NCBI RefSeq assembly: GCF_031769215.1
Contig: NW_026781917.1
Coordinates: forward strand, 2,170,001-2,234,000
Source of the DNA: Ylistrum balloti
Lineage: Eukaryota
Length of the DNA stretch: 64,000 nucleotides
Direction: 5' to 3'
Every line of letters begins with the position of its first letter. Position 1 is the first letter of the stretch. The translations under genes were made by a program, and so were the position numbers. The notes under the pieces were generated by a model. The model had not been told where the DNA came from and did not search any database. It saw only the letters and a program-made list of their open reading frames with translations. Shown piece by piece: positions 1 to 64,000 of the stretch.

Positions 1-438
1 GTAGAAGTCCTATGGTTTTCTGTAATATAAAATCCGACATAATGTTCAGACATAACTTCTGTATTTATCAATATGTTGTCTTAAGAGTAGACTCGGTGTT
101 TTTGGCGTGGGTGAACCCTTATGTGTGCACCACCGTTATTGGCAATTTTCCAGATCTTTTTTTTACAGGCTATATACGAATGTCATGCGTACGGATATTC
201 ATTTCTTACGCTGTATCGTGTTTCGATATTCAGATACTAGGAAATATTTTACGAGGTAAGCAGTCGGGTATAGTATTTAAATGTCTATTTTCTGGAACAT
301 GCATTTTGTTATAAGACAATGCAATGTAAAAGCGTAGATATAAAAGATGGTTTAAGAGAAGAGTTTACTGGGTAACAAAAAAGGAAATAACGGTCATATG
401 TTGTTAAAAATGATCATACAAACATCATAGAAATATGA

Positions 439-3400
439 TATGTGTATTTGTACTGTATGTCCTGTATGACTAGTGTGTTACGTGTATTTGTACTGTATGT
501 CCTGTATGACTAGTGTGTTATGTGTATTTGTACTGTATGTCCTGTATGACCTGTGTGTTATATGTATTTGTACTGTATGTCCTGTATGACTAGTGTGTTA
601 TGTGTATTTGTACTTTGGTCCTGTATGACTAGTGTGTTATGTGTATTTGTACTGTATGTCCTGTATCACTAGTGAGTTATGTGTATTTGTACTGTATGTC
701 CTGTATGGCTAGTGTTTTATGTGTATATTGTCTGTTTGTCCTGTACGACCTGTGTGTTATGTGTATTTGTACTGTAGGTCCTGTATGACTAGTGTGTTAT
801 GTGTATTTGTACTGTATGTACTGTTTGACTAGTGTGTTATGTGTAATTGTAGTGTTTGACTAGTGTGTTATGTGTATTTGTAGTGTTTGACTAGTGTGTT
901 GTGTGTATTTGTACTGTATGTCCTGTATGACTAGTGTGTTATGTGTATTTGTACTGTATGTCCTGTATGACTAGTGTGTTATGTGTATTTGTACTGTATG
1001 TCCTGTATGACTAGTGTGTTATGTGTATTTGTACTGTATGTCCTGTTTGACTAGTGTGTTATGTGTATGTTGTCTGTATGTCCTGTATGACTAGTGTATT
1101 ATGTGTATTTGTACTGTATGTACTGTTTGACTAGTGTATTATGTGTATTTGTGTTGTAGGTCCTGTATGAAAAGTGTGTTATGTGTATTTGTACTGTATG
1201 TCCTGTATGACTTGTGTGTTATGTGTATGTTGTCTGTATGTCCTGTATGACTAGTGTGTTATGTGTATTTGTACTGTATGACTAGTGTGTTATGTGTATT
1301 TGTACTGTATGTCCTGTATGACTAGTGTGTTATGTGAATTTGTACTGTATGTACTGTTTGACTAGTGTGTTATGTGTATTTGTAGTGTTTGACAAGTGTG
1401 TTATGTGTATTTGTACTGTATGTCCTGTATGACTAGTGTGTTATGTGTATATTGTCTGTATGTACTATATGACTAGTGTGTTATGTGTATTTGTACTGTG
1501 TGTCCTGTATGACTAGTGTGTTATGTGTATTTGTACTTTGGTCCTGTATGACTAGTGTGTTATGTGTATTTGTACTGTATGTCCTGTATGACTAGTGTGT
1601 TATGTGTATTTGTACTGTTTGTCCTGTATGACTAGTGTGCTATGTGTATTTGTACTGTATGTCCTGTATGAAAAGTGTGTTATGTGTATTTGTACTGTAT
1701 GTCCTGTATGACTAGTGTGTTATGTGTATTTGTACTGTATGTCCTGTATGACTAGTGTATTATGTGTATTTGTACTGTATGTACTGTTTGACTAGTGTGT
1801 TATGTGTATTTGTACTGTATGTCCTGTATGACTAGTGTGTTATGTGTATTTGTACGGTATGTCCTGTATGAAAAGTGTGTTACGTGTATTTGTACTGTAT
1901 GTCCTGTATCACTAGTGTGTTATGTGTATTTGTACTGTAGGTCCTGTATGACTAGTGTGTTATGTGTATATTGTCTGTTTGTCCTGTACGACCTGTGTGT
2001 TATGTGTATTTGTACTGTATGTCCTGTATGGCTAGTGTGTTATGTGTATTTGTGTTGTAGGTCCTGTATGACTAGTGTGTTATGTGTATTTGTACTGTAT
2101 GTCCTGTATGGCTAGTGTGTTATGTGTATATTGTCTGTTTGTCCTGTACGACCTGTGTGTTATGTGTATTTGTACTGTATGTCCTGTATAAAAAGTGTGT
2201 TATATGTATTTGTACTGTATGTCCTGTATGACTTGTGTGTTATGTGTATGTTGTCTGTATGTCCTGTATGACTAGTGTATTATGTGTATTTGTACTGTAT
2301 GTCCTGTATGGCTAGTGTGTTATGTGTATATTGTCTGTTTGTCCTGTACGACCTGTGTGTTATGTGTATTTGTACTGTATGTCCTGTATGACTAGTGTGT
2401 TATGTGTATTTGTACTGTATGTCCTGTATGACTAGTGTGTTATGTGTATTTGTGTTGTCGGTCCTGTATGGCTAGTGTGTTATGTGTATTTGTACTGTAT
2501 GTCCTGTATGAAAAGTGTGTTATGTGTATTTGTGTTGTAGGTCCTGTATGGCTAGTGTGTTATGTGTATATTGTCTGTTTGTCCTGTACGACCTGTGTGT
2601 TATGTGTATTTGTACTGTATGTCCTGTATGACTAGTGTGTTATGTGTATTTGTACTGTATGTCCTGTATGGCTAGTGTGGTATGTGTATATTGTCTGTTT
2701 GTCCTGTACGACCCGTGGGTTATGTGTATTTGTACTGTATGTCCTGTATGAAAAGTGTGTTATGTGTATTTGTACTGTATGTCCTGTATGACTTGTGTGT
2801 TATGTGTATATTGTCTGTATGTCCTGTATGGCTAGTGTATTATGTGTATTTGTACTGTATGTACTGTTTGACTAGTGTGTTATGTGTATTTGTAGTGTTT
2901 GACTAGTGTGTTATGTGTATTTGTAGTGTTTGACTAGTGTGTTATGTGTATTTGTACTGTATGTCCTGTATGACTAGTGTGTTATGTGTATGTTGTCTGT
3001 ATGTCCTGTATGACTAGTGTGTTATGTGTATTTGTACTGTATGTCCTGTATGACTAGTGTGTTATGTGTATTTGTACTGTATGTCCTGTATGACTAGTGT
3101 GTTATGTGTATTTGTACTGTATGTACTGTATGACTAGTGTGTTATGTGTATTTGTACTGTATGTCCTGTATGACTAGTGTGTTATGTGTATTTGTACTGT
3201 ATGTCCTGTATGACTAGTGTGTTATGTGTATATTGTCTGTATGTACTATATGACTAGTGTTATATGTGTATTTGTACTGTATGTACTGTATGACATGTGT
3301 GTTATGTGTATTTGTACTGTATGTCCTGTATGACTAGTGTGTTATGTGTATTTGTACTGTATGTCCTGTATGACCTGTGTGTTATATGTATTTGTACTGT

Positions 3401-6400
3401 ATGTCCTGTATGACTAGTGTGTTATGTGTATTTGTACTTTGGTCCTGTATGACTAGTGTGTTATGTGTATTTGTACTGTATGTCCTGTATCACTAGTGAG
3501 TTATGTGTATTTGTACTGTATGTCCTGTATGGCTAGTGTTTTATGTGTATATTGTCTGTTTGTCCTGTACGACCTGTGTGTTATGTGTATTTGTACTGTA
3601 GGTCCTGTATGACTAGTGTGTTATGTGTATTTGTACTGTATGTACTGTTTGACTAGTGTGTTATGTGTAATTGTAGTGTTTGACTAGTGTGTTATGTGTA
3701 TTTGTAGTGTTTGACTAGTGTGTTGTGTGTATTTGTACTGTATGTCCTGTATGACTAGTGTGTTATGTGTATTTGTACTGTATGTCCTGTATGACTAGTG
3801 TGTTATGTGTATTTGTACTGTATGTCCTGTATGACTAGTGTGTTATGTGTATTTGTACTGTATGTCCTGTTTGACTAGTGTGTTATGTGTATGTTGTCTG
3901 TATGTCCTGTATGACTAGTGTATTATGTGTATTTGTACTGTATGTACTGTTTGACTAGTGTGTTATGTGTATTTGTACTGTATGTCCTGTATGACTAGTG
4001 TGTTATGTGTATTTGTACTGTATGTCCTGTATCACTAGTGTGTTATGTGTATTTGTGTTGTAGGTCCTGTATGAAAAGTGTGTTATGTGTATTTGTACTG
4101 TATGTCCTGTATGACTTGTGTGTTATGTGTATGTTGTCTGTATGTCCTGTATGACTAGTGTGTTATGTGTATTTGTACTGTATGACTAGTGTGTTATGTG
4201 TATTTGTACTGTATGTCCTGTATGACTAGTGTGTTATGTGAATTTGTACTGTATGTACTGTTTGACTAGTGTGTTATGTGTATTTGTAGTGTTTGACAAG
4301 TGTGTTATGTGTATTTGTACTGTATGTACTGTTTGACTAGTGTGTTATGTGTATTTGTACTGTATGTCCTGTATGACTAGTGTGTTATGTGTATATTGTC
4401 TGTATGTACTATATGACTAGTGTTATATGTGTATTTGTACTGTATGTACTGTATGACATGTGTGTTATGTGTATTTGTACTGTATGTCCTGTATGACTTG
4501 TGTGTTATATGTATTTGTACTGTGTGTCCTGTATGACTAGTGTGTTATGTGTATTTGTACTGTATGTCCTGTATGACTAGTGTGTTATGTGTATTTGTAC
4601 TGTATGTCCTGTATGACCTGTGTGTTATATGTATTTGTACTGTATGTCCTGTATGACTAGTGTGTTATGTGTATTTGTACTTTGGTCCTGTATGACTAGT
4701 GTGTTATGTGTATTTGTACTGTATGTCCTGTATCACTAGTGAGTTATGTGTATTTGTACTGTATGTCCTGTATGGCTAGTGTTTTATGTGTATATTGTCT
4801 GTTTGTCCTGTACGACCTGTGTGTTATGTGTATTTGTACTGTAGGTCCTGTATGACTAGTGTGTTATGTGTATTTGTACTGTATGTACTGTTTGACTAGT
4901 GTGTTATGTGTAATTGTAGTGTTTGACTAGTGTGTTATGTGTATTTGTAGTGTTTGACTAGTGTGTTGTGTGTATTTGTACTGTATGTCCTGTATGACTA
5001 GTGTGTTATGTGTATTTGTACTGTATGTCCTGTATGACTAGTGTGTTATGTGTATTTGTACTGTATGTCCTGATTGACTAGTGTGTTATGTGTATTTGTA
5101 CTGTATGTCCTGTTTGACTAGTGTGTTATGTGTATGTTGTCTGTATGTCCTGTATGACTAGTGTATTATGTGTATTTGTACTGTATGTACTGTTTGACTA
5201 GTGTGTTATGTGTATTTGTACTGTATGTCCTGTATGACTAGTGTGTTATGTGTATTTGTACTGTATGTCCTGTATCACTAGTGTGTTATGTGTATTTGTG
5301 TTGTAGGTCCTGTATGAAAAGTGTGTTATGTGTATTTGTACTGTATGTCCTGTATGACTTGTGTGTTATGTGTATGTTGTTTGTATGTCCTGTATGACTA
5401 GTGTGTTATGTGTATTTGTACTGTATGACTAGTGTGTTATGTGTATTTGTACTGTATGTCCTGTATGACTAGTGTGTTATGTGAATTTGTACTGTATGTA
5501 CTGTTTGACTAGTGTGTTATGTGTATTTGTAGTGTTTGACAAGTGTGTTATGTGTATTTGTACTGTATGTACTGTTTGACTAGTGTGTTATGTGTATTTG
5601 TAGTGTTTGACTAGTGTGTTATGTGTATTTGTACTGTGTGTCCTGTATGACTAGTGTGTTATGTGTATTTGTACTTTGGTCCTGTATGTCTAGTGTGTTA
5701 TGTGTATTTGTACTGTATGTCCTGTATGACTAGTGTGTTATGTGTATTTGTACTGTTTGTCCTGTATGACTAGTGTGTTATGTGTATTTGTACTGTATGT
5801 CCTGTATGAAAAGTGTGTTATGTGTATTTGTACTGTATGTCCTGTATGACTAGTGTGTTATGTGTATTTGTACTGTATGTCCTGTATGACTAGTGTGTTA
5901 TGTGTATTTGTGTTGTAGGTCCTGTATGACTAGTGTGTTATGTGTATTTGTACTGTATGTCCTGTATGACTAGTGTGTTATGTGTATTTGTACTGTATGT
6001 CCTGTATGAAAAGTGTGTTATGTGTATTTGTACTGTATGTCCTGTATGACTAGTGTATTATGTGTATTTGTACTGTATGTACTGTTTGACTAGTGTGTTA
6101 TGTGTATTTGTACTGTAGGTCCTGTATGACTAGTGTGTTATGTGTATTTGTACTGTATGACTAGTGTGTTATGTGTATTTGTACTGTATGTCCTGTATGA
6201 CTAGTGTGTTATGTGTATTTGTATTGTATGTCCTGTCTGACTAGTGTGTTATGTGTATTTGTACTGTATGTCCTGTATGACTAGTGTGTTATGTGTATTT
6301 GTACTGTATGTCCTGTATGACTAGTGTGTTATGTGTATTTGTACTGTATGTCCTGTATGACTTGTGTGTTATGTGTATTTGTACTGTATGTCCTGTATGA

Positions 6401-9187
6401 CTAGTGTGTTATGTGTATTTGTACTGTATGTCCTGTATGACTAGTGTGTTATGTGTATTTGTGTTGTAGGTCCTGTATGACTAGTGTGTTATGTGTATTT
6501 GTACGGTATGTCCTGTATGAAAAGTGTGTTACGTGTATTTGTACTGTATGTCCTGTATCACTAGTGTGTTATGTGTATTTGTACTGTAGGTCCTGTATGA
6601 CTAGTGTGTTATGTGTATATTGTCTGTTTGTCCTGTACGACCTGTGTGTTATGTGTATTTGTACTGTATGTCCTGTATGGCTAGTGTGTTATGTGTATAT
6701 TGTCTGTTTGTCCTGTGCGACCTGTGTGTTATGTGTATTTGTACTGTATGTCCTGTATGAAAAGTGTGTTATGTGTATTTGTATTGTATGTCCTGTATGA
6801 CTTGTGTGTTATGTGTATATTGTCTGTATGTCCTGTATGACTAGTGTATTAGGTGTATTTGTACTGTATGTACTGTTTGACTAGTGTGTTATGTGTATTT
6901 GTAGTGTTTGACTAGTGTGTTATGTGTATTTGTAGTGTTTGACAAGTGTGTTATGTGTATTTGTACTGTATGTCCTGTATGACTAGTGTGTTATGTGTAT
7001 ATTGTCTGTATGTACTATATGACTAGTGTGTTATGTGTATTTGTACTGTGTGTCCTGTATGACTAGTGTGTTATGTGTATTTGTACTGTATGTCCTGTAT
7101 GACTAGTGTGTTATGTGTATTTGTACTGTATGTCCTGTATGACTAGTGTGTTATGTGTATATTGTCTGTATGTACTATATGACTAGTGTGTTATGTGTAT
7201 TTGTACTGTGTGTCCTGTATGACTAGTGTGTTATGTGTATTTGTACTGTATGTCCTGTATGACTAGTGTGTTATGTGTATTTGTACTGTATGTCCTGTAT
7301 GACTAGTGTGTTATGTGTATTTGTACTGTATGTCCTGTATGACTTGTGTGTTATGTGTATTTGTACTGTATGTCCTGTATGACTAGTGTGTTATGTGTAT
7401 TTGTACTGTATGTACTGTATGACTAGTGTTATGTGTATGTTGTCTGTATGTCCTGTATGACTAGTGTGTTATGTGTATTTGTACTGTATGTCCTGTATGA
7501 CTAGTGTGTTATGTGTATTTGTACTGTATGTCCTGTATGACTAGTGTGTTATGTGTATTTGTACTGTATGTCCTGTATGAAAAGTGTGTTATGTGTATTT
7601 GTACTGTATGTCCTGTATGACTAGTGTATTATGTGTATTTGTACTGTATGTACTGTTTGACTAGTGTGTTATGTGTATTTGTACTGTAGGTCCTGTATGA
7701 CTAGTGTGTTATGTGTATTTGTACTGTATGACTAGTGTGTTATGTGTATTTGTACTGTATGTCCTGTATGACTAGTGTGTTATGTGTATTTGTATTGTAT
7801 GTCCTGTCTGACTAGTGTGTTATGTGTATTTGTACTGTATGTCCTGTATGACTAGTGTGTTATGTGTATTTGTACTGTATGTCCTGTATGACTAGTGTGT
7901 TATGTGTATTTGTACTGTATGTCCTGTATGACTTGTGTGTTATGTGTATTTGTACTGTATGTCCTGTATGACTAGTGTGTTATGTGTATTTGTACTGTAT
8001 GTCCTGTATGACTAGTGTGTTATGTGTATTTGTGTTGTAGGTCCTGTATGACTAGTGTGTTATGTGTATTTGTACGGTATGTCCTGTATGAAAAGTGTGT
8101 TACGTGTATTTGTACTGTATGTCCTGTATCACTAGTGTGTTATGTGTATTTGTACTGTAGGTCCTGTATGACTAGTGTGTTATGTGTATATTGTCTGTTT
8201 GTCCTGTACGACCTGTGTGTTATGTGTATTTGTACTGTATGTCCTGTATGGCTAGTGTGTTATGTGTATATTGTCTGTTTGTCCTGTGCGACCTGTGTGT
8301 TATGTGTATTTGTACTGTATGTCCTGTATGAAAAGTGTGTTATGTGTATTTGTATTGTATGTCCTGTATGACTTGTGTGTTATGTGTATATTGTCTGTAT
8401 GTCCTGTATGACTAGTGTATTAGGTGTATTTGTACTGTATGTACTGTTTGACTAGTGTGTTATGTGTATTTGTAGTGTTTGACTAGTGTGTTATGTGTAT
8501 TTGTAGTGTTTGACAAGTGTGTTATGTGTATTTGTACTGTATGTCCTGTATGACTAGTGTGTTATGTGTATATTGTCTGTATGTACTATATGACTAGTGT
8601 GTTATGTGTATTTGTACTGTGTGTCCTGTATGACTAGTGTGTTATGTGTATTTGTACTGTATGTCCTGTATGACTAGTGTGTTATGTGTATTTGTACTGT
8701 ATGTCCTGTATGACTAGTGTGTTATGTGTATATTGTCTGTATGTACTATATGACTAGTGTGTTATGTGTATTTGTACTGTGTGTCCTGTATGACTAGTGT
8801 GTTATGTGTATTTGTACTGTATGTCCTGTATGACTAGTGTGTTATGTGTATTTGTACTGTATGTCCTGTATGACTAGTGTGTTATGTGTATTTGTACTGT
8901 ATGTCCTGTATGACTTGTGTGTTATGTGTATTTGTACTGTATGTCCTGTATGACTAGTGTGTTATGTGTATTTGTACTGTATGTACTGTATGACTAGTGT
9001 TATGTGTATGTTGTCTGTATGTCCTGTATGACTAGTGTGTTATGTGTATTTGTACTGTATGTCCTGTATGACTAGTGTGTTATGTGTATTTGTACTGTAT
9101 GTCCTGTATGACTTGTGTGTTATGTGTATTTGTACTGTATGTCCTGTATGACTTGTGTGTTATGTTTTTGTTGTTTGTATGTCCTGT
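439..9187. repeat. 40-bp tandem satellite, about 220 monomers
   Basis: Monomer ACTAGTGTGTTATGTGTATTTGTACTGTATGTCCTGTATG repeats continuously, with 31-bp deletion variants and recurring diagnostic variants. The C/V/Y-rich ORFs here are by-products of the repeat. Confidence 0.98.
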
Positions 9188-10668
9188 GTTTTTTGGGATG
9201 ATGATCAAATATCCCCATTTCTTTATACTCAATAGCTCTACCTGATATGAAAATCAACACAATCTTGTCGTGTATTTTGTATTATTCACCTAACATAACG
9301 GTTTTAGTAAATAAATCAAATTAAATTTCATTGCTATCTGAATTAATACAAAGCTAATCTGTACACTAGGAAGTTAAGCTCAGTACATTAGATCATTATA
9401 TATCTACATTTCTTTCCTCTTATTATCATAAAGAGAGGATATAGGTAAAACCTGATGTCCTATCCTGTTGACATTTTTTGTCAATTAACTTTGTTGATAT
9501 TGAAACAAACGCGTTTATGTCGAATCAATATGAATTCATTATTTTAATTTTATGAATCATTCTTTTCTAAAACTGTCTCTATGTATTAAAATACTTTTCT
9601 CAGTGTTGAAATAGTTATTTTTCACAAACTGCCAGTTTTGTTTTTAAGGGCGCAATGATTTATGTCTCAAATCAATCTTGTAAACATACATACAATGACA
9701 GACACTAACCTATAGTGGCTTATTTTTACTGGCACTCACCGCAGTTACTGGTATCAACGTATCATCTCTGGAACTAGCCAAACATACACATAAAGGACAA
9801 AGACCTCACCCTTCCCATGCCTGTTCTCTCACCCCAAACACTTGTATTGAAATCACGGGATGAAACAAAATGTATATTATGGTGTAGAATATGTTAATTA
9901 ATTTCTTCATTTATCCCACCTTATCCGATCGTAACAATTACCATTTCAACGTAACGTATCTTATTATAAAATCATATTTATCATATCATATCATATTTTA
10001 AAAAAGTAGCACTATTACATATATAATAATGAAAAGTAAGAATAATGAACATATCCATGCAGTCTTACTGGAATGGATTATTAGAAAGAAATATGTTAGT
10101 TGTTAGTTAAGTAGTCGAATCTTTAGAAAGGATTCCAAACGTGGCAAAAAAAAAAAAAAATAAATAAAAATAAAAATAAAAAATAGCTAACCAAAATATT
10201 TTTTTTTGATATACTAGAACAAAGCTTTTCTTACTCAATACAAATTTATTTTCGACATCATGATCTAGAGGTATGAAACAAATATAAATTAAGATCTATT
10301 GTGACTTCAGCATTGTTTTCAGAGTACAGTATTTGTTCTAAATAATATAAATAAATGGAAGGAGAATATTGTTACACAGTTATACAATACGATAAACACT
10401 CAGTGGCTGAAATTAATGATTGTCATTTAAAGCCATGTGTGGCAGTGATAAAGCATGTAGGTGACGGATTCAATTCATAAATTACACGGCAGCATTGGAA
10501 GATTTAAACTAAATGTACTGGGAAAAATAAAAGTAATTACAATAATGATTCACAGAACTACCATTAATGTATTTCCTCTTTCAATTTTACTTCAAACAGA
10601 TTCATAATAAATGCTTATTTAGATTCATACTTTCATACATATTGTAACAGAGTCATTATTCATTTCGT

Positions 10669-11190
10669 TGCCTCAGCTAGTATTTGAACCAGGAAACAAC
10701 TTTACCTCGAGTTTCCTGGGGTTATAGCGATGCTGATGGGGCATGGCTAAGTACTAGTCTCGGGTCCCTATATGGGCGCCAATGTGAAAGAGGTCATAAT
10801 TCATTTCAATGCCTCAGCTAGGATTCGAACCCGGAACCTCTGGCTTGCTAGTCTGACGTTCAAGCGATCCAGCTGAAGTGAAGTTCTCTCTAGCCGAGCG
10901 GTATATTGCGGCTAGTATATACCAGGCTTACATACTCCCCCTCAAGGAAACAACTTGTCTTCGAGTTTCCAGAGGTTACAGAGAAGCTACTGGGGCATTA
11001 GTGGAGCGTGGCTAAGTACTATTCCCGGGTCCCTACATGGGTGCCAATGTACACGAGATCATTATTTATTTAAAGACTTCCGCCAGGGTTTTAACCCGGA
11101 ACCTCTAGCTTACTAGTCTGACGCTCAACCCGTCGAGCTACAGAGAAGTTCTCTCTACCCGAGGGCTGTATTTCGGCTAGTGTTTACAAG
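10669..11190 (-). mobile_element. Tandem tRNA-derived (Thr-AGT-like) SINE-type repeat: two ~254-bp units plus a fragment
   Basis: GGAAACAAC recurs at 10692 and 10946 (period 254). On the minus strand, unit 1 has the B box GGGTTCGAATCC. Unit 2 has an A-box-like GTAGCTCGACGGGTTGAGCG and an anticodon-loop-like CTAGTAA. Confidence 0.7.
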
Positions 11191-11616
11191 GTACGTATGT
11201 ATGTATTTCTAGTATCACCATATTTTCTTAAGGAAAGGACTGACATAAGGTTTACCTGCTGTCAGATCCCCTTGTCTTATGGCAACAACATTTTATGAAA
11301 CTGAAATTGAAAAAACTTCATAGCACAGTTTCTGTGCCACTCTAGAACTTGTCAGCTATGTCAACATTAGTGTTACCTTTGGGTCGAGTAAAATCTTCAT
11401 CTGTCAAAAGAAATGTCAAAAACAAGATGATGTATTTCATTTTACCCAAATAATCTTTCAGTGTCTTTTATTTTGTCTTATATTTTATCTTTTAAATAAT
11501 TTACGAATAAAAACCCGTAAAATACATGTGTTTATATTTTCTAAGCTTTGAATAAGTAAAAACATCTCGATCATAAACTAGTTCACGTCTTTTGTTTCAG
11601 CAAATAGTTCAGTGAC

Positions 11617-12951
11617 ATGAGCAAAATGGATGTCGAAAAAACTGTTACCAACGACCGCCTGTTCATAAGAACTAACTTAGCTGCAAGTTTCACCTCTTCT
11701 GTTGAGTTCATTTTCCTGCCTTTGTTCTTGTAATGATAGTGATGACAACAGGGACCAGGCGCCAAGGGGAAACAAGAAACGTAAGAAAAAACGTTTCAAA
11801 ATATTTAGAAAAACCCACAGCGTGACGATTGCTACAGAAAACATGGCAGATCAACAGCAATGTGATTCATTGTCACTAAAACATCGGTTTACAGACATTT
11901 TTCAAAAGAAATATAAATCAAGACACTACAATGTTTCTAAACCAGCAACATACAATACTGTAAATGTTGATATTGAAAAAAGCGTTCTCAATGTTGACCA
12001 AAATAATGTTAATGCTTATATTGAAATACATCAACAGCAAATATGTTTAGGAGAGACAACCGAAAAGGATGACAGTAATAATTCTTCAAGGCGGAATGCG
12101 AAGGCGATTTGGATATCATCAGCTGAAAACAGTCATAGACATAGTTCACCGCAACCAGGGATATTTCTGCATGCAAGACGATGATATCAAGATAAGAAAT
12201 AAAGTCAACATCGTAGACTCGAAAGACTAGTAGGTTATCATATATAGAATATAATTAGTTCAATGATGATATTGTCTCAGTTATCCTTTTGTATTTTTCT
12301 CACACGCAGTCTAGCCTCAAAAACTTGCACCATAAGTTTCTTCAATTACGAGTCATAGACAAGTGAGTAGGTTTATGATGCAGTTGTATTGTAGGCTATG
12401 TTTTACCATATTCTGGGACTGTCTTTAAAGGTCTTCTTATTAAGTAACTCATTTGTACAATAGTAAATAATCCGATCCAAACTTCGGAAAAAGCATTGAT
12501 ATTAACCCTTTTGACAATTGCAATATACGACAGAGATAACATTGGGAAACGTGAAAGATCTACAAAACGGGTCTTCAGATCAGTTCAGGAGCAGTTACAC
12601 AAACCGACTGATTTTCTAGAATTAAAGCTAAAACATCACACATCTGCTGTGGAACCAGAATATCGCAAATCCGCAAACAAGAAAAAAGAGGAAGTCCTAT
12701 ACAATCGGTGTAGTTTTGCTTGTTCGAAACCTTCTTGCAGTGTATGGGGACCAGCCAGTGTTAGTAATTTTGTTGTCAGGTCACAATTGCCCTTGGATAA
12801 AAATGTAAAACAATTAATGTCAGATGTTCAGTTGATGAAAAATCATTTGTTGTCCGAATCCAATGACACTTCGTTCGATTGGCCGGTTAACAAACAAACA
12901 AACACACTGCCGTGTAGACGATATTGTACACAGTGTCCTTATAACCTGTAA
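11617..12951 (+). pseudogene. Paralogue A of the coiled-coil/RHIM-like family (pseudogene)
   Basis: Acceptor TTTGTTTCAG ends at 11600; ATG at 11617/11626. Similar to copy C (SSFSC...DSDD, KKR..IFRK.HS, HYNVS; exon 2 TDFLE.KLKHHTSA...WGP...DKNVKQLMSDVQLMKN.LLSE). Lesions: +1 frameshift near 11688-11701, further shifts near 12.10-12.16 kb and in exon 2, donor GT>AT (12192-12193), acceptor AG>AA (12522-12523). Confidence 0.88.
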
Positions 12952-13462
12952 GACTGACGTGGTAATGAAACATTGTAATCAGACATTAGTACACCATCGA
13001 TATCAATACAACATGGTAGACGGTTAAAAAGAGTGTTGCTTGTTACAGTTAAAAGTTTATATATCTACTATGATATATAATTGTGGTGTTTTTCGTTATC
13101 TGAGTAAACTGACATTTAAATTACCTGCTTAACAAAATACTGCCATTAGTATACAAGGTCAAAACAATAAAAAATGCTTATCCAGACATAAAAGATAACA
13201 TGTATCTTTTAGTTTAATTTATTGTTGTTTGTAAATCAATTGATCATGTTTTTTTTTCTTTAAAAAACACCTGTCGTTTATTGCGCAATGATGTATCATT
13301 CAAGAGTAATGCATCTCTAACGAAGAGACGCGCCTCCTATTTTTGTGTTATTTTCAGAACAAAATTACAAAAGAAAACTATCACATATACAGTTGGATTC
13401 ATATTGGCATTTAAATTGTAAATTTGTTTATCTCGCATAACTAGTTTTGAAAAAAATGTACT

Positions 13463-13830
13463 TTGTGTGGTACAAAGCTGGACGTGTTTGATGCTCGTTA
13501 GTTTGCCTGTTGGTTCCGTTGTGTGGTATAAAGCTGGACGTGTTTGATGCTCGTTAGTTTGTCTGTTGGTTCTGTTGTACGATATAAAGCTGGACGTGTT
13601 TGATGCTCGTCAGTTTGCTTGTTGGTTCTGTTGTACGATATAAAGCTGGACGTGTTTGATGCTCGTTAGTTTGCCTCTTGGTTCAGTTGTTGTTTACCTT
13701 GTTCTCATTTGAGAACGTCACATTACATACTTGGATTAACAAAAATTTTCATGGTTGGTTCAACGAAGCAGAATACGCTTACTCTTACGGAACACCTGGT
13801 CTTACTCTCCTGGTACTTTTTTCACGAATC
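13463..13830 (+). mobile_element. Dispersed non-autonomous element with an internal 54-bp tandem array (about 4 units)
   Basis: Units AAAGCTGGACGTGTTTGATGCTCGTTAG..., then hairpin GTTCTCATTTGAGAAC, then the CTTACTCTTACGGAACACCTGG tail. The same layout occurs at 42.1-43.6 kb and inverted at 47.6-47.8 kb. Confidence 0.8.
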
Positions 13831-16384
13831 TTCGTGTGATGCAATGAAGAGTTTTTGTCTGGCTGGCTATTCCATCACAGGGGTTTTTTGAGTATAAGAT
13901 ATAGCGTTACGTCTTTCTCTCGTCTTCGGTCGACGGAGAGGATAGTTTAAGAATACTGTCGTAGCATTTGCGGCGTCTAGCAGGCGAAGCATATGTAAAC
14001 TATGTTATAATATCGTATTTGAAGTCTTGTTTGCAGTCATAGTTTTCCGTTTTGTACATTAAAGAATATGGCATTTGACCTCCCTTTTGATTACAGTTAT
14101 GAACAATCTGCGATGTAAATACTTAACATTCCGGATATTTATATTATCCTTTAAAATAATACTATATAATGTAGATTTTCCCACAGTTAACAGTTCATGT
14201 TCAACAAAACGATTTGTCATTTTCGTGTCCGTTTTGTTTAAAATATATAATCATTATTAAATCAAATTTATTTCAAAATAGAAACGGAAATTGTTATTCC
14301 TGAAATGAATATCTTCATTAGTTTGGTTACAAGCTTGTGCATGCAGTTGTGAAAATAATTATCTTAAAGTGTTGTAACTCTAACACAATTATTCATCTAG
14401 TGTGTAGTATGGTTATGTGTTTCATACGTGAACAATCGGTATAGTTTCCTCTGTGCTATTCTTAACGCAACCAAATTGTTACAAATTCTCAAATCTCATG
14501 AAACGTTTGATTTCTAAATTATAAATCTGCACGTATTCAAATTTCTTTTTAAAATGTATTTTTATTGGTGCCTTCAACATGCAACAATGAGGCTAGGTAT
14601 TGTTAAACAGGTAGAAGGCGGTGCAATCTTTATCGTGTTTCACCGTACAATCTTTCTGATAGCAGTGTGACCCTAATATAGGAAATAACTGATAAAACGT
14701 GCATTGAATTTTAAGTGGGACGTCAACTATGTCAGGGAAACATTGATAGCTATCTTAGTAATTGTAGTAACTGAGACAAGGGAAGATGCAAGTGGACCAG
14801 CCACCATAGTTAGTTGTTTTGGAGTATTAATCCAAGGTGAGTGATGATTACGAGTCATGCAATAACTTCTGTCATTAGCATCATGATCAAATTACCACTT
14901 ACATAGTCGTTTCTATTACAATACCTGAAAGTAACCCCTTAGCAGAAATGCACTTTTGGAATCGAGATGTCGGTGACGTAAACGGTTCGACGTAGTTTCT
15001 TGTTGGTATACTGGTCACTAGACACTAGAATACTGCAGGACACAGCTAACTTCAGACAACATCAGCAGGGCTAATGTATGGTATACAGAGATAGCGGTTA
15101 ATCTGTACTACTTGTTCCGGGAATGTCTTTAATATCCCTTTTGTGGAATGAAGCACTTTACTGAGTAAACTGCATTCAGTCCTTCGTTTGGACATTTTTG
15201 TGAGGATTTTGATATTGTTATTGCCTGGTATGTAAATTACTCACCCATCAGTGTCAAACAAAACTGTATGTGCCTCTTAATTTATATATCCATATTATTT
15301 ACTCTTCCGTTTCCTTCACTTACAATTACCATACTTTTTAACGGCATATTTCAAACCCTTGGAATATTTAGATCTCAGCCACGGTATGGTATCACGGGGT
15401 AAATAGACATTTTGAAAAAAATAAAAGCATAAGGTGTGTGTTGACGGATACACTGACATCCATACCATCTATCTAGTATACACTATAATGACCATCCTTC
15501 TCATCCGATGCTGCCTCAGCAGAACAGCACTGGACCTGCTTCTTCTCAAAGAGGCCACATATTTGCCAAAATAGACAGCACATCTGTGCAAGCATTTGTT
15601 TCGGATGTATTTGTAAAGCACGGCGAATTATAATATAGTTTTATAAATCATAATTTTCATTTAAACATTCAAAATCGGTCACTGGGTCAGGAGTGTATAC
15701 TTTTCATTAATGCTTATTTTGCTAAATTTTTAATGGGTTGTATTTAACGTGTGTTGTTATTTGAATGTCTATCCGGTGTGTTTTATTGCTTGTTTCTTCT
15801 GGAGTCGTTTAGTGACAGAATTTGTCGGCTGGCCCTCTTAGCTTAAATATTCCTTTGTTTTATAAACACGATATATATCTTGTAAGTTATTACGTCCTCC
15901 AAAAGCTGTTATGAAATATCCACTGAAGAACTCTATGAAAGACAGCCGGAAGTAAAGAATATCTCAATTTGCAGAATTAGATATAATGAAATAATGATTT
16001 GAAATAGGAAAAATAGAAGCAGCAGCAAAGAATGACTGATTTCCTCTATACTGACTTGTCCTCTTATCTGTTTAAATATCATCATACTTCTCATCATTCT
16101 CAATTCAGTTGTAAAGTTAAACGATTAAGATATCTTCAGGAAAATTGCTCGCCATCAATGGCAAGAGAACTTCCAGGTCTATATTTCTGCATATACGACA
16201 ATAGCGGTAACATAAAGGGGGGCTTTATCTAAATCATTGTTCTTTATAGTTGTACCTGCTGATCAAGCCATATACAACATTACGTCGCCCCCAGAGTCTT
16301 CAGGGAAAGACGTTAGAGGTGAATATTGTGTCAACAACATCTTTACAGTGTCTCGAAGTGCCTGGCAAAAATAACTGAAACGAT

Positions 16385-17062
16385 ATGATGGAGAATTCGT
16401 TAAGGAGAGAATTAGAACTAACGCAAAAAGATGGAATTTCCAAGAGAGAACGTGAACTAATGCGAAGAGAGGATAACATTTCTAATAGAGAACGTGAACT
16501 AATGCAAAGAGAGGATAACATTTCTGAAAGAGAACGTGAACTAATGCAAAGAGAGGATAACATTTCTGAAAGAGAACGTGAACTAATGCAAAGAGAGGAT
16601 AACATTTCTGAAAGAGAACGTGAACTAATGCAAAGAGAGGATAACATTTCTAAAAGAGAACGTGAACTAATGCAAAGAGAGGATAACATTTCTAAAAGAG
16701 AACGTGAAATAAAAAAGACAGAATTAAAGCTAAATCGGAGAGAAGATGGTTTTACAAGTAGAGAATTACAACTTTCGCGAAGAGAAGATGAAGATTCCAG
16801 GGGAGAAGTAGAATTATTGCGAAGAAGAAGAGATGAAAATTCATCGAAAGATTTATTACTTTCGCGAGAGGATAACATACCAAGACATAAAGATGTCCTT
16901 TTATCTAGACAGCGTATCATTACTGTGAATAAAACTCATATTCATGTAGGCGATATTGTAAAAAATCACCAGCACATCAATATATCTAAATGTAAGACTC
17001 TACAGATGCGAACCGGAATGGTAGAAGACGATGAAAGAATTGGAAGCAATGATTCTGCATGA
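16385..17062 (+). pseudogene. Paralogue B: partial copy with a 225-aa open frame and expanded coiled coil
   Basis: Six 42-bp repeats encoding RERELMQREDNIS(E/K/N). C-terminal DIVKNHQHINISKCKTLQMRTG aligns with DIVHTPLYVEISECKTVQIGTG of copy C. In-frame TGA at 16376-16378 just upstream. No N-terminal region or terminal WGP exon found nearby. It could still be a translated short gene. Confidence 0.6.
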
Positions 17063-17935
17063 GCAAATTCACCGGGTAACAAGCTGATTATCAGTTTATT
17101 AGTTATATATCCATACAACACACAACCCATAGATATATGAATTTCATGACCGTTGATTTCTTTCATACTGTTATATATCATATCATATGTACGCCATTAT
17201 TGTTTGTTAGGATTTATCATATTTTCTACATAGTAAACGGCAGATAAAATCAACTGTTCATGAGAATATCTATTGAATGACTGCATTAGAATTGTAACTG
17301 TTGTTGTATTTCTTACTTAAATTGCAATTGTATTTATTACATAGACACTAATTCATAAAAAATGTGGTTTAAACGGAACACAACTCGCTATTTTCTTCAA
17401 ATTTGCTATTGAAAATAAAGATATTTTTCTTATTATCTAAACCTAGTGTTTGTTAAATATACTCAAGATCCTAATATGTAGGTTGCTTGTTATAACTCTT
17501 TAATCTTTTCTCTGATGACCCCAATGTCCTGGGCTACTTGTCTGAGGCCTAGTCTATATACACACTGTTCGACGGAAACCTGTCGGTCGGAGGGGATTTG
17601 AGGTCGTGGCTTAACACTACTTAGTTAATTGTCAATGCACAATTGGTAAGACATACTGATGGCCAGTAATACCAATATTACATAAATGAATGGACTATCG
17701 GCTCATATTTAATACATTTTTGCAAAACAATCAGTGTTTTTGTCGCCTAAAAATCAAAGTCAGATAAAAATGAAACCATCAAACAAATAGAGGTGTAGAG
17801 TCTTGCCGATTCCCTTAAGACACAAGAGAAATGTTTTACATTCTATTGATTTCCTTCACTAAACGTAAATAGTTGATAAATAAATAAATATTTAAAGTGA
17901 TGTCTACAGGGTGATGATTGAGGCCTGCCTGATTG

Positions 17936-17936
<1 letters not shown>

Positions 17937-17966
<30 letters not shown>
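17937..17966. repeat. (GAT)10 microsatellite
   Basis: Ten perfect GAT units. Confidence 0.95.
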
Positions 17967-17968
<2 letters not shown>

Positions 17969-18400
17969 GGCCTATAACAGGATAATGAGTACGGTGTGCA
18001 AGTGTCAGAGTAAGTGTGTCTGTATGATGTTGCATGTATGACTTGTCATTTATCTGTTATTGTTTTAATTGGCAAAAATGAATGAAAAATAAAAAAAGAA
18101 TTACAAAAAAAAAAAAAAAAAAAAAATATTTGAAAGGCGTTTTCTTTAAACATATATAAAGATCAATAGATAGTGCGTTCTTCTATCTTCGTTGATAATT
18201 GATTGCAAATATTTCATACGGAATATTTAGCACTATCCTAAGAATGCAAGTAATTTTGTGTAGTTTTGTTTATGTAGGCTACATACCTTGATCTTTTTGT
18301 ATACAAATTTCTATGATATATCTACTAAAAGGAAGTATTTTCTATCGTTCTTCTGTTTCATATTTTAAGCATGTGCTTTCTTCTGGTCATGTATTATACA

Positions 18401-18565
18401 TTTAATGTCCCGCATTGAAAGATCGGGGGCATATTGCTTTTGTGTTGTCTGTTTCTCTGTTGTCAACTTTAACACTGCCCAAAATTATTGCACCGTAAGA
18501 GGTAGAGCTTTCATATTTGGCATGTATGTCCCATGTGATCAGAGCCTGTGACCTTGACCATGCTA
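18401..18565 (+). mobile_element. Fragment of a pearl/CvA/HINE-like bivalve interspersed element
   Basis: End motif TTTAATGTCCCGCATTGAAAGATCGGGGGCATATTG (imperfect hairpin), followed by CTTTCATATTTGGCATG and TGACCTTGACC core motifs. It matches the inverted copy at 33.7-34.1 kb. The family name is from recall. Confidence 0.6.
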
Positions 18566-19562
18566 TTAGCACATGCCGTAGTTAAGTTTTGATGTGCCAC
18601 CTCAGACATTTGTTGCAACCGCGTGCATAGTGTTTCATAAACACATCTTGTCTTCTTTTACAAACACTATTTATCGTTTTGGATTGAAAGGATACCGGCA
18701 TTAAAACGCTAAATGGAAATGAGGTACTCCAATGTTGCTGACAAGTTTACGTTTTCAAAAAAAAAACTGTGATCAAATCTCTGTGTACTTGAGTTTAAAT
18801 CTATATATAAATATGTATTTCAGTTCAGATATGAACATTCGTTGATTTCGTTATCTGCTGTTGTATTTGTGATGATTAGACATGACAAATATAAGCGTTG
18901 CTCGATGGACTTGATGCACTCTGCGTTTATTTATTAAACCAAATCATTATCAGAACAAAATAAATAATTCGTGGAACAGTTAGATAGCTATATTAGGTAC
19001 AACAGACATGTGAAGGCGCTACAACAGACCGCAGTTTTCACCACAGGTAAGAAAACATCGACCTCTGTTGAAAGATATTGATGAAAATTTGAACAGACGT
19101 ATATTTAATTACCTTTGTTTTATTGAAGTTGCTGTTTTTCTCTCTCCATGTGTTAAGCATGACATTGTACACTTTTAAGCTTTCCAAGGAGACGGACAGA
19201 AATTTTACCTTTCCTCTTTGTCTTCTTAGCGAAAGACATAACCTAAATTTACCAGTGTGTATTGTGGGACATTCGTCGATAAATGCTTCCAATCTATCAG
19301 TAAAAATCTCGTACTTAGATCGAAATCTGATTCATATAAGAGTGTCTTATAATCAATTATGTATCATATTTGTGAACAACATACTATTTATCTGTGACGT
19401 TTAAGTGAAGGAATATCAGTTGATTTAGAAGTCATATATATATATAAACATTTAGATAAACTGCAGTAACGACAGTGGTTATCTTTAAGCTGTAAACAAG
19501 AATGCAAAATATTCATAAAAAAAAGAATGATTTTAGATTTGTTTTCAGTGCTTACTTCCAAA

Positions 19563-21014
19563 ATGGCTACAGGGAAATCTGTTTCTAACAATCCTCTGAT
19601 GAGGAGTATCTCAACGGAAAGTGGTGCTTCATCAAGACGTTCAAGTTCATTTTCCTGTATAAGTACAGACGACAACAGCGATGACACCATGGACAGGACA
19701 AATGAGGAAAAGAGAAAAGCGAAGAAAAAAAGTCACACACTTTTCCGGAAAGCTCATAGTGAAACAAAAGATAAAAACGCGGTAGGTAAACATCAGCGTG
19801 ATTCTTCCAAGCTTAAACGTCGATTAAGAAACTTTTTTAAAACAAAGAGGAAATCAGATCATTTCAATGTTTCCTTTTCACACACAGACGATATTGATAG
19901 TTGTGATACTGTTGACACTGAAAGGCATGTGCAACAGAAAGGTATACAAGATAATACCCAACCGGATTTCATTAATGATTTTTCACAACGCCATTCAAAG
20001 ATTGGTGATAATACTTCAAATGGGCTCACTGTAGAAAGCTGCGAGAACGATGAATTGCGACTCATAACAAACAAAAAGGAAGAGGAAATGAATGAGAAAC
20101 AAAAATATCGATTAGACAACAGCTTAAAGTCAGTTTCAAAGAAAGAATCAGAGCTTTCGAGAAGGGATGAGGATTTTTTGAGGAAGGAAAATGATCTTTT
20201 ATCCAACGCCATAAAAACTTTGAATGAAATGGCTGCTGTCCTTAGCGATATTGTGCACACTCCACTATACGTTGAAATATCTGAATGCAAGACTGTTCAG
20301 ATAGGAACTGGAAGCGAGGATGTCCAACAGAATTTGCAACAAGTTCGCAAAATGCTGGACAGTATATGTGCAAAGTATGACGATATCAAGGTAAAAACAT
20401 ATGCGACAACCAATAACCAACAACTTATAGCAATAATTTATTGTATACATGGTTAAATCAATATACATCAATGTTGGCTTTTCCTGGCGTCCCACAACAT
20501 CTCAATATTACGTTCCTTGCTTTACATTTGCGAAATTTTGCTGCATTCATATATTACATAATTGCCATTAATTTACCATAATTAGATGAGATTATAGTAA
20601 ACATCAAAATATTTTGCAGTATCATTTAACATACATCATAATTTCGATTTGCAGCATACGACGGAGGCAACACTAAATAGTGTGAAAAAACTACAAAATG
20701 AGTCTTCGGGTCACAAAAAGCAGTTGCACAAACTAGCTGAATTTCTTGAATCAAACCTGAGACGTCATACATCTGCTGAGGAGCCAGAACACTTAACAAA
20801 ATCTACAAACAATACACAAAATCAAGTGCCTTCTTGTGATCGGTGTAACCCTGCTAGTCCGAAACCTTCTGGTAATATATGGGGACCGTCTACCGTTCAT
20901 GATTTTGTTGTCAGCTCACATGTAACTATAGATAAAAACGTGAAACAGGTGATGGCAGATGTTCAGTTGATCAAAAACAGTTTATTGTCAGAACACCAAA
21001 GTACATATATGTGA
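19563..21014 (+). CDS. Paralogue C: intact two-exon gene, 395-aa coiled-coil protein with a RHIM-like VQIG motif and a conserved CxxC/WGP C-terminal region
   Basis: Acceptor GTTTTCAG ends 19548. CDS exon 19563-20390 (828 nt, phase 0, donor GTAAAA) joins exon 20655-21014 (acceptor TTTGCAG, ends TGA) with no interruption. Exon boundaries sit at homologous positions in paralogues A and D. Confidence 0.85.
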
Positions 21015-22040
21015 ACAATACTACCTTTTTAAAACAAAAACGGAAAGAATTACCTGGAAAAAGTAGCAATAAGAGACTGTTGAGAAGTGTTCCGAAACAC
21101 TAGACACTAAACACAGAAAAAAAATCAGTATCAACTTTTTTCTATGAAATTATTGATGATTCATTATGAGATATCATAGCTGTGTAATGGTTGAGCAGAT
21201 GTACATTTTTCCCTCGGCTTGGCGATTTGGTCCCGTAGATAGTGAGTTCGAGGCCTGGACAGGACACAAGTCAAAAATTATCTTCCTTCGTCAAACCTGT
21301 CATTAGGTACAAAATATCAATACATCATATGCGATAAAGTTGTTGATTCTAAGTCTCACTTAGTGTAAAATGCACACCTTGATCCCTGTTCTTTCAAGTT
21401 TGTTCATCAAAAATCTTAAAACAATGATATCTTAAGATAGAAATGATAGAAAATGTACAACAGTTGGATTATACGATCATACCAAAACAAATATTTCGTT
21501 TGAAATATCGGAGACAAATCCCTGAATTGTGATTGATATATATCTAAAGGGAAATAACTCAAATATAAGTGTTATGTGTGTAGATTTACTCGGCAATTAT
21601 TTCACGCATCGTGATCGTGAGGTCAGATTTGTCTATATGGTAAGATAATGGGAATACACCACAACGGTGGTGAAATCATCAATATTCGGAAAGTTTATGA
21701 TATATATCAGTATCCTTTACAAGTTGTATGGTTTCGTGCACTAAATTCTGTACCAAAAACAACCAAGTAAAGTGTATGTAGTGGTGATATTCCAAATGGC
21801 TGATATCAAGGTTACAGAATAAAGTTGTACGTTACACCCACTGATTAGACATGACTGAGATCTAATTTCCAACGTCACAAAATAGTTGGCACAATGCCAG
21901 ATTCTAAATAAAGAATGATCAAGGTTAATGAGATGACGTTCCCCTTCATATTCGTAGAAACAGATTTCGATGTAATATGACGTATGTAATGAGCTCACTT
22001 ACCGATATAGATTTGTAAAATCGTTCTTAACAGTAAATGT

Positions 22041-22197
22041 TGTCACATACAAAGAACCACACCATGTCTTGTTACAACAACATTCTATTCAGCCAGACGC
22101 TTGACATACATATTAACAATTACAAACACAGATGAGACCAAGACTAACGGGTAACACTATTGACCTGAACATGGACGTTAAATGTGATTACACGACA
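22041..22197 (-). repeat. 3' LTR of the Gypsy element
   Basis: Direct repeat of 27127-27283. On the minus strand it is preceded by a polypurine tract (plus-strand TCTCTCTTTTTTTTCTTTTT, 22198-22217). Confidence 0.95.
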
Positions 22198-22610
22198 TCT
22201 CTCTTTTTTTTCTTTTTAACTGAAAGATCTTTAACACTATAACACTAATAATAAAATGAGTTATATTTACCATATCAATAGTGTTTGTTATTTCTTATCA
22301 TTTAGCACAGTTCTCAGACCAAAAGTCTTTTCATAAAAGCAATACAACGGTTGTATTTCTTGTAAATGATAAGAACTATTTTATATTGAATGATATCCAA
22401 ATAAATCACAATGTTCTTGAACTTCGTCAATGAGTAGGATAACATTAACAAACCAAAGAATAGATCAAAGAACATATGATAATAGAACGCGTATTGGAAC
22501 ACGTTACGGAACACATCAGGGAACACTTGGAACACATCCTGCCAGGAAATCACAACTAAATATTGTTTTGACTAGAACTATAACTGTTTAAGCTTTGTAT
22601 ATGTTAATAT

Positions 22611-25600
22611 TCACTGGAACCGACTTGGTTTCCGAACTTCGCGACCTGATTTAGTTTTATATGGACTTTTGACTAAATCACGAGGCTTATCCTCAGGACT
22701 GACAGTTGGTACACATGCAGGTTGTGACTTGAGGTCAACCACGGAGTGTATTGTTGGACTTTGAACTGCAGGACTTGTGATCTCCAGCTTTATATCCTCA
22801 TCATCCAGTGTAGGTAAGGACTTTGTTACTTTGAGATGCTTCCTGTTCCTTCTGTATTTCTTTCCATCTGATGTCTGTACTACATTGGATCTAGGTGTCT
22901 GGTGTTTATCAACTACAGTGCTGTGCGTCCATGTTCTTTCATTACCTGTTTTCATCATGACAGTGTCATTCTCTTGTAATGGTTTGCGACCTTTTGTTGC
23001 ATGTCTATTAAAATAATTTCTTTGTCGAAATTGTCTTAACTTTAAACTGTCCTGAATCTCGTCTGACGCTCATGGTTTCAACAATGGGGTTGCTGTTGGT
23101 AGGGTGGTCTTAAGTCGCCTTCCCATGAATATTTGTGCAGGTGAAAGGTCAATTCCATCGATCGGTGAGTTTCGATAATCGAGTATTGCTAGGTATGGGT
23201 CATTTGCCTTCTTCAGTAGTCCCTTTACTGTCTGTACCATTCTTTCCGCTTGGCCATTTGATGAGGGGTAATGTGGACTCGTGGTAGTGAGTTGAAAACC
23301 GTAGTCTTTTGAGAATTTGGTAAATTCCCGACTCGCAAACTGTGGTCCGTTGTCACTTATGACTTGGTCTGGAATTCCATAGTTGGAAAACTGGCTCTTT
23401 ACATGGTTAATGACAGAGCTTCTTGTCAGTCCTTGTAATTTTGAGATTTCAGGCCACTTTGAAAAATAGTCTACGCTAAGCAGGTAATGTTGCCCCTTAA
23501 GTTCAAATAGATCCATTGCCACTTTAGCCCATGGTCGGTTTGGTATGTCGTGGGGTATAAGTGGTTCCTTTGCGTTGCTGTTTGTGTGTCTAGCACAAAT
23601 GTTGCATGTGGCAACCTTCTCTTCTATATCAGTACTCATTCCTGGCCAAAATAGTACTTCCCTCGCGCGTGCCTTACATTTGACCATACTAAGATGCGCC
23701 TCATGTATCCGGTCAAGCATTTCTGGTCGCAGAGACTTTGGAATGATCAGTTTGTGTACTTTGAACATCAATCCATCAATGCAGGTAATTTCGTCGCGAT
23801 AATTCCAGTATGTCTGAATTTGTTGATCAACTTCCTGTTTGGTTTCCGGCCAACCAGTCATTATTTGTTGTCTCAGCCTTGACATCTCTAGGTCATTCTC
23901 TGTACCTTCTTTGATAGTTTTGTACTTTTCTGATGAGACCGTTAAATATGCCAACAAATAGAGTTCATTGACAGCAAGATCCTCTACTAAAGTTTCCTCT
24001 GTTTCCTCTAGGAATGCCCTTGACAGTGTGTCAGCTACATATAACAATTTGCCTGGTTTATAGGTCACCTCCAGGTCATACTTTTGGAGTGTGAGCACAG
24101 TTTCTGAAGTCGAGCAGGTACTTTATACATAGACTTCTTAAATATGCTCTGTAACGGTTTGTGGTCAGATTCCACTTGAACTTTCCTCCCATAAAGGTAT
24201 TGATGGAATTTTGTGCATCCGTACACTATTGCGAGAGTCTCTTTCTCTATCTGTGAGTAGCGTTCCTAAGTAGGAGTTAGTGCCCTTGATGCATATGCAA
24301 TAGGTTTACCGTCCTGTATGATTGCTGCACCCATTCCTTTTGAGCTACTATCCACTGTCATTACAATCGGTTTGTTTGTGTCAAAGTATGTCAACACTGG
24401 TGCCTTGGTCACCATCAGCTTCAATTTATTGAAACTTTTTTCCTGTTGGGCTCTCCATTCCCAATGTGTTCTTTCCCAGGAGTTGTCTTAGTGGTGCGGC
24501 TACCTCAGACAAGTTTGGCAGGAGTTTTGCTAGATATTGTACAAATCCTAAGAAGGTCATCAGTTCCTTTTGATTCTGTGGTGCCTTCATTCCTTTAACC
24601 GCTCTAACCTTGTCAGGGTGTGGTCTAAGTCCATCCTTGCTAAGGACGTGGCCAACATATGTCACTTCCTGTCTCCCAAACTGACATTTATCAGCATTTA
24701 ATTTGAGGTTATAAGCTTTGAAGGACTTCTTGTAGCCTTCTGTCATGTTCCTCGACTGACTTTCCCCAGACTAAAATGTCATCTACTATAGCTTCTGCGC
24801 CATCAATGTCTTCCACCATGTTTGACATTACTGACTGAAAAACTTCGGGTGCAGAGTTCAATCCAAATGGCATGCGGAGAAATCTATAGCGTCCAAATGG
24901 TGTGTTGAATGTACATAGCTTTGAACTGGGCTCGTCAAGTTGTAATTGCCAAAACCCAGACGTAGCATCCAGTTTGGAGAAATATTTGGCTTCCGGAATC
25001 CATGCTACTATTTCCTCAATGGTCAACATAGGATAGTGTTGTCTCTTGATAGCTGTATTCAAATCTCTTGGGTCCAGACATATTCTGATTTTACCATTTG
25101 GCTTGGTAACCGTTACCATGCTATTAACCCAGTCTGTAGGTCCTTTCTCAAGCACAATTATGCCATTTTTTCCCATTTGTGCCAATTCCAGTTTTACCTT
25201 GTCCCTTAATGCCACCGGCACTTTTCTCGGAGGGGGTGGGGGGGGGGGGGGGGGGTGGGGGGGGGGGGGGGGGGGTGTGTATCACCGGCTGTTGTACTGT
25301 ACTGTTAATATGTATTGTGTGATATCCTGGTAGACAGCCTACTCCACTAAATAGTTCGCTGTACTCTTCTTTTAGCTTTTCGTAGCGTACTTGACTATCA
25401 TTGTTTGTAGAGCTTCTGTTCAGCCCAAATAAGCGTTTCACCAGTCCAATCGACATAGCGCTCTCTGCTCCTATGATTGTAGGGGCTGTTTTCTCAATTA
25501 CTTGAAATTGTATCACATGATTGTTGTTGTCCTTGAAATTACATTGAAGCTTCACAGTTCCAATTGATTTAATTGCATGACCACTATACGACCTCAGCAT

Positions 25601-27086
25601 GGCTTCAGATTTCTCTAGTGGGGTTTTCACCTGTAATGACTTCAGGGTTTGTTGACTTATAACATTGCACCTGGCCCCTGTGTCTACTTGTGTTCTTAAT
25701 GTTTTGTTGTTCACTATACAACACACTGTCCAATCATCATTGAGTCTGTTTACTGGCAAGTCATTTTCCATTCCTACATACAAATCTGTCTCTCTAGCAT
25801 CACTTGTACTGTCATCTGTGAGGTAATTCTCCACCACCTGTACTAACATTTTACTGTTCTTTTTGTTGTACTTTGGTTTCTCACTACGACATTGGCTCGC
25901 AAAATGATTCATCTTTTTGCACAGATTACACTTCTTACCATATGCAGGACATGTTGCTCCTTTGAATTTGTGTTCATACCCACACTTGTTACATTTCACT
26001 TCAGTTTTTTCATGTCTCTGTCTCGTACTTTGTGTATTTCTGCTCTTCTTATTCGTTGTTTGTTTAACGATGTGGACCTTGGGGTCCTCTTGACTAAACA
26101 TACTTTTCAGCTGTTTCTGTGATATTTCGTGTGTCCTGGCTATATCCATTGACTTCTGTAGTGTCAGTTCAGAACCTTCATTAATAAGTTTTTCTCGAAC
26201 TTTAGCTGACTTGACACCCAAGATTATGTGATCATGGACGATTTCATCTTCCATCTCAGGAGCATAACAGTGATGTCGAATGAGTCCAAAGAAATACAAA
26301 CTAAACGCCTTTAATGAGTTCCTTTATTACATATACAAAGTTCCTAGTTCCTACAGCCATAGTCCACAATCATCACAAACACAGTGTAGGGGTTCTTGGT
26401 TGCACCTAGCTTGCGCCCCAACCTGCGGTAAAAAACTGAAAAATACAGAAATTAACCTGTCCTTAGTACATATTTTACCTTTAGAGCCACAAAACAAACA
26501 TATTTCAACAAAATTAATCAAATTTCAAACGTTTAAACCGTATTAAAGTTACCTCATGGGTCACCTAAGCCTTGCCAAATTTGCATGTCTGTTTCCTTTG
26601 GACTTTCACGTAAACATATCCCATGATGCATTTTTCCACGACGTACAAAGAATGAACTCTGAACCCTGACCTGACTACCAGAGCGGACGGACAATATAAA
26701 ACTAGCGTTTCACTACAATAACCACAGTCTTTAAATAAGACTCTCAAGTCTGTCATGGATTGTTCAAACGGTTCATCTTTAGACTGAACCCGGGACTTCA
26801 GCCGATACCGTGCAAATATTATATTTGACTTGGGTTCACAGTAATTTTCAAAGCCATTGAAGTACGTTTCGAGCTTTTTTCTTTCATCTGCGGTTACATT
26901 CCATGTAGAGAAGATGTTTCTTCCCTTTTCTCCAACCCATAGCATTAGATAATTACATTTTGGTTCTTCATTCTTACCAGCAAGCGGTCCACCAAATGTA
27001 AATTCACAATGAGTTTTGAATGCTTTGAATGCCGTCGGTAGGTCGTTTGATGACCAGTCCATTTTGGGGTATTTGTCCTGTTCCAT
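22611..27086 (-). pseudogene. Gypsy gag-pol coding region, broken
   Basis: Split across ORFs 26565-27086, 25148-26299, 24709-25221, 24426-24746, 23070-24098 and 22611-22958 by an insertion in gag, a poly-C expansion, frameshifts, a TAG in RNase H (RALTPT*ERYSQIEKE) and a TGA in the integrase C-terminal region. Confidence 0.93.
26269..26717 (-). mobile_element. 449-bp insertion, probable solo LTR nested in the Gypsy gag
   Basis: Flanked by a 5-bp direct repeat ATAAC (26264-26268 and 26718-26722). Ends are TGTAGTG...CATCACT on the minus strand (TG...CA with one change), with AATAAA about 55 nt from its 3' end. Removing it restores gag ...FKDCGY-APEMEDEIVHDHIILG. Confidence 0.82.
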
Positions 27087-27108
27087 CTTTTGACAATGAT
27101 TTGACTTT

Positions 27109-27126
27109 ATCCCGCTTCTGACACCA
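27109..27126 (-). promoter_or_regulatory. Primer-binding site, tRNA-Leu-type
   Basis: Minus-strand TGGTGTCAGAAGCGGGAT lies directly inside the 5' LTR and is complementary to a tRNA 3' end ...AUCCC(G/A)CUUCUGACACCA, as in metazoan tRNA-Leu(CAA). Confidence 0.85.
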
Positions 27127-27283
27127 TGTTACATACAAAGAACCACACCATATCTTGTTACAACAACATTCTATTCAGCCAGACGCTTGACATACATATT
27201 AACAATTACAAACACAGATGAGACCAAGACTAACGGGAAACACTATTGACCTGAACATGGACATTAAATGTTATTACACGACA
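27127..27283 (-). repeat. 5' LTR of the Gypsy element
   Basis: Direct repeat of 22041-22197; adjacent to the PBS. Confidence 0.95.
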
Positions 27284-28339
27284 AATGTCTCTACCAAGCT
27301 ATTTTCATTATGGTCTTAGTAAATATGAAATTAAGTATCAGTTTCTGGTGTGATAAAAATCAACAAGAATATACAAACATATCATTATTTTCATGACCCA
27401 ACCTCAAATTCAAAAAAACTATATGAAAAAAAAAATGAAAAAAAAAAAAAAAATGAACGGAGACTCCTGGAAAAAAACAGGGATAAGACCAGATGTAAAC
27501 TAAATTCCACGAGGGTATGGAAAGCTCACTACACAGAAGAGTTCCATTTCAAGCATAGAATCACACGTTGATAGAAGCTCGATATCAGTTTAGATTAAAA
27601 GATACTCTCGTCAGTGTGATTATCGTTTATAAGCGGCGTAGTCATTGTACTCGTGGGTTAATACATAAAACTGAAAATCATCTGTTTGATTCCAAGATGA
27701 CTGCGCCCAGTATAAATTTGTAAGAAATCATAACTTTAAAAGGTGTGTTGGTACCGCAGCGAGACACAAATTAACACTTAAATAACTTGACAACAGATCA
27801 AATTTTCTAACATTTGACCTTTTAAAGACATGCGTTAATTTTCTAACGACTAGACATGTTTCCCCTTAAGCATCCTGATTTTCTCTTCAGCACAAAATAA
27901 CTTTAGTAAGTATGTGGATATCAAATATCTTCCTTCTATCGCATTTATTAAAATTTACTGATAAACGGTGTCTTGGCACGAAAAATATCTATATTAGGAA
28001 ACATGTGTGGTAAGAAAGATAACGAACACGTGATATTTTATAATGAATACAGCGTTATTTTATGTCTGTACAACAGTGATCATTAATTTTGTTTTTCCTT
28101 TTTATAAACATTCCTGAAGCTTGTTTTGTTGTTTGTGTATTATGTCCTCATAACATCTGTGGTACAAACGAAAGAAAACCCAACTTCGAAATAAAATGGA
28201 TCCGCTGAAGAAAGTCACAAGGAGAACGCACCAACAATGATAATTCATGTTAAAGCCAAGAGTCTGGAGAAAGATGTTGGGGCAAACTCTTCTATATAAT
28301 GCGTTGAAACTGTTGAGCAACACAGCTGTGAGTCGGGTG

Positions 28340-29290
28340 ACCGATTGGGAGAACTGTTCAATAAAGAACTAATGAGAGATCGACAGAAGAGAGCGAATGT
28401 TAATTCAGGGATGGAATTAGAGGGACAAAAACATTACATTTTTGTTAGAGAATCGGGACAAACGAGAAAAGAATTTAAACATTTAAGATGAAAATCAGAA
28501 CTGTCTCAAAAAGAAGGTTAAATTTTCTGGAGAGAATAAAAACTTTCGCGAAGAGATGATGAAAATTCAAAAAGAGAATTAGAAATTTCGCGAAGGGCAG
28601 CTGAAATATCAAGGATATAATTTGAATTTTCGGGAAAAGAAGATGAAAATAACAGGACAAATGGCTTTTTATCTAGTGATAATAACGTTACTGTAAATAC
28701 TTGAAATGAATTGGCTACTGCCCTTGATGAGATTATGCGAAATCATCGATAGGTCAAAATATCTAGATGTGAGAATGTTCGGATCGGAACCGGAAATGTG
28801 GAACAAATCAAACATAATTTGTAGCCAGTGTCTTCTATACTGGGCGATATGTGTGAACAGTACGAAGATATACAGGTAAACGTTTATTTGAAAACTACGT
28901 CTAGCAGCATCTAAAACTGCATACAATTAATTGCAAAAATGAACCTACTTAACTACTGTTAATTTCATATATTTTACAGTCCAATATTTAAGGTAACCAT
29001 TTCTATTCACAATATGTACTTCTAAAAGAAGCAGTAACACAAACTGACTGATTTCCTAGAAACAAAAACTAAAACATCATACATCTGCTGAGGAGACAAA
29101 TAAGTTAAGTAAAACCGAAAATAATTTACAAGAAAAAATGTTTATGTGTGATCTATGTCATTTGTCAAATACAAAACCATCTAGCAATATATGGGGACCG
29201 CCTGCAGTTCACGGTTCTGTTGTAAGCTCTCGTGTGATCCTGATTAAAAATGTAAAACAAATGATCTAGATACCCAGTCGCTTAAAAGAA
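28340..29290 (+). pseudogene. Paralogue D of the coiled-coil/RHIM-like family (pseudogene)
   Basis: The first-exon remnant ends ...NELATALDEIMRNHR*VKISRCENVRIGTGNVEQIKHNL*PVSSILGDMCEQYEDIQ at 28875 with an intact GT donor, and has seven in-frame stops. The second-exon remnant (about 28980-29290) reads HKLTDFLE/LKHHTSAEE...MCDLCHLSNTKPSSNIWGPPAVHGSVVSS...KNVKQ with frameshifts. The 5' limit is approximate. Confidence 0.9.
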
Positions 29291-29904
29291 GGTAATGTCC
29301 AACTCTCCGAATGCTTAATATGGAAAGTTAAATCTTTATCAATGCCATTGCTTAAATAGAAACGATTGTAAACTACGAATAATAGAACCAATTGATCATT
29401 ACATACAATTAAAAACCAAATAAGGTTTTAGATTTATAAAACATCTTAATATGTACAAGTATATTGCATTCAAAAGGATAAAATAAAACTGAAAATCCGC
29501 AATTAAGATTTCTCTAATTTGTTATCATGTCAACCGAAATGAGTAAAATTTGATGACATACAGGTAATAATATAAGCGGATGAATATATGGATGGTAAGC
29601 TCAGACGCCAATGAGAATTCAACCTATAGCGCATAAAATTTCGCGTTGTTAACATAATATCCTAATTGGGAAAACGAAGGGACGTAACTCTTACACGCGT
29701 TAGCCGAAATCTGTGTTACGATGGGTAGATGAAAAAGGAGAAATCTGTGTTACGATTGGTAGACAAAAAAGGAGAAATGACCACGAAGTGCATTCATACT
29801 TATTTAAGATTTTTTTTCTTCTTTTTTTTTTTTTTTTTGAATTATGGTAAAATAACAATAATTCACAGTAATGGTCATGAACATGATGAGAGTATCTCAA
29901 AATG

Positions 29905-30830
29905 ATAACTTAGATTTCAAATATAAAGTTTACAAAACTGAAACAGGTTGGAATCCACTCAAACAGGGAAGAGGGGAATCAAAGCTTACCACTTTCTACA
30001 AAATACAAAACAAAACCTTAGAAAGCTTAATACTACTTAATAGGCGTGACTTAAACATGGAGTTGAGAAATCCAGACAACTATCAAGTCCCCGAAGTAGT
30101 CTGGATATTATGAACAAGTCTTTCGTTCCGTCGTCTATAAATTTGTGGAATAATTTAGACAATCGGCTGTATCACTTAAACATTTAGAACCAAACAATTC
30201 CACATCCACTCTTCAGTTCATGATTATTTACATTCTAATAATCGATACCTCTCTGTTGTACATGGCCGCATTAGACATTCCTGTAGTGGCTTGCGTTCAG
30301 ATTTATATAGGGTTGGCATTTGCCAATCCCCGAATTGTTCGTGTTGTGATGGAATTGAACACGTAAGTCATTATTTCCTTACATGTTCATTATTTTCTAA
30401 TTGAAGACGCATATTGTTTGATACTTTGTGTGATTCAGGCGTAGATTTGAATATAGAGACTATCTTATGGGGCGACAGTGATGTTTACTCATTATAAATT
30501 AATTGTAATACTGTTAAATTTGTTCAAAGGTTTCTAAAACAAACAAAGCGTTTTAACACTACCTAATGATGAACTGTTTATAGTCGACACTGATTTTTTT
30601 CTCTTCTTTTCTTTCTATCTTATCATCTCATCTTCTCCTCCTTTTGACAAAATGATTTAAACTTACCATTGTACGTCTACGAAATACTTATCTTCATATT
30701 TATAGTATAAATACGTGTCACGTGCAGTATATTAATTATTTGTAATTTCATTTATGGAGAAGAATTCATAAGTTACTAGAACTTGTCTCTGATCCATTTA
30801 TCTATTACTAATAATAAAATATGTTTAAAT
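29905..30830 (+). mobile_element. 5'-truncated, decayed LINE (CR1/L2-group RT C-terminus plus 3' UTR)
   Basis: Frames give YKTETGW.PL....KLTTFYKIQN, SFVPSSINLWNNLD, RIRHSCSGLRSDLYRVGICQSPNCSCC...HYFLTC and ETILWGD...FVQRFLKQTKRF, the typical tail of CR1/L2-group RT ORFs. Ends with AATAAAATATGTTTAAA. Confidence 0.8.
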
Positions 30831-31684
30831 CACTTAGTAGATATGCCACACAACTAACCTACGATTACGACAACAAACAATAGATGATTAACTGGAATGC
30901 TGTGACGTAATTATCCTCGAATTATATTCGCCTTATGTGAGACCATACCATGTATATATTTTCTTATCAACATCAGTTTGTAATTCAGCCAGTATTGTGA
31001 CCGACATCTTTTTGAATATATTTTTTCAGTATAGAACATATTTTCACAATGAACTTATTCATATATTCATTTTTATCATTAGACTTGAAATACAAGGGCT
31101 GATTGATAAGTTGTGAGCCTTGTATTGAAGAAGGTAATAAGACTTTCATCTATTTCCAAAATTCGGTTTGATGATTACGTCATACATGCAGTGGAGGACT
31201 TTCTGAACGGTCAAGAAAATTATTTTAAGTGGCATTGAGGCCATTTAACATCGTTGGCAAAAGTTTATAGATACCGAAGGAGATTCTGTTGAAAAATAAT
31301 GCAATACGTTAGCCAGAAGTCAAACCCTTAAATATGACCTGGTATATTGTTTTTTTAATCGTGCCTCTCATATTTATAATAACAATAAAAATAACGTAGA
31401 TAGAGAAGAAAGGACCCATAGACCTTAAATGCCTTCGAATTCAAGCTGATGTAGGCACCGCAATGTTTTTACCTCACGCGTGAAATGATCTTCCAATATG
31501 TTGACATAATCACTATCTCATACCTGAACGCTGGCTGACAGAAAACCGTTGAATTTTACTTGTGTAATACCGTGTTTATCATCTAGGACAGGTAAAAATC
31601 AAAGGTCAAGACATGATAAAGCTTTTCTTTCCTTATCTGAAAAATGGAGAGATGTGTTCTAAAAATACAGGTAACCTCATTTCT

Positions 31685-32025
31685 TTATTTCTTTCCTTCA
31701 TTCCATGTATATTTTAATGATGTCACCAGTGTACTTGGAGATAAATCGATTGTCATATGATTGGATTTTCTCCTTTTAAAATCACCTATGCTGACCCAAC
31801 TTGTTATATCGGGACACAGGACAAAAATAGACGATTCTTGATGATAAAGCTTTGATACAGATCTGCGCAATGATTGGTTCATAAGCGCTGGTATATTTGT
31901 AATTGGCCATGTGACACCACAGTATATCCTGTTCGGGCTATCCTTGTCATCATTATTGATAATTCCCCACCCTTTTATCAACAGCTGCGCATCAGTAATA
32001 TAGGTTAAGATAAACGTGTCACCAA
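31685..32025 (-). CDS. Possible orphan terminal coding exon, product unknown
   Basis: 112 open codons in AT-rich DNA, starting at a good acceptor GTGTTTTGTCCAG (32026-32027) and ending TAA. No upstream exon or family identified. Confidence 0.3.
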
Positions 32026-32439
32026 CTGGACAAAACACAGCATATCAAATGAAGTATGCAATGAGGTTAGATTTTTTATTTAATAAAAATTTAATATCAA
32101 AACCGAGTTTTGTGTTATTTTTTAAAAATTGTATCTCGATGTTATATTGTAAGTCTTAGTACATGCATATCGATTATTTAAATGACCTATCTTATTTCAC
32201 CACGGACTCAGATCTATATAAAAGTCCAGCAGAATAGTCGGACGGTTCGGAATATACACATACAATCTGATTAAAATACAGGTCTTAATTTAACCTCTCC
32301 ATTTTTTTTGTAAATGGACGGAAAATGTTGAATTGGTAAATAAAGATATATATTTAAAATCAGATGGAATACATCTTAATTAAACTTATTCATTTTGCTA
32401 CAATAATGAAACAACGAAACAAGTTATTTCAACTTATAT

Positions 32440-32625
32440 TATCACTCTTGTTGGCCCGGATGTAAGCGCGCGAGGGATCTTAGTGTGGGAGGAGACTGGA
32501 GTACCCGGGACAAACCCACGTGGTCTGGCAGGTGACTCCTAACCCTTTCTAATCCTCTCCGGGAGTTACCACTGCTCAAACCGACCATCTTATATACATG
32601 ACGTTTACATGAAATGACGAACTTT
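32440..32625 (-). mobile_element. SINE fragment with a V/Deu-type central domain
   Basis: Minus-strand GTGGGTTTGTCCCGGGTACTCCAGTCTCCTCCCACAC resembles the conserved central motif of V-SINE-like families (from recall). It is followed by a GCGCGC...CCAACAAGAGTGATAATAATAA tail. Confidence 0.7.
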
Positions 32626-32999
32626 CTTGAATTATGGAGTAAGTGCACTCAATCATCTAGACTGATAAACTGTTCTTGTCTATATTTACATACTTTTTTT
32701 TCTAATCTCAGGTATGTCGAAATATTTTGTTTCGTTTTCCAGTTCAAACAGGTGTATTTGCATTTTCTTATGTATACATTTAGCTGCGCTGCTTGTTTAT
32801 ACTTTCAATCCATTAAGCATACAACATTGGTGAAATGAGATAAACATGTTGTTATCGATTGCAAATCAATAACAGTGATGTTATTTCGTTAATTTGAGTG
32901 GATTAGTTGGCTATTGATTATTGCTTATCCTGTGACGTAGTATTCTTTTGGAAAAAAGGACATTTAAGCGCTACGCGTGTTAGTTTAGTAAAGCTTCCA

Positions 33000-33141
33000 T
33001 CGTCGATATGATAACGACAGGACCTTCAGTGGCTAAGGACAGGGTGCCATGGTTACTGGTCCAGTCAACATGCCTACTGACATGTGTGATAACAAATATG
33101 GCGCTCATCCAGGTAACAAGGACTTTTGAGTTATACTGAAG
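33000..33141 (+). other. Candidate non-coding first exon of the CUB gene, containing a uORF (33008-33139)
   Basis: GC-richer island ending in a strong donor GAAG/GTAAGT (33142). The next + strand acceptor with a 5' UTR is at 36784. The link is inferred. Confidence 0.4.
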
Positions 33142-33679
33142 GTAAGTTGGAATCATTCCGATAAGGCGAGGGATAAAATCACTTATATTGATTTATCATT
33201 TTAATTATCAAAATTACTTAGATAAAGATTATGTTTATCTGATTTCTACCGTTGTTTACCTTATATAGGTATGTAAAGAGGTATGTCACTACAAAGCTAT
33301 ATCTCAGCTGTTACAGAAAAGGACGATATTCATGCTAAAGTCATTTCAGTTTAGTTTGGAAAAATTACGATATGGTTTTGAATATCTTGCTATTATTTAC
33401 ATATATATATAGTACATGTTTACTTAGTACATTCTTCAGTTTTCGCATTTTTCACTATTTTGGTTACTGAAATCAACAAATGGTTGAAATAGCAAGTTCA
33501 GTACATTTTAGTTTCAGGTGTACGATAGTAGACCCAGGTGTGATAACAAAGTCACAATAAAGTGAAGTTAGAATCGCCTTGCTTTTAGTAAAAGACAACT
33601 GGATTATATTCACTCAGGAGATCTCCTTTTGTCATCGATTAGGTCATATCAATTAAAATTGAATACAACATGCGTTTGT

Positions 33680-34078
33680 GGAAACACCAGGCCCCCGGTT
33701 GCAACAAAATTCAGAAGTGGAACATTTAAACTATCATGTAATGCATGTGCCAATTGCGTGCAAACTTTGTGAAACACTTATGTATTCATTGTGGTAATGA
33801 TTTTTTTAAATGTAGGTCAAAGGTCAAGGTCAAGATTACATGGTGAAAAAATAAAACACTGGAAAGGTCTTGGCACGAGGAACACACATGCCAAATATGA
33901 AAGCCATACCTCTATGATGTAATAGTTATGGCTAATGCTATTTTTTTTCAAAAGTCAATGTCAATGTCACATGATGACAAATTTTGAAACCACCGGAAAG
34001 GTCTTTTCACAAGGAATACTTATGCCATGTATGAACACACAGAAAAAAAGTCCCCGATCTTTTCATCTGGGGACATAA
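33680..34078 (-). mobile_element. pearl/CvA/HINE-like element with two diverged internal core repeats
   Basis: Hairpin GTCCCC-GATCTTTTCATCT-GGGGAC at 34050-34074. Two core copies with AAGGTCAAGGTCA/AAAGTCAATGTCA...GGAAAGGTCTT...ATGCCA(A/T)...TATGAA. It is the inverted homologue of 18401-18565. Confidence 0.65.
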
Positions 34079-36877
34079 TGACTCTGTGAGCAAAGACGCC
34101 GAATCTATCTTCAGGCAATAAACACAGACGAACTGATAAGCTCTGATTTTTTCCAATGTAACCATGCAGCAATATATTTCTCTGTGACAAGGATTTGGTC
34201 TGACTGTACAGAAAAGAAAATTAAAGAAAGAAAGACAGACAGAAAGTTTGATTCTATATCAGTTCACAGTGTTATATGACTAGGGAGGTAGATTTAAATG
34301 TCCCTATTTTGAAACATTGTGTTGCTAAATTGCAATTTTATGTAATTGTTTTGTAAAATTTTTAATACTGTCATGGGCGCCACCGGAAGTCGTTCACTTA
34401 CTTATTGATTCAATTGTCATCATGTCGCAAAATAGTTAAGTATTGACTTTGAATAAAACATCCCCTATAAACGATTCTATAGCTACCATCCCTAGACCTA
34501 GCAGTCATATACTGTATTGCTTCATTTCCCCATAAATGGAATGCATCTTATTTGTAATGTCGGCGAATCCGATTGATTTACAGCTTGAATGTATTGTGGT
34601 TATTATTGTCAGTGGTTCTGAAGTAATAGCGAAATTGACGTCACATTTGAATCGAATTTATTTCTTGTTATCTAAGCGACAGATGGGTATCTTTGCATTA
34701 CACGATCCCTCATTGATCGCATCACTATTACGTTAATAATGACTAATCATTTGAAATCTGGGTTTGGTAGCAATTTACAGAAGATGGAAACAAATCATTT
34801 GCATGACCTTTGCAGTCAAGGTAAAAAGTCTTTCTGGCATAGCAGATATTGATTAGAACTAGATGAAATAACGAGTTGTTACTTTTATTTTCAGATTTTC
34901 TCTCTTTCTAATCTCTCCTTTGGAAAAAATGAACATTTCGCTGATAGATATTGAATTTAGAATATTACCTTCACAATTTTTACCAGTCAATCTTACTCAT
35001 TTCCAGTATATTTAATTCTGGTGTTCATCTTTGACGGTGTAGTCCAGGTAATCGTTAGACAATTAAATGCAGATTTCTATGTCTCGCCTCTTTCAATAAT
35101 AATTCATTAATTCCTCAAAATTGAACACTCTAATGTCAGACGGTAACAAATATGTATTTGCAACATATAAATTATTGTCAATTTTCTCCCTGTAGATGTT
35201 TGATTTGAATATATTTCACGAATACCATAGTCTTAAGAAATCATATCAAGAATGACAAATGACATGATATAGAAATATTCTTTGTATCTTTGTAATTCAA
35301 CATCGAACTTACTCTTCCGGAACACCTGGTCTTATTCTTCTTGTACTTGTTCAGGAGACATGTTGGTATTTTCTTATTGTTTATCGTAGAAAAACCCAAA
35401 CATTTCATCTCGTGATATTTGTAGTCACACTTCGTTAAATATCTTTAAAAAAGATGTGTTCTCCAATAAAACACGACAGCCTGTGTTTTACTATTTTCAA
35501 ATTTGCGTTGGTATTTTATAAGTTATACAAACCTTGTATGGGTATATCACTGTTAAATGAAGGTTTCAGTTCCGTGGTCGAACACGTGAACTATGAGAGT
35601 CGTTCCAACATTTCTATCTGGCCCTCGAACACCGACGAGTATCTGTATTTATCACAAACTTCTTAACTGTTGTCCAATACCTACGGTTATCACTTAAGAA
35701 AATAAAAAGTTTATTTTCTGATAAATACCACGAGTTTTCAAGAAAAAAATCATCCCCCGAGTTCGAAAAGATGAGTATGATAAAAAGTTCCAGCCTTTTT
35801 ATAGATATCATAAAATGTTTAATTCTAATTAAAAAAGATTGTCTGTGTAAAATTTTCCGAGTTAGTTCCGTTTAACATCCTATCAAATTATCCTTTTATG
35901 GTCATGAATACGAGTTAATACTTAGGAAAGATACTCTCCACATGAAAATGATCACCTGATCACGCTGACACGACTTAATGAATATGGATTCATATTTCAT
36001 GTTCGTTTAACCTGTCACTAATAGTCAGATTGTTCCGGGAATGTCATAGATAAGATATGGCAGCCATTACGGATACGATGATGTCCTGGCATTTTGCCAA
36101 ACATATCTTCGTTATAGGTAGATGATAGACGATTATGTGAGAATTATTCAGGTTAACAAGGAATACCGATTGTGTTTATGTTGTGATTTGATGTATAATC
36201 TGTCGAGGTGTAGTCTTGTTAAAAATTCGTAAATAACTTTAAATATGAAGTAAGAATTTTTGTGATTGAACGGACCCAAACAGTGATAACAGTTACAATA
36301 TTTGAATACGTGGTAGATGTATTATTTAACTTAACGCAATATAAAAGATAAGCTACATTTTTTTTTCTTTCCGAAACATGTAAAAGTTCAAAATATAGGT
36401 GACTGTTGCGTTAATACTCACCTTTCATACTGCATAGAATTACTCTTGTTTTTAAACGGCGAGGAATTGTTTCTTCATATCGAATTTCATTGAAAAATGA
36501 CAAAAAAAAAAAAAAAAAAACACACAAACAAACGAACGGAAAAACCTACCAAATTATTGTGAAGACTGAAATGATGATACGCATTAACTGTCACCTTCTT
36601 TATCAATAATTATTGTAAACTCACAGTCATTGATTAAACTAAGGTAATATTTTTTATATGAAATAATCCGATCATTTGCGTGAACGCACGTTGTTTTTCG
36701 TTTACTACAATGTGTATGTTTCTTTCTATTGGATCGTCGTTTTTGTTCCAGTATGTTTACCTTTTTATTTTCTTTATTTTTCAGACATCGAAGCGTAGTA
36801 GCCTTTACTAGTGAATCACTGACTGACCAGCATGGGATCAGGAGGATGATCTTCAGAGATTCGGACATCATGTAGGA

Positions 36878-39800
36878 ATGACTTCAATGTGTACACGGAT
36901 CTTTCTAATAACCATGTATACAACCATTGTTCGAGGTAAGATGGCTGTAATATCTGATACTGAGCAAGAACAGAAACTAAAAAAATAATCTACATTGATG
37001 CATTCTTAAAAAAAAGTTCAATACAATTTGATCTTTGATTTTACTTAGGTTTCACATTCAATTTTCGCGATCGTTCCTGTTTGGTCTTGTTCAGGAGGAT
37101 TAAATTTAGCGATCCTTCCTGTTTGGTCTTGTTCAGGAGGATTAAGTTTAGCGATCGTTCCTGTTTGGTCTTGTTTCTGAGAATTAAATTTAGCGATCGT
37201 TCCTGTTTGGTCTTGTTCAGGAGGATTAAATTTAGCGATCGTTCCTGTTTGGTCTTGTTCAGGAGGATTAAGTTTAGCGATCGTTCCTGTTTGGTCTTGT
37301 TCAGGAGGATTAAATTTAGCGATCCTTCCTGTTTGGTCTTGTTCAGGAGGATTAAGTTTAGCGATCGTTCCTGTTTGGTCTTGTTCAGGAGGATTAAGTT
37401 TAGCGATCGTTCCTGTTTGGTCTTGTTTCTGAGAATTAAATTTAGCGATCGTTCCTGTTTGGTCTTGTTCAGGAGGATTAAGTTTAGCGATCGTTATTGT
37501 TTGGTCTTGTTCAGGAGGATTAAATTTCGCGATCGTTATTGTTTGGTCTTGTTCAGGAGGATTAAATTTAGCGATCCTTCCTGTTTGGTCTTGTTCAGGA
37601 GGATTAAGTTTAGCGATCGTTCCTGTTTGGTCTTGTTTCTGAGAATTAAATTTCGCGATCGTTCCTGTTTGGTCTTGTTCAGGAGGATTAAATTTAGCGA
37701 TCGTTCCTGTTTGGTCTTGTTCAGGAGGATTAAATTGAGCGATCGTTCCTGTTTGGTCTTGTTCAGGAGGATTAAATTTAGCGATCGTTCCTGTTTGGTC
37801 TTGTTCAGGAGGATTAAGTTTAGCGATCCTTCCTGTTTGGTCTTGTTTCTGAGAATTAAATTTAGCGATCGTTCCTGTTTGGTCTTGTTCAGGAGGATTA
37901 AATTTAGCGATCGTTCCTGTTTGGTCTTGTTCAGGAGGATTAAATTTAGCGATCGTTCCTGTTTGGTCTTGTTCAGGAGGATTAAGTTTAGCGATCGTTC
38001 CTGTTTGGTCTTGTTTCTGAGAATTAAATTTAGCGATCGTTCCTGTTTGGTCTTGTTCAGGAGGATTAAGTTTAGCGATCGTTATTGTTTGGTCTTGTTC
38101 AGGAGGATTAAATTTCGCGATCGTTATTGTTTGGTCTTGTTTCTGAGAATAAAATTTAGCGATCGTTATTGTTTGGTCTTGTTCAGGAGGATTAAATTTC
38201 GCGATCGCTCCTGTTTGGTCTTGTTTCTGAGAATTAAATTTCGCGATCGTTATTGTTTGGTCTTGTTCAGGAGGATTAAATTTCGCGATCGCTCCTGTTT
38301 GGTCTTGTTTCTGAGAATTAAATTTAGCGATCGTTCCTGTTTGGTCTTGTTCAGGAGGATTAAATTGAGCGATCGTTCCTGTTTGGTCTTGTTCAGGAGG
38401 ATTAAATTTAGCGATCGTTCCTGTTTGGTCTTGTTCAGGAGGATTAAATTTAGCGATCGTTCCTGTTTGGTCTTGTTCAGGAGGATTAAATTTAGCGATC
38501 GTTCCTGTTTGGTCTTGTTCAGGAGGATTAAATTTAGCGATCGTTCCTGTTTGGTCTTGTTCAGGTGGATTAGATTTCGCGATTGTTCCTGTTTGGTCTT
38601 GATCAGGACGATTAAATTTTGTGTATGTCTATACATAGGTATCCATGTTTTCAGGCATATAACATACATTTCGTGATATTTTGATTTTCTTTTGAATCCC
38701 TGATATTATTATCAATTATACAATAATAAGGTGTTTTTGTTATTAGATTACTCTTTTAAATGGCGTTTTTGCATGGCAACAAAATCTATCACATCATAGA
38801 TGACAAAATAATATAAAAATGGCGCTGTCGACACAAGGATTGTCTCTTAGTCTTTCATAGAAATGTTATAATTTCTTATTTTTCTCCAGTATGTTCGAGT
38901 TGTGCTTCCACGATAACGTTACAGGCGGAACATTACTCACAGACATTGGTGTCACTTGATACAACTCGAAATAAAACAGGGTGAGTTGTAAAGCTTATAC
39001 AAAAGGCAAAAAAATATCACCCTCCAAGATAAAATAGAGCCAAATGGTAAATTAAACAGCATCATAAAGCTGCTGTCTCCTTCTAGGAGTCGCCACTGAT
39101 GCTAAGAGCCTGTAGTGATCGAAAGTAATGTCAAAATCTAGATGTAAATATATACTATATTTCAATATTTCGCCAGATTCCTACTTTTCTAGCTCGTTTC
39201 TTAGGCCTCCAAATTTGACACTTTTATCACCAGTGTTCCATATAATTACGATATAACTGTATTATCGATTTTCCTAGAATTACGAAAACAGCTGTAACGT
39301 TGATATAACATTTTACTATTAAGTCTCCTATTTTTATATGGTTAGAAAGGATATCATAGTCAATACAAAGTCGAACTTCGTTATCTCGAACTTGTATAAC
39401 TCAAAGACTATTTAATTCTAAAAATTCCGGTCAAACTTAACACAAAACATTCGAACTCACTTATGTCGAATAATCGGATAACTCGAAATTTTCAAACGAC
39501 CCCGCCGACTTCTAGATAACGGAGTTTTACTGTAAATCATTTTAATTGAATATTGCATAGAATAATCTGTTTCAAATACATTGTCTTCACATTGATGATA
39601 GTTTTAATTCTCGATTTCTTCGGACCACAGGCCATATAGATGTTCTTGGCTGATACGAGCGTCCAACACAAGCCACCTAATAGAAATACAGATGTTAAAT
39701 GTCTACCTGTCTCCAGCATCGTCTTGTCAAATGGATAACGTCATCCTCTCCAAAGGTATACAAATATTACAATGATTGAATTTTACAACTGTTTGACCTT

Positions 39801-42800
39801 ACAATCAGAGAGGGTCAATTACGATTTTTATGACCATTTAAGTGAAGCAGTATCCATATATTCAACGAGATCCAGCACGTATGTTCAGCTGGAGAGGTGA
39901 AGAACAAAAATCAATTTGAATCGATTCCATTCGTCACCTCTTCAATATTCAAGATTGTTATGTTATAAAGAATGTAAAAAGTTACGATATGACGTCATTT
40001 TTGTAATGTTAATTCACACAAGAAATAAAACTATCTAGTTAAAGAAACGAACCTTTGAACAACTATGAGAAATATAACCATGACTAGGAACAGTAAAATG
40101 TCTGTGATCAATTTAGATAATTCAATAGTTTCATTGTTTATGTTAAACAAACAGAAAATGTGAAAATATTTATTTGAGTTGATGGCAATTTTACATAAAT
40201 TTCCAGTTATTAATCAAAATTAATTTTTATTTACCAAAATTATCATGTCAGATCGAAGGTCACTGACAACAGTATACATGTAATTATTTATAGGATGAAC
40301 AAATACTACCGAATTTTGTAGATATACCATCCCTATGAAACAGGACCTTTTAGAAATGTTATTCCCTTCTAACTTGTATACTATGAGAGCATATATACTA
40401 TTTCACCCAAAGTTTGACCGCAGAATTTATTGCTTTATTGGGGGTAAATCTGATTGTAAGCCTTTGAAGATAACAGCTTAAGTATTATAGAAATTCGGTG
40501 TCATGACGGCAGAAATGTATCTAATGTTGTCGAGTATTGACACTATCGATGTGTGACTCCTGACACTGGGAGAAAGTGATATAACGGACAAATCCTTAGA
40601 CTTAGTACGAAATCTAATCCTATAACTTCATCAGAACGCGTATATACACATGGAAGTGATTTTAAAAGCCTAGTCAGCTTGAAACATACTACACCTGCTT
40701 TAAAACAGGACATTTAAAGATACGTTTTAATTTAGAATGTGAGAGAGTGCGAAATATTTGTCAACAGATGAGAAATATCAAGTAAACGAAATATGCTATG
40801 TTTTAAAAGGACGAAGAAATCAATTAAAAAAATGCACGAACACTTTCAAAGTTGACAGAGCTATACATATTAACTTACCATGTTTGTTTATATCTCACTG
40901 GGTAGTAAACCTAGTGTTTCCTTGATCAGTAAACAAACGAGGACATGTACGTACTTTTAAGGACAATAATGTATTGCCATTTAGTTGTAATCATGTCTTT
41001 ATTGGGTCTTTGTTGTCTTTAAAGTCAAAGCTAATTTTACCGAAAGTAAACAAATAGTTTTTGTATTTATTGTCGCCATACGTCTGACGGATCGGATGTG
41101 TACAAATGTGAACATTTTTGTTGAGGGTGTTTCCCGTTTGTGTGTAATTTATTAAATTTTGCGATTCGTTGTAATAAGAAATTCGAAGCAAATTTAATAT
41201 GATACATCTATGGTGAAACGCTAATTTAATTTTGCTGGTATGCCGTTTATGAAGCATTTAAAATATGGAATGTCCAATTAATTTTATAACATTATCAAGG
41301 CTACCAGCTCAGTGATAAATCATATTTATCATCAAGGACCATATGGAACACGATTGATACTTCCATTGTGGCGTTGTAAAGTGTTCAGTGTTTGTTATTC
41401 GATCAGTACTACGGAAGTTGAGTGTTTACTTATACCAGGGCTGTTAAAATAGATCATCAGTTTTATTACAAAGAGTAATTTCTAAACTGTTACAGGTATG
41501 TAAACCTCAAAATATTTGTTTAACTTTTTTCATTGATTTCAAATGAATTTTAAGGGTGTGTGACATGGTTTCGTATTAGGACAAAAAACAATAGTATATC
41601 TTACTACTTTCATCATCCAAACCTCCCAGAGTTTGTGACGTAGAACAAAAGTAAGGGTATGGCTGTGGCTACCCCGCAGAGGTGCATACAAGTACATCGC
41701 GTCAGGTTCACCGGTAACACTGCTCAGGTGTAACGAAACCCTCCTAACGTATATATTCTAATTTGCATACCCTGTATAAAGTCAACAGCCGGTGAACGCG
41801 GCTGTAATCTTTCGTTCCTCGGCAAGAATGAAGTTTGGTGATATAAGTTATATTCCGTTTTAAAGTAAGTATCGAACTTTATATTTAAAAAAATACATGT
41901 AGCACTGGTACTCTGATATGATCTGAGAAATGATGTTTTAGGATAAAATGATCATGACATGAGTAAACAAATAGTTTAGATCTAACGCTAGTTTCATATC
42001 GCATAGATTAGAGCCGTTACCATCCATCTTTAGAGTTGAATATGTCTTGAAAATATTGTGTTTTGAGATAAAAGATATCGTCAAAATGGCAACGCCGAAA
42101 ACTGTTCTATGTATTTCCGTTGTGTGATATAAAGCTAGACGTGTGTGGTGCTCGTTAGTATGTCTGGTGGTTCCGTTGTGTGATATAAAGCTGGACGTGT
42201 TTGATGTTCGTTAGTATGTCTGGTGGTTCCGTTGTGTGATATAAAGCTGGACGTGTTTGATGTTCGTTAGTATGTCTAGTGGTTCCGTTGTGTGATATAA
42301 AGCTGGACGTGTTTGATGTTCGTTAGTATGTCTGGTGGTTCCGTTGTGTGATATAAAGCTGGACGTGTTTGATGTTCGTTAGTATGTCTGGTGGTTCCGT
42401 TATGTGATATAAAGCTGGACGTGTTTGATGTTCGTTAGTATGTCTGGTGGTTCCGTTGTGTGATATAAAGCTGGACGTGTGTGATGCTCGTTAGTATGTC
42501 TGGTGGTTACATTGTGTGATATAAAGCTGGACGTGTTTAATGCTCGTTAGTATACGAGTTGGTTCCGTTGTGTGATATGAAGCTGGACGTGTTTGATGTT
42601 CGTTAGTATACAAGTTGGTTCCGTTGTGTGATATAAAGCTGGACGTGTTTGATGTTCGTTAGTATACATGTTGGTTCCATTGTGTGATATAAAGCTGGAC
42701 GTGTTTGATGCTCGTTAGTATTAACATGTTGGTTCCGGTGTGTGATATAAAGCTGGACGTGTTTGATGTTCGTTAGTATACATGTTGGTTCCATTGTGTG

Positions 42801-45800
42801 ATATAAAGCTGAACGTGTGTGATGCTCGTTAGTATGTCTGGTGGCTCCGTTGTGTGATATAAAGCTGGACGTGTTTGATTCTCGTTAGTATACAGACTGG
42901 TTCCGTTGTGTGATATAAAGCTGGACGTGTTTGATGTTCGTTAGTGTGTCTGGCGGTTCCGTTGTGTGATATAAAGCTGGACATGTTTGATGTTCGTTGG
43001 TATGTCTGGTGGTTCCGATGTGTGATATAAAGCTGGACGTGTGTGATGCTCGTTAGTATACATGTTGGTTCCGTTTTGTGATATAAAGCTGGACGTGTTT
43101 GATGCTCGTTAGTATGTCTGGTGGTTCCGTTGTGTGATATAAAGCTGGACGTGTTTGATGCTCATTAGTATACATGTTGGTTCCGTTGTGTGATATAAAG
43201 CTGGACGTGTTTGATGTTCGTTAGTATACGTGTTGGTTCCATTGTGTGATATAAAGCTGGACGTGTTTGATGCTCGTTAGTATTAACATGTTGGTTCCGT
43301 TGTGTGATATAAAGCTGGACGTGTGTGATGCTCGTTAGTATGTCTGGTGGTTCCGTTGTGTGATATAAAACTGGACGTGTTTGATGTTCGTTAGTATGTC
43401 TGGTGGTTCCGTTGTGTGATATAAAGCTGGACGTGTTTGATGTTCGTTAGTATGTCTGGTGGTTCCGTTGTGTGATATAAAACAGGACGTGTTTGATGCT
43501 CGTTAGTATGTCTGGTGGTTCCGTTGATAACACTGCTTTCATTTGGCAAAGATTTACATGCTGGGAGTCGTCGAGAAAGCATAAGACACTTACCCTTCCG
43601 GAACACCTTATCTTAATCTCGTTGTTCTTTTTCATGAATTTTCTGGTAAATCTTTCTTTTGTTCATGGTTTGCTTTAGTTTCATAGAATTTGTGTTTGAG
43701 TTATGATTCCGTTTGCATTTCTATATTTCCTTTGTTTTGGGACGAAAGCCGCGTGGCTCCTTTTATAGTAAATTTTCCAGTAGCCATGCTGTAAAGCGTT
43801 GGACTAAAATATACGAGGTCATTGTTGGTGGTCAACCTGTCATCTGGATGTCCTGGCCGTTATTTAATATGTCACATATCTAAGACCGCCTAATAAAATT
43901 ATCTTATCAAAGATTTATGAAAAGGCATTGATTTAACGCCATTTCAGTTCACTGCCTACAAAAATTGACTACTTAAAGATATTTCTTGATATCTGATATT
44001 CGTCTCCGGTAGATTCCGTTCATGGTTTCCGTTACTCTTCTCCGAAAAGTTCCGCCAAACTTACACGACTGTACACCAAACGGCGTTATAACTTATAGAC
44101 AAGGGCTTTTAGCAACATTATGTTCAAATGCTTGTGTATTAGTATATGTTTTACCTGCAGATTTGAAGAAATATAGCAAATGTTTTGTGAGTACTTTAAT
44201 TGTTTCTCATTTTTTCTTACTGAAATATGGGAAATGGAACTGAATTAAGGTGATATTTAAATCATATTTATACTTCAAGTGTTATTTACACGTCGTGATA
44301 CAAGATATANNNNNNNNNNNNNNNNNNNNNNNNNNNNNNNNNNNNNNNNNNNNNNNNNNNNNNNNNNNNNNNNNNNNNNNNNNNNNNNNNNNNNNNNNNN
44401 NNNNNNNNNNNNNNNNNNNNNNNNNNNNNNNNNNNNNNNNNNNNNNNNNNNNNNNNNNNNNNNNNNAATCGGAAGGTTTTAAAGGTTAAAATTGTACACT
44501 CTTATCTCTTATATTCTTTATTGGCCTTGTCGCATTTGCATGCCCACTGTTTAAATCAAGTTATCTGTTGAATGTACCCAGATGAATGTTTACATTGTCT
44601 GAACTACAAACAAAAACACGAGAATTTGTTTCCTGAGTGTAGTCATATTAAAATAGTAAGTAAACAGTCATGAACATGTCATTGTTTGTTATGATGAACT
44701 TTGCCTCGTTAAAAATACACATGATTCTCGAAAATATAATAATTACGTTTTTATAGATAGTCGACAGGGTTAGAAGTTCAGCATCAAGCCAGAATTGGAT
44801 GCTTTCAAAAACCTTTTGTTTATAAAGTTCTAAAACTATGGCGATCATGGTAAGAAATAAATAAACTTTCTATTTCCAAAAAATCATATTCAAATGAAAA
44901 AAAGTTTTATGATGAGAATGTTTATTTACTAACTTTGGTTGTTAGTAAGTTGTGACCCTATTTTTGTGATAAGTATCTTGTGGTAATTTCTAGGATACGA
45001 ATTTTCTAATTCATATTATCATAATCCGTTTTGAAATCTGGATATGAATTATATCAGAATCACTTTCGTGTACTTTATCTAACCAGACGAAACGGTTATC
45101 ATTTTAAAAATATATTTTGCATTTCATATGAGGAGACAGATACTTCGTTATGTCAATAGGTAATGTAGTAAGGTGAATTTAAAAGCCACACCCTTTATAA
45201 CACAATGTCAACATTTATTAGCATTTCAACAGCGTTTCACACTTCACACTTTTATTACATTTACAATATCCCACAAACCTATGGAATAAATTCATCTTAA
45301 ATTGAACTCAATCTACAGCTCTGCGAATATATACAAAGACACATTTACACGCATGATTAACTTCGTCTGTATTTCTTCACTCTCACGCGTGAAACCTGCT
45401 GCTTCATGGTACATACATGTATGTGGCAATTTCTATAACGATAGATATCGAGAGTATGATATGATGACACACATCAAAGTACTGTCCACTGTATGAATGA
45501 ATAGCATAGCGCTGCGCTATACCAATTTCCTGTCACAATTATTTCCTCTGTCTTTGGACAGCAAACGATTCTAAACTGATATGTAACGGCATATATCCAG
45601 GGAAATAGTAATTTTTAGATGCAAAAGCTGATGTGACAAAGCTTCAATACAAATTTCTTTTACTGTCTTTTAACCCTTTTCAATATTTTTATCGCACACT
45701 TTGAAAAGCACTAAAGATGGCAGACTTTCGCGTTGTCAGTGTCAATATGATCACATTACATTTAAATGAAATACATTCTTTTAACTAAATTTTACTGAGA

Positions 45801-48800
45801 TGAAAACCAATTATAAAATAATCGACTGTATGTGAATTCATTATCTATTGAATGCTATAGAATTGGGCTAAGAATTCTTCGAGCCAATAAAAAGCCATTA
45901 ATTAAGGTAACCTGATCCGTGAGTTTGTTTGTTAACGCCTATGTCAATAGTCTGTATTTATCTCATAGATTAGACTGAGATGTAAATATTTAAATTGATG
46001 GAACGTATATATCAGAATATTACCTACTCATCAGGTGTAATCTGTCTTATCCTCTACCCCTGATATGGAAATGATTCTATTGATAACTCTAATGTCTTTA
46101 ATCAACTTTTACCTTAAGGAGCAATTTGAAATACAGTAAGTTTTTATGACATGGATAACATTGTTGAAATCTATCGCTCGATTTCTTTTTCAATAATGTT
46201 GTGCTCATCTACGTCCATACCGATATGAACGTTGGAACCTGTTCAATACGAATACACAGACTTTTATTTTGAAATCACTAGTAAAATAATATATGTATTC
46301 CTTAATATTTCATGTATTGGGAGTTTTAATTTCACCAGTTCCAATATGTTTTTGAGAATTTTTGTTGCTTCTTTAAATAATCTATCATTGAACGGTTTGG
46401 GATGAACAGAGCTAAAATAATGTTCCAAATACGTTCACAATGTTATGAATGTAATAGATACATGCATCGACAAAATAATCTGAAGTTTAATTGATGATCA
46501 ATTAAATACAGATCATTTTCTCAAAATTATAAATTTATACATTAAAACTTTGTTTCATATTTCTATAAGATTCTCGTCAAAATATTGGTATCTTCCTTGT
46601 CCATTAAGACAGTAAACATACGACGTCGTGCTCATTAACGATAAAGGACGCAAAAAGGCGAACCATAGTATGAATGTTTACATAGTTTGATATGTATGAG
46701 TCCTCTAATCCCTCAATGATTCTTTTCATATGCGGAGAAATGTTGAATTAAAGCAAATTACAGAACAACTAGGTACAGTGCAAGACGTTTTGCACAAACC
46801 AAATGCAAGTTTGATTACAACATGTCGAGTCTTGTATTTTTGTCCTTACAGTATTGTCCGCTTATATTACGGGTTTAATTCACTTTCAATACAAAAAGTT
46901 GTGTTAAACAAGAAATTCCTCTTATTGATTTCTCTTTAAAGAAAATATTTTATTGCATCTAACGATTTTGATTGTTTTAATTTATTCATAGTTATAAACA
47001 AGTTTGAAATTTGGAAATTGTGAGTTAAGCTAACAATTTTTCACACTGTTGACTTTCTCTCGGATAGAGAAGTCTCTTGTGGTGTTACATTGATTTCTTC
47101 TGTTATCATTATTAATACTAAATTGACAGCTTTATTTGTTATTATAAGAGTCAGACTGGATGAATGGTCATATCTTCGAGGCTGAGCGATCTCCTTGGAT
47201 TGTTTCCTTGGACCGATCGTTTGTATTACGTGTCAGCATAGGTAAAGAAGATACCAGTGTATTCGCCACATCAGGTGTAGAAAACAGCAGATATCAGAAG
47301 TATTGATCGCGTCAAAAGCATGTATATATACATAAAATGGCCCTGATGAATAGATAAAGTGTTATGTAGGGAACGGATGTTAGCGACAGGATAAATTTAT
47401 ATTGCTGGTGATTATCCTAGGCGTATTTTCCAAATAGGAATCAATGTTTCCGCGTAACAATCTTGCATATGATTATTCTTCAAATTTCCTCTTTTCATTA
47501 CTCATTACAAAAGTGTCTCGATAACAAAAAACATCAAGAAATACCAACATGTCAGCATAATCAAAATCCAAATTCAAATTACTTAAATCTAGGGCAAAAT
47601 ATAAATAAAAGAAAGACCTACATGTAGACTCATGAAAACGTGCAAGGAGAATAAGACCAGGTGTTCAGTAATAATAAGCATCAATTGCTTCATCGACGAC
47701 ACCCGCTTTGTAAACATTGGTTTATCTAAGTAAGTAATGTTACGTTCTCAAATGAGAACAAGGTATACAACAACGGAACCAACAGGCAAACTAACGGATA
47801 TCAAACACGACCAACTTCATATCGTACAAAAATAGAAGGATATACAATGGTATCACTATGGCGACCATGAAACTTTCCCATACAAAGGTAGAAGTGACAG
47901 AACACCCGTCACACCATACTCAACGATTACCTCCCCATTGTAAACACTAATAAAAGAACCCAATGGACATTGTTTTCAAAAACTGTCTTTCGACATTACA
48001 TAATCTCACCTCAACGACTGCATTTTCTCCTTTCTAAACTTCATGTTGTTTTCAAAGTAGCAAAGAATATATTTGTCACAAAAACAAAGATATTATTATT
48101 GCACGATGTTTATTGGCAGTATATACATACAGTTTATAAACAAACAAATCCGAGAATAAGTTTTCCTGGTTCGATTAAACAAATACGTTCGTGGACTTCT
48201 AACCTGTTTTATTTGAAAATGTGCCAATATTGATCAAGAAATACATGTCAAATAGATTGAATAAAAAATTCAATAAATACTTTCAAAATAATTCAAAGAG
48301 AAATCTTTGTAAGGCATGTTGACCAGATAGATACAAGGGCCTCTATCGTGCCTATCGTACAGTGTTTACAATGTACTGTACAATCCTAGTGTTTGTTTAC
48401 AAACTCAAAATCAATTAATGCTGGCAGCGATTGGATATGTTAACACTACACGGTGTGTTGTATACGTAACAACAAACAAAAATAGATCTGACATTTTCCT
48501 TTACTAATTACGAACACATTGCCAGTATTGAAGCTATAGGTAGAAACACAATAATAACAAATGTCTGTTTCATGTAACAATTTCATAATTAAACGTTTCT
48601 GTCGAGGTGATGATTACAACGGTCATTCAATCGTATACCAATTACGAGGTATGCGTTATCGTAGCATTGTATCATCTACACACGTGGGAATGACACACAC
48701 AATGCTTTCCCTATTAAAACATCTAGCAATATCTCTTCTGGTGCATGTTATTCAACTTTCAAGAGATTCTCTGAAAGATTATGTATTCAATGTGGTCGAT

Positions 48801-51626
48801 GATTTTTCCTTTTCAGCTTCACAGCAGTACGGATGGTTGAAGTATACTTCATGTTGTCCTGTATAGAATAAATTTTATGGCTCTACTCTTATAAACATTC
48901 TAGTTCAAATTTGAATCAATGAAAACAAATTTTCCTGACTGTTTTCTAATATAGACAGTGAGAGGACAGCTGATATTTTCTGTTTTGTGTTGGAAGCAAA
49001 TTCAGCTACTTAAAGAATTTTTAAAAACATAATTCAAGCCAACATGATGACTTTCATTGGGGTTACAAAATAACTCTTGTGTTTTCAAGCCTACAAGAAA
49101 GCATTTGTTTAAACATAGATTTTTAACAATCCTTTAAAAGAATGCTTATCCTTAGGCAATAACTCGATTTAGTAAAGAAGTTACTTCTGTGCTAATTTCA
49201 ATGTCCCAACTTGTACGTTTATTTTTTATGTTATGTTTTGTTGTTCAGCACATATACAATCTTTCAAATCATTAAAGAAAAACTTAAATTGGTAATCTAG
49301 ATTACAGATTGCAGATTATTTTCTCAAAATTACAAATTCACACCTAGAAATTTTGTTCGAAAATGTTTTGTCAAAATATTGGTATCTTCCATATCAAACA
49401 GGACAGTAAGTAAATTAATATTTGCCCACATTTCCTTAACTGCATCGTTTCTCCATTGTGCAACAAATGTCTCAAATGACATCATATTCAATTTAGGTAA
49501 ATTATTAATTATTGTTTTAGTGTACCGGACAACATCCTGTAAACGATATCTTGTCATTCATAAAAATATTGATTTATGCACTAACCGTAATCGATATCTT
49601 GCAGTTTGACCTTGGGATGTGTTTTATATCGGTGGTCTTTTTTTCATTCGTCAGGTTTTGCGGATGAAGAAACCATTCGTGTGTGGTGCAAAGGCTATGT
49701 ATCACACGGTATCATAACGACCAGTAGTAAATCCGTTTACATCCGACTCACAACAACTTCCGATGACGTCACAGGACTTATATTTATGCTGAAGTTTTGG
49801 TCTACTATGAGTAAGTAAAATCAATTTTTGCTTTTTTTGTGATTAACTAATTTATAAAAAATATTCATTCCGATTTGAATTTTTTTTCCATATGAGAGGC
49901 AGAAATATGAGACTTGAGTCAAATAATACATAAATATTTCCAGAATGTAAGCGTGTAATATTGGATTTGAAGCAAACAGTTTTAAATCATCAATGCCCCC
50001 TGGAGCAAGAAAAACGTTAAATAAGTAATAGATGTGTATGTAAACTAATTGAATAGTATATAAATATATACCAGTACTTGGAACCATTACAATCCCTTGT
50101 AATTACAATCTATATATGGATATCATGTAAACATTAACAGTGGAAAATATATGTATACAAACAAAACAATGCTTATCTATACTCTATATTTTATTAAGGC
50201 TTAAGCTGATAGTGTTTGTTCAGTTAAAATATTGTTGGTGAGAAAATTGACTAATAAAAAACTGTGTGTATTGATAGCATTGCAATGACAATGGCAACTA
50301 ATAAAAAGCCGATGGGGAAGCTTGTATTATCCTTTCGAATCCGCTAGTCTGTTAGGCATATTCTTGTCACACCTGTGACTGTGACCTTCAAAGAATGTCG
50401 TCCTCAAAGTTAGCACCAACAATTACTGCAATTAAAAAAAAATCATCTGTTTAATTATTGTGCTCGTGGCCTTCAAGGCTGATCAAAAGCATACGTTACA
50501 AACTGTTAAACGGAAAATATAATGACGATGTATGTCATTTTTTTTTAGTTTTGATGGTGTCAGCTTAAAAGGTACAATTTTATGACGAGTTTGACTCTAT
50601 TAACTGATGACTAACAGCTGACATGTAAGCCCTTCAACTCGGTATGCAAATTGCAAAAAGCCATATAATTTACTTGTGTGTGATTCATTGAGACTGTCAA
50701 TGCTTTTGACTTCTGTTGTATTGAAAGTGGGTTAAAGCATTTCAATATGCTTTATAACCCCACATTAATGAAATAAAACATACATTATACGCCTCTCGTC
50801 CCTATCCAGATGTTGCATATTTGAAACAACTCTTTAGTTCCTTTTGATTTTTAAGGCCAAAATCATTTCTGTTGTCAAAATCGATGGTCTATTATTCAAG
50901 TATGCTATACATGGAATGTCATTCAAAAATTCGATCAAGTTTGCTATTAGAATAAAAATGTTAAGGTTATACAGATTTGAAAAAGCTTGATTGTCTTTGA
51001 CATCAGAAAATATAATGGCAATCTATATAATACAAATATATCGGATGCTAGAAAGAATTCTATTAAAGACCAATTGACGGTAGGCGATCGGTCAAGTCTT
51101 ACATCAGTTAACGCTGACCATCTCTTGTAGACTTTTCCCATAGTTATTTTTATTAAAAAGATATGTTTCAAATAGACAGGAATTGTCCATATAATGATAC
51201 TTCAGATATATAAAGACGTAAAATGTGTTAATATCATCCGTAGTTTTCTGCCTGACTGATTCACTTATTTCCTTGACGTCACACTTCCGGTCAGTTATAT
51301 TTCACTTACATTCTGATTTTCTTACAGGTCAAACTGTCTCTGGACCAGTACGTCTCGGACCTGCCAATTATTTCCTCATATCCGTTAGTATCCTTGTTGG
51401 TACTGCTCTCTTAGTTGGGGTCATGTACCTCTTTTATAGGGAGTACACTACCATCAAGGAGAGGAAAGAGCAAACGTTTAAGAAGAAGCTTCGTGTTAGG
51501 AGACAGGGAATTAGTGGAGCTAGTGGTATAGTTAACACACAGTTCGAAATGGAGGACACAAGTAGTGAAAAAGAAACGACTTTATCCTACCTAACAGTCT
51601 CGCCAAGTCCAGATTGTAGTGTGTGA
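36878..51626 (+). CDS. Single-CUB-domain type I membrane protein, 242 aa, with a cytoplasmic ITIM
   Basis: Exons 36878-36935, 38890-38980, 39631-39755, 49655-49810 and 51328-51626 all have GT-AG borders with matching phases (729 nt). The product has a signal peptide (MTSMCTRIFLITMYTTIV), a CUB pattern (CASTITLQAE...RCSWLIRA...C.MDNV.LSKG...WCKG...TSSKSVYIRLTT...F.LKF), a TM segment (YFLISVSILVGTALLVGVMYLFY) and a tail with LSYLTV. Extra exons could lie in the 9.9-kb intron or the gap. Confidence 0.85.
37068..38610. repeat. 42-bp minisatellite, about 36-37 units, in an intron of the CUB gene
   Basis: Unit CGATCGTTCCTGTTTGGTCTTGTTCAGGAGGATTAAATTTAG with an interspersed TTTCTGAGAATT variant. 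The 531-aa ORF results from a period divisible by 3. Confidence 0.97.
39364..39534. mobile_element. Tc1/mariner(pogo)-type MITE
   Basis: TA-flanked imperfect TIRs: TACAAAGTCGAACTTCGTTATCTCGAA at the left and TTCTAGATAACGGAGTTTTACTGTA at the right. Confidence 0.7.
42117..43640 (+). repeat. 54-bp tandem array (about 26 units) inside the same dispersed element as 13463-13830
   Basis: Unit GTTGTGTGATATAAAGCTGGACGTGTTTGATGTTCGTTAGTATGTCTGGTGGTTCC, followed by the CTTACCCTTCCGGAACACCTT tail. Confidence 0.95.
44310..44466. other. Assembly gap (157 N)
   Basis: Run of N. Confidence 1.
47630..47835 (-). mobile_element. Inverted copy of the 54-bp-array element with about 1 unit
   Basis: The reverse complement reads ...GTGTTTGATATCCGTTAGTTTGCCTGTTGGTTCCGTTGTTG...GTTCTCATTTGAGAACG...GAACACCTGGTCTTATTCTCC, matching 13660-13830. 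Confidence 0.8.
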
Positions 51627-54600
51627 TCATTGCTCATAACGTTTCTCAAATGAACTGGATACTTATCATTAAAATCCTATTGATGCCCATCAGAGGAATA
51701 CAAGATCCGTTCCTATATCAAACGATTTAATGATAGATTTCACCTCTTGCCACGTTACAAGAACACTTTATAGTGTTAAAACAACACAAATATTGGGAAA
51801 CACCAGTATAAATAAGATATGAAGTGTTTAACCCATAATTCTTTCGGAGCGTAAAAAGCTAAATGGGTTCTTCTAAAGATTTCTGCGAGATTACACAAAA
51901 CTGAAAAAAACCACCAGGAAACATACTGATCGCTTGAAGCTTCAATATCTATCTGAAAGGATAATCATGTATTGACACCCAAAAAGTCTTACGTTTCGAC
52001 TGGTGTTTTGCATGTTTTGTTTTTCAATATATCGAAAATTTGGATCTAGTCATGGTGGATAAAATGGAAGAATACATCAAAATATGTGTTCCAATATCTA
52101 TGGCAAATATGGCAAAACTTTATTGCTTTGACAGGAACCTAACAAACACTATGGAGGATAGTACAGCGGTCTCCGTATCGAGAAAACTACCCCATACTAA
52201 CCTGTTTTAAACGAGTGTCACAACAATATGTATATCATATTTCATGCACATTATTAATGCTGTCACACGCGATATTATCATCTAGCACTGGCGCTATTGT
52301 TGTTTGTTTGCCTTGGTAATCACATATACCCAATATGTATCTTATATGATGATTCTAATGGAAAAACATCACTGTGCTGATTCCCATTAATTATCTACAC
52401 GTAAGGTGAATATCTGAATTATGCCGCTCTCTGATATAATTATTAATGATCAGTAATGGTTTTTTTTTCTAATCAGAAAATGGAAATGCAAAGTCCACGA
52501 CATGGTCAAAAGTGCTTTGCTGGTTTTTTTATTTTGATATATTAATAGCCAATGCTTATCCCGAACGAATGTATTGATTATTTGACCAACATGCTGACTA
52601 AAGACTACCAATACATAATTTGTTCTTCTCTATGATAATGATAAAACAGAAATTGATTTGTAATAAGTTTCTATGCAATTAAATACGATTGTGATGAAAG
52701 TCATTGTATATTTTCCTATGATTTAAGAATATGTATCTATCTTATTGATTTTCAGTTTTGGGGTGGGGGTCCTACCCCTCTGGTATTTGACCTTCATTTA
52801 TACCAATTAAGAATTTACTTCAGTTGTCTCCTATGTTTCAAAAACATAGACTTTCACATCATTGACAAGTTTTAGAAAGACAAATAGCGGTAAATTACGA
52901 CTCAATTCGTTATTTGGCTATAATCTAATAAGAAATTTGTGTTGAAAGGTATAACTAACTTATGCATTGTGTAAGATCATTGAACAATTAATGAATTTTG
53001 GATCAGTGATGTAACATTTATTCATGAAGCGCTGTGGTGCTTGAAAAAGACTTTCTAAGCAATCCCATACATCACTTCATATTGGTATTCTCAACATGAC
53101 AACAAAGCCTATATTTGGGGATGAAAGAACTTTCGGCTATACTATTTAATATTGTCATGGTGCTCTAACAATGTGATTTTTTACGTAATTGAACGTTTTA
53201 TCATTAATATCCGAGCCCTATGTGTTCTGTCTGTACCTTTTATCTTCCTTTGTGTATGAATAATGACATTAAATCAGTAATCAAATGGGATATTTATAGG
53301 ATAATCAATATCCTCTTAATAGATCTAATATATTTCATCCACCTTATAATTCCTTTTATCATATAAATGCTTCGTTATTAGTGTAATAGCACCTGTTAAG
53401 TGTAATGATACCATTTGTGATTTGCTAAAGGCTCTCGTCAGTTGTCACGTCAGCATTATTTGCGTTGCGTTAGGTGTATTATGACTTCACCAAAGCAAAG
53501 TGAAAATATTGCAAATGTAGATTTTGAAAATTAGAAAGTTATTTGATAAATATAATAAACCATTCGTTCCCTTTTCATAAGTTGGAGATCATTATTGATC
53601 TCAATGCCTTTGGTAGGCTTACTTTTCTGACGATCCAGCGAGCTAGATATAAAGAAGTTCTCAATAGCCGAATGGTTTTTTGCAGATATAATTTTATCGG
53701 GGTTATATAAGAAACTTTTTGTTGCATAAGTATCATATGGAATGAAAACTGATTCAAGGTCTACCTATTGAATGATATCTCAGGGTTAGAGCACAAAATA
53801 TCCAAAATTTTACAAATTCGTTACGACAAAAAAATGAAAAAAATGTTAGTATTGTTTTATGCAAGTGTTCCTATTATTGATTTTGATGAATGAATAACAA
53901 TTAAGATTCACATCAAAGCTGAGATAAATGTAGACGAAGGTAATTGATCAGGTCTATACATTATAAAACTGGATCTGAACAGAGCCTTCAGTTGGACAAG
54001 CTCATCAGTCAATATTAATGACGATCGATCAATAGCAACACAAACCAATTTCCCTGTATCTATGGTATCATTTGCTAGGTCATGTTTACAAACATTTCGA
54101 TCTATTTAAGGTCAAGGTCATGAAAGCCGTTACATAAAGTATGAAGAATTATCATGAACATTTAAATGACGACCATTTTTTAATCGATTTATCCTAAGGA
54201 CAGTGTCTTGCTTCAATAACAATTCGAATCATCGGAGAATATACAACAGTGTGCAACAGAAGACGTCAGAACATGATTTCAATGCAGGAGGTTGCTGCAC
54301 TTTCAAAGAACACTGATTGTACTTCCGGTAATTAGTTGAGAAGCATTGTCTCCCTTTCAGCGTTAGTATTCCCAAACATCCTGTTATTGTAACAAATATG
54401 GGTTTTGGTTTTGTTACAGGAAAAAGGTAATGTAGTATGTTTCGTTTTCCTTTGCTGCTGGTGGGTGATTCTATACCGACCTATTCTTACCATTGTTTCT
54501 TGACGTATCAGTAGTATGATCGTATCGAACACGATGGATATTTGATAATCTGCCATGTTATTAATTAATTAGGTATGAGTAAACTACATTTTGATCAAAA

Positions 54601-55376
54601 TATCTCTGAACTATCCATTGGAAATTATCAAAAAAGCTGGCTTCATCAGATGTTCATTAGATAATAAGCTAGCAAAATGACGGTATCAGACCATCGGATT
54701 AAAGTCTAGAGTTTACTGAATGTTTTCTTACGACCAATGAGACATGCTCTTTCATATGTGCTTAAATCTTGCATCGATGGAATGTTAATATCATTTCAAT
54801 GACATTTGTCACTGCAGAACTATTTTGCCTTGTTATATTTTGTTTATTTTGATAATTCATATTACATTTTCCTCGTTTGTTCTTGACACTTATCCATTTT
54901 AGGGGAATTTTCATCACGAAGTCGTAGAAGAGAAGCAATTATAAATCAAATCATAATCTAAAAAGGGATGATCACAATGTTAAAAATACGTCACAAACGT
55001 AATGACGTCTTAATATCACAAAGGGCGACAATAAAACTATATGAAAAGGTAAATGTTATACAAATTAATTTTATTGTTGACTAAACAATGCATACAGTTT
55101 GTCTAAGGTTTACAGTCTTTCAGATTGATACACAGGGATATCCCATATTTTAGCCTTGCTTGCGTTGTAAAATAATGATTTTGTTTTTGAATGGTCTTAA
55201 AAGAAAACAGCATCTGAGGTTTCTTGATTAAATCCGGGGAAAAATGTTTTTTGTTGTCATAAGCGACAATGTCGCTAGTTTTAAATTCAAGCTTCGGAAC
55301 GTTTGAATTTCATTTTAAGTAAAATGGAAATGTTTAGCCTGATAGCATATCATAGGATTACACAATACACATATTT

Positions 55377-58300
55377 TCAGGGGTCAAATTTTGTAGCTTC
55401 ACCGTCCACTTCCGCTTGCCGCGTCGGCTCTGGAGTTTCACCCCCTACTTCACTGTACACCGGTAAACTTACTTGATCCGGATCTTTCTCTACTTCGTGC
55501 AGATTTTTAAGTTCCGGTTCTAGTTCTTGATTTCTATCATTGACTTCTGGATCAGGTTCGGTTTCTTGAACACCCTGATCATCCTCATTGATTTCCATAT
55601 AATCGTCAGTCACCCCCGGGGTTGTTGGAGCTAACGTGATCCTCTCAGCGTCTATTCCGGGGGTTGTGGCACACAAAGTGATACCGCCATCATCGTCCTG
55701 TATAGGAGACGGACCGAAGCGACAAATCGCCATTTCACTGACCGTTGGATACGGCGAGTTCGTTGCAAACATTCCGTCTCTGCTAAACGCAGAATTGACT
55801 CTGTCGAACGTGTTCATTGGTGGAGATTTAACTGGCTCCACTGCTGGCGTGACGTGTTTAACTTTCCATTTCTTGTAGCATCCGACGACTATAGCAGCGA
55901 CGATAACTGTCATTATGATTAAAGTTACCAGAACGATGGCGACGATTGATCCAGCACTTATTACAGAGTCAGTCGACGATGTCGTCGGAACTAATCGGGG
56001 GAAAAAGAGATTTTTTTTAAAATAAAGAACAAACTATAAACAAAATAAATAAAAATGCATATATTATTATCCAATTATAGTGAGAAAGGAGGCAAAAGGA
56101 GAATGTATATATCTAATAATTATTCAAAATACTCAACATCAAAATTCAATTGATTTTATCTTTGAACAATTTTATTAAATCCAAAATATGTATGTGAAGG
56201 GTTTTATTTTCGACTAATGAGAATTAAAAAAATAATTTAACAATCATAATACATTTTTTCCACCAAAGTTAAAAAAAATAATAGATTGATTTTCTGTTTA
56301 ATTTCTCTTATGAAATAAAAGCACTTAACATGAAGTACTTACCGCAGGTTTCTGTAATAAACAGAAAGTACATAAAAATAAAAACACGTTTACATCACAA
56401 TGATATATTGTTATCACATGGTCAATCATCATGGGAAGTGATTCGTCACAGAATATTTGCTTTAGCAGGTTTGTATCAAGATCAAGAAGTCTGTGCATGT
56501 ACGGAGTATTCGTATTACGATAATGAAATATTTAGTTTGGCGTGAAATGTAAAAAAATGACATGACATTACTATACTTATTGTATAACAATAAAGGCAAG
56601 TTATTTTTGCGCTCACGTCAACAAATCATGCGTATTTACGTCACAGATTTATGAGTGCTTACCACTAGAGATGAGTTCTAGCGAAGCGCCCGGAGAGACG
56701 ACGCTGATAGAAGTTTGTGAGTAGTGACAACCTTGAGGAAACTGTGTCATAGAGACACGCGAATCATTGGCTGACAAAGACGCTGCCTGTATAGTTAAAT
56801 AAAACAACACATAAAGCGATCATGCAGAAACGTTATTTTTTTTACCTCTAATAAAGCCCGGAAGAATATAGACAAAACAATATACATTGTAGATGTGTTA
56901 GTTGATAAAAATGCATATATACGATTTTTTTTAAATACCAAAACAAAATCATGTGTGGCTGAAACAAGGAAACATATAAATAACACCATTTGATACAAAT
57001 TAATAATAGAATACAGTATATGCCAAATAATACATTTAAATAAATCTTGCAGCTTTTGCGTCCTTTATGATAATGAATAATTCATTAGTGGGATTGATGC
57101 AATGTTGATTCCAACGATTTAGGCCCTTTATATCACTGATGAGTCTGACAAGCCGACAACTGCATAACGAAGTTTAATTCATTATTTCAATATTTTATAT
57201 CTTATTCTATATTTGTTTTGGGAAATGATATCCGCGTATTGTGTATTTTGTTCAACATTGTCAGGATTCGTCAAAGATTCGAAGGGCCAAAATCAATAAA
57301 GCTAATTAGAATAATGGAAAGTCAGAAAAAAAAATAAATAAAAACTGTCTCGACCATCAAGGCGTTACGATGCTATAGTTTCATTTTTATTACAAACTTG
57401 AAAATCTTTCATATGATCCTTATCACTTAATACCTTTCATTTGATTTTAAGTATATAGCGAAACAAAGTAAAAGCAGTGACGAGAAACAAGATTTAATGC
57501 TTTCAAGAAGTCATCTTATAACTGAAATCAAAAGCTAACAAATGATTATTTAGAAATTAGAAGTAACCAGTTTTGTGCTGAAAATTTACTGATATTAACA
57601 TTGACAAATTTAAAACGATTTTAAATCTAATTCTGTATTTCCTAAAAAAGAAAATTAATGAAAGCCTACTCTTATAACTGAAAACAGCAATTATTGCAAA
57701 TCGATTGTACAAACTGGATAGAAGTGTATTTTCATAAAGGGCAGATAACTCTGATTTTTGTTCCGTTTCTCTGTATATTTATCAAATCTCTTCAAACAAT
57801 TATATCAATTAGTCTTGTACTGCTGATTCTTGAAGTCACCAGTTTTATGAATCTATATCTAATTAATATAAATTGAAAAAAGGTAATAAATAAAAAATTA
57901 TAACAAGTGTATATACGGTAACTCCCTAGGTTTTATTCTATGAATTTTAACAGCAAAGTGCTGAACGAACATTGACTCTTTGTTTTGTTTTTTTACTTGT
58001 ACTTGTCTTCAAAAAGGAAAATCGCCTTGAGTAGACAGTAAAGAAAATTATTAGGATTTAATAATATAAACCTGTCATTCAGAACTCTATTTACTTACAT
58101 AGCACGTGAATCTATAATAAGTACTTTCATCGGGGTCAGTAGTATCTGTGTTCATGGCAAGAAAGTATACTTCATCACCGGACTCCTCAGAATATACACA
58201 CGTCAGCTTACCATCCTCTGTTATATAATAAAATAAAACGTGTTTTATTTCCATTATGCCGACAATACTTTATGATAATGCATCCGTCATTATCAACACC

Positions 58301-61300
58301 TTTTTATGGCGGTGCCTTCTGTATTCTAGTATCTTTAAATTACAAATACAAAGTACGAAATACACCAGCGAAAATTTCACAAGCCTAACATCAGATTTTC
58401 ATCATGTTTGAATATCATTTTCAATTACGCTTTAGATATCAATTCAACATTCTCTCTTTTAAAAAGACACAGGAAATAATTATATCACGCATTTTTCATT
58501 TCTCTACAGCTTCAACAATAATACCATGACAAAATCAATATCTTGGTTAACTTCCTTTTCCTTATAGTATCATACTAGATTCCTTTGTTTATCAAGTGCA
58601 CATAGCATGGCTGAGAATATTCAGAGCGTGAGAATACTCTGGAAAGAAAATGATGAAGGACCGACTGATGGAGTGGCGCTCGAGCAAAATCATTGTTTCA
58701 GTCGTCATTATTTCACAACATTTGATATATCATTTTTGCTCACGTGAATATCCCTGTTTTTCTGCACATGCGCTGTAATTGTAAGACATTTCAGCATTGT
58801 CACTGCACACTTCCAGTTCCGTCGAGCCAGTACAAAGGTTTCCGGATCCAGTATCATAAGTGTAGTTAAATATCCCGAGTAGAGAATCCGGACAGTTGAT
58901 TTTTGCATTGGCGATACTTCCTGTTGGTGAAAAAAATGAAAACATTGACGGACGATTCCAAAACAGTACCGTCACTATCAGATGATATTTGAACGAAGCG
59001 GTTCAGTTCCTTGATACTATGAACATATTCAGTATACTTTGGAAATTGTTTTTAGTAGTTTTCCAGAACTGTTTTAATGATAAAGCCGTTAAAACAAACA
59101 CACTGTGACAGCTATGTAAATATCTACACATATTTTTTTTGTTTACCCAAGTACCTGTATACTCACCATTCTTAACAAACGCCGCCATTTGTCTGACGTC
59201 ACGACTTGCTGAAAAGTCACAATCATTGCTGATGGAAAAAGAATACCCGCTTACTTTAAGGACAAGTCTGTCGTTTGTAGTATTTGCTAATACAGCTGGC
59301 AAAACAGTAAAGAAAAGTATGTTAAAACATTTTAACAGATTAACACATCTAACTGCAAAAGGTAAAACCTAGTTAAAACGTGACAATATCTTCATTAAAT
59401 GACTCTTCAACGTTTGATATCTATTTTAATCAATTGATATTTATAAACAAATTTCCAAGTATCAAGTATTATTTAATTAAGATGCTGATAACCGATATCA
59501 TTAACGGATTCCTGTTAATAAGTAAAACTTTTATTTCTGAGTTCTTCAACAACATTTTCATTAATGATAAAATGTAGCACCTTAAGCTGTGAAATGAACA
59601 CTTTTTTCATATGCTCTCTGGGATAATAACGAAGGGAAATGGTGTATTACATACGTAGAGCTGTGTAGTAGACAACTTTATCTGAAGACTGAGAAAACAT
59701 ATCGAGACACAGGGCGAGCTGTAGTGACACACCCAGATAGGGGAAGCTGTTGGATCTGGAAAAAATGGTATAGTATACTATATAATGGTTTTTTGAAAGG
59801 ATTCCAAGGAATCCTTATGAACGTCCTTGCATGAAATAAAGTTTTGAATCATTGATATTTTTATAAGTAGTTTCATGTAAAAGAAGTCTTCTCATTTGTT
59901 TAGTTTCGTTTCATACTCCTGCAACAGTTTATTATTTTTCTTCCGTTTTTTTACACAGTTCAAATATCACTGGTTTTCTGGCCATAGATAAAAGTAAATA
60001 GGTTGCGTATGAATATCGTTTACATCTGATCCGCTTTACACATGTCTATCAACATTTTATTTCGCAACCAAATATAGCTTCTACATAAACTTGGTTCATT
60101 GTCTGATTATTTTATTTGAAGATAGATATTGTACTTTCACCCCAATAATACGCCAATCTTTGCTGTATATATAATAATATCAATAGTTTTCAACGAGCAA
60201 TAAATTCGATCTTTAAGGGAAATCTATAGTAAGATTAGAACGACTCCCCATCATCTAAAATTCATTCAAAGGTATGAATATACATTGTTACTTACACCGC
60301 GAGGTAGTAGTTGTTTGAATTCTCTGTGCACGTAAAGGTTTGTACACCAAATGTGGAGACACTATATTTAGTGGTGAAGGCACTGGAAGTAAAGGTAACT
60401 TCTCCGAAATCACTGGAATACCATACTCCATTGAGGTCGCTTGGGTAGGAACAGGTCGCTTCTGTAATTTAAAATACGATTACAAAAGCTTATAAAAAAA
60501 TTGTATTTTGATAAACTGTATATTCTCAATCACTGAAAAAAGCATTATATCAAATCCTGATAGACTGAAAAGTACAAAAGACACACAAGTGAATAGTTCC
60601 GCTCATTACAAATTAAGAATAATAAACAGTAAAGCGAGATAATGAATTCTTGTCATACAGCTGTTCCGTCCTTCTAGGGTTCGTCAGTGATGTTGCATCA
60701 TACAGCAGTTTCTTCCTTCAAGGGTTCGTCAGTGATACTGCATCATACAGTTGTTTCGTCCTTCTAGGACTTGTCAGTGATGCTACATCATACAGCAATT
60801 TCTTCCTTCTAGGGTTCGTCAGTGATACTGCATCATACAGTTGTTTCGTCCTTCTAGGACTTGTCAATGATGCTACATCATACAGCTGTTCCGTCCTTCT
60901 AGGGTTCGTCAGTGATGTTGCATCATACAGCAGTTTCTTCCTTCAAGGGTTCGTCAATGATACTGCATCATACAGTTGTTTCGTCCTTCTAGGACTTGTC
61001 AGTGATGCTACATCATACAGCAGTTTCTTCCTTCAAGGGTTCGTCAGTAATACTGCATCATACAGCTGTTTCGTCCTTCTAGGACTTGTCAATGATGCTA
61101 AGGGCCAAATTTTGAAACTTAGGAGGCGACCGAAGCAAGCAAAGATCGATGAAAAAAATGCCGATCTAGATGGGAAGTACACTAGCCCCATGATTAATCA
61201 AACTTTTGATTTTTATATATCTGGTAATTTTGATAGAGGTAAATGTGTTATCTGAATGGTGTTTATATTCAAATTAATGAAAACGGATCATACAGGTTAC

Positions 61301-62280
61301 GGCAAACCTCGGGGATTGAAGTAAGTTAGATATGGGAAGCCAACTTTCTAACCAAGATTCTGAAGTTGAAATGATCTACAACTTCCATCTGGGTGTCAGA
61401 ATGGTCATTTTAAAAAATCATCTGACCTTTTAAGTGTATTTTACTGGAAGGGATATAACCATGTGTGGAGGAGATGGACATTTTTGACTTGAGGTGTTTT
61501 GCATATTTAGTATATAGAATCGTGCCTTTCCAGGAGTTAAAACTTTAAAAAAAAGTATTATTTCAAGGATCATGATGGAATTGACACATCTAATGCCCAC
61601 ATAATCGACATATACACATTCAATAATAAACAAATCATTATTTTTTCATAATAACAAGACAGATACAGCTGAGACCACATTCAAAGTGTATTCATCCAAT
61701 TCTTTCTGTAAATTCAAAAGTCCTTGAAAGCAAAAATCAGCAATATGATCGTAGCCGATAGAAACATTTTAAGACATCCGGAGTGATTGATATAAAAAAA
61801 ACCCCACAAAATCTAATACATTATCGTCAAAATCGTCGTAAAATCAATTTCAAGACAATTAACACAAGATTACAATAAAGATGATGTCATCTCGTTGTCT
61901 TCCATATTAAAAGGAAATATCAATTTTGATTGATATTAGTGATACATTCATAGGGCAAAGTAATGTTGATATTATTTTACAACATTATTTTAAGTGATAC
62001 ATTAAAACTTCATTGATAAATACTAACAATGATAATTTCCATAAATATATATGAGTTACCGGGTATTTATTCTATTATATTTCACGTAAGATAATACAAA
62101 ATGTCTGCAAGTTTAAATTCATAATCCATTTCAATTGAAATCGAACCAAATAATTTAAATAACAAAAGCAATTAAAAGTAATTATAGAAATTTACCTGTG
62201 AAAGGGAGACACACTAAGGTCAAGACAAGGATGATCCCTGCTGACCGACACAGTCGGCTTAGCTCCCTTGGGGCCGACAT
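55377..62280 (-). CDS. Type I membrane protein, 504 aa, with two Cys-containing extracellular repeats and a Tyr-motif tail
   Basis: Exons 62280-62196, 60461-60296, 59755-59655, 59295-59167, 58920-58744, 58217-58099, 56786-56663 and 55990-55377 have GT-AG borders with matching phases (1515 nt). The product has a signal peptide (MSAPRELSRLCRSAGIILVLTLVCLPFT), repeats starting CSYPSDLNGVW and CPDSLLGIFNYTY, and a TM segment (IVAIVLVTLIIMTVIVAAIVVGCY). Confidence 0.9.
60652..61100. repeat. 45-bp intronic minisatellite, 10 units, arranged (ABCBC)x2
   Basis: Units begin TCATACAG and fall into three variants ending GTTGCA, ACTGCA and GCTACA. Confidence 0.93.
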
Positions 62281-63746
62281 GGCTGTAGCATATTTCAACT
62301 CCCCATCACATTACGTCACTGAGTTTCGCAGTACTAGATGATAACGTATTCGGAGATACCGTGCTTGACATAGGAGCAATGAAGGGAAAACTCGGTACTG
62401 GCTGTGACTATGGAGATTGGGATTAGCTTCCTGCTAACACGTCGTAGACAGGGGCCACTCAAGGGGTTTTCTTTTTCTTTTTTATTCAAAAGAGCTCAAG
62501 TGAATTTTCACAACTTAAGTCACAAGTGAAATGTAAAATAAAGATACACCAGATATTGAAATTATTCTATGATTTTTCAAATCTATTTTAACGAAGACAG
62601 TTATTCTTTTCAGTTTGGAAAAATATTGATGTATACATCGCAGTAGAACAAGATTAATAAACGGAAATACTAATCCGATAAGCTTAATCTTCTCGTACTG
62701 TTATATCTCTTCCTTAATTACCATGACCAGGTATACGAAATAGGTACATTTGTGAATACGCCCAGATCTGTACAGTCAAATATTTAGTAAGATTTAATGA
62801 GTATCATATATCTTACAAAAAGTACTAAGAATAATTGAAAGAATTACATCAATAAATGAATAAAAGTTGTGAAGAATTGGTATTTCATCAGAGCATTTAT
62901 TTATTTTTTGTATTTCGAAATAAAACTTATAATTCCATATCTGTTGCTAAAATTAATCTTCTTTGGAACATCTTTTGGTATCTAAATATCACACATATGA
63001 TACGAATTTTTCAATAATAATGAAATCAATGCAAGAGATATTTAATGCATCCGAAGTTAACAGTGCGGTGATTATCTCCCTTTTCTCAATTGCGCATATA
63101 ATCGAGAACTGATTGAACAACTAGAATATTTCATCTAACAGTCAATTTTCGGCGTATTGTCCTGAATTTTCCCTTAGATTTAATTGGATTACCTCATGAA
63201 ATATATGAAAATAAAAATACTCTCTTGAAATACATTTCTAGTGTTAATCATTAAATCATCATTTCTCATTATCTAGCTGCTGTGTCATTGTTTGGGCAGA
63301 TGATATATCTTTGACCATACACAGTTGCATAATCAATAGAGTTTTAAAAAAATATCTGATATAGATCAAATAGGCTTACAAATATTGCTAAATAATATGA
63401 CATAACTCAAGCAGAATACAACAAAATCAAATGAGTTAATAGTGCTAACACTTTATATAATTCCAAAGGGGTATTGAATTGATAATTCACAGCGCAGATA
63501 TATTGATTCTGTATTGTTAGAGTTTGACCACTCCGATAGGTTAAAATGGTAGAAATCAAACCCGTTGTAAATTACCACCACGCTGGGATTTAGGTATTAG
63601 TGACCTGTAATCCCGTATTACTATGGGACCCCTAATCCAACACTGCGTGTTACTTACCCCAGCAATACACAAAGAACGGTGGTATGGCGGTCTCCGGTAA
63701 CTGTTGAAATGTCCGGATTCTGAACCTACCAAGATGGGGTAAGCCA

Positions 63747-63860
63747 GCGCCACCATCTTCAGATGTGGCAGATGGACGTTTTCAAATTCTAAAGAATTGA
63801 CTTTTTTTGAAAGTGCCGTCTACTCTGATCAAAAGATGACGTCTTTACATTAAGATGGCG
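63747..63860. promoter_or_regulatory. Candidate bidirectional promoter with two outward-facing YY1-like motifs
   Basis: AAGATGGTGGCGC on the minus strand (63747-63759) and AAGATGGCG on the plus strand (63852-63860) lie between divergent first exons. Confidence 0.45.
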
Positions 63861-63904
63861 TCCTGTTACCCTTGTGTTTAGGACGCAAATCAATGACAAA
63901 AAAC

Positions 63905-63965
63905 ATGGATACATCAGCGGGCCTGGTAATTTTCTGCGTTCTTCTAAGCATCATTTCCGGCATAG
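63905..63965 (+). CDS. First coding exon (signal peptide) of a secreted or membrane protein gene continuing beyond the window
   Basis: AAACATGG start, MDTSAGLVIFCVLLSIISGI plus one nucleotide, then donor GTGGGT (phase 1, like the signal-peptide exons of the two neighbouring genes). Confidence 0.65.
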
Positions 63966-64000
63966 GTGGGTAACTGTTTCTTATTAAAAAATTCTTGATT

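What the first reader, a model, noticed from the sequence alone, without database searches (positions are those of the whole stretch)
11617..29290. Tandem cluster of an unrecognised RHIM-like coiled-coil gene family: one intact copy, three decayed
Seen: four + strand paralogues (A 11617-12951, B 16385-17062, C 19563-21014, D about 28340-29290). A, C and D share a two-exon layout; C reads as a Ser/basic N-terminus, an E/R/K coiled coil, a (V/I)xISxCxx(V/L)(Q/R)(I/M)(G/R)TG motif, a short helix and a conserved C-terminal region, and the others retain subsets of these. Established: RHIMs (RIPK1 IQIG, RIPK3 VQVG, TRIF VQLG, ZBP1 IQIG, usually preceded by a hydrophobic-x-hydrophobic strand and followed by G-x-x-N) form amyloid signalling platforms in cell-death and innate-immune pathways. 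Inference: this is a birth-and-death family of RHIM adaptors or decoys. I see no kinase, death, TIR or Z-alpha domain attached, which is not the architecture of the classical RHIM proteins. It lies next to two Tyr-motif receptor genes.
Basis: partly seen in the sequence, partly recalled or inferred. Interest (0 to 1): 0.88.

Follow-up and report, generated by a model that had tools for sequence, protein, structure and literature searches.

The report
Scallop-only coiled-coil gene cluster
This is a real tandem cluster of a gene family found so far only in scallops, with one working copy and three decayed ones, but the "RHIM" cell-death motif seen in the working copy is not kept in its relatives and is probably a coincidence.

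Summary
The window is from the scallop Ylistrum balloti. Four + strand paralogues sit at the stated places. Copy C is the annotated 395-aa "uncharacterized protein LOC132562544" (two exons, GT..AG intron). Copy A has two frameshifts and has lost its middle. Copy D has seven in-frame stops, a frameshift and a late stop. Copy B is a truncated 225-aa ORF swollen by a young 42-bp repeat.

An exhaustive HMMER search of 1.84 billion proteins found relatives only in two other scallops. Pecten maximus has its own tandem cluster of at least three copies with the same intron position. dN/dS is 0.36-0.47 overall and 0.23-0.41 in the core, so this is a real, fast-evolving, scallop-restricted orphan family.

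The RHIM reading is not supported:
- The tetrad reads VQIG, VQVG, IHIG, IKIG, VRIG, LQMR and IALS across the seven members, whereas bivalve-to-human RIPK1 keeps V/I-Q-V/I-G.
- No member hits the Pfam RHIM model, and none hits RIPK chains in the PDB.
- There is no Gly before the strand, no G-x-x-N after it, and no signalling domain.

What is conserved is h-x-h-x2-C-x2-h-x-h. That spacing matches the RIPK "aliphatic tetrad" but also fits an ordinary beta-hairpin. I leave about 10% for an amyloid-like role. The scan has flagged RHIM-like motifs at six other places in this genome. No RNA data could be laid.

The parts
11617..12951 (+). Copy A, a pseudogene. The N-terminal Ser/basic region is at 11617-12184, with a probable frameshift near 11700. 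The coiled coil and motif are missing. The exon 2 remnant is at 12518-12870, with a frameshift near 12580.
   Evidence: tblastn HSPs fall in different frames. Three-frame translation. Exon 2 is 53% identical to C, E 9e-32. blastn gives 72% over 347 nt in exon 2 only. Not a called gene.
16385..17062 (+). Copy B, a truncated copy with an open 225-aa ORF. It consists of an expanded coiled coil plus the motif (16973-17017, tetrad LQMR), then stops. It has no N-terminal region and no exon 2.
   Evidence: ORF list. BLASTP to C, E 5e-6. tblastn. Not a called gene.
16436..16712 (+). A 42-bp (14-codon) tandem repeat, 6.6 copies at 97% identity, inside copy B. It is a recent expansion of the coiled-coil unit (ISxRERELMQREDN).
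   Evidence: Tandem Repeats Finder. Contigs of another individual break here.
19563..20390 (+). Copy C exon 1, codons 1-276. It encodes the Ser-rich and polybasic N-terminus, the coiled coil (about residues 161-231), the motif loop, and the start of the second long helix.
   Evidence: 100% match to NCBI 'uncharacterized protein LOC132562544', 395 aa. GT donor at 20391. AF2 secondary structure.
20268..20312 (+). The motif YVEISECKTVQIGTG (residues 236-250) of copy C. It lies in a low-confidence, non-helical loop (residues 232-251) between two long helices.
   Evidence: Coordinates. AF2. Family alignment.
20391..20654 (+). Phase-0 intron of copy C (GT..AG). Its position is shared by all three P. 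maximus copies.
   Evidence: Sequence. tblastn exon boundaries in L001 and L003.
20655..21014 (+). Copy C exon 2, codons 277-395 plus the stop. It encodes the rest of the helix, a disordered linker, the conserved PSxNIWGPSxV..DVQLIK region and the terminal helix.
22041..27290 (-). A decayed Ty3/gypsy-type LTR retrotransposon inserted between C and D. The LTRs are at 22041-22204 and 27127-27290 (95% identical). The gag, protease, RT and integrase ORFs on the minus strand are fragmented.
   Evidence: Direct repeat. ORFs. Precomputed Pfam hits RVT_1, rve, Integrase_H2C2 and Asp protease.
28340..29290 (+). Copy D, a pseudogene. The coiled-coil and motif remnant at 28366-28875 has 7 in-frame stops (motif 28753-28794, tetrad VRIG). 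The exon 2 remnant at 29026-29266 has a frameshift at 29067/29069 and a stop at 29267. It has no N-terminal region.
   Evidence: A 42-bp periodicity remains at 28531-28650.

Best explanation
The cluster is a tandem array of a scallop-restricted (Pectinidae) orphan gene family. It encodes soluble intracellular coiled-coil proteins.

The domain plan is:
- a disordered Ser-rich N-terminus with a conserved SSFSC(I/V)S patch and two polybasic helices;
- a coiled coil built from a 14-residue E/R/K unit;
- a short non-helical loop with the conserved frame (N/T/S)-P-x-Y-h-x-h-x-x-C-x-x-h-x-h-G-T-G-x-x-D;
- a second long helix, a disordered linker, and a conserved C-terminal block.

Shown: the family is real, under purifying but relaxed selection, and duplicated in tandem in at least two scallop genera. 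In Y. balloti only copy C is intact. A and D are pseudogenes. B is a truncated remnant with a young minisatellite expansion.

Inferred: the protein most likely works as a self-associating scaffold. The coiled coil oligomerises it. The basic N-terminus targets it to the nucleus or to acidic membranes. The conserved loop is a structural beta-hairpin or turn at the tip of a helical hairpin, with an invariant buried Cys, rather than a RHIM. The VQIG tetrad of copy C is one state of a variable, solvent-type position (Q/H/K/R/A) and a mostly-Gly position.
For: - Identity and gene model.
- Four paralogues.
- Family range: exhaustive phmmer over 1.84 billion representatives gives only P. maximus and M. 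yessoensis proteins. A profile search adds nothing. A second P. maximus paralogue and an uncalled third copy lie in tandem, all with the same intron position.
- Selection: dN/dS is 0.36-0.47 overall and 0.23-0.41 in the core.
- Another individual's DNA carries an in-frame 9-nt insertion in exon 1.
- Structure: two AF2 runs give the same helix-loop-helix picture, with the motif in the loop at residues 232-251.
- Tetrad variation VQIG / VQVG / IHIG / IKIG / VRIG / LQMR / IALS, with invariant P234, Y236, C242, G250, D253 and C269.
- No Pfam RHIM hit in any member. No RIPK hit in the PDB.
- The tetrad pattern occurs 5 times by chance in the window's six-frame translation.
Against: - No function is shown. 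There is no RNA evidence: the only run found is DNA.
- The AF2 models are low confidence (pTM 0.23-0.24), so the hairpin reading of the loop is inference.
- The four aliphatic positions of the motif have exactly the i, i+2, i+8, i+10 spacing of the RIPK1/RIPK3 'aliphatic tetrad' that drives amyloid nucleation (preprint 10.64898/2026.02.19.706818). Q is the commonest residue at tetrad position 2 (3 of 7). An ancestral RHIM-like state cannot therefore be excluded.
- tBLASTn of other mollusc genomes was not possible with these tools, so 'scallop-only' rests on annotated proteins.
Confidence: 0.72

Rival explanations
1. The motif is a functional RHIM-like or cryptic-RHIM amyloid element. The coiled coil concentrates the loops, which stack into a beta-arch amyloid. 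This either builds an immune or cell-death signalling platform or acts as a decoy for the bivalve RIPK1-like RHIM.
For: - Copy C (VQIG) and the third P. maximus copy (VQVG) have canonical tetrads.
- All seven members keep aliphatic residues at i, i+2, i+8 and i+10, the spacing of hRIPK3 V450/I452/V458/V460 that is essential for nucleation.
- The segment is predicted non-helical between oligomerising helices.
- Bivalves do have RIPK1 homologues with a RHIM (PMC12119088).
- The loose cRHIM definition (V/I)xxG fits 5 of 7 members (PMC13506858 and PMC9387487).
- Fast evolution and tandem birth-and-death are typical of immune genes.
Against: - Q is replaced by H, K, R or A, and G by R or S, including in the called P. 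maximus and M. yessoensis genes (P. maximus core dN/dS about 0.3). Real RHIM tetrads are conserved from mussel to human.
- No RHIM profile or PDB RHIM match.
- Two charged residues always sit in the inter-strand segment. The Gly that precedes the second strand in RIPK1/3 is absent, there is no G-x-x-N, and there is no third hydrophobic strand; a helix starts instead.
- No kinase, death, TIR or Z-alpha domain.
- (V/I)xxG is too loose to discriminate.
Confidence: 0.1
2. The post-motif helices are a distant syntaxin Habc-like or SNARE-regulator helical domain, making the family a membrane-trafficking accessory.
For: The family profile's best PDB matches are the syntaxin-1A N-terminal domain (1br0, 1ez3), E 0.044-0.055, over about 80 residues covering the conserved LD.LC.KY..IK...L..V....L..LA.FL block.
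Against: The E-values are not significant for helical, heptad-rich sequence. No member hits any Pfam syntaxin or SNARE model. Foldseek and Atlas structure searches give nothing. There is no SNARE motif or TM anchor.
Confidence: 0.04
3. Copy C and its relatives are not real protein-coding genes but spurious gene models on repetitive or decaying DNA.
For: No RNA evidence could be obtained here. There is no known domain. Three of the four local copies are broken.
Against: ORFs stay intact with a conserved intron position in three scallop genera. dN/dS is well below 1 at dS of about 1.1-1.4. The polymorphic insertion in another individual is in frame.
Confidence: 0.03

Closest known systems
RHIM of RIPK1, RIPK3, TRIF and ZBP1 (Pfam RHIM; core tetrad (V/I)-Q-(V/I/L/C)-G)
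   Same: Copy C has VQIG, and one P. maximus copy has VQVG. Four aliphatic positions lie at i, i+2, i+8 and i+10, as in hRIPK3 V450/I452/V458/V460. The segment lies outside predicted helices.
   Different: The tetrad is not conserved in the family (H, K, R or A for Q; R or S for G). There is no profile match. There is no Gly before the strand, no G-x-x-N and no third strand. Charged residues sit in the turn. No kinase, death, TIR or Z-alpha domain is attached.
Cryptic RHIMs of the insect and crustacean IMD pathway (PGRP-LC/LE, Imd, Pirk, SRB2; core (V/I)xxG)
   Same: The loose core (V/I)xxG fits 5 of 7 members. The proteins are short motif carriers without kinase domains.
   Different: There is no PGRP, death-domain or IMD-pathway context. 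The defining Gly is lost in two members. The definition is too permissive to be a test.
Taxonomically restricted (orphan) coiled-coil gene families in bivalves that evolve by tandem duplication and pseudogenisation
   Same: Restricted to one family of molluscs. No Pfam domain. Tandem arrays in two genera. Relaxed purifying selection. Pseudogenes and a TE insertion inside the array.
   Different: It has a sharply conserved non-helical loop with an invariant Cys, and a conserved C-terminal block, which plain coiled-coil fillers lack.
Syntaxin-1A N-terminal Habc domain
   Same: Weak profile similarity (E about 0.05) over about 80 helical residues after the motif.
   Different: Not significant. 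There is no SNARE motif and no TM anchor, and there is no support from Pfam or fold searches.

Membership tests
Canonical RHIM | Core tetrad (V/I)-Q-(V/I/L/C)-G present | tested here: met
   Copy C has VQIG at residues 245-248. The same pattern occurs 5 times in the 128,000 six-frame codons of the window, so presence alone is weak.
Canonical RHIM | Tetrad conserved among homologues (kept from mussel RIPK1 to mammals, PMC12119088) | tested here: not met
   The seven members read VQIG, VQVG, IHIG, IKIG, VRIG, LQMR and IALS. The IHIG and IKIG genes are called genes, with dN/dS of about 0.3 between them in the core.
Canonical RHIM | Match to the curated RHIM profile (Pfam), or sequence similarity to solved RHIM chains | tested here: not met
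   No RHIM hit at E up to 10 for C, whole or as the 71-aa motif piece. No hit at E up to 1 for the six further sequences from the other scallops. No RIPK1, RIPK3, ZBP1 or M45 chain among PDB matches by single sequence or profile. HMMER filters drop very weak hits, so this excludes only a recognisable match.
Canonical RHIM | Flanking architecture: aliphatic residues at i, i+2, i+8, i+10; Gly on both sides of the central strand; G-x-x-N and a third hydrophobic strand | tested here: inconclusive
   The aliphatic spacing is kept in all 7 members. The Gly before the strand is absent (T, D, S or N). The Gly after it is present in 5 of 7. There is no G-x-x-N, and residues after the motif are acidic and then helical.
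Canonical RHIM | Sits in a protein with a cell-death or innate-immune signalling domain (kinase, DD, TIR, Z-alpha) | tested here: not met
   No Pfam domain reaches threshold in any member.
Canonical RHIM | Tetrad-dependent amyloid formation and heterotypic RHIM binding | not testable with these tools
   This needs ThT or EM and co-assembly assays. No amyloid predictor was available.
Cryptic RHIM (IMD-type) | (V/I)xxG core with the fourth-position Gly invariant (PMC9387487) | tested here: inconclusive
   Fits C, D and the three P. maximus copies. Gly is lost in B (R) and in the M. yessoensis protein (S). The pattern is too loose to discriminate.
Pectinidae orphan family (LOC132562544, LOC117329717, LOC117330180, LOC110440323) | Significant full-length similarity, shared two-exon structure, conserved loop and C-terminal block | tested here: met
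   E 4.8e-63 and 3.2e-8. 63% identity between the P. maximus paralogues. Same intron position. Alignments A1-A3.
Ty3/gypsy LTR retrotransposon (element at 22041-27290) | Flanking direct LTRs and internal gag, protease, RT and integrase | tested here: met
   164-nt LTRs at 95% identity, 5086 nt apart. RVT_1, rve, Integrase_H2C2 and Asp protease on the called products. The ORFs are fragmented.

The most novel reading that the evidence does not exclude
The conserved loop is a diverged RHIM-like beta-arch. In this reading, scallops evolved a family of kinase-less coiled-coil proteins whose aliphatic-tetrad motif (ancestrally h-Q-h-G) nucleates functional amyloid. Coiled-coil oligomerisation provides the trigger. 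The different tetrad variants (VQIG, VQVG, IHIG, IKIG) tune assembly with, or act as decoys for, the bivalve RIPK1-like RHIM pathway.
Probability: 0.08. Interest if true: 0.75.

Novelty: new member of a known kind. Interest (0 to 1): 0.25.

Why it matters
As it stands, this is a tidy example of a taxonomically restricted gene family evolving by tandem birth and death in scallops. It has parallel arrays in two genera, pseudogenes, a minisatellite-expanded remnant and a retrotransposon insertion. That is useful for annotation: A, B and D should be marked as pseudogenes or remnants, and a third P. maximus copy is uncalled.

It also matters as a caution. A RHIM core tetrad is expected by chance about once per 25,000 codons (5 in this window's six frames). 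The scan has flagged RHIM-like motifs at six other places in this genome, so each needs an orthologue-conservation test.

If the minority reading were true, it would be a new architecture for amyloid signalling in molluscs: a coiled coil plus a RHIM-like arch with no kinase or death domain.

Tried and rejected
- Pfam scans of all pieces and all family members gave only sub-threshold, mutually inconsistent coiled-coil hits: ATG17_like, DUF16, PMC2NT, and RNase_Y_N on the B repeat.
- The ESM Atlas feature and structure search gave generic disordered or coiled-coil clusters, with scores of 0.75 or less and TM below 0.5.
- Foldseek of the AF2 model against the PDB found nothing: one hit, E 2.6.
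- A second AF2 run with an 8-row alignment did not improve confidence.
- A Zn-knuckle idea for the C-terminal CxxC plus C242/C269 was dropped. The second Cys is Tyr in P0005, and the first is missing in copy A.
- A profile search through the word index found no new members.
- RNA evidence: the only run holding the locus is a DNA run of another individual. It shows even depth of about 12x across the intron and intergenic DNA.
- A literature search for the four LOC identifiers, XP_021338990 and the M. yessoensis locus tag found nothing.
- The neighbouring 'Tyr-motif receptor' ORFs have no Pfam match and lie more than 20 kb away, so they give no functional context.
- I did not run an amyloid predictor, because none was available, and I did not score with scales recalled from memory.
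Full report
**What is there.** The window is from the scallop Ylistrum balloti (GCA_031769215.1, contig JAUZWB010000381.1).

Copy C is a two-exon gene. Exon 1 is 19563-20390, followed by a phase-0 GT..AG intron, and exon 2 is 20655-21014. Its 395-aa product is identical to NCBI 'uncharacterized protein LOC132562544' (P0001).

tblastn of P0001 on the window finds exactly four + strand loci: A (11705-12103, 12518-12870), B (16433-17017), C, and D (28585-28875, 29069-29266). Pairwise scores are far beyond chance: A against C exon 2 is 53% identical, E 9e-32; D against C gives E 2e-16; B against C over the motif gives E 5e-6. DNA similarity between copies is 65-72% and confined to exons, so the duplications are old.

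**State of the copies.**
- Copy A reads in one frame from the ATG at 11617/11626 and in another from about 11702. Its exon 2 switches frame near 12580. It has no coiled coil or motif, since only about 330 nt of unrelated sequence lies between its N-terminal ORF and exon 2. The N-terminal frameshift is inferred by eye from a frame-1 stretch that resembles C's N-terminus; the exon 2 frameshift is confirmed by HSPs in different frames.
- Copy D has seven in-frame stops between 28366 and 28875, a frameshift at 29067/29069 and a stop at 29267. It has no N-terminal region.
- Copy B is an open 225-aa ORF (16385-17062). It consists only of coiled coil plus motif, followed by 18 unrelated codons. The coil is inflated by a 42-bp repeat, 6.6 copies at 97% identity.
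- None of A, B or D is a called gene in the public annotation within 10 kb of C.
- A decayed Ty3/gypsy LTR element sits between C and D. Its LTRs are at 22041-22204 and 27127-27290, 95% identical.

**How far the family reaches.** An exhaustive phmmer run over 1.84 billion representative proteins returned only two relatives:
- Pecten maximus LOC117329717 (P0002, 410 aa, 40% identity, E 5e-63);
- Mizuhopecten yessoensis LOC110440323 (P0003, 301 aa, E 3e-8).

A search from P0002 added a second P. maximus paralogue, LOC117330180 (P0005, 433 aa, 63% identical to P0002). The locus around it holds a third copy, uncalled in the public annotation, at L003:13900-14589 and 15186-15527. That copy has no stop in 344 aligned codons.

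The three P. maximus copies lie in tandem within about 16 kb on the same strand, and all share C's intron position. A profile search added nothing.

Nei-Gojobori dN/dS among the four apparently intact genes is 0.36-0.47 overall and 0.23-0.41 for the core (residues 195-315 of C), at dS of 0.3-1.4. A DNA run from another individual carries a 9-nt in-frame insertion in exon 1.

So this is a genuine, fast-evolving protein family. It is known so far only from Pectinidae and is arranged in tandem arrays in at least two genera.

**Anatomy of the protein.** Two AF2 runs (single sequence, then an 8-row alignment) agree, though confidence is low (pTM 0.23-0.24):
- residues 1-45: disordered, Ser-rich, with the conserved SSFSC(I/V)S patch;
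- residues 46-66 and 74-96: two basic helices;
- then a disordered spacer;
- residues 161-231: a long helix, the coiled coil built from a 14-residue unit;
- residues 232-251: a non-helical, low-pLDDT loop holding the motif;
- residues 252-315: a second long helix;
- residues 316-368: a disordered linker;
- residues 370-393: a terminal helix.

By inspection there is no signal peptide or TM segment. No Pfam family reaches threshold in any member. Atlas and Foldseek searches are uninformative. The family profile's best PDB match is the syntaxin-1A Habc domain at E 0.044, which is not significant for helical sequence.

**The RHIM question.** The motif across the seven members is as follows:

| Member | Motif | Tetrad |
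|---|---|---|
| Y. balloti C | YVEISECKTVQIGTG | VQIG |
| P. maximus third copy | YVKILRCKNVQVGTT | VQVG |
| P0002 | YVNMAGCRDIHIGTG | IHIG |
| P0005 | YVNISQCKSIKIGTG | IKIG |
| P0003 | YIKLSRCENIALSHG | IALS |
| Y. balloti B | HINISKCKTLQMRTG | LQMR |
| Y. balloti D | VKISRCENVRIGTG | VRIG |

Tetrad position 2 is therefore Q, Q, H, K, A, Q, R. Position 4 is G, G, G, G, S, R, G. The invariant residues are P234, Y236, C242, G250 (the second Gly of GTG), D253 and C269, not Q246 or G248.

The literature defines the RHIM by a highly conserved (V/I)-Q-(V/I/L/C)-G tetrad (PMC13506858). RIPK1 keeps V/I-Q-V/I-G from zebra mussel and Lingula to mammals, and single-residue changes alter signalling (PMC12119088). 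Here two called P. maximus paralogues, with core dN/dS of about 0.3 between them, have replaced Q with H or K.

No member matches the Pfam RHIM model. Neither single motifs nor the family profile find any RIPK1, RIPK3, ZBP1 or M45 chain in the PDB.

The tetrad pattern occurs five times in the 128,000 six-frame codons of this window alone. My own arithmetic from typical residue frequencies puts chance occurrences at hundreds per proteome. That fits the scan having flagged RHIM-like motifs at six other places in this genome.

The third, amyloid formation, cannot be tested here.

**What keeps a minority reading alive.** A deep-mutagenesis preprint shows that amyloid nucleation by RIPK1/RIPK3 depends above all on an 'aliphatic tetrad' at hRIPK3 V450, I452, V458 and V460, which is spacing i, i+2, i+8, i+10 (10.64898/2026.02.19.706818). 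All seven family members keep aliphatic residues at exactly that spacing: V237, I239, V245 and I247 in C. The segment is non-helical and flanked by an oligomerising coiled coil. Q is also the commonest residue at position 2.

Against this, the same spacing is what any two-stranded amphipathic hairpin with a five-residue turn would show. In addition:
- the turn always carries two charged residues;
- the Gly that precedes the central strand in RIPK1/3 is absent;
- there is no G-x-x-N;
- the sequence turns acidic and helical straight after the motif.

The loose cRHIM definition, (V/I)xxG with an invariant Gly (PMC9387487), fits five of seven members but has no discriminating power. I put an amyloid-like function at about 10%.

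**Most likely mechanism (inferred).** I read this as a self-associating intracellular scaffold. The 14-residue-repeat coiled coil oligomerises it. The polybasic N-terminus, with a nearby conserved Cys, directs it to the nucleus or to acidic membranes. The conserved loop with its invariant Cys is a structural hairpin at the tip of a helical hairpin. None of this is shown experimentally. No RNA run could be found, and the one run holding the locus is genomic DNA.

**Verdict.** The 'RHIM adaptor or decoy' half is not supported. The family is a new, unnamed, scallop-restricted orphan family of modest interest.

Noticed in passing
window 439-9187: An 8.7-kb satellite of a 40-bp unit (about 224 copies, 89% matches). 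It has very strong strand asymmetry (GC skew +0.4 to +0.49, AT skew about -0.4 to -0.48) and fills the left edge of the window.
   Followed up: partly
window 13474-13690 and 42115-43526: The same 56-bp tandem-repeat family occurs as a short array (3.9 copies) between copies A and B and as a 25-copy array 29 kb away. A separate 42-bp array (37 copies) at 37063-38619 creates a spurious 531-aa ORF.
   Followed up: no
window 18392-18759 (also 33654-33911, inverted): A short stretch between B and C has 160-260x word depth in another individual's DNA run, against about 12x around it. A diverged inverted copy lies at 33.7-33.9 kb. This looks like a high-copy dispersed repeat (SINE- or MITE-like).
   Followed up: partly
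L003:13900-14589 and 15186-15527 (Pecten maximus LR736843.1): A third P. maximus family member, apparently intact (no stop in 344 aligned codons, tetrad VQVG). It is not a called gene in the public annotation.
   Followed up: partly
window 20204: Another individual's assembly carries a 9-nt in-frame insertion (AAACAGTTT) in the coiled-coil part of copy C exon 1, so there is length polymorphism within the species.
   Followed up: no
The second has a tail with YMEI and YSEV motifs. Neither has a Pfam match, and they lie 22-26 kb from copy D rather than next to the cluster.
   Followed up: partly
window 60653-61099: A 45-bp tandem repeat (about 10 copies, 80% matches) produces a 201-aa repetitive ORF (SYSCFVLLGFVSD... 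units). Whether it is coding or a minisatellite was not examined.
   Followed up: no

What the first reader, a model, noticed from the sequence alone, without database searches (positions are those of the whole stretch)
20268..20315. RHIM-like motif YVEISECKTVQIGTGS in the only intact paralogue
Seen: VQIG at 20295-20306, preceded by V-E-I-S-E-C. Paralogue D has VKISRCENVRIGTGN at the same position, keeping the G-x-x-N; B has INISKCKTLQMRTG. The I-S-x-C scaffold is kept in all four copies while the flanking coiled coils diverge. This beta-prone island sits between two helical segments. Caveat: copy C has Ser where RHIMs usually have Asn, and a four-residue core can arise by chance.
Basis: partly seen in the sequence, partly recalled or inferred. 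Interest (0 to 1): 0.8.

Follow-up and report, generated by a model that had tools for sequence, protein, structure and literature searches.

The report
RHIM look-alike loop in scallop protein
A scallop-only coiled-coil protein has a short non-helical stretch that, in this species alone, spells the VQIG core of mammalian cell-death amyloid motifs; related scallops lack that core, so it is most likely an ordinary conserved linker.

Summary
YVEISECKTVQIGTGS lies at 20268-20315, with VQIG at 20295-20306. It forms residues 236-251 of the annotated two-exon gene LOC132562544 of the scallop Ylistrum balloti (395 aa). Copies B and D carry the quoted variants. Copy A keeps only the ISxCK part at DNA level, followed by a deletion. 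AlphaFold2, run twice, puts the segment in a low-confidence non-helical break (232/233-251) between two long heptad helices.

The RHIM reading is only weakly supported. An exhaustive search found just two relatives, both scallop proteins. Pecten maximus has IHIG at the tetrad and Mizuhopecten yessoensis has IALS. The invariant residues are Pro234, Tyr236, Cys242, Gly250 and Asp253, and none of them lies in the VQIG tetrad (245-248). There is no Pfam RHIM match, and no match to solved RHIM chains. The score against the human RIPK3 12-mer is modest (27 of 5000 shuffles reach it). The score against RIPK1 is at chance level.

In favour, the four aliphatic positions that drive RIPK nucleation are kept in all copies.

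Best reading: a conserved linker or turn in a scallop-family orphan coiled-coil protein (0.6). Amyloid-type function has a probability of about 0.1. The scan also noted RHIM-like motifs elsewhere in this genome; I did not check those.

The parts
19563..20390 (+). Exon 1 of copy C (LOC132562544, residues 1-276): Ser-rich and polybasic N-terminus, helix 1, the island, and the start of helix 2
   Evidence: 100% match to annotated 395-aa protein P0001. Exon 1 plus exon 2 translate exactly to P0001. Donor GT at 20391.
20655..21014 (+). Exon 2 of copy C (residues 277-395 plus stop): rest of helix 2, CxxC, the IWGPSxVxDFVVSS segment and a C-terminal helix
   Evidence: Acceptor ...tttgcag at 20654 with a phase-0 intron. 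Pecten maximus has its intron at the same place.
20268..20315 (+). The reported motif YVEISECKTVQIGTGS, residues 236-251
   Evidence: Direct reading. Non-helical with low pLDDT in both AlphaFold2 runs.
20295..20306 (+). VQIG tetrad (V245-G248)
   Evidence: Aligned tetrads are IHIG in Pecten and IALS in Mizuhopecten, VRIG in D and LQMR in B.
20043..20255 (+). Helix 1 (residues 161-231), an amphipathic heptad helix before the island
   Evidence: AlphaFold2 H161-231 with pLDDT up to 95. Heptad pattern 178-233.
20316..20390 (+). Start of helix 2 (residues 252-276); it continues in exon 2 to about residue 315 (20655-20771)
   Evidence: AlphaFold2 H252-315, or H252-292 plus H297-315. Heptad pattern 252-313.
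16976..17017 (+). Copy B island INISKCKTLQMRTG, in the fragment ORF 16385-17062
   Evidence: B lacks the N-terminal region and exon 2. It carries a 42-bp repeat at 16436-16712.
28753..28797 (+). Copy D island VKISRCENVRIGTGN, in the pseudogene 28585-29266
   Evidence: Several in-frame stops and frame changes.
12160..12198 (+). Copy A remnant: ISxCK-coding DNA fused by a deletion to the DDIK/donor end of exon 1; the tetrad is missing
   Evidence: Local alignment with C, 17 of 20 bases and then 20379-20397. Copy A spans 11705-12870 and has a frameshift in exon 2.

Best explanation
The segment is a conserved non-helical linker that joins two long amphipathic heptad helices. The protein belongs to an orphan coiled-coil family found only in scallops (Pectinidae). 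A proline (P234) ends helix 1. Next comes a short stretch of alternating hydrophobic and polar residues (Y-V-x-I-S-x-C-x-x-V-x-I) that looks like a beta-hairpin or turn. Then G-T-G and an S/N-E-D helix-capping box start helix 2.

Its likely job is structural. It could let the two helices fold back on each other, or form a small beta element that helps the coiled coil pair up. This is inferred, not shown.

The canonical VQIG in Ylistrum copy C is one state of two variable positions, not the conserved feature. What is shown: the gene model, the three-species family, the pattern of conservation and the predicted secondary structure. What is inferred: the hairpin or turn role.
For: The gene is real and under constraint. 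It is annotated. Pecten has the same two-exon structure. Overall dN/dS is about 0.3.

A contig from a second public run, 22 bases different, has 10 substitutions in 828 nt of exon 1, none in exon 2, and 12 substitutions plus 3 indels in the 264-nt intron. It shows no change at 20229-20425.

The family is tiny. An exhaustive phmmer search of 1.84 billion representatives found only Pecten maximus LOC117329717 (40% identity) and Mizuhopecten yessoensis LOC110440323 (31%). Word searches found nothing more.

The invariant island residues are P234, Y236, C242, G250 and D253, and none of them lies in the VQIG tetrad. The centre of the island, EISECKTVQ against NMAGCRDIH, shares only the Cys with the Pecten orthologue.

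Island dN (0.31) is like helix 2 (0.24) and the C-terminal part (0.29), so the island does not stand out. AlphaFold2 twice gives helix, a 20-residue break, then helix. Heptads lie on both sides. Even-numbered island positions are charged (E238, E241, K243), as on a soluble beta-hairpin.
Against: No confident 3D model exists (pTM 0.23-0.24, island pLDDT below 50), so a hairpin or turn is not demonstrated. The aliphatic residues at -8, -6, 0 and +2, conserved in all five sequences, would also suit an amyloid core. Among the Ylistrum paralogues the island is the best-kept part of the coiled-coil region, which suggests more than a passive linker. No expression data were found.
Confidence: 0.6

Rival explanations
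1. It is a true RHIM-like (or cRHIM-like) amyloid nucleation motif. The flanking coiled coils bring several copies together. The V-x-I ... V-x-I-G strands then stack into a cross-beta signalling seed, which may recruit other RHIM-bearing scallop immune proteins.
For: Copy C fits (V/I)-Q-(V/I/L/C)-G. All four aliphatic positions essential for RIPK1/RIPK3 nucleation are aliphatic in C, D, B, Pecten and Mizuhopecten (-8, -6, 0, +2). The BLOSUM62 score against the RIPK3 12-mer is 26, reached by 27 of 5000 shuffles and by no other of 60,433 six-frame positions in the window.

Pecten IHIG resembles the functional shrimp IMD cRHIM VHIG (PMC10268257). Pecten and D keep G-x-x-N. The segment is non-helical. 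RIPK1 homologues with a RHIM exist in bivalves (PMC12119088). Unchecked scan notes report other RHIM-like motifs in this genome.
Against: No Pfam RHIM hit at E<=10. No solved RHIM chain is found by the sequence or by a family profile. The RIPK1 12-mer score is at chance, reached by 1029 of 5000 shuffles. At p of about 0.005 per protein, a proteome would hold a hundred or more equal matches.

Gln is present only in C and B. The fourth-position Gly, the one residue absolute even in cRHIMs, is Ser in Mizuhopecten and Arg in B. The 12-residue core has 2-4 charged residues, against 0-1 in RIPK1/3; in-register stacking of like charges is unfavourable (inference).

A helix starts 1-2 residues after G250, where RHIMs have their third strand. 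Helices on both sides leave little room for 4.8 A stacking (inference). The protein has no kinase, death, TIR or Z-alpha domain.
Confidence: 0.12
2. The island is part of a small Cys-dependent fold. The invariant Cys242 acts with Cys269 and the C-terminal CxxC (C337, C340) as a metal site or disulfide/redox site. This would tie the C-terminal region to the helical hairpin.
For: C32, C242, C269, C337 and C340 are invariant across the three species, although overall identity is only 23-40%. Cys242 is kept in every copy, including the pseudogenes, and is better conserved than the tetrad. Cys-rich clusters precede the conserved IWGPS segment in Pecten, Mizuhopecten, A and D.
Against: No zinc-finger or other Pfam model matches. 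The CxxC spacing is not kept in Mizuhopecten. AlphaFold2 gives residues 316-368 as disordered. Three species are too few to tell invariance from shared ancestry.
Confidence: 0.1
3. The motif has no specific function. The gene is a young, fast-evolving orphan. The apparent conservation among B, C and D only reflects recent duplication and easier alignment of a low-repeat stretch.
For: Three of the four local copies are decayed. The N-terminal half evolves fast: dN is 0.77, and 7 of 9 changed codons between the two haplotypes are non-synonymous. The flanks of B are repeat-expanded, which lowers their alignability.
Against: The frame, intron position and island framework (P, Y, C, G, D) survive in three scallop genera even though synonymous sites are saturated (dS above 1). 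Exons are less polymorphic than the intron.
Confidence: 0.1

Closest known systems
Mammalian RHIM (RIPK1, RIPK3, ZBP1, TRIF; viral M45, ICP6), Pfam PF12721
   Same: Copy C has a canonical tetrad VQIG. It has aliphatic residues at -8, -6, 0 and +2, and a Cys at -3 as in human RIPK3 (NIYNCSGVQVGD). The segment is non-helical and beta-prone, 16-20 residues long.
   Different: There is no profile match. The tetrad is not conserved in orthologues. Charged residues sit inside the core. No Asn/Tyr/hydrophobic third strand follows the Gly; a helix starts there instead. Coiled-coil helices flank it directly, where RHIMs have long disordered regions. The host protein has no kinase, death, TIR or Z-alpha domain.
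Arthropod cryptic RHIM (Drosophila PGRP-LC/LE and Imd; shrimp IMD VHIG and SRB2)
   Same: It fits the loose [V/I/L]-x-x-G core. Pecten IHIG is close to shrimp IMD VHIG. It occurs in an invertebrate and lacks Gln in most copies.
   Different: The fourth-position Gly, the only absolute cRHIM residue, is missing in Mizuhopecten (Ser) and copy B (Arg). The host protein is unrelated to IMD-pathway proteins. The cRHIM definition is too loose to discriminate.
Helix-loop-helix hairpins of long coiled-coil proteins (generic antiparallel coiled-coil turns)
   Same: Two heptad helices of about 60-70 residues are separated by a roughly 20-residue break. The break starts with Pro and ends with Gly-x-Gly plus a capping box. 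Structural neighbours of the Pecten model are generic coiled-coil proteins such as p115, Hook, CFAP58 and SMC-like.
   Different: No sequence family match. The break is longer and more beta-patterned than a minimal turn. An antiparallel arrangement was not shown.

Membership tests
RHIM (mammalian type, PF12721) | Core tetrad (V/I)-Q-(V/I/L/C)-G present | tested here: met
   VQIG at residues 245-248 of copy C. Definition from 10.64898/2026.02.19.706818.
RHIM (mammalian type, PF12721) | Core tetrad conserved among orthologues and family members | tested here: not met
   Pecten IHIG and Mizuhopecten IALS; D VRIG and B LQMR.
RHIM (mammalian type, PF12721) | Significant match to the family profile or to known RHIM sequences | tested here: not met
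   No Pfam RHIM hit at E<=10 on the segments or the whole protein. phmmer and a family-profile hmmsearch against PDB, which holds RIPK1/RIPK3 RHIM chains, give 0 hits at E<=10. The 12-mer score against RIPK1 is at chance.
RHIM (mammalian type, PF12721) | Aliphatic nucleation tetrad at -8, -6, 0, +2 (hRIPK3 V450, I452, V458, V460) | tested here: met
   V237, I239, V245, I247. These positions are aliphatic in all five aligned sequences.
RHIM (mammalian type, PF12721) | Third beta-strand or second interface after the Gly (G-x-x-N-x-hydrophobic) | tested here: not met
   Copy C reads GTGSEDVQQ, and a helix is predicted from residue 252. Asn at +6 occurs only in Pecten and D.
RHIM (mammalian type, PF12721) | Lies in a flexible, unstructured region that allows in-register stacking | tested here: inconclusive
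   The island is non-helical with low pLDDT, but it is bounded within 1-4 residues by confident long helices.
RHIM (mammalian type, PF12721) | Forms amyloid and mediates homotypic interaction | not testable with these tools
   Needs ThT, SDD-AGE or EM assays, or a swap assay.
Cryptic RHIM (arthropod IMD pathway) | [V/I/L]-x-x-G with the fourth Gly absolutely conserved | tested here: not met
   Gly in C, D and Pecten; Ser in Mizuhopecten; Arg in B. Definition from PMC10268257.
Cryptic RHIM (arthropod IMD pathway) | Carried by an IMD-pathway protein (PGRP, IMD with death domain, Pirk, Relish) | tested here: not met
   No Pfam domain in P0001, P0002 or P0003.
Pectinidae orphan coiled-coil family (LOC132562544 / LOC117329717 / LOC110440323) | Shared architecture: heptad helix, P-x-Y-h-x-h-x-x-C island, heptad helix with LDxxCxxY, Cys cluster, (I/V)W segment; phase-0 intran after D(D/K)(I/L)K | tested here: met
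   Alignment A3. E = 4.8e-63 and 3.2e-08. The intron position is shared with Pecten; 'intran' in the feature name should read 'intron'.

The most novel reading that the evidence does not exclude
The island is a working amyloid switch of a new type: a RHIM-like cross-beta core set between two coiled-coil helices in a scallop-specific adaptor. The aliphatic V-x-I...V-x-I frame is kept while Gln and Gly drift. Coiled-coil oligomerisation would trigger nucleation, and the protein would plug into a wider molluscan RHIM network.
Probability: 0.1. Interest if true: 0.75.

Novelty: new member of a known kind. Interest (0 to 1): 0.27.

Why it matters
If the segment did nucleate amyloid, it would be the first RHIM-type switch found inside a coiled coil. 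It would also be a handle on amyloid signalling in molluscs, where only RIPK1-like RHIMs have been reported (PMC12119088).

On the present evidence it matters in two smaller ways. It is a worked example that a canonical four-residue RHIM core, even with good flanking positions, can be a lineage-specific accident. It also gives a first description of an unnamed, fast-evolving scallop gene family with a local birth-and-decay cluster.

Tried and rejected
- Pfam scans found only sub-threshold coiled-coil noise. I scanned the segments from C, B and D at E<=10, and all ORFs and homologues.
- phmmer with the segment and hmmsearch with a B/C/D profile against PDB gave no hit at E<=10.
- Word-index protein searches with exon 1, the C-terminal region and the three-species profile found nothing outside the family.
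- ESM Atlas feature and structure neighbours were only generic long-helix proteins.
- Foldseek of the AlphaFold2 model against PDB found nothing.
- The search for RNA runs found no RNA data, only one DNA run. I used that run to compare a second haplotype.
- The supplements of PMC12119088 did not list scallop RIPK1 accessions, so I could not confirm a RHIM partner in scallops.
- Literature searches for RHIM in bivalves gave nothing specific.
- I considered whether copy A's 'ISAC' was a frame artefact. The DNA alignment favours true homology plus a deletion, although MAFFT first aligned it elsewhere.
- dN/dS by region is of limited use because dS is saturated.

Full report
**What is there.** The window is AT-rich animal DNA with introns, satellites and a retrotransposon. 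The ORF holding the finding matches, at 100%, the annotated 395-aa protein 'uncharacterized protein LOC132562544' of Ylistrum balloti, a saucer scallop (P0001).

The gene has two exons, 19563-20390 and 20655-21014, separated by a phase-0 GT..AG intron. The quoted peptide YVEISECKTVQIGTGS is encoded exactly at 20268-20315 and VQIG at 20295-20306. It forms residues 236-251.

**The four copies.** tblastn of the two exons against the window finds three more copies.
- Copy D (28585-29266) has several stops and frame changes. It reads VKISRCENVRIGTGN at 28753-28797.
- Copy B (16385-17062) is an open fragment made of a 42-bp repeat expansion (RERELMQREDNIS units) followed by INISKCKTLQMRTG. It has no N-terminal part and no exon 2.
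- Copy A (11705-12870) lacks the coiled coil and the tetrad. Its DNA at 12160-12179 matches the ISECK(T) codons of C at 17 of 20 bases. It then continues with the DDIK/donor end of exon 1, as after a deletion of about 85 nt.

The one qualification is that A keeps only the first half, out of frame. Among B, C and D the 42-nt island is 74-76% identical, against 44-68% in the flanks.

**Structure.** AlphaFold2 on the single sequence gives helix 161-231 (pLDDT up to 95), a break at 232-251 (pLDDT below 50 at 234-250), then helix 252-315. With the three-species alignment the result is the same: H159-232, break, H252-292.

Overall confidence is low (pTM 0.23-0.24), so only secondary structure is usable. 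Both helices show heptad periodicity. Chou-Fasman windows rank 233-248 and 354-365 as the most beta-prone parts of the protein.

**How RHIM-like is it?** The published definition is an 18-22 residue motif with the core (V/I)-Q-(V/I/L/C)-G (10.64898/2026.02.19.706818). Deep mutagenesis there singles out an aliphatic tetrad: hRIPK1 Y531, I533, I539, I541 and hRIPK3 V450, I452, V458, V460. These are positions -8, -6, 0 and +2.

Copy C has V237, I239, V245 and I247 at exactly those positions. It also shares a Cys at -3 with the RIPK3 12-mer NIYNCSGVQVGD (PMC9918910).

I scored this quantitatively with ungapped BLOSUM62.
- Against the RIPK3 12-mer the score is 26. It is reached by 27 of 5000 shuffles of the protein and by no other of 60,433 six-frame positions of the window.
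- Against the RIPK1 12-mer TIYNSTGIQIGA the score is 15, reached by 1029 of 5000 shuffles.

A per-protein probability near 0.005-0.01 is interesting for one protein. It is expected more than a hundred times in an animal proteome, and this scan reads many windows.

Profile methods see nothing. There is no Pfam RHIM hit at E<=10 for the segments of C, B and D or for the whole protein. There is no PDB chain at E<=10 for the segment or for a B/C/D profile, although RIPK1/RIPK3 RHIM fibril chains are deposited.

**The decisive comparison.** An exhaustive phmmer search of 1.84 billion cluster representatives finds only two relatives. They are Pecten maximus LOC117329717 (P0002, 410 aa, 40% identity, E = 4.8e-63) and Mizuhopecten yessoensis LOC110440323 (P0003, 301 aa, 31%, E = 3.2e-08). 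The family is thus confined to scallops. It has no Pfam domain. In Pecten it is a single gene with the same intron position.

The aligned islands read:
- Ylistrum: PLYVEISECKTVQIGTGSED
- Pecten: PLYVNMAGCRDIHIGTGNED
- Mizuhopecten: PTYIKLSRCENIALSHGGGD

The invariant residues are P234, Y236, C242, G250 and D253. The tetrad is VQIG, IHIG and IALS in the three species. Gln is found only in Ylistrum (C and B). The fourth-position Gly is lost in Mizuhopecten and in B; this is the one residue said to be absolute even in arthropod cryptic RHIMs (PMC10268257).

Between Ylistrum and Pecten the centre of the island shares only the Cys. Island dN (0.31) is like helix 2 (0.24) and the C-terminal part (0.29). 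It is well below the N-terminal half (0.77), and dS is saturated. So the island belongs to the better-conserved C-terminal 60% of the protein but does not stand out, and what is conserved in it is not the RHIM core.

What is kept everywhere is the alternation of aliphatic residues at -8, -6, 0 and +2. This is the one family-wide feature compatible with a RHIM-like core. It fits a plain beta-hairpin equally well.

**Other arguments against amyloid stacking.** These are inference from general principles.
- The 12-residue core carries 2-4 charged residues in every family member (E238, E241 and K243 in C). RIPK1 has 0 and RIPK3 has 1.
- The sequence after the Gly is G-T-G-S/N-E-D, a helix-capping box, and helix 2 starts at residue 252. 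RHIMs have their third strand there.
- Long helices begin within 1-4 residues on both sides. That leaves little freedom for layers spaced 4.8 A apart.

**Is the gene alive?** No RNA run was available. One DNA run holds a contig that differs at 22 bases and so probably represents a second haplotype. It shows:
- 10 substitutions in exon 1 (828 nt) and none in exon 2;
- 12 substitutions and 3 indels in the 264-nt intron;
- an in-frame 9-nt insertion after 20204;
- nine changed codons, all upstream of residue 223, of which seven are non-synonymous.

The island and everything after it are unchanged. Together with the conserved frame and intron in Pecten, this supports a functional gene with a fast-evolving N-terminal half.

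**Interpretation.** The best-supported reading (0.6) is a conserved helix-breaking linker, probably a turn or small beta-hairpin. It sits between the two heptad helices of an orphan scallop coiled-coil protein, and VQIG is a lineage-specific state.

The rivals are:
- a true RHIM-like or cRHIM-like nucleation motif (0.12);
- a Cys-dependent metal or redox fold involving the invariant C242, C269, C337 and C340 (0.1);
- no specific function (0.1).

Literature shows that RHIM-bearing RIPK1 homologues exist in bivalves such as zebra mussel (PMC12119088). Unchecked notes of this scan report other RHIM-like motifs in this genome. A partner network is therefore conceivable, but nothing here ties this protein to it.

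**Verdict.** The RHIM label holds as a pattern resemblance in one copy only. It fails the profile test and the conservation test. Interest is modest.

Noticed in passing
window 20655-21014 (residues about 337-371); copy A 12586-12870; copy D 29069-29266: The part best conserved among paralogues and orthologues is not the island. It is a C-terminal CxxC cluster followed by (I/V)WGPSxVxDF(V/M)VSSxV, a second beta-prone stretch, and an amphipathic helix (52-53% identity between copies). Its function is unknown.
   Followed up: partly
window 19563-19850 (residues 1-96): The N-terminus has a conserved SSFSCIS Cys motif followed by two polybasic stretches (KRKAKKK; KLKRRLRNFFKTKRK). Pecten also has these. 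The pattern looks like a lipidation-plus-basic membrane anchor or a nuclear localisation signal.
   Followed up: no
window 19500-21100, against run X1: A second haplotype has an in-frame 9-nt insertion after 20204 and seven non-synonymous changes, all upstream of residue 223. The N-terminal half is highly polymorphic and the C-terminal half is invariant.
   Followed up: partly
window 16436-16744: Copy B carries a 42-bp (14-codon) tandem expansion, 6.6 copies at 97% identity, encoding RERELMQREDNIS units. This is recent repeat growth inside the coiled-coil region of a gene fragment that is still open.
   Followed up: partly
window 22600-27100, minus strand: A broken LTR-type retrotransposon lies between copies C and D. 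It has gag-aspartyl protease, reverse transcriptase (RVT_1) and integrase (H2C2 zinc domain plus rve core) in separate ORFs.
   Followed up: partly
window 439-9187: A 40-bp minisatellite of about 224 copies (89% matches) with a very strong GC and AT skew fills the first 9 kb of the window.
   Followed up: no
window 37063-38619; 42115-43526 and 13474-13690; 60653-61099: There are further tandem arrays: 42-bp x 37, 56-bp x 25 with a short 3.9-copy array of a very similar 56-bp unit near copy A, and 45-bp x 10. The long ORFs over them are repeat artefacts. An assembly gap of Ns lies at 44310-44466; I left it alone.
   Followed up: no
window 51225-51626 (+) and 55377-55913 (-): Two ORFs have hydrophobic, transmembrane-looking stretches and no Pfam match. 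They may be exons of single-pass membrane proteins.
   Followed up: no
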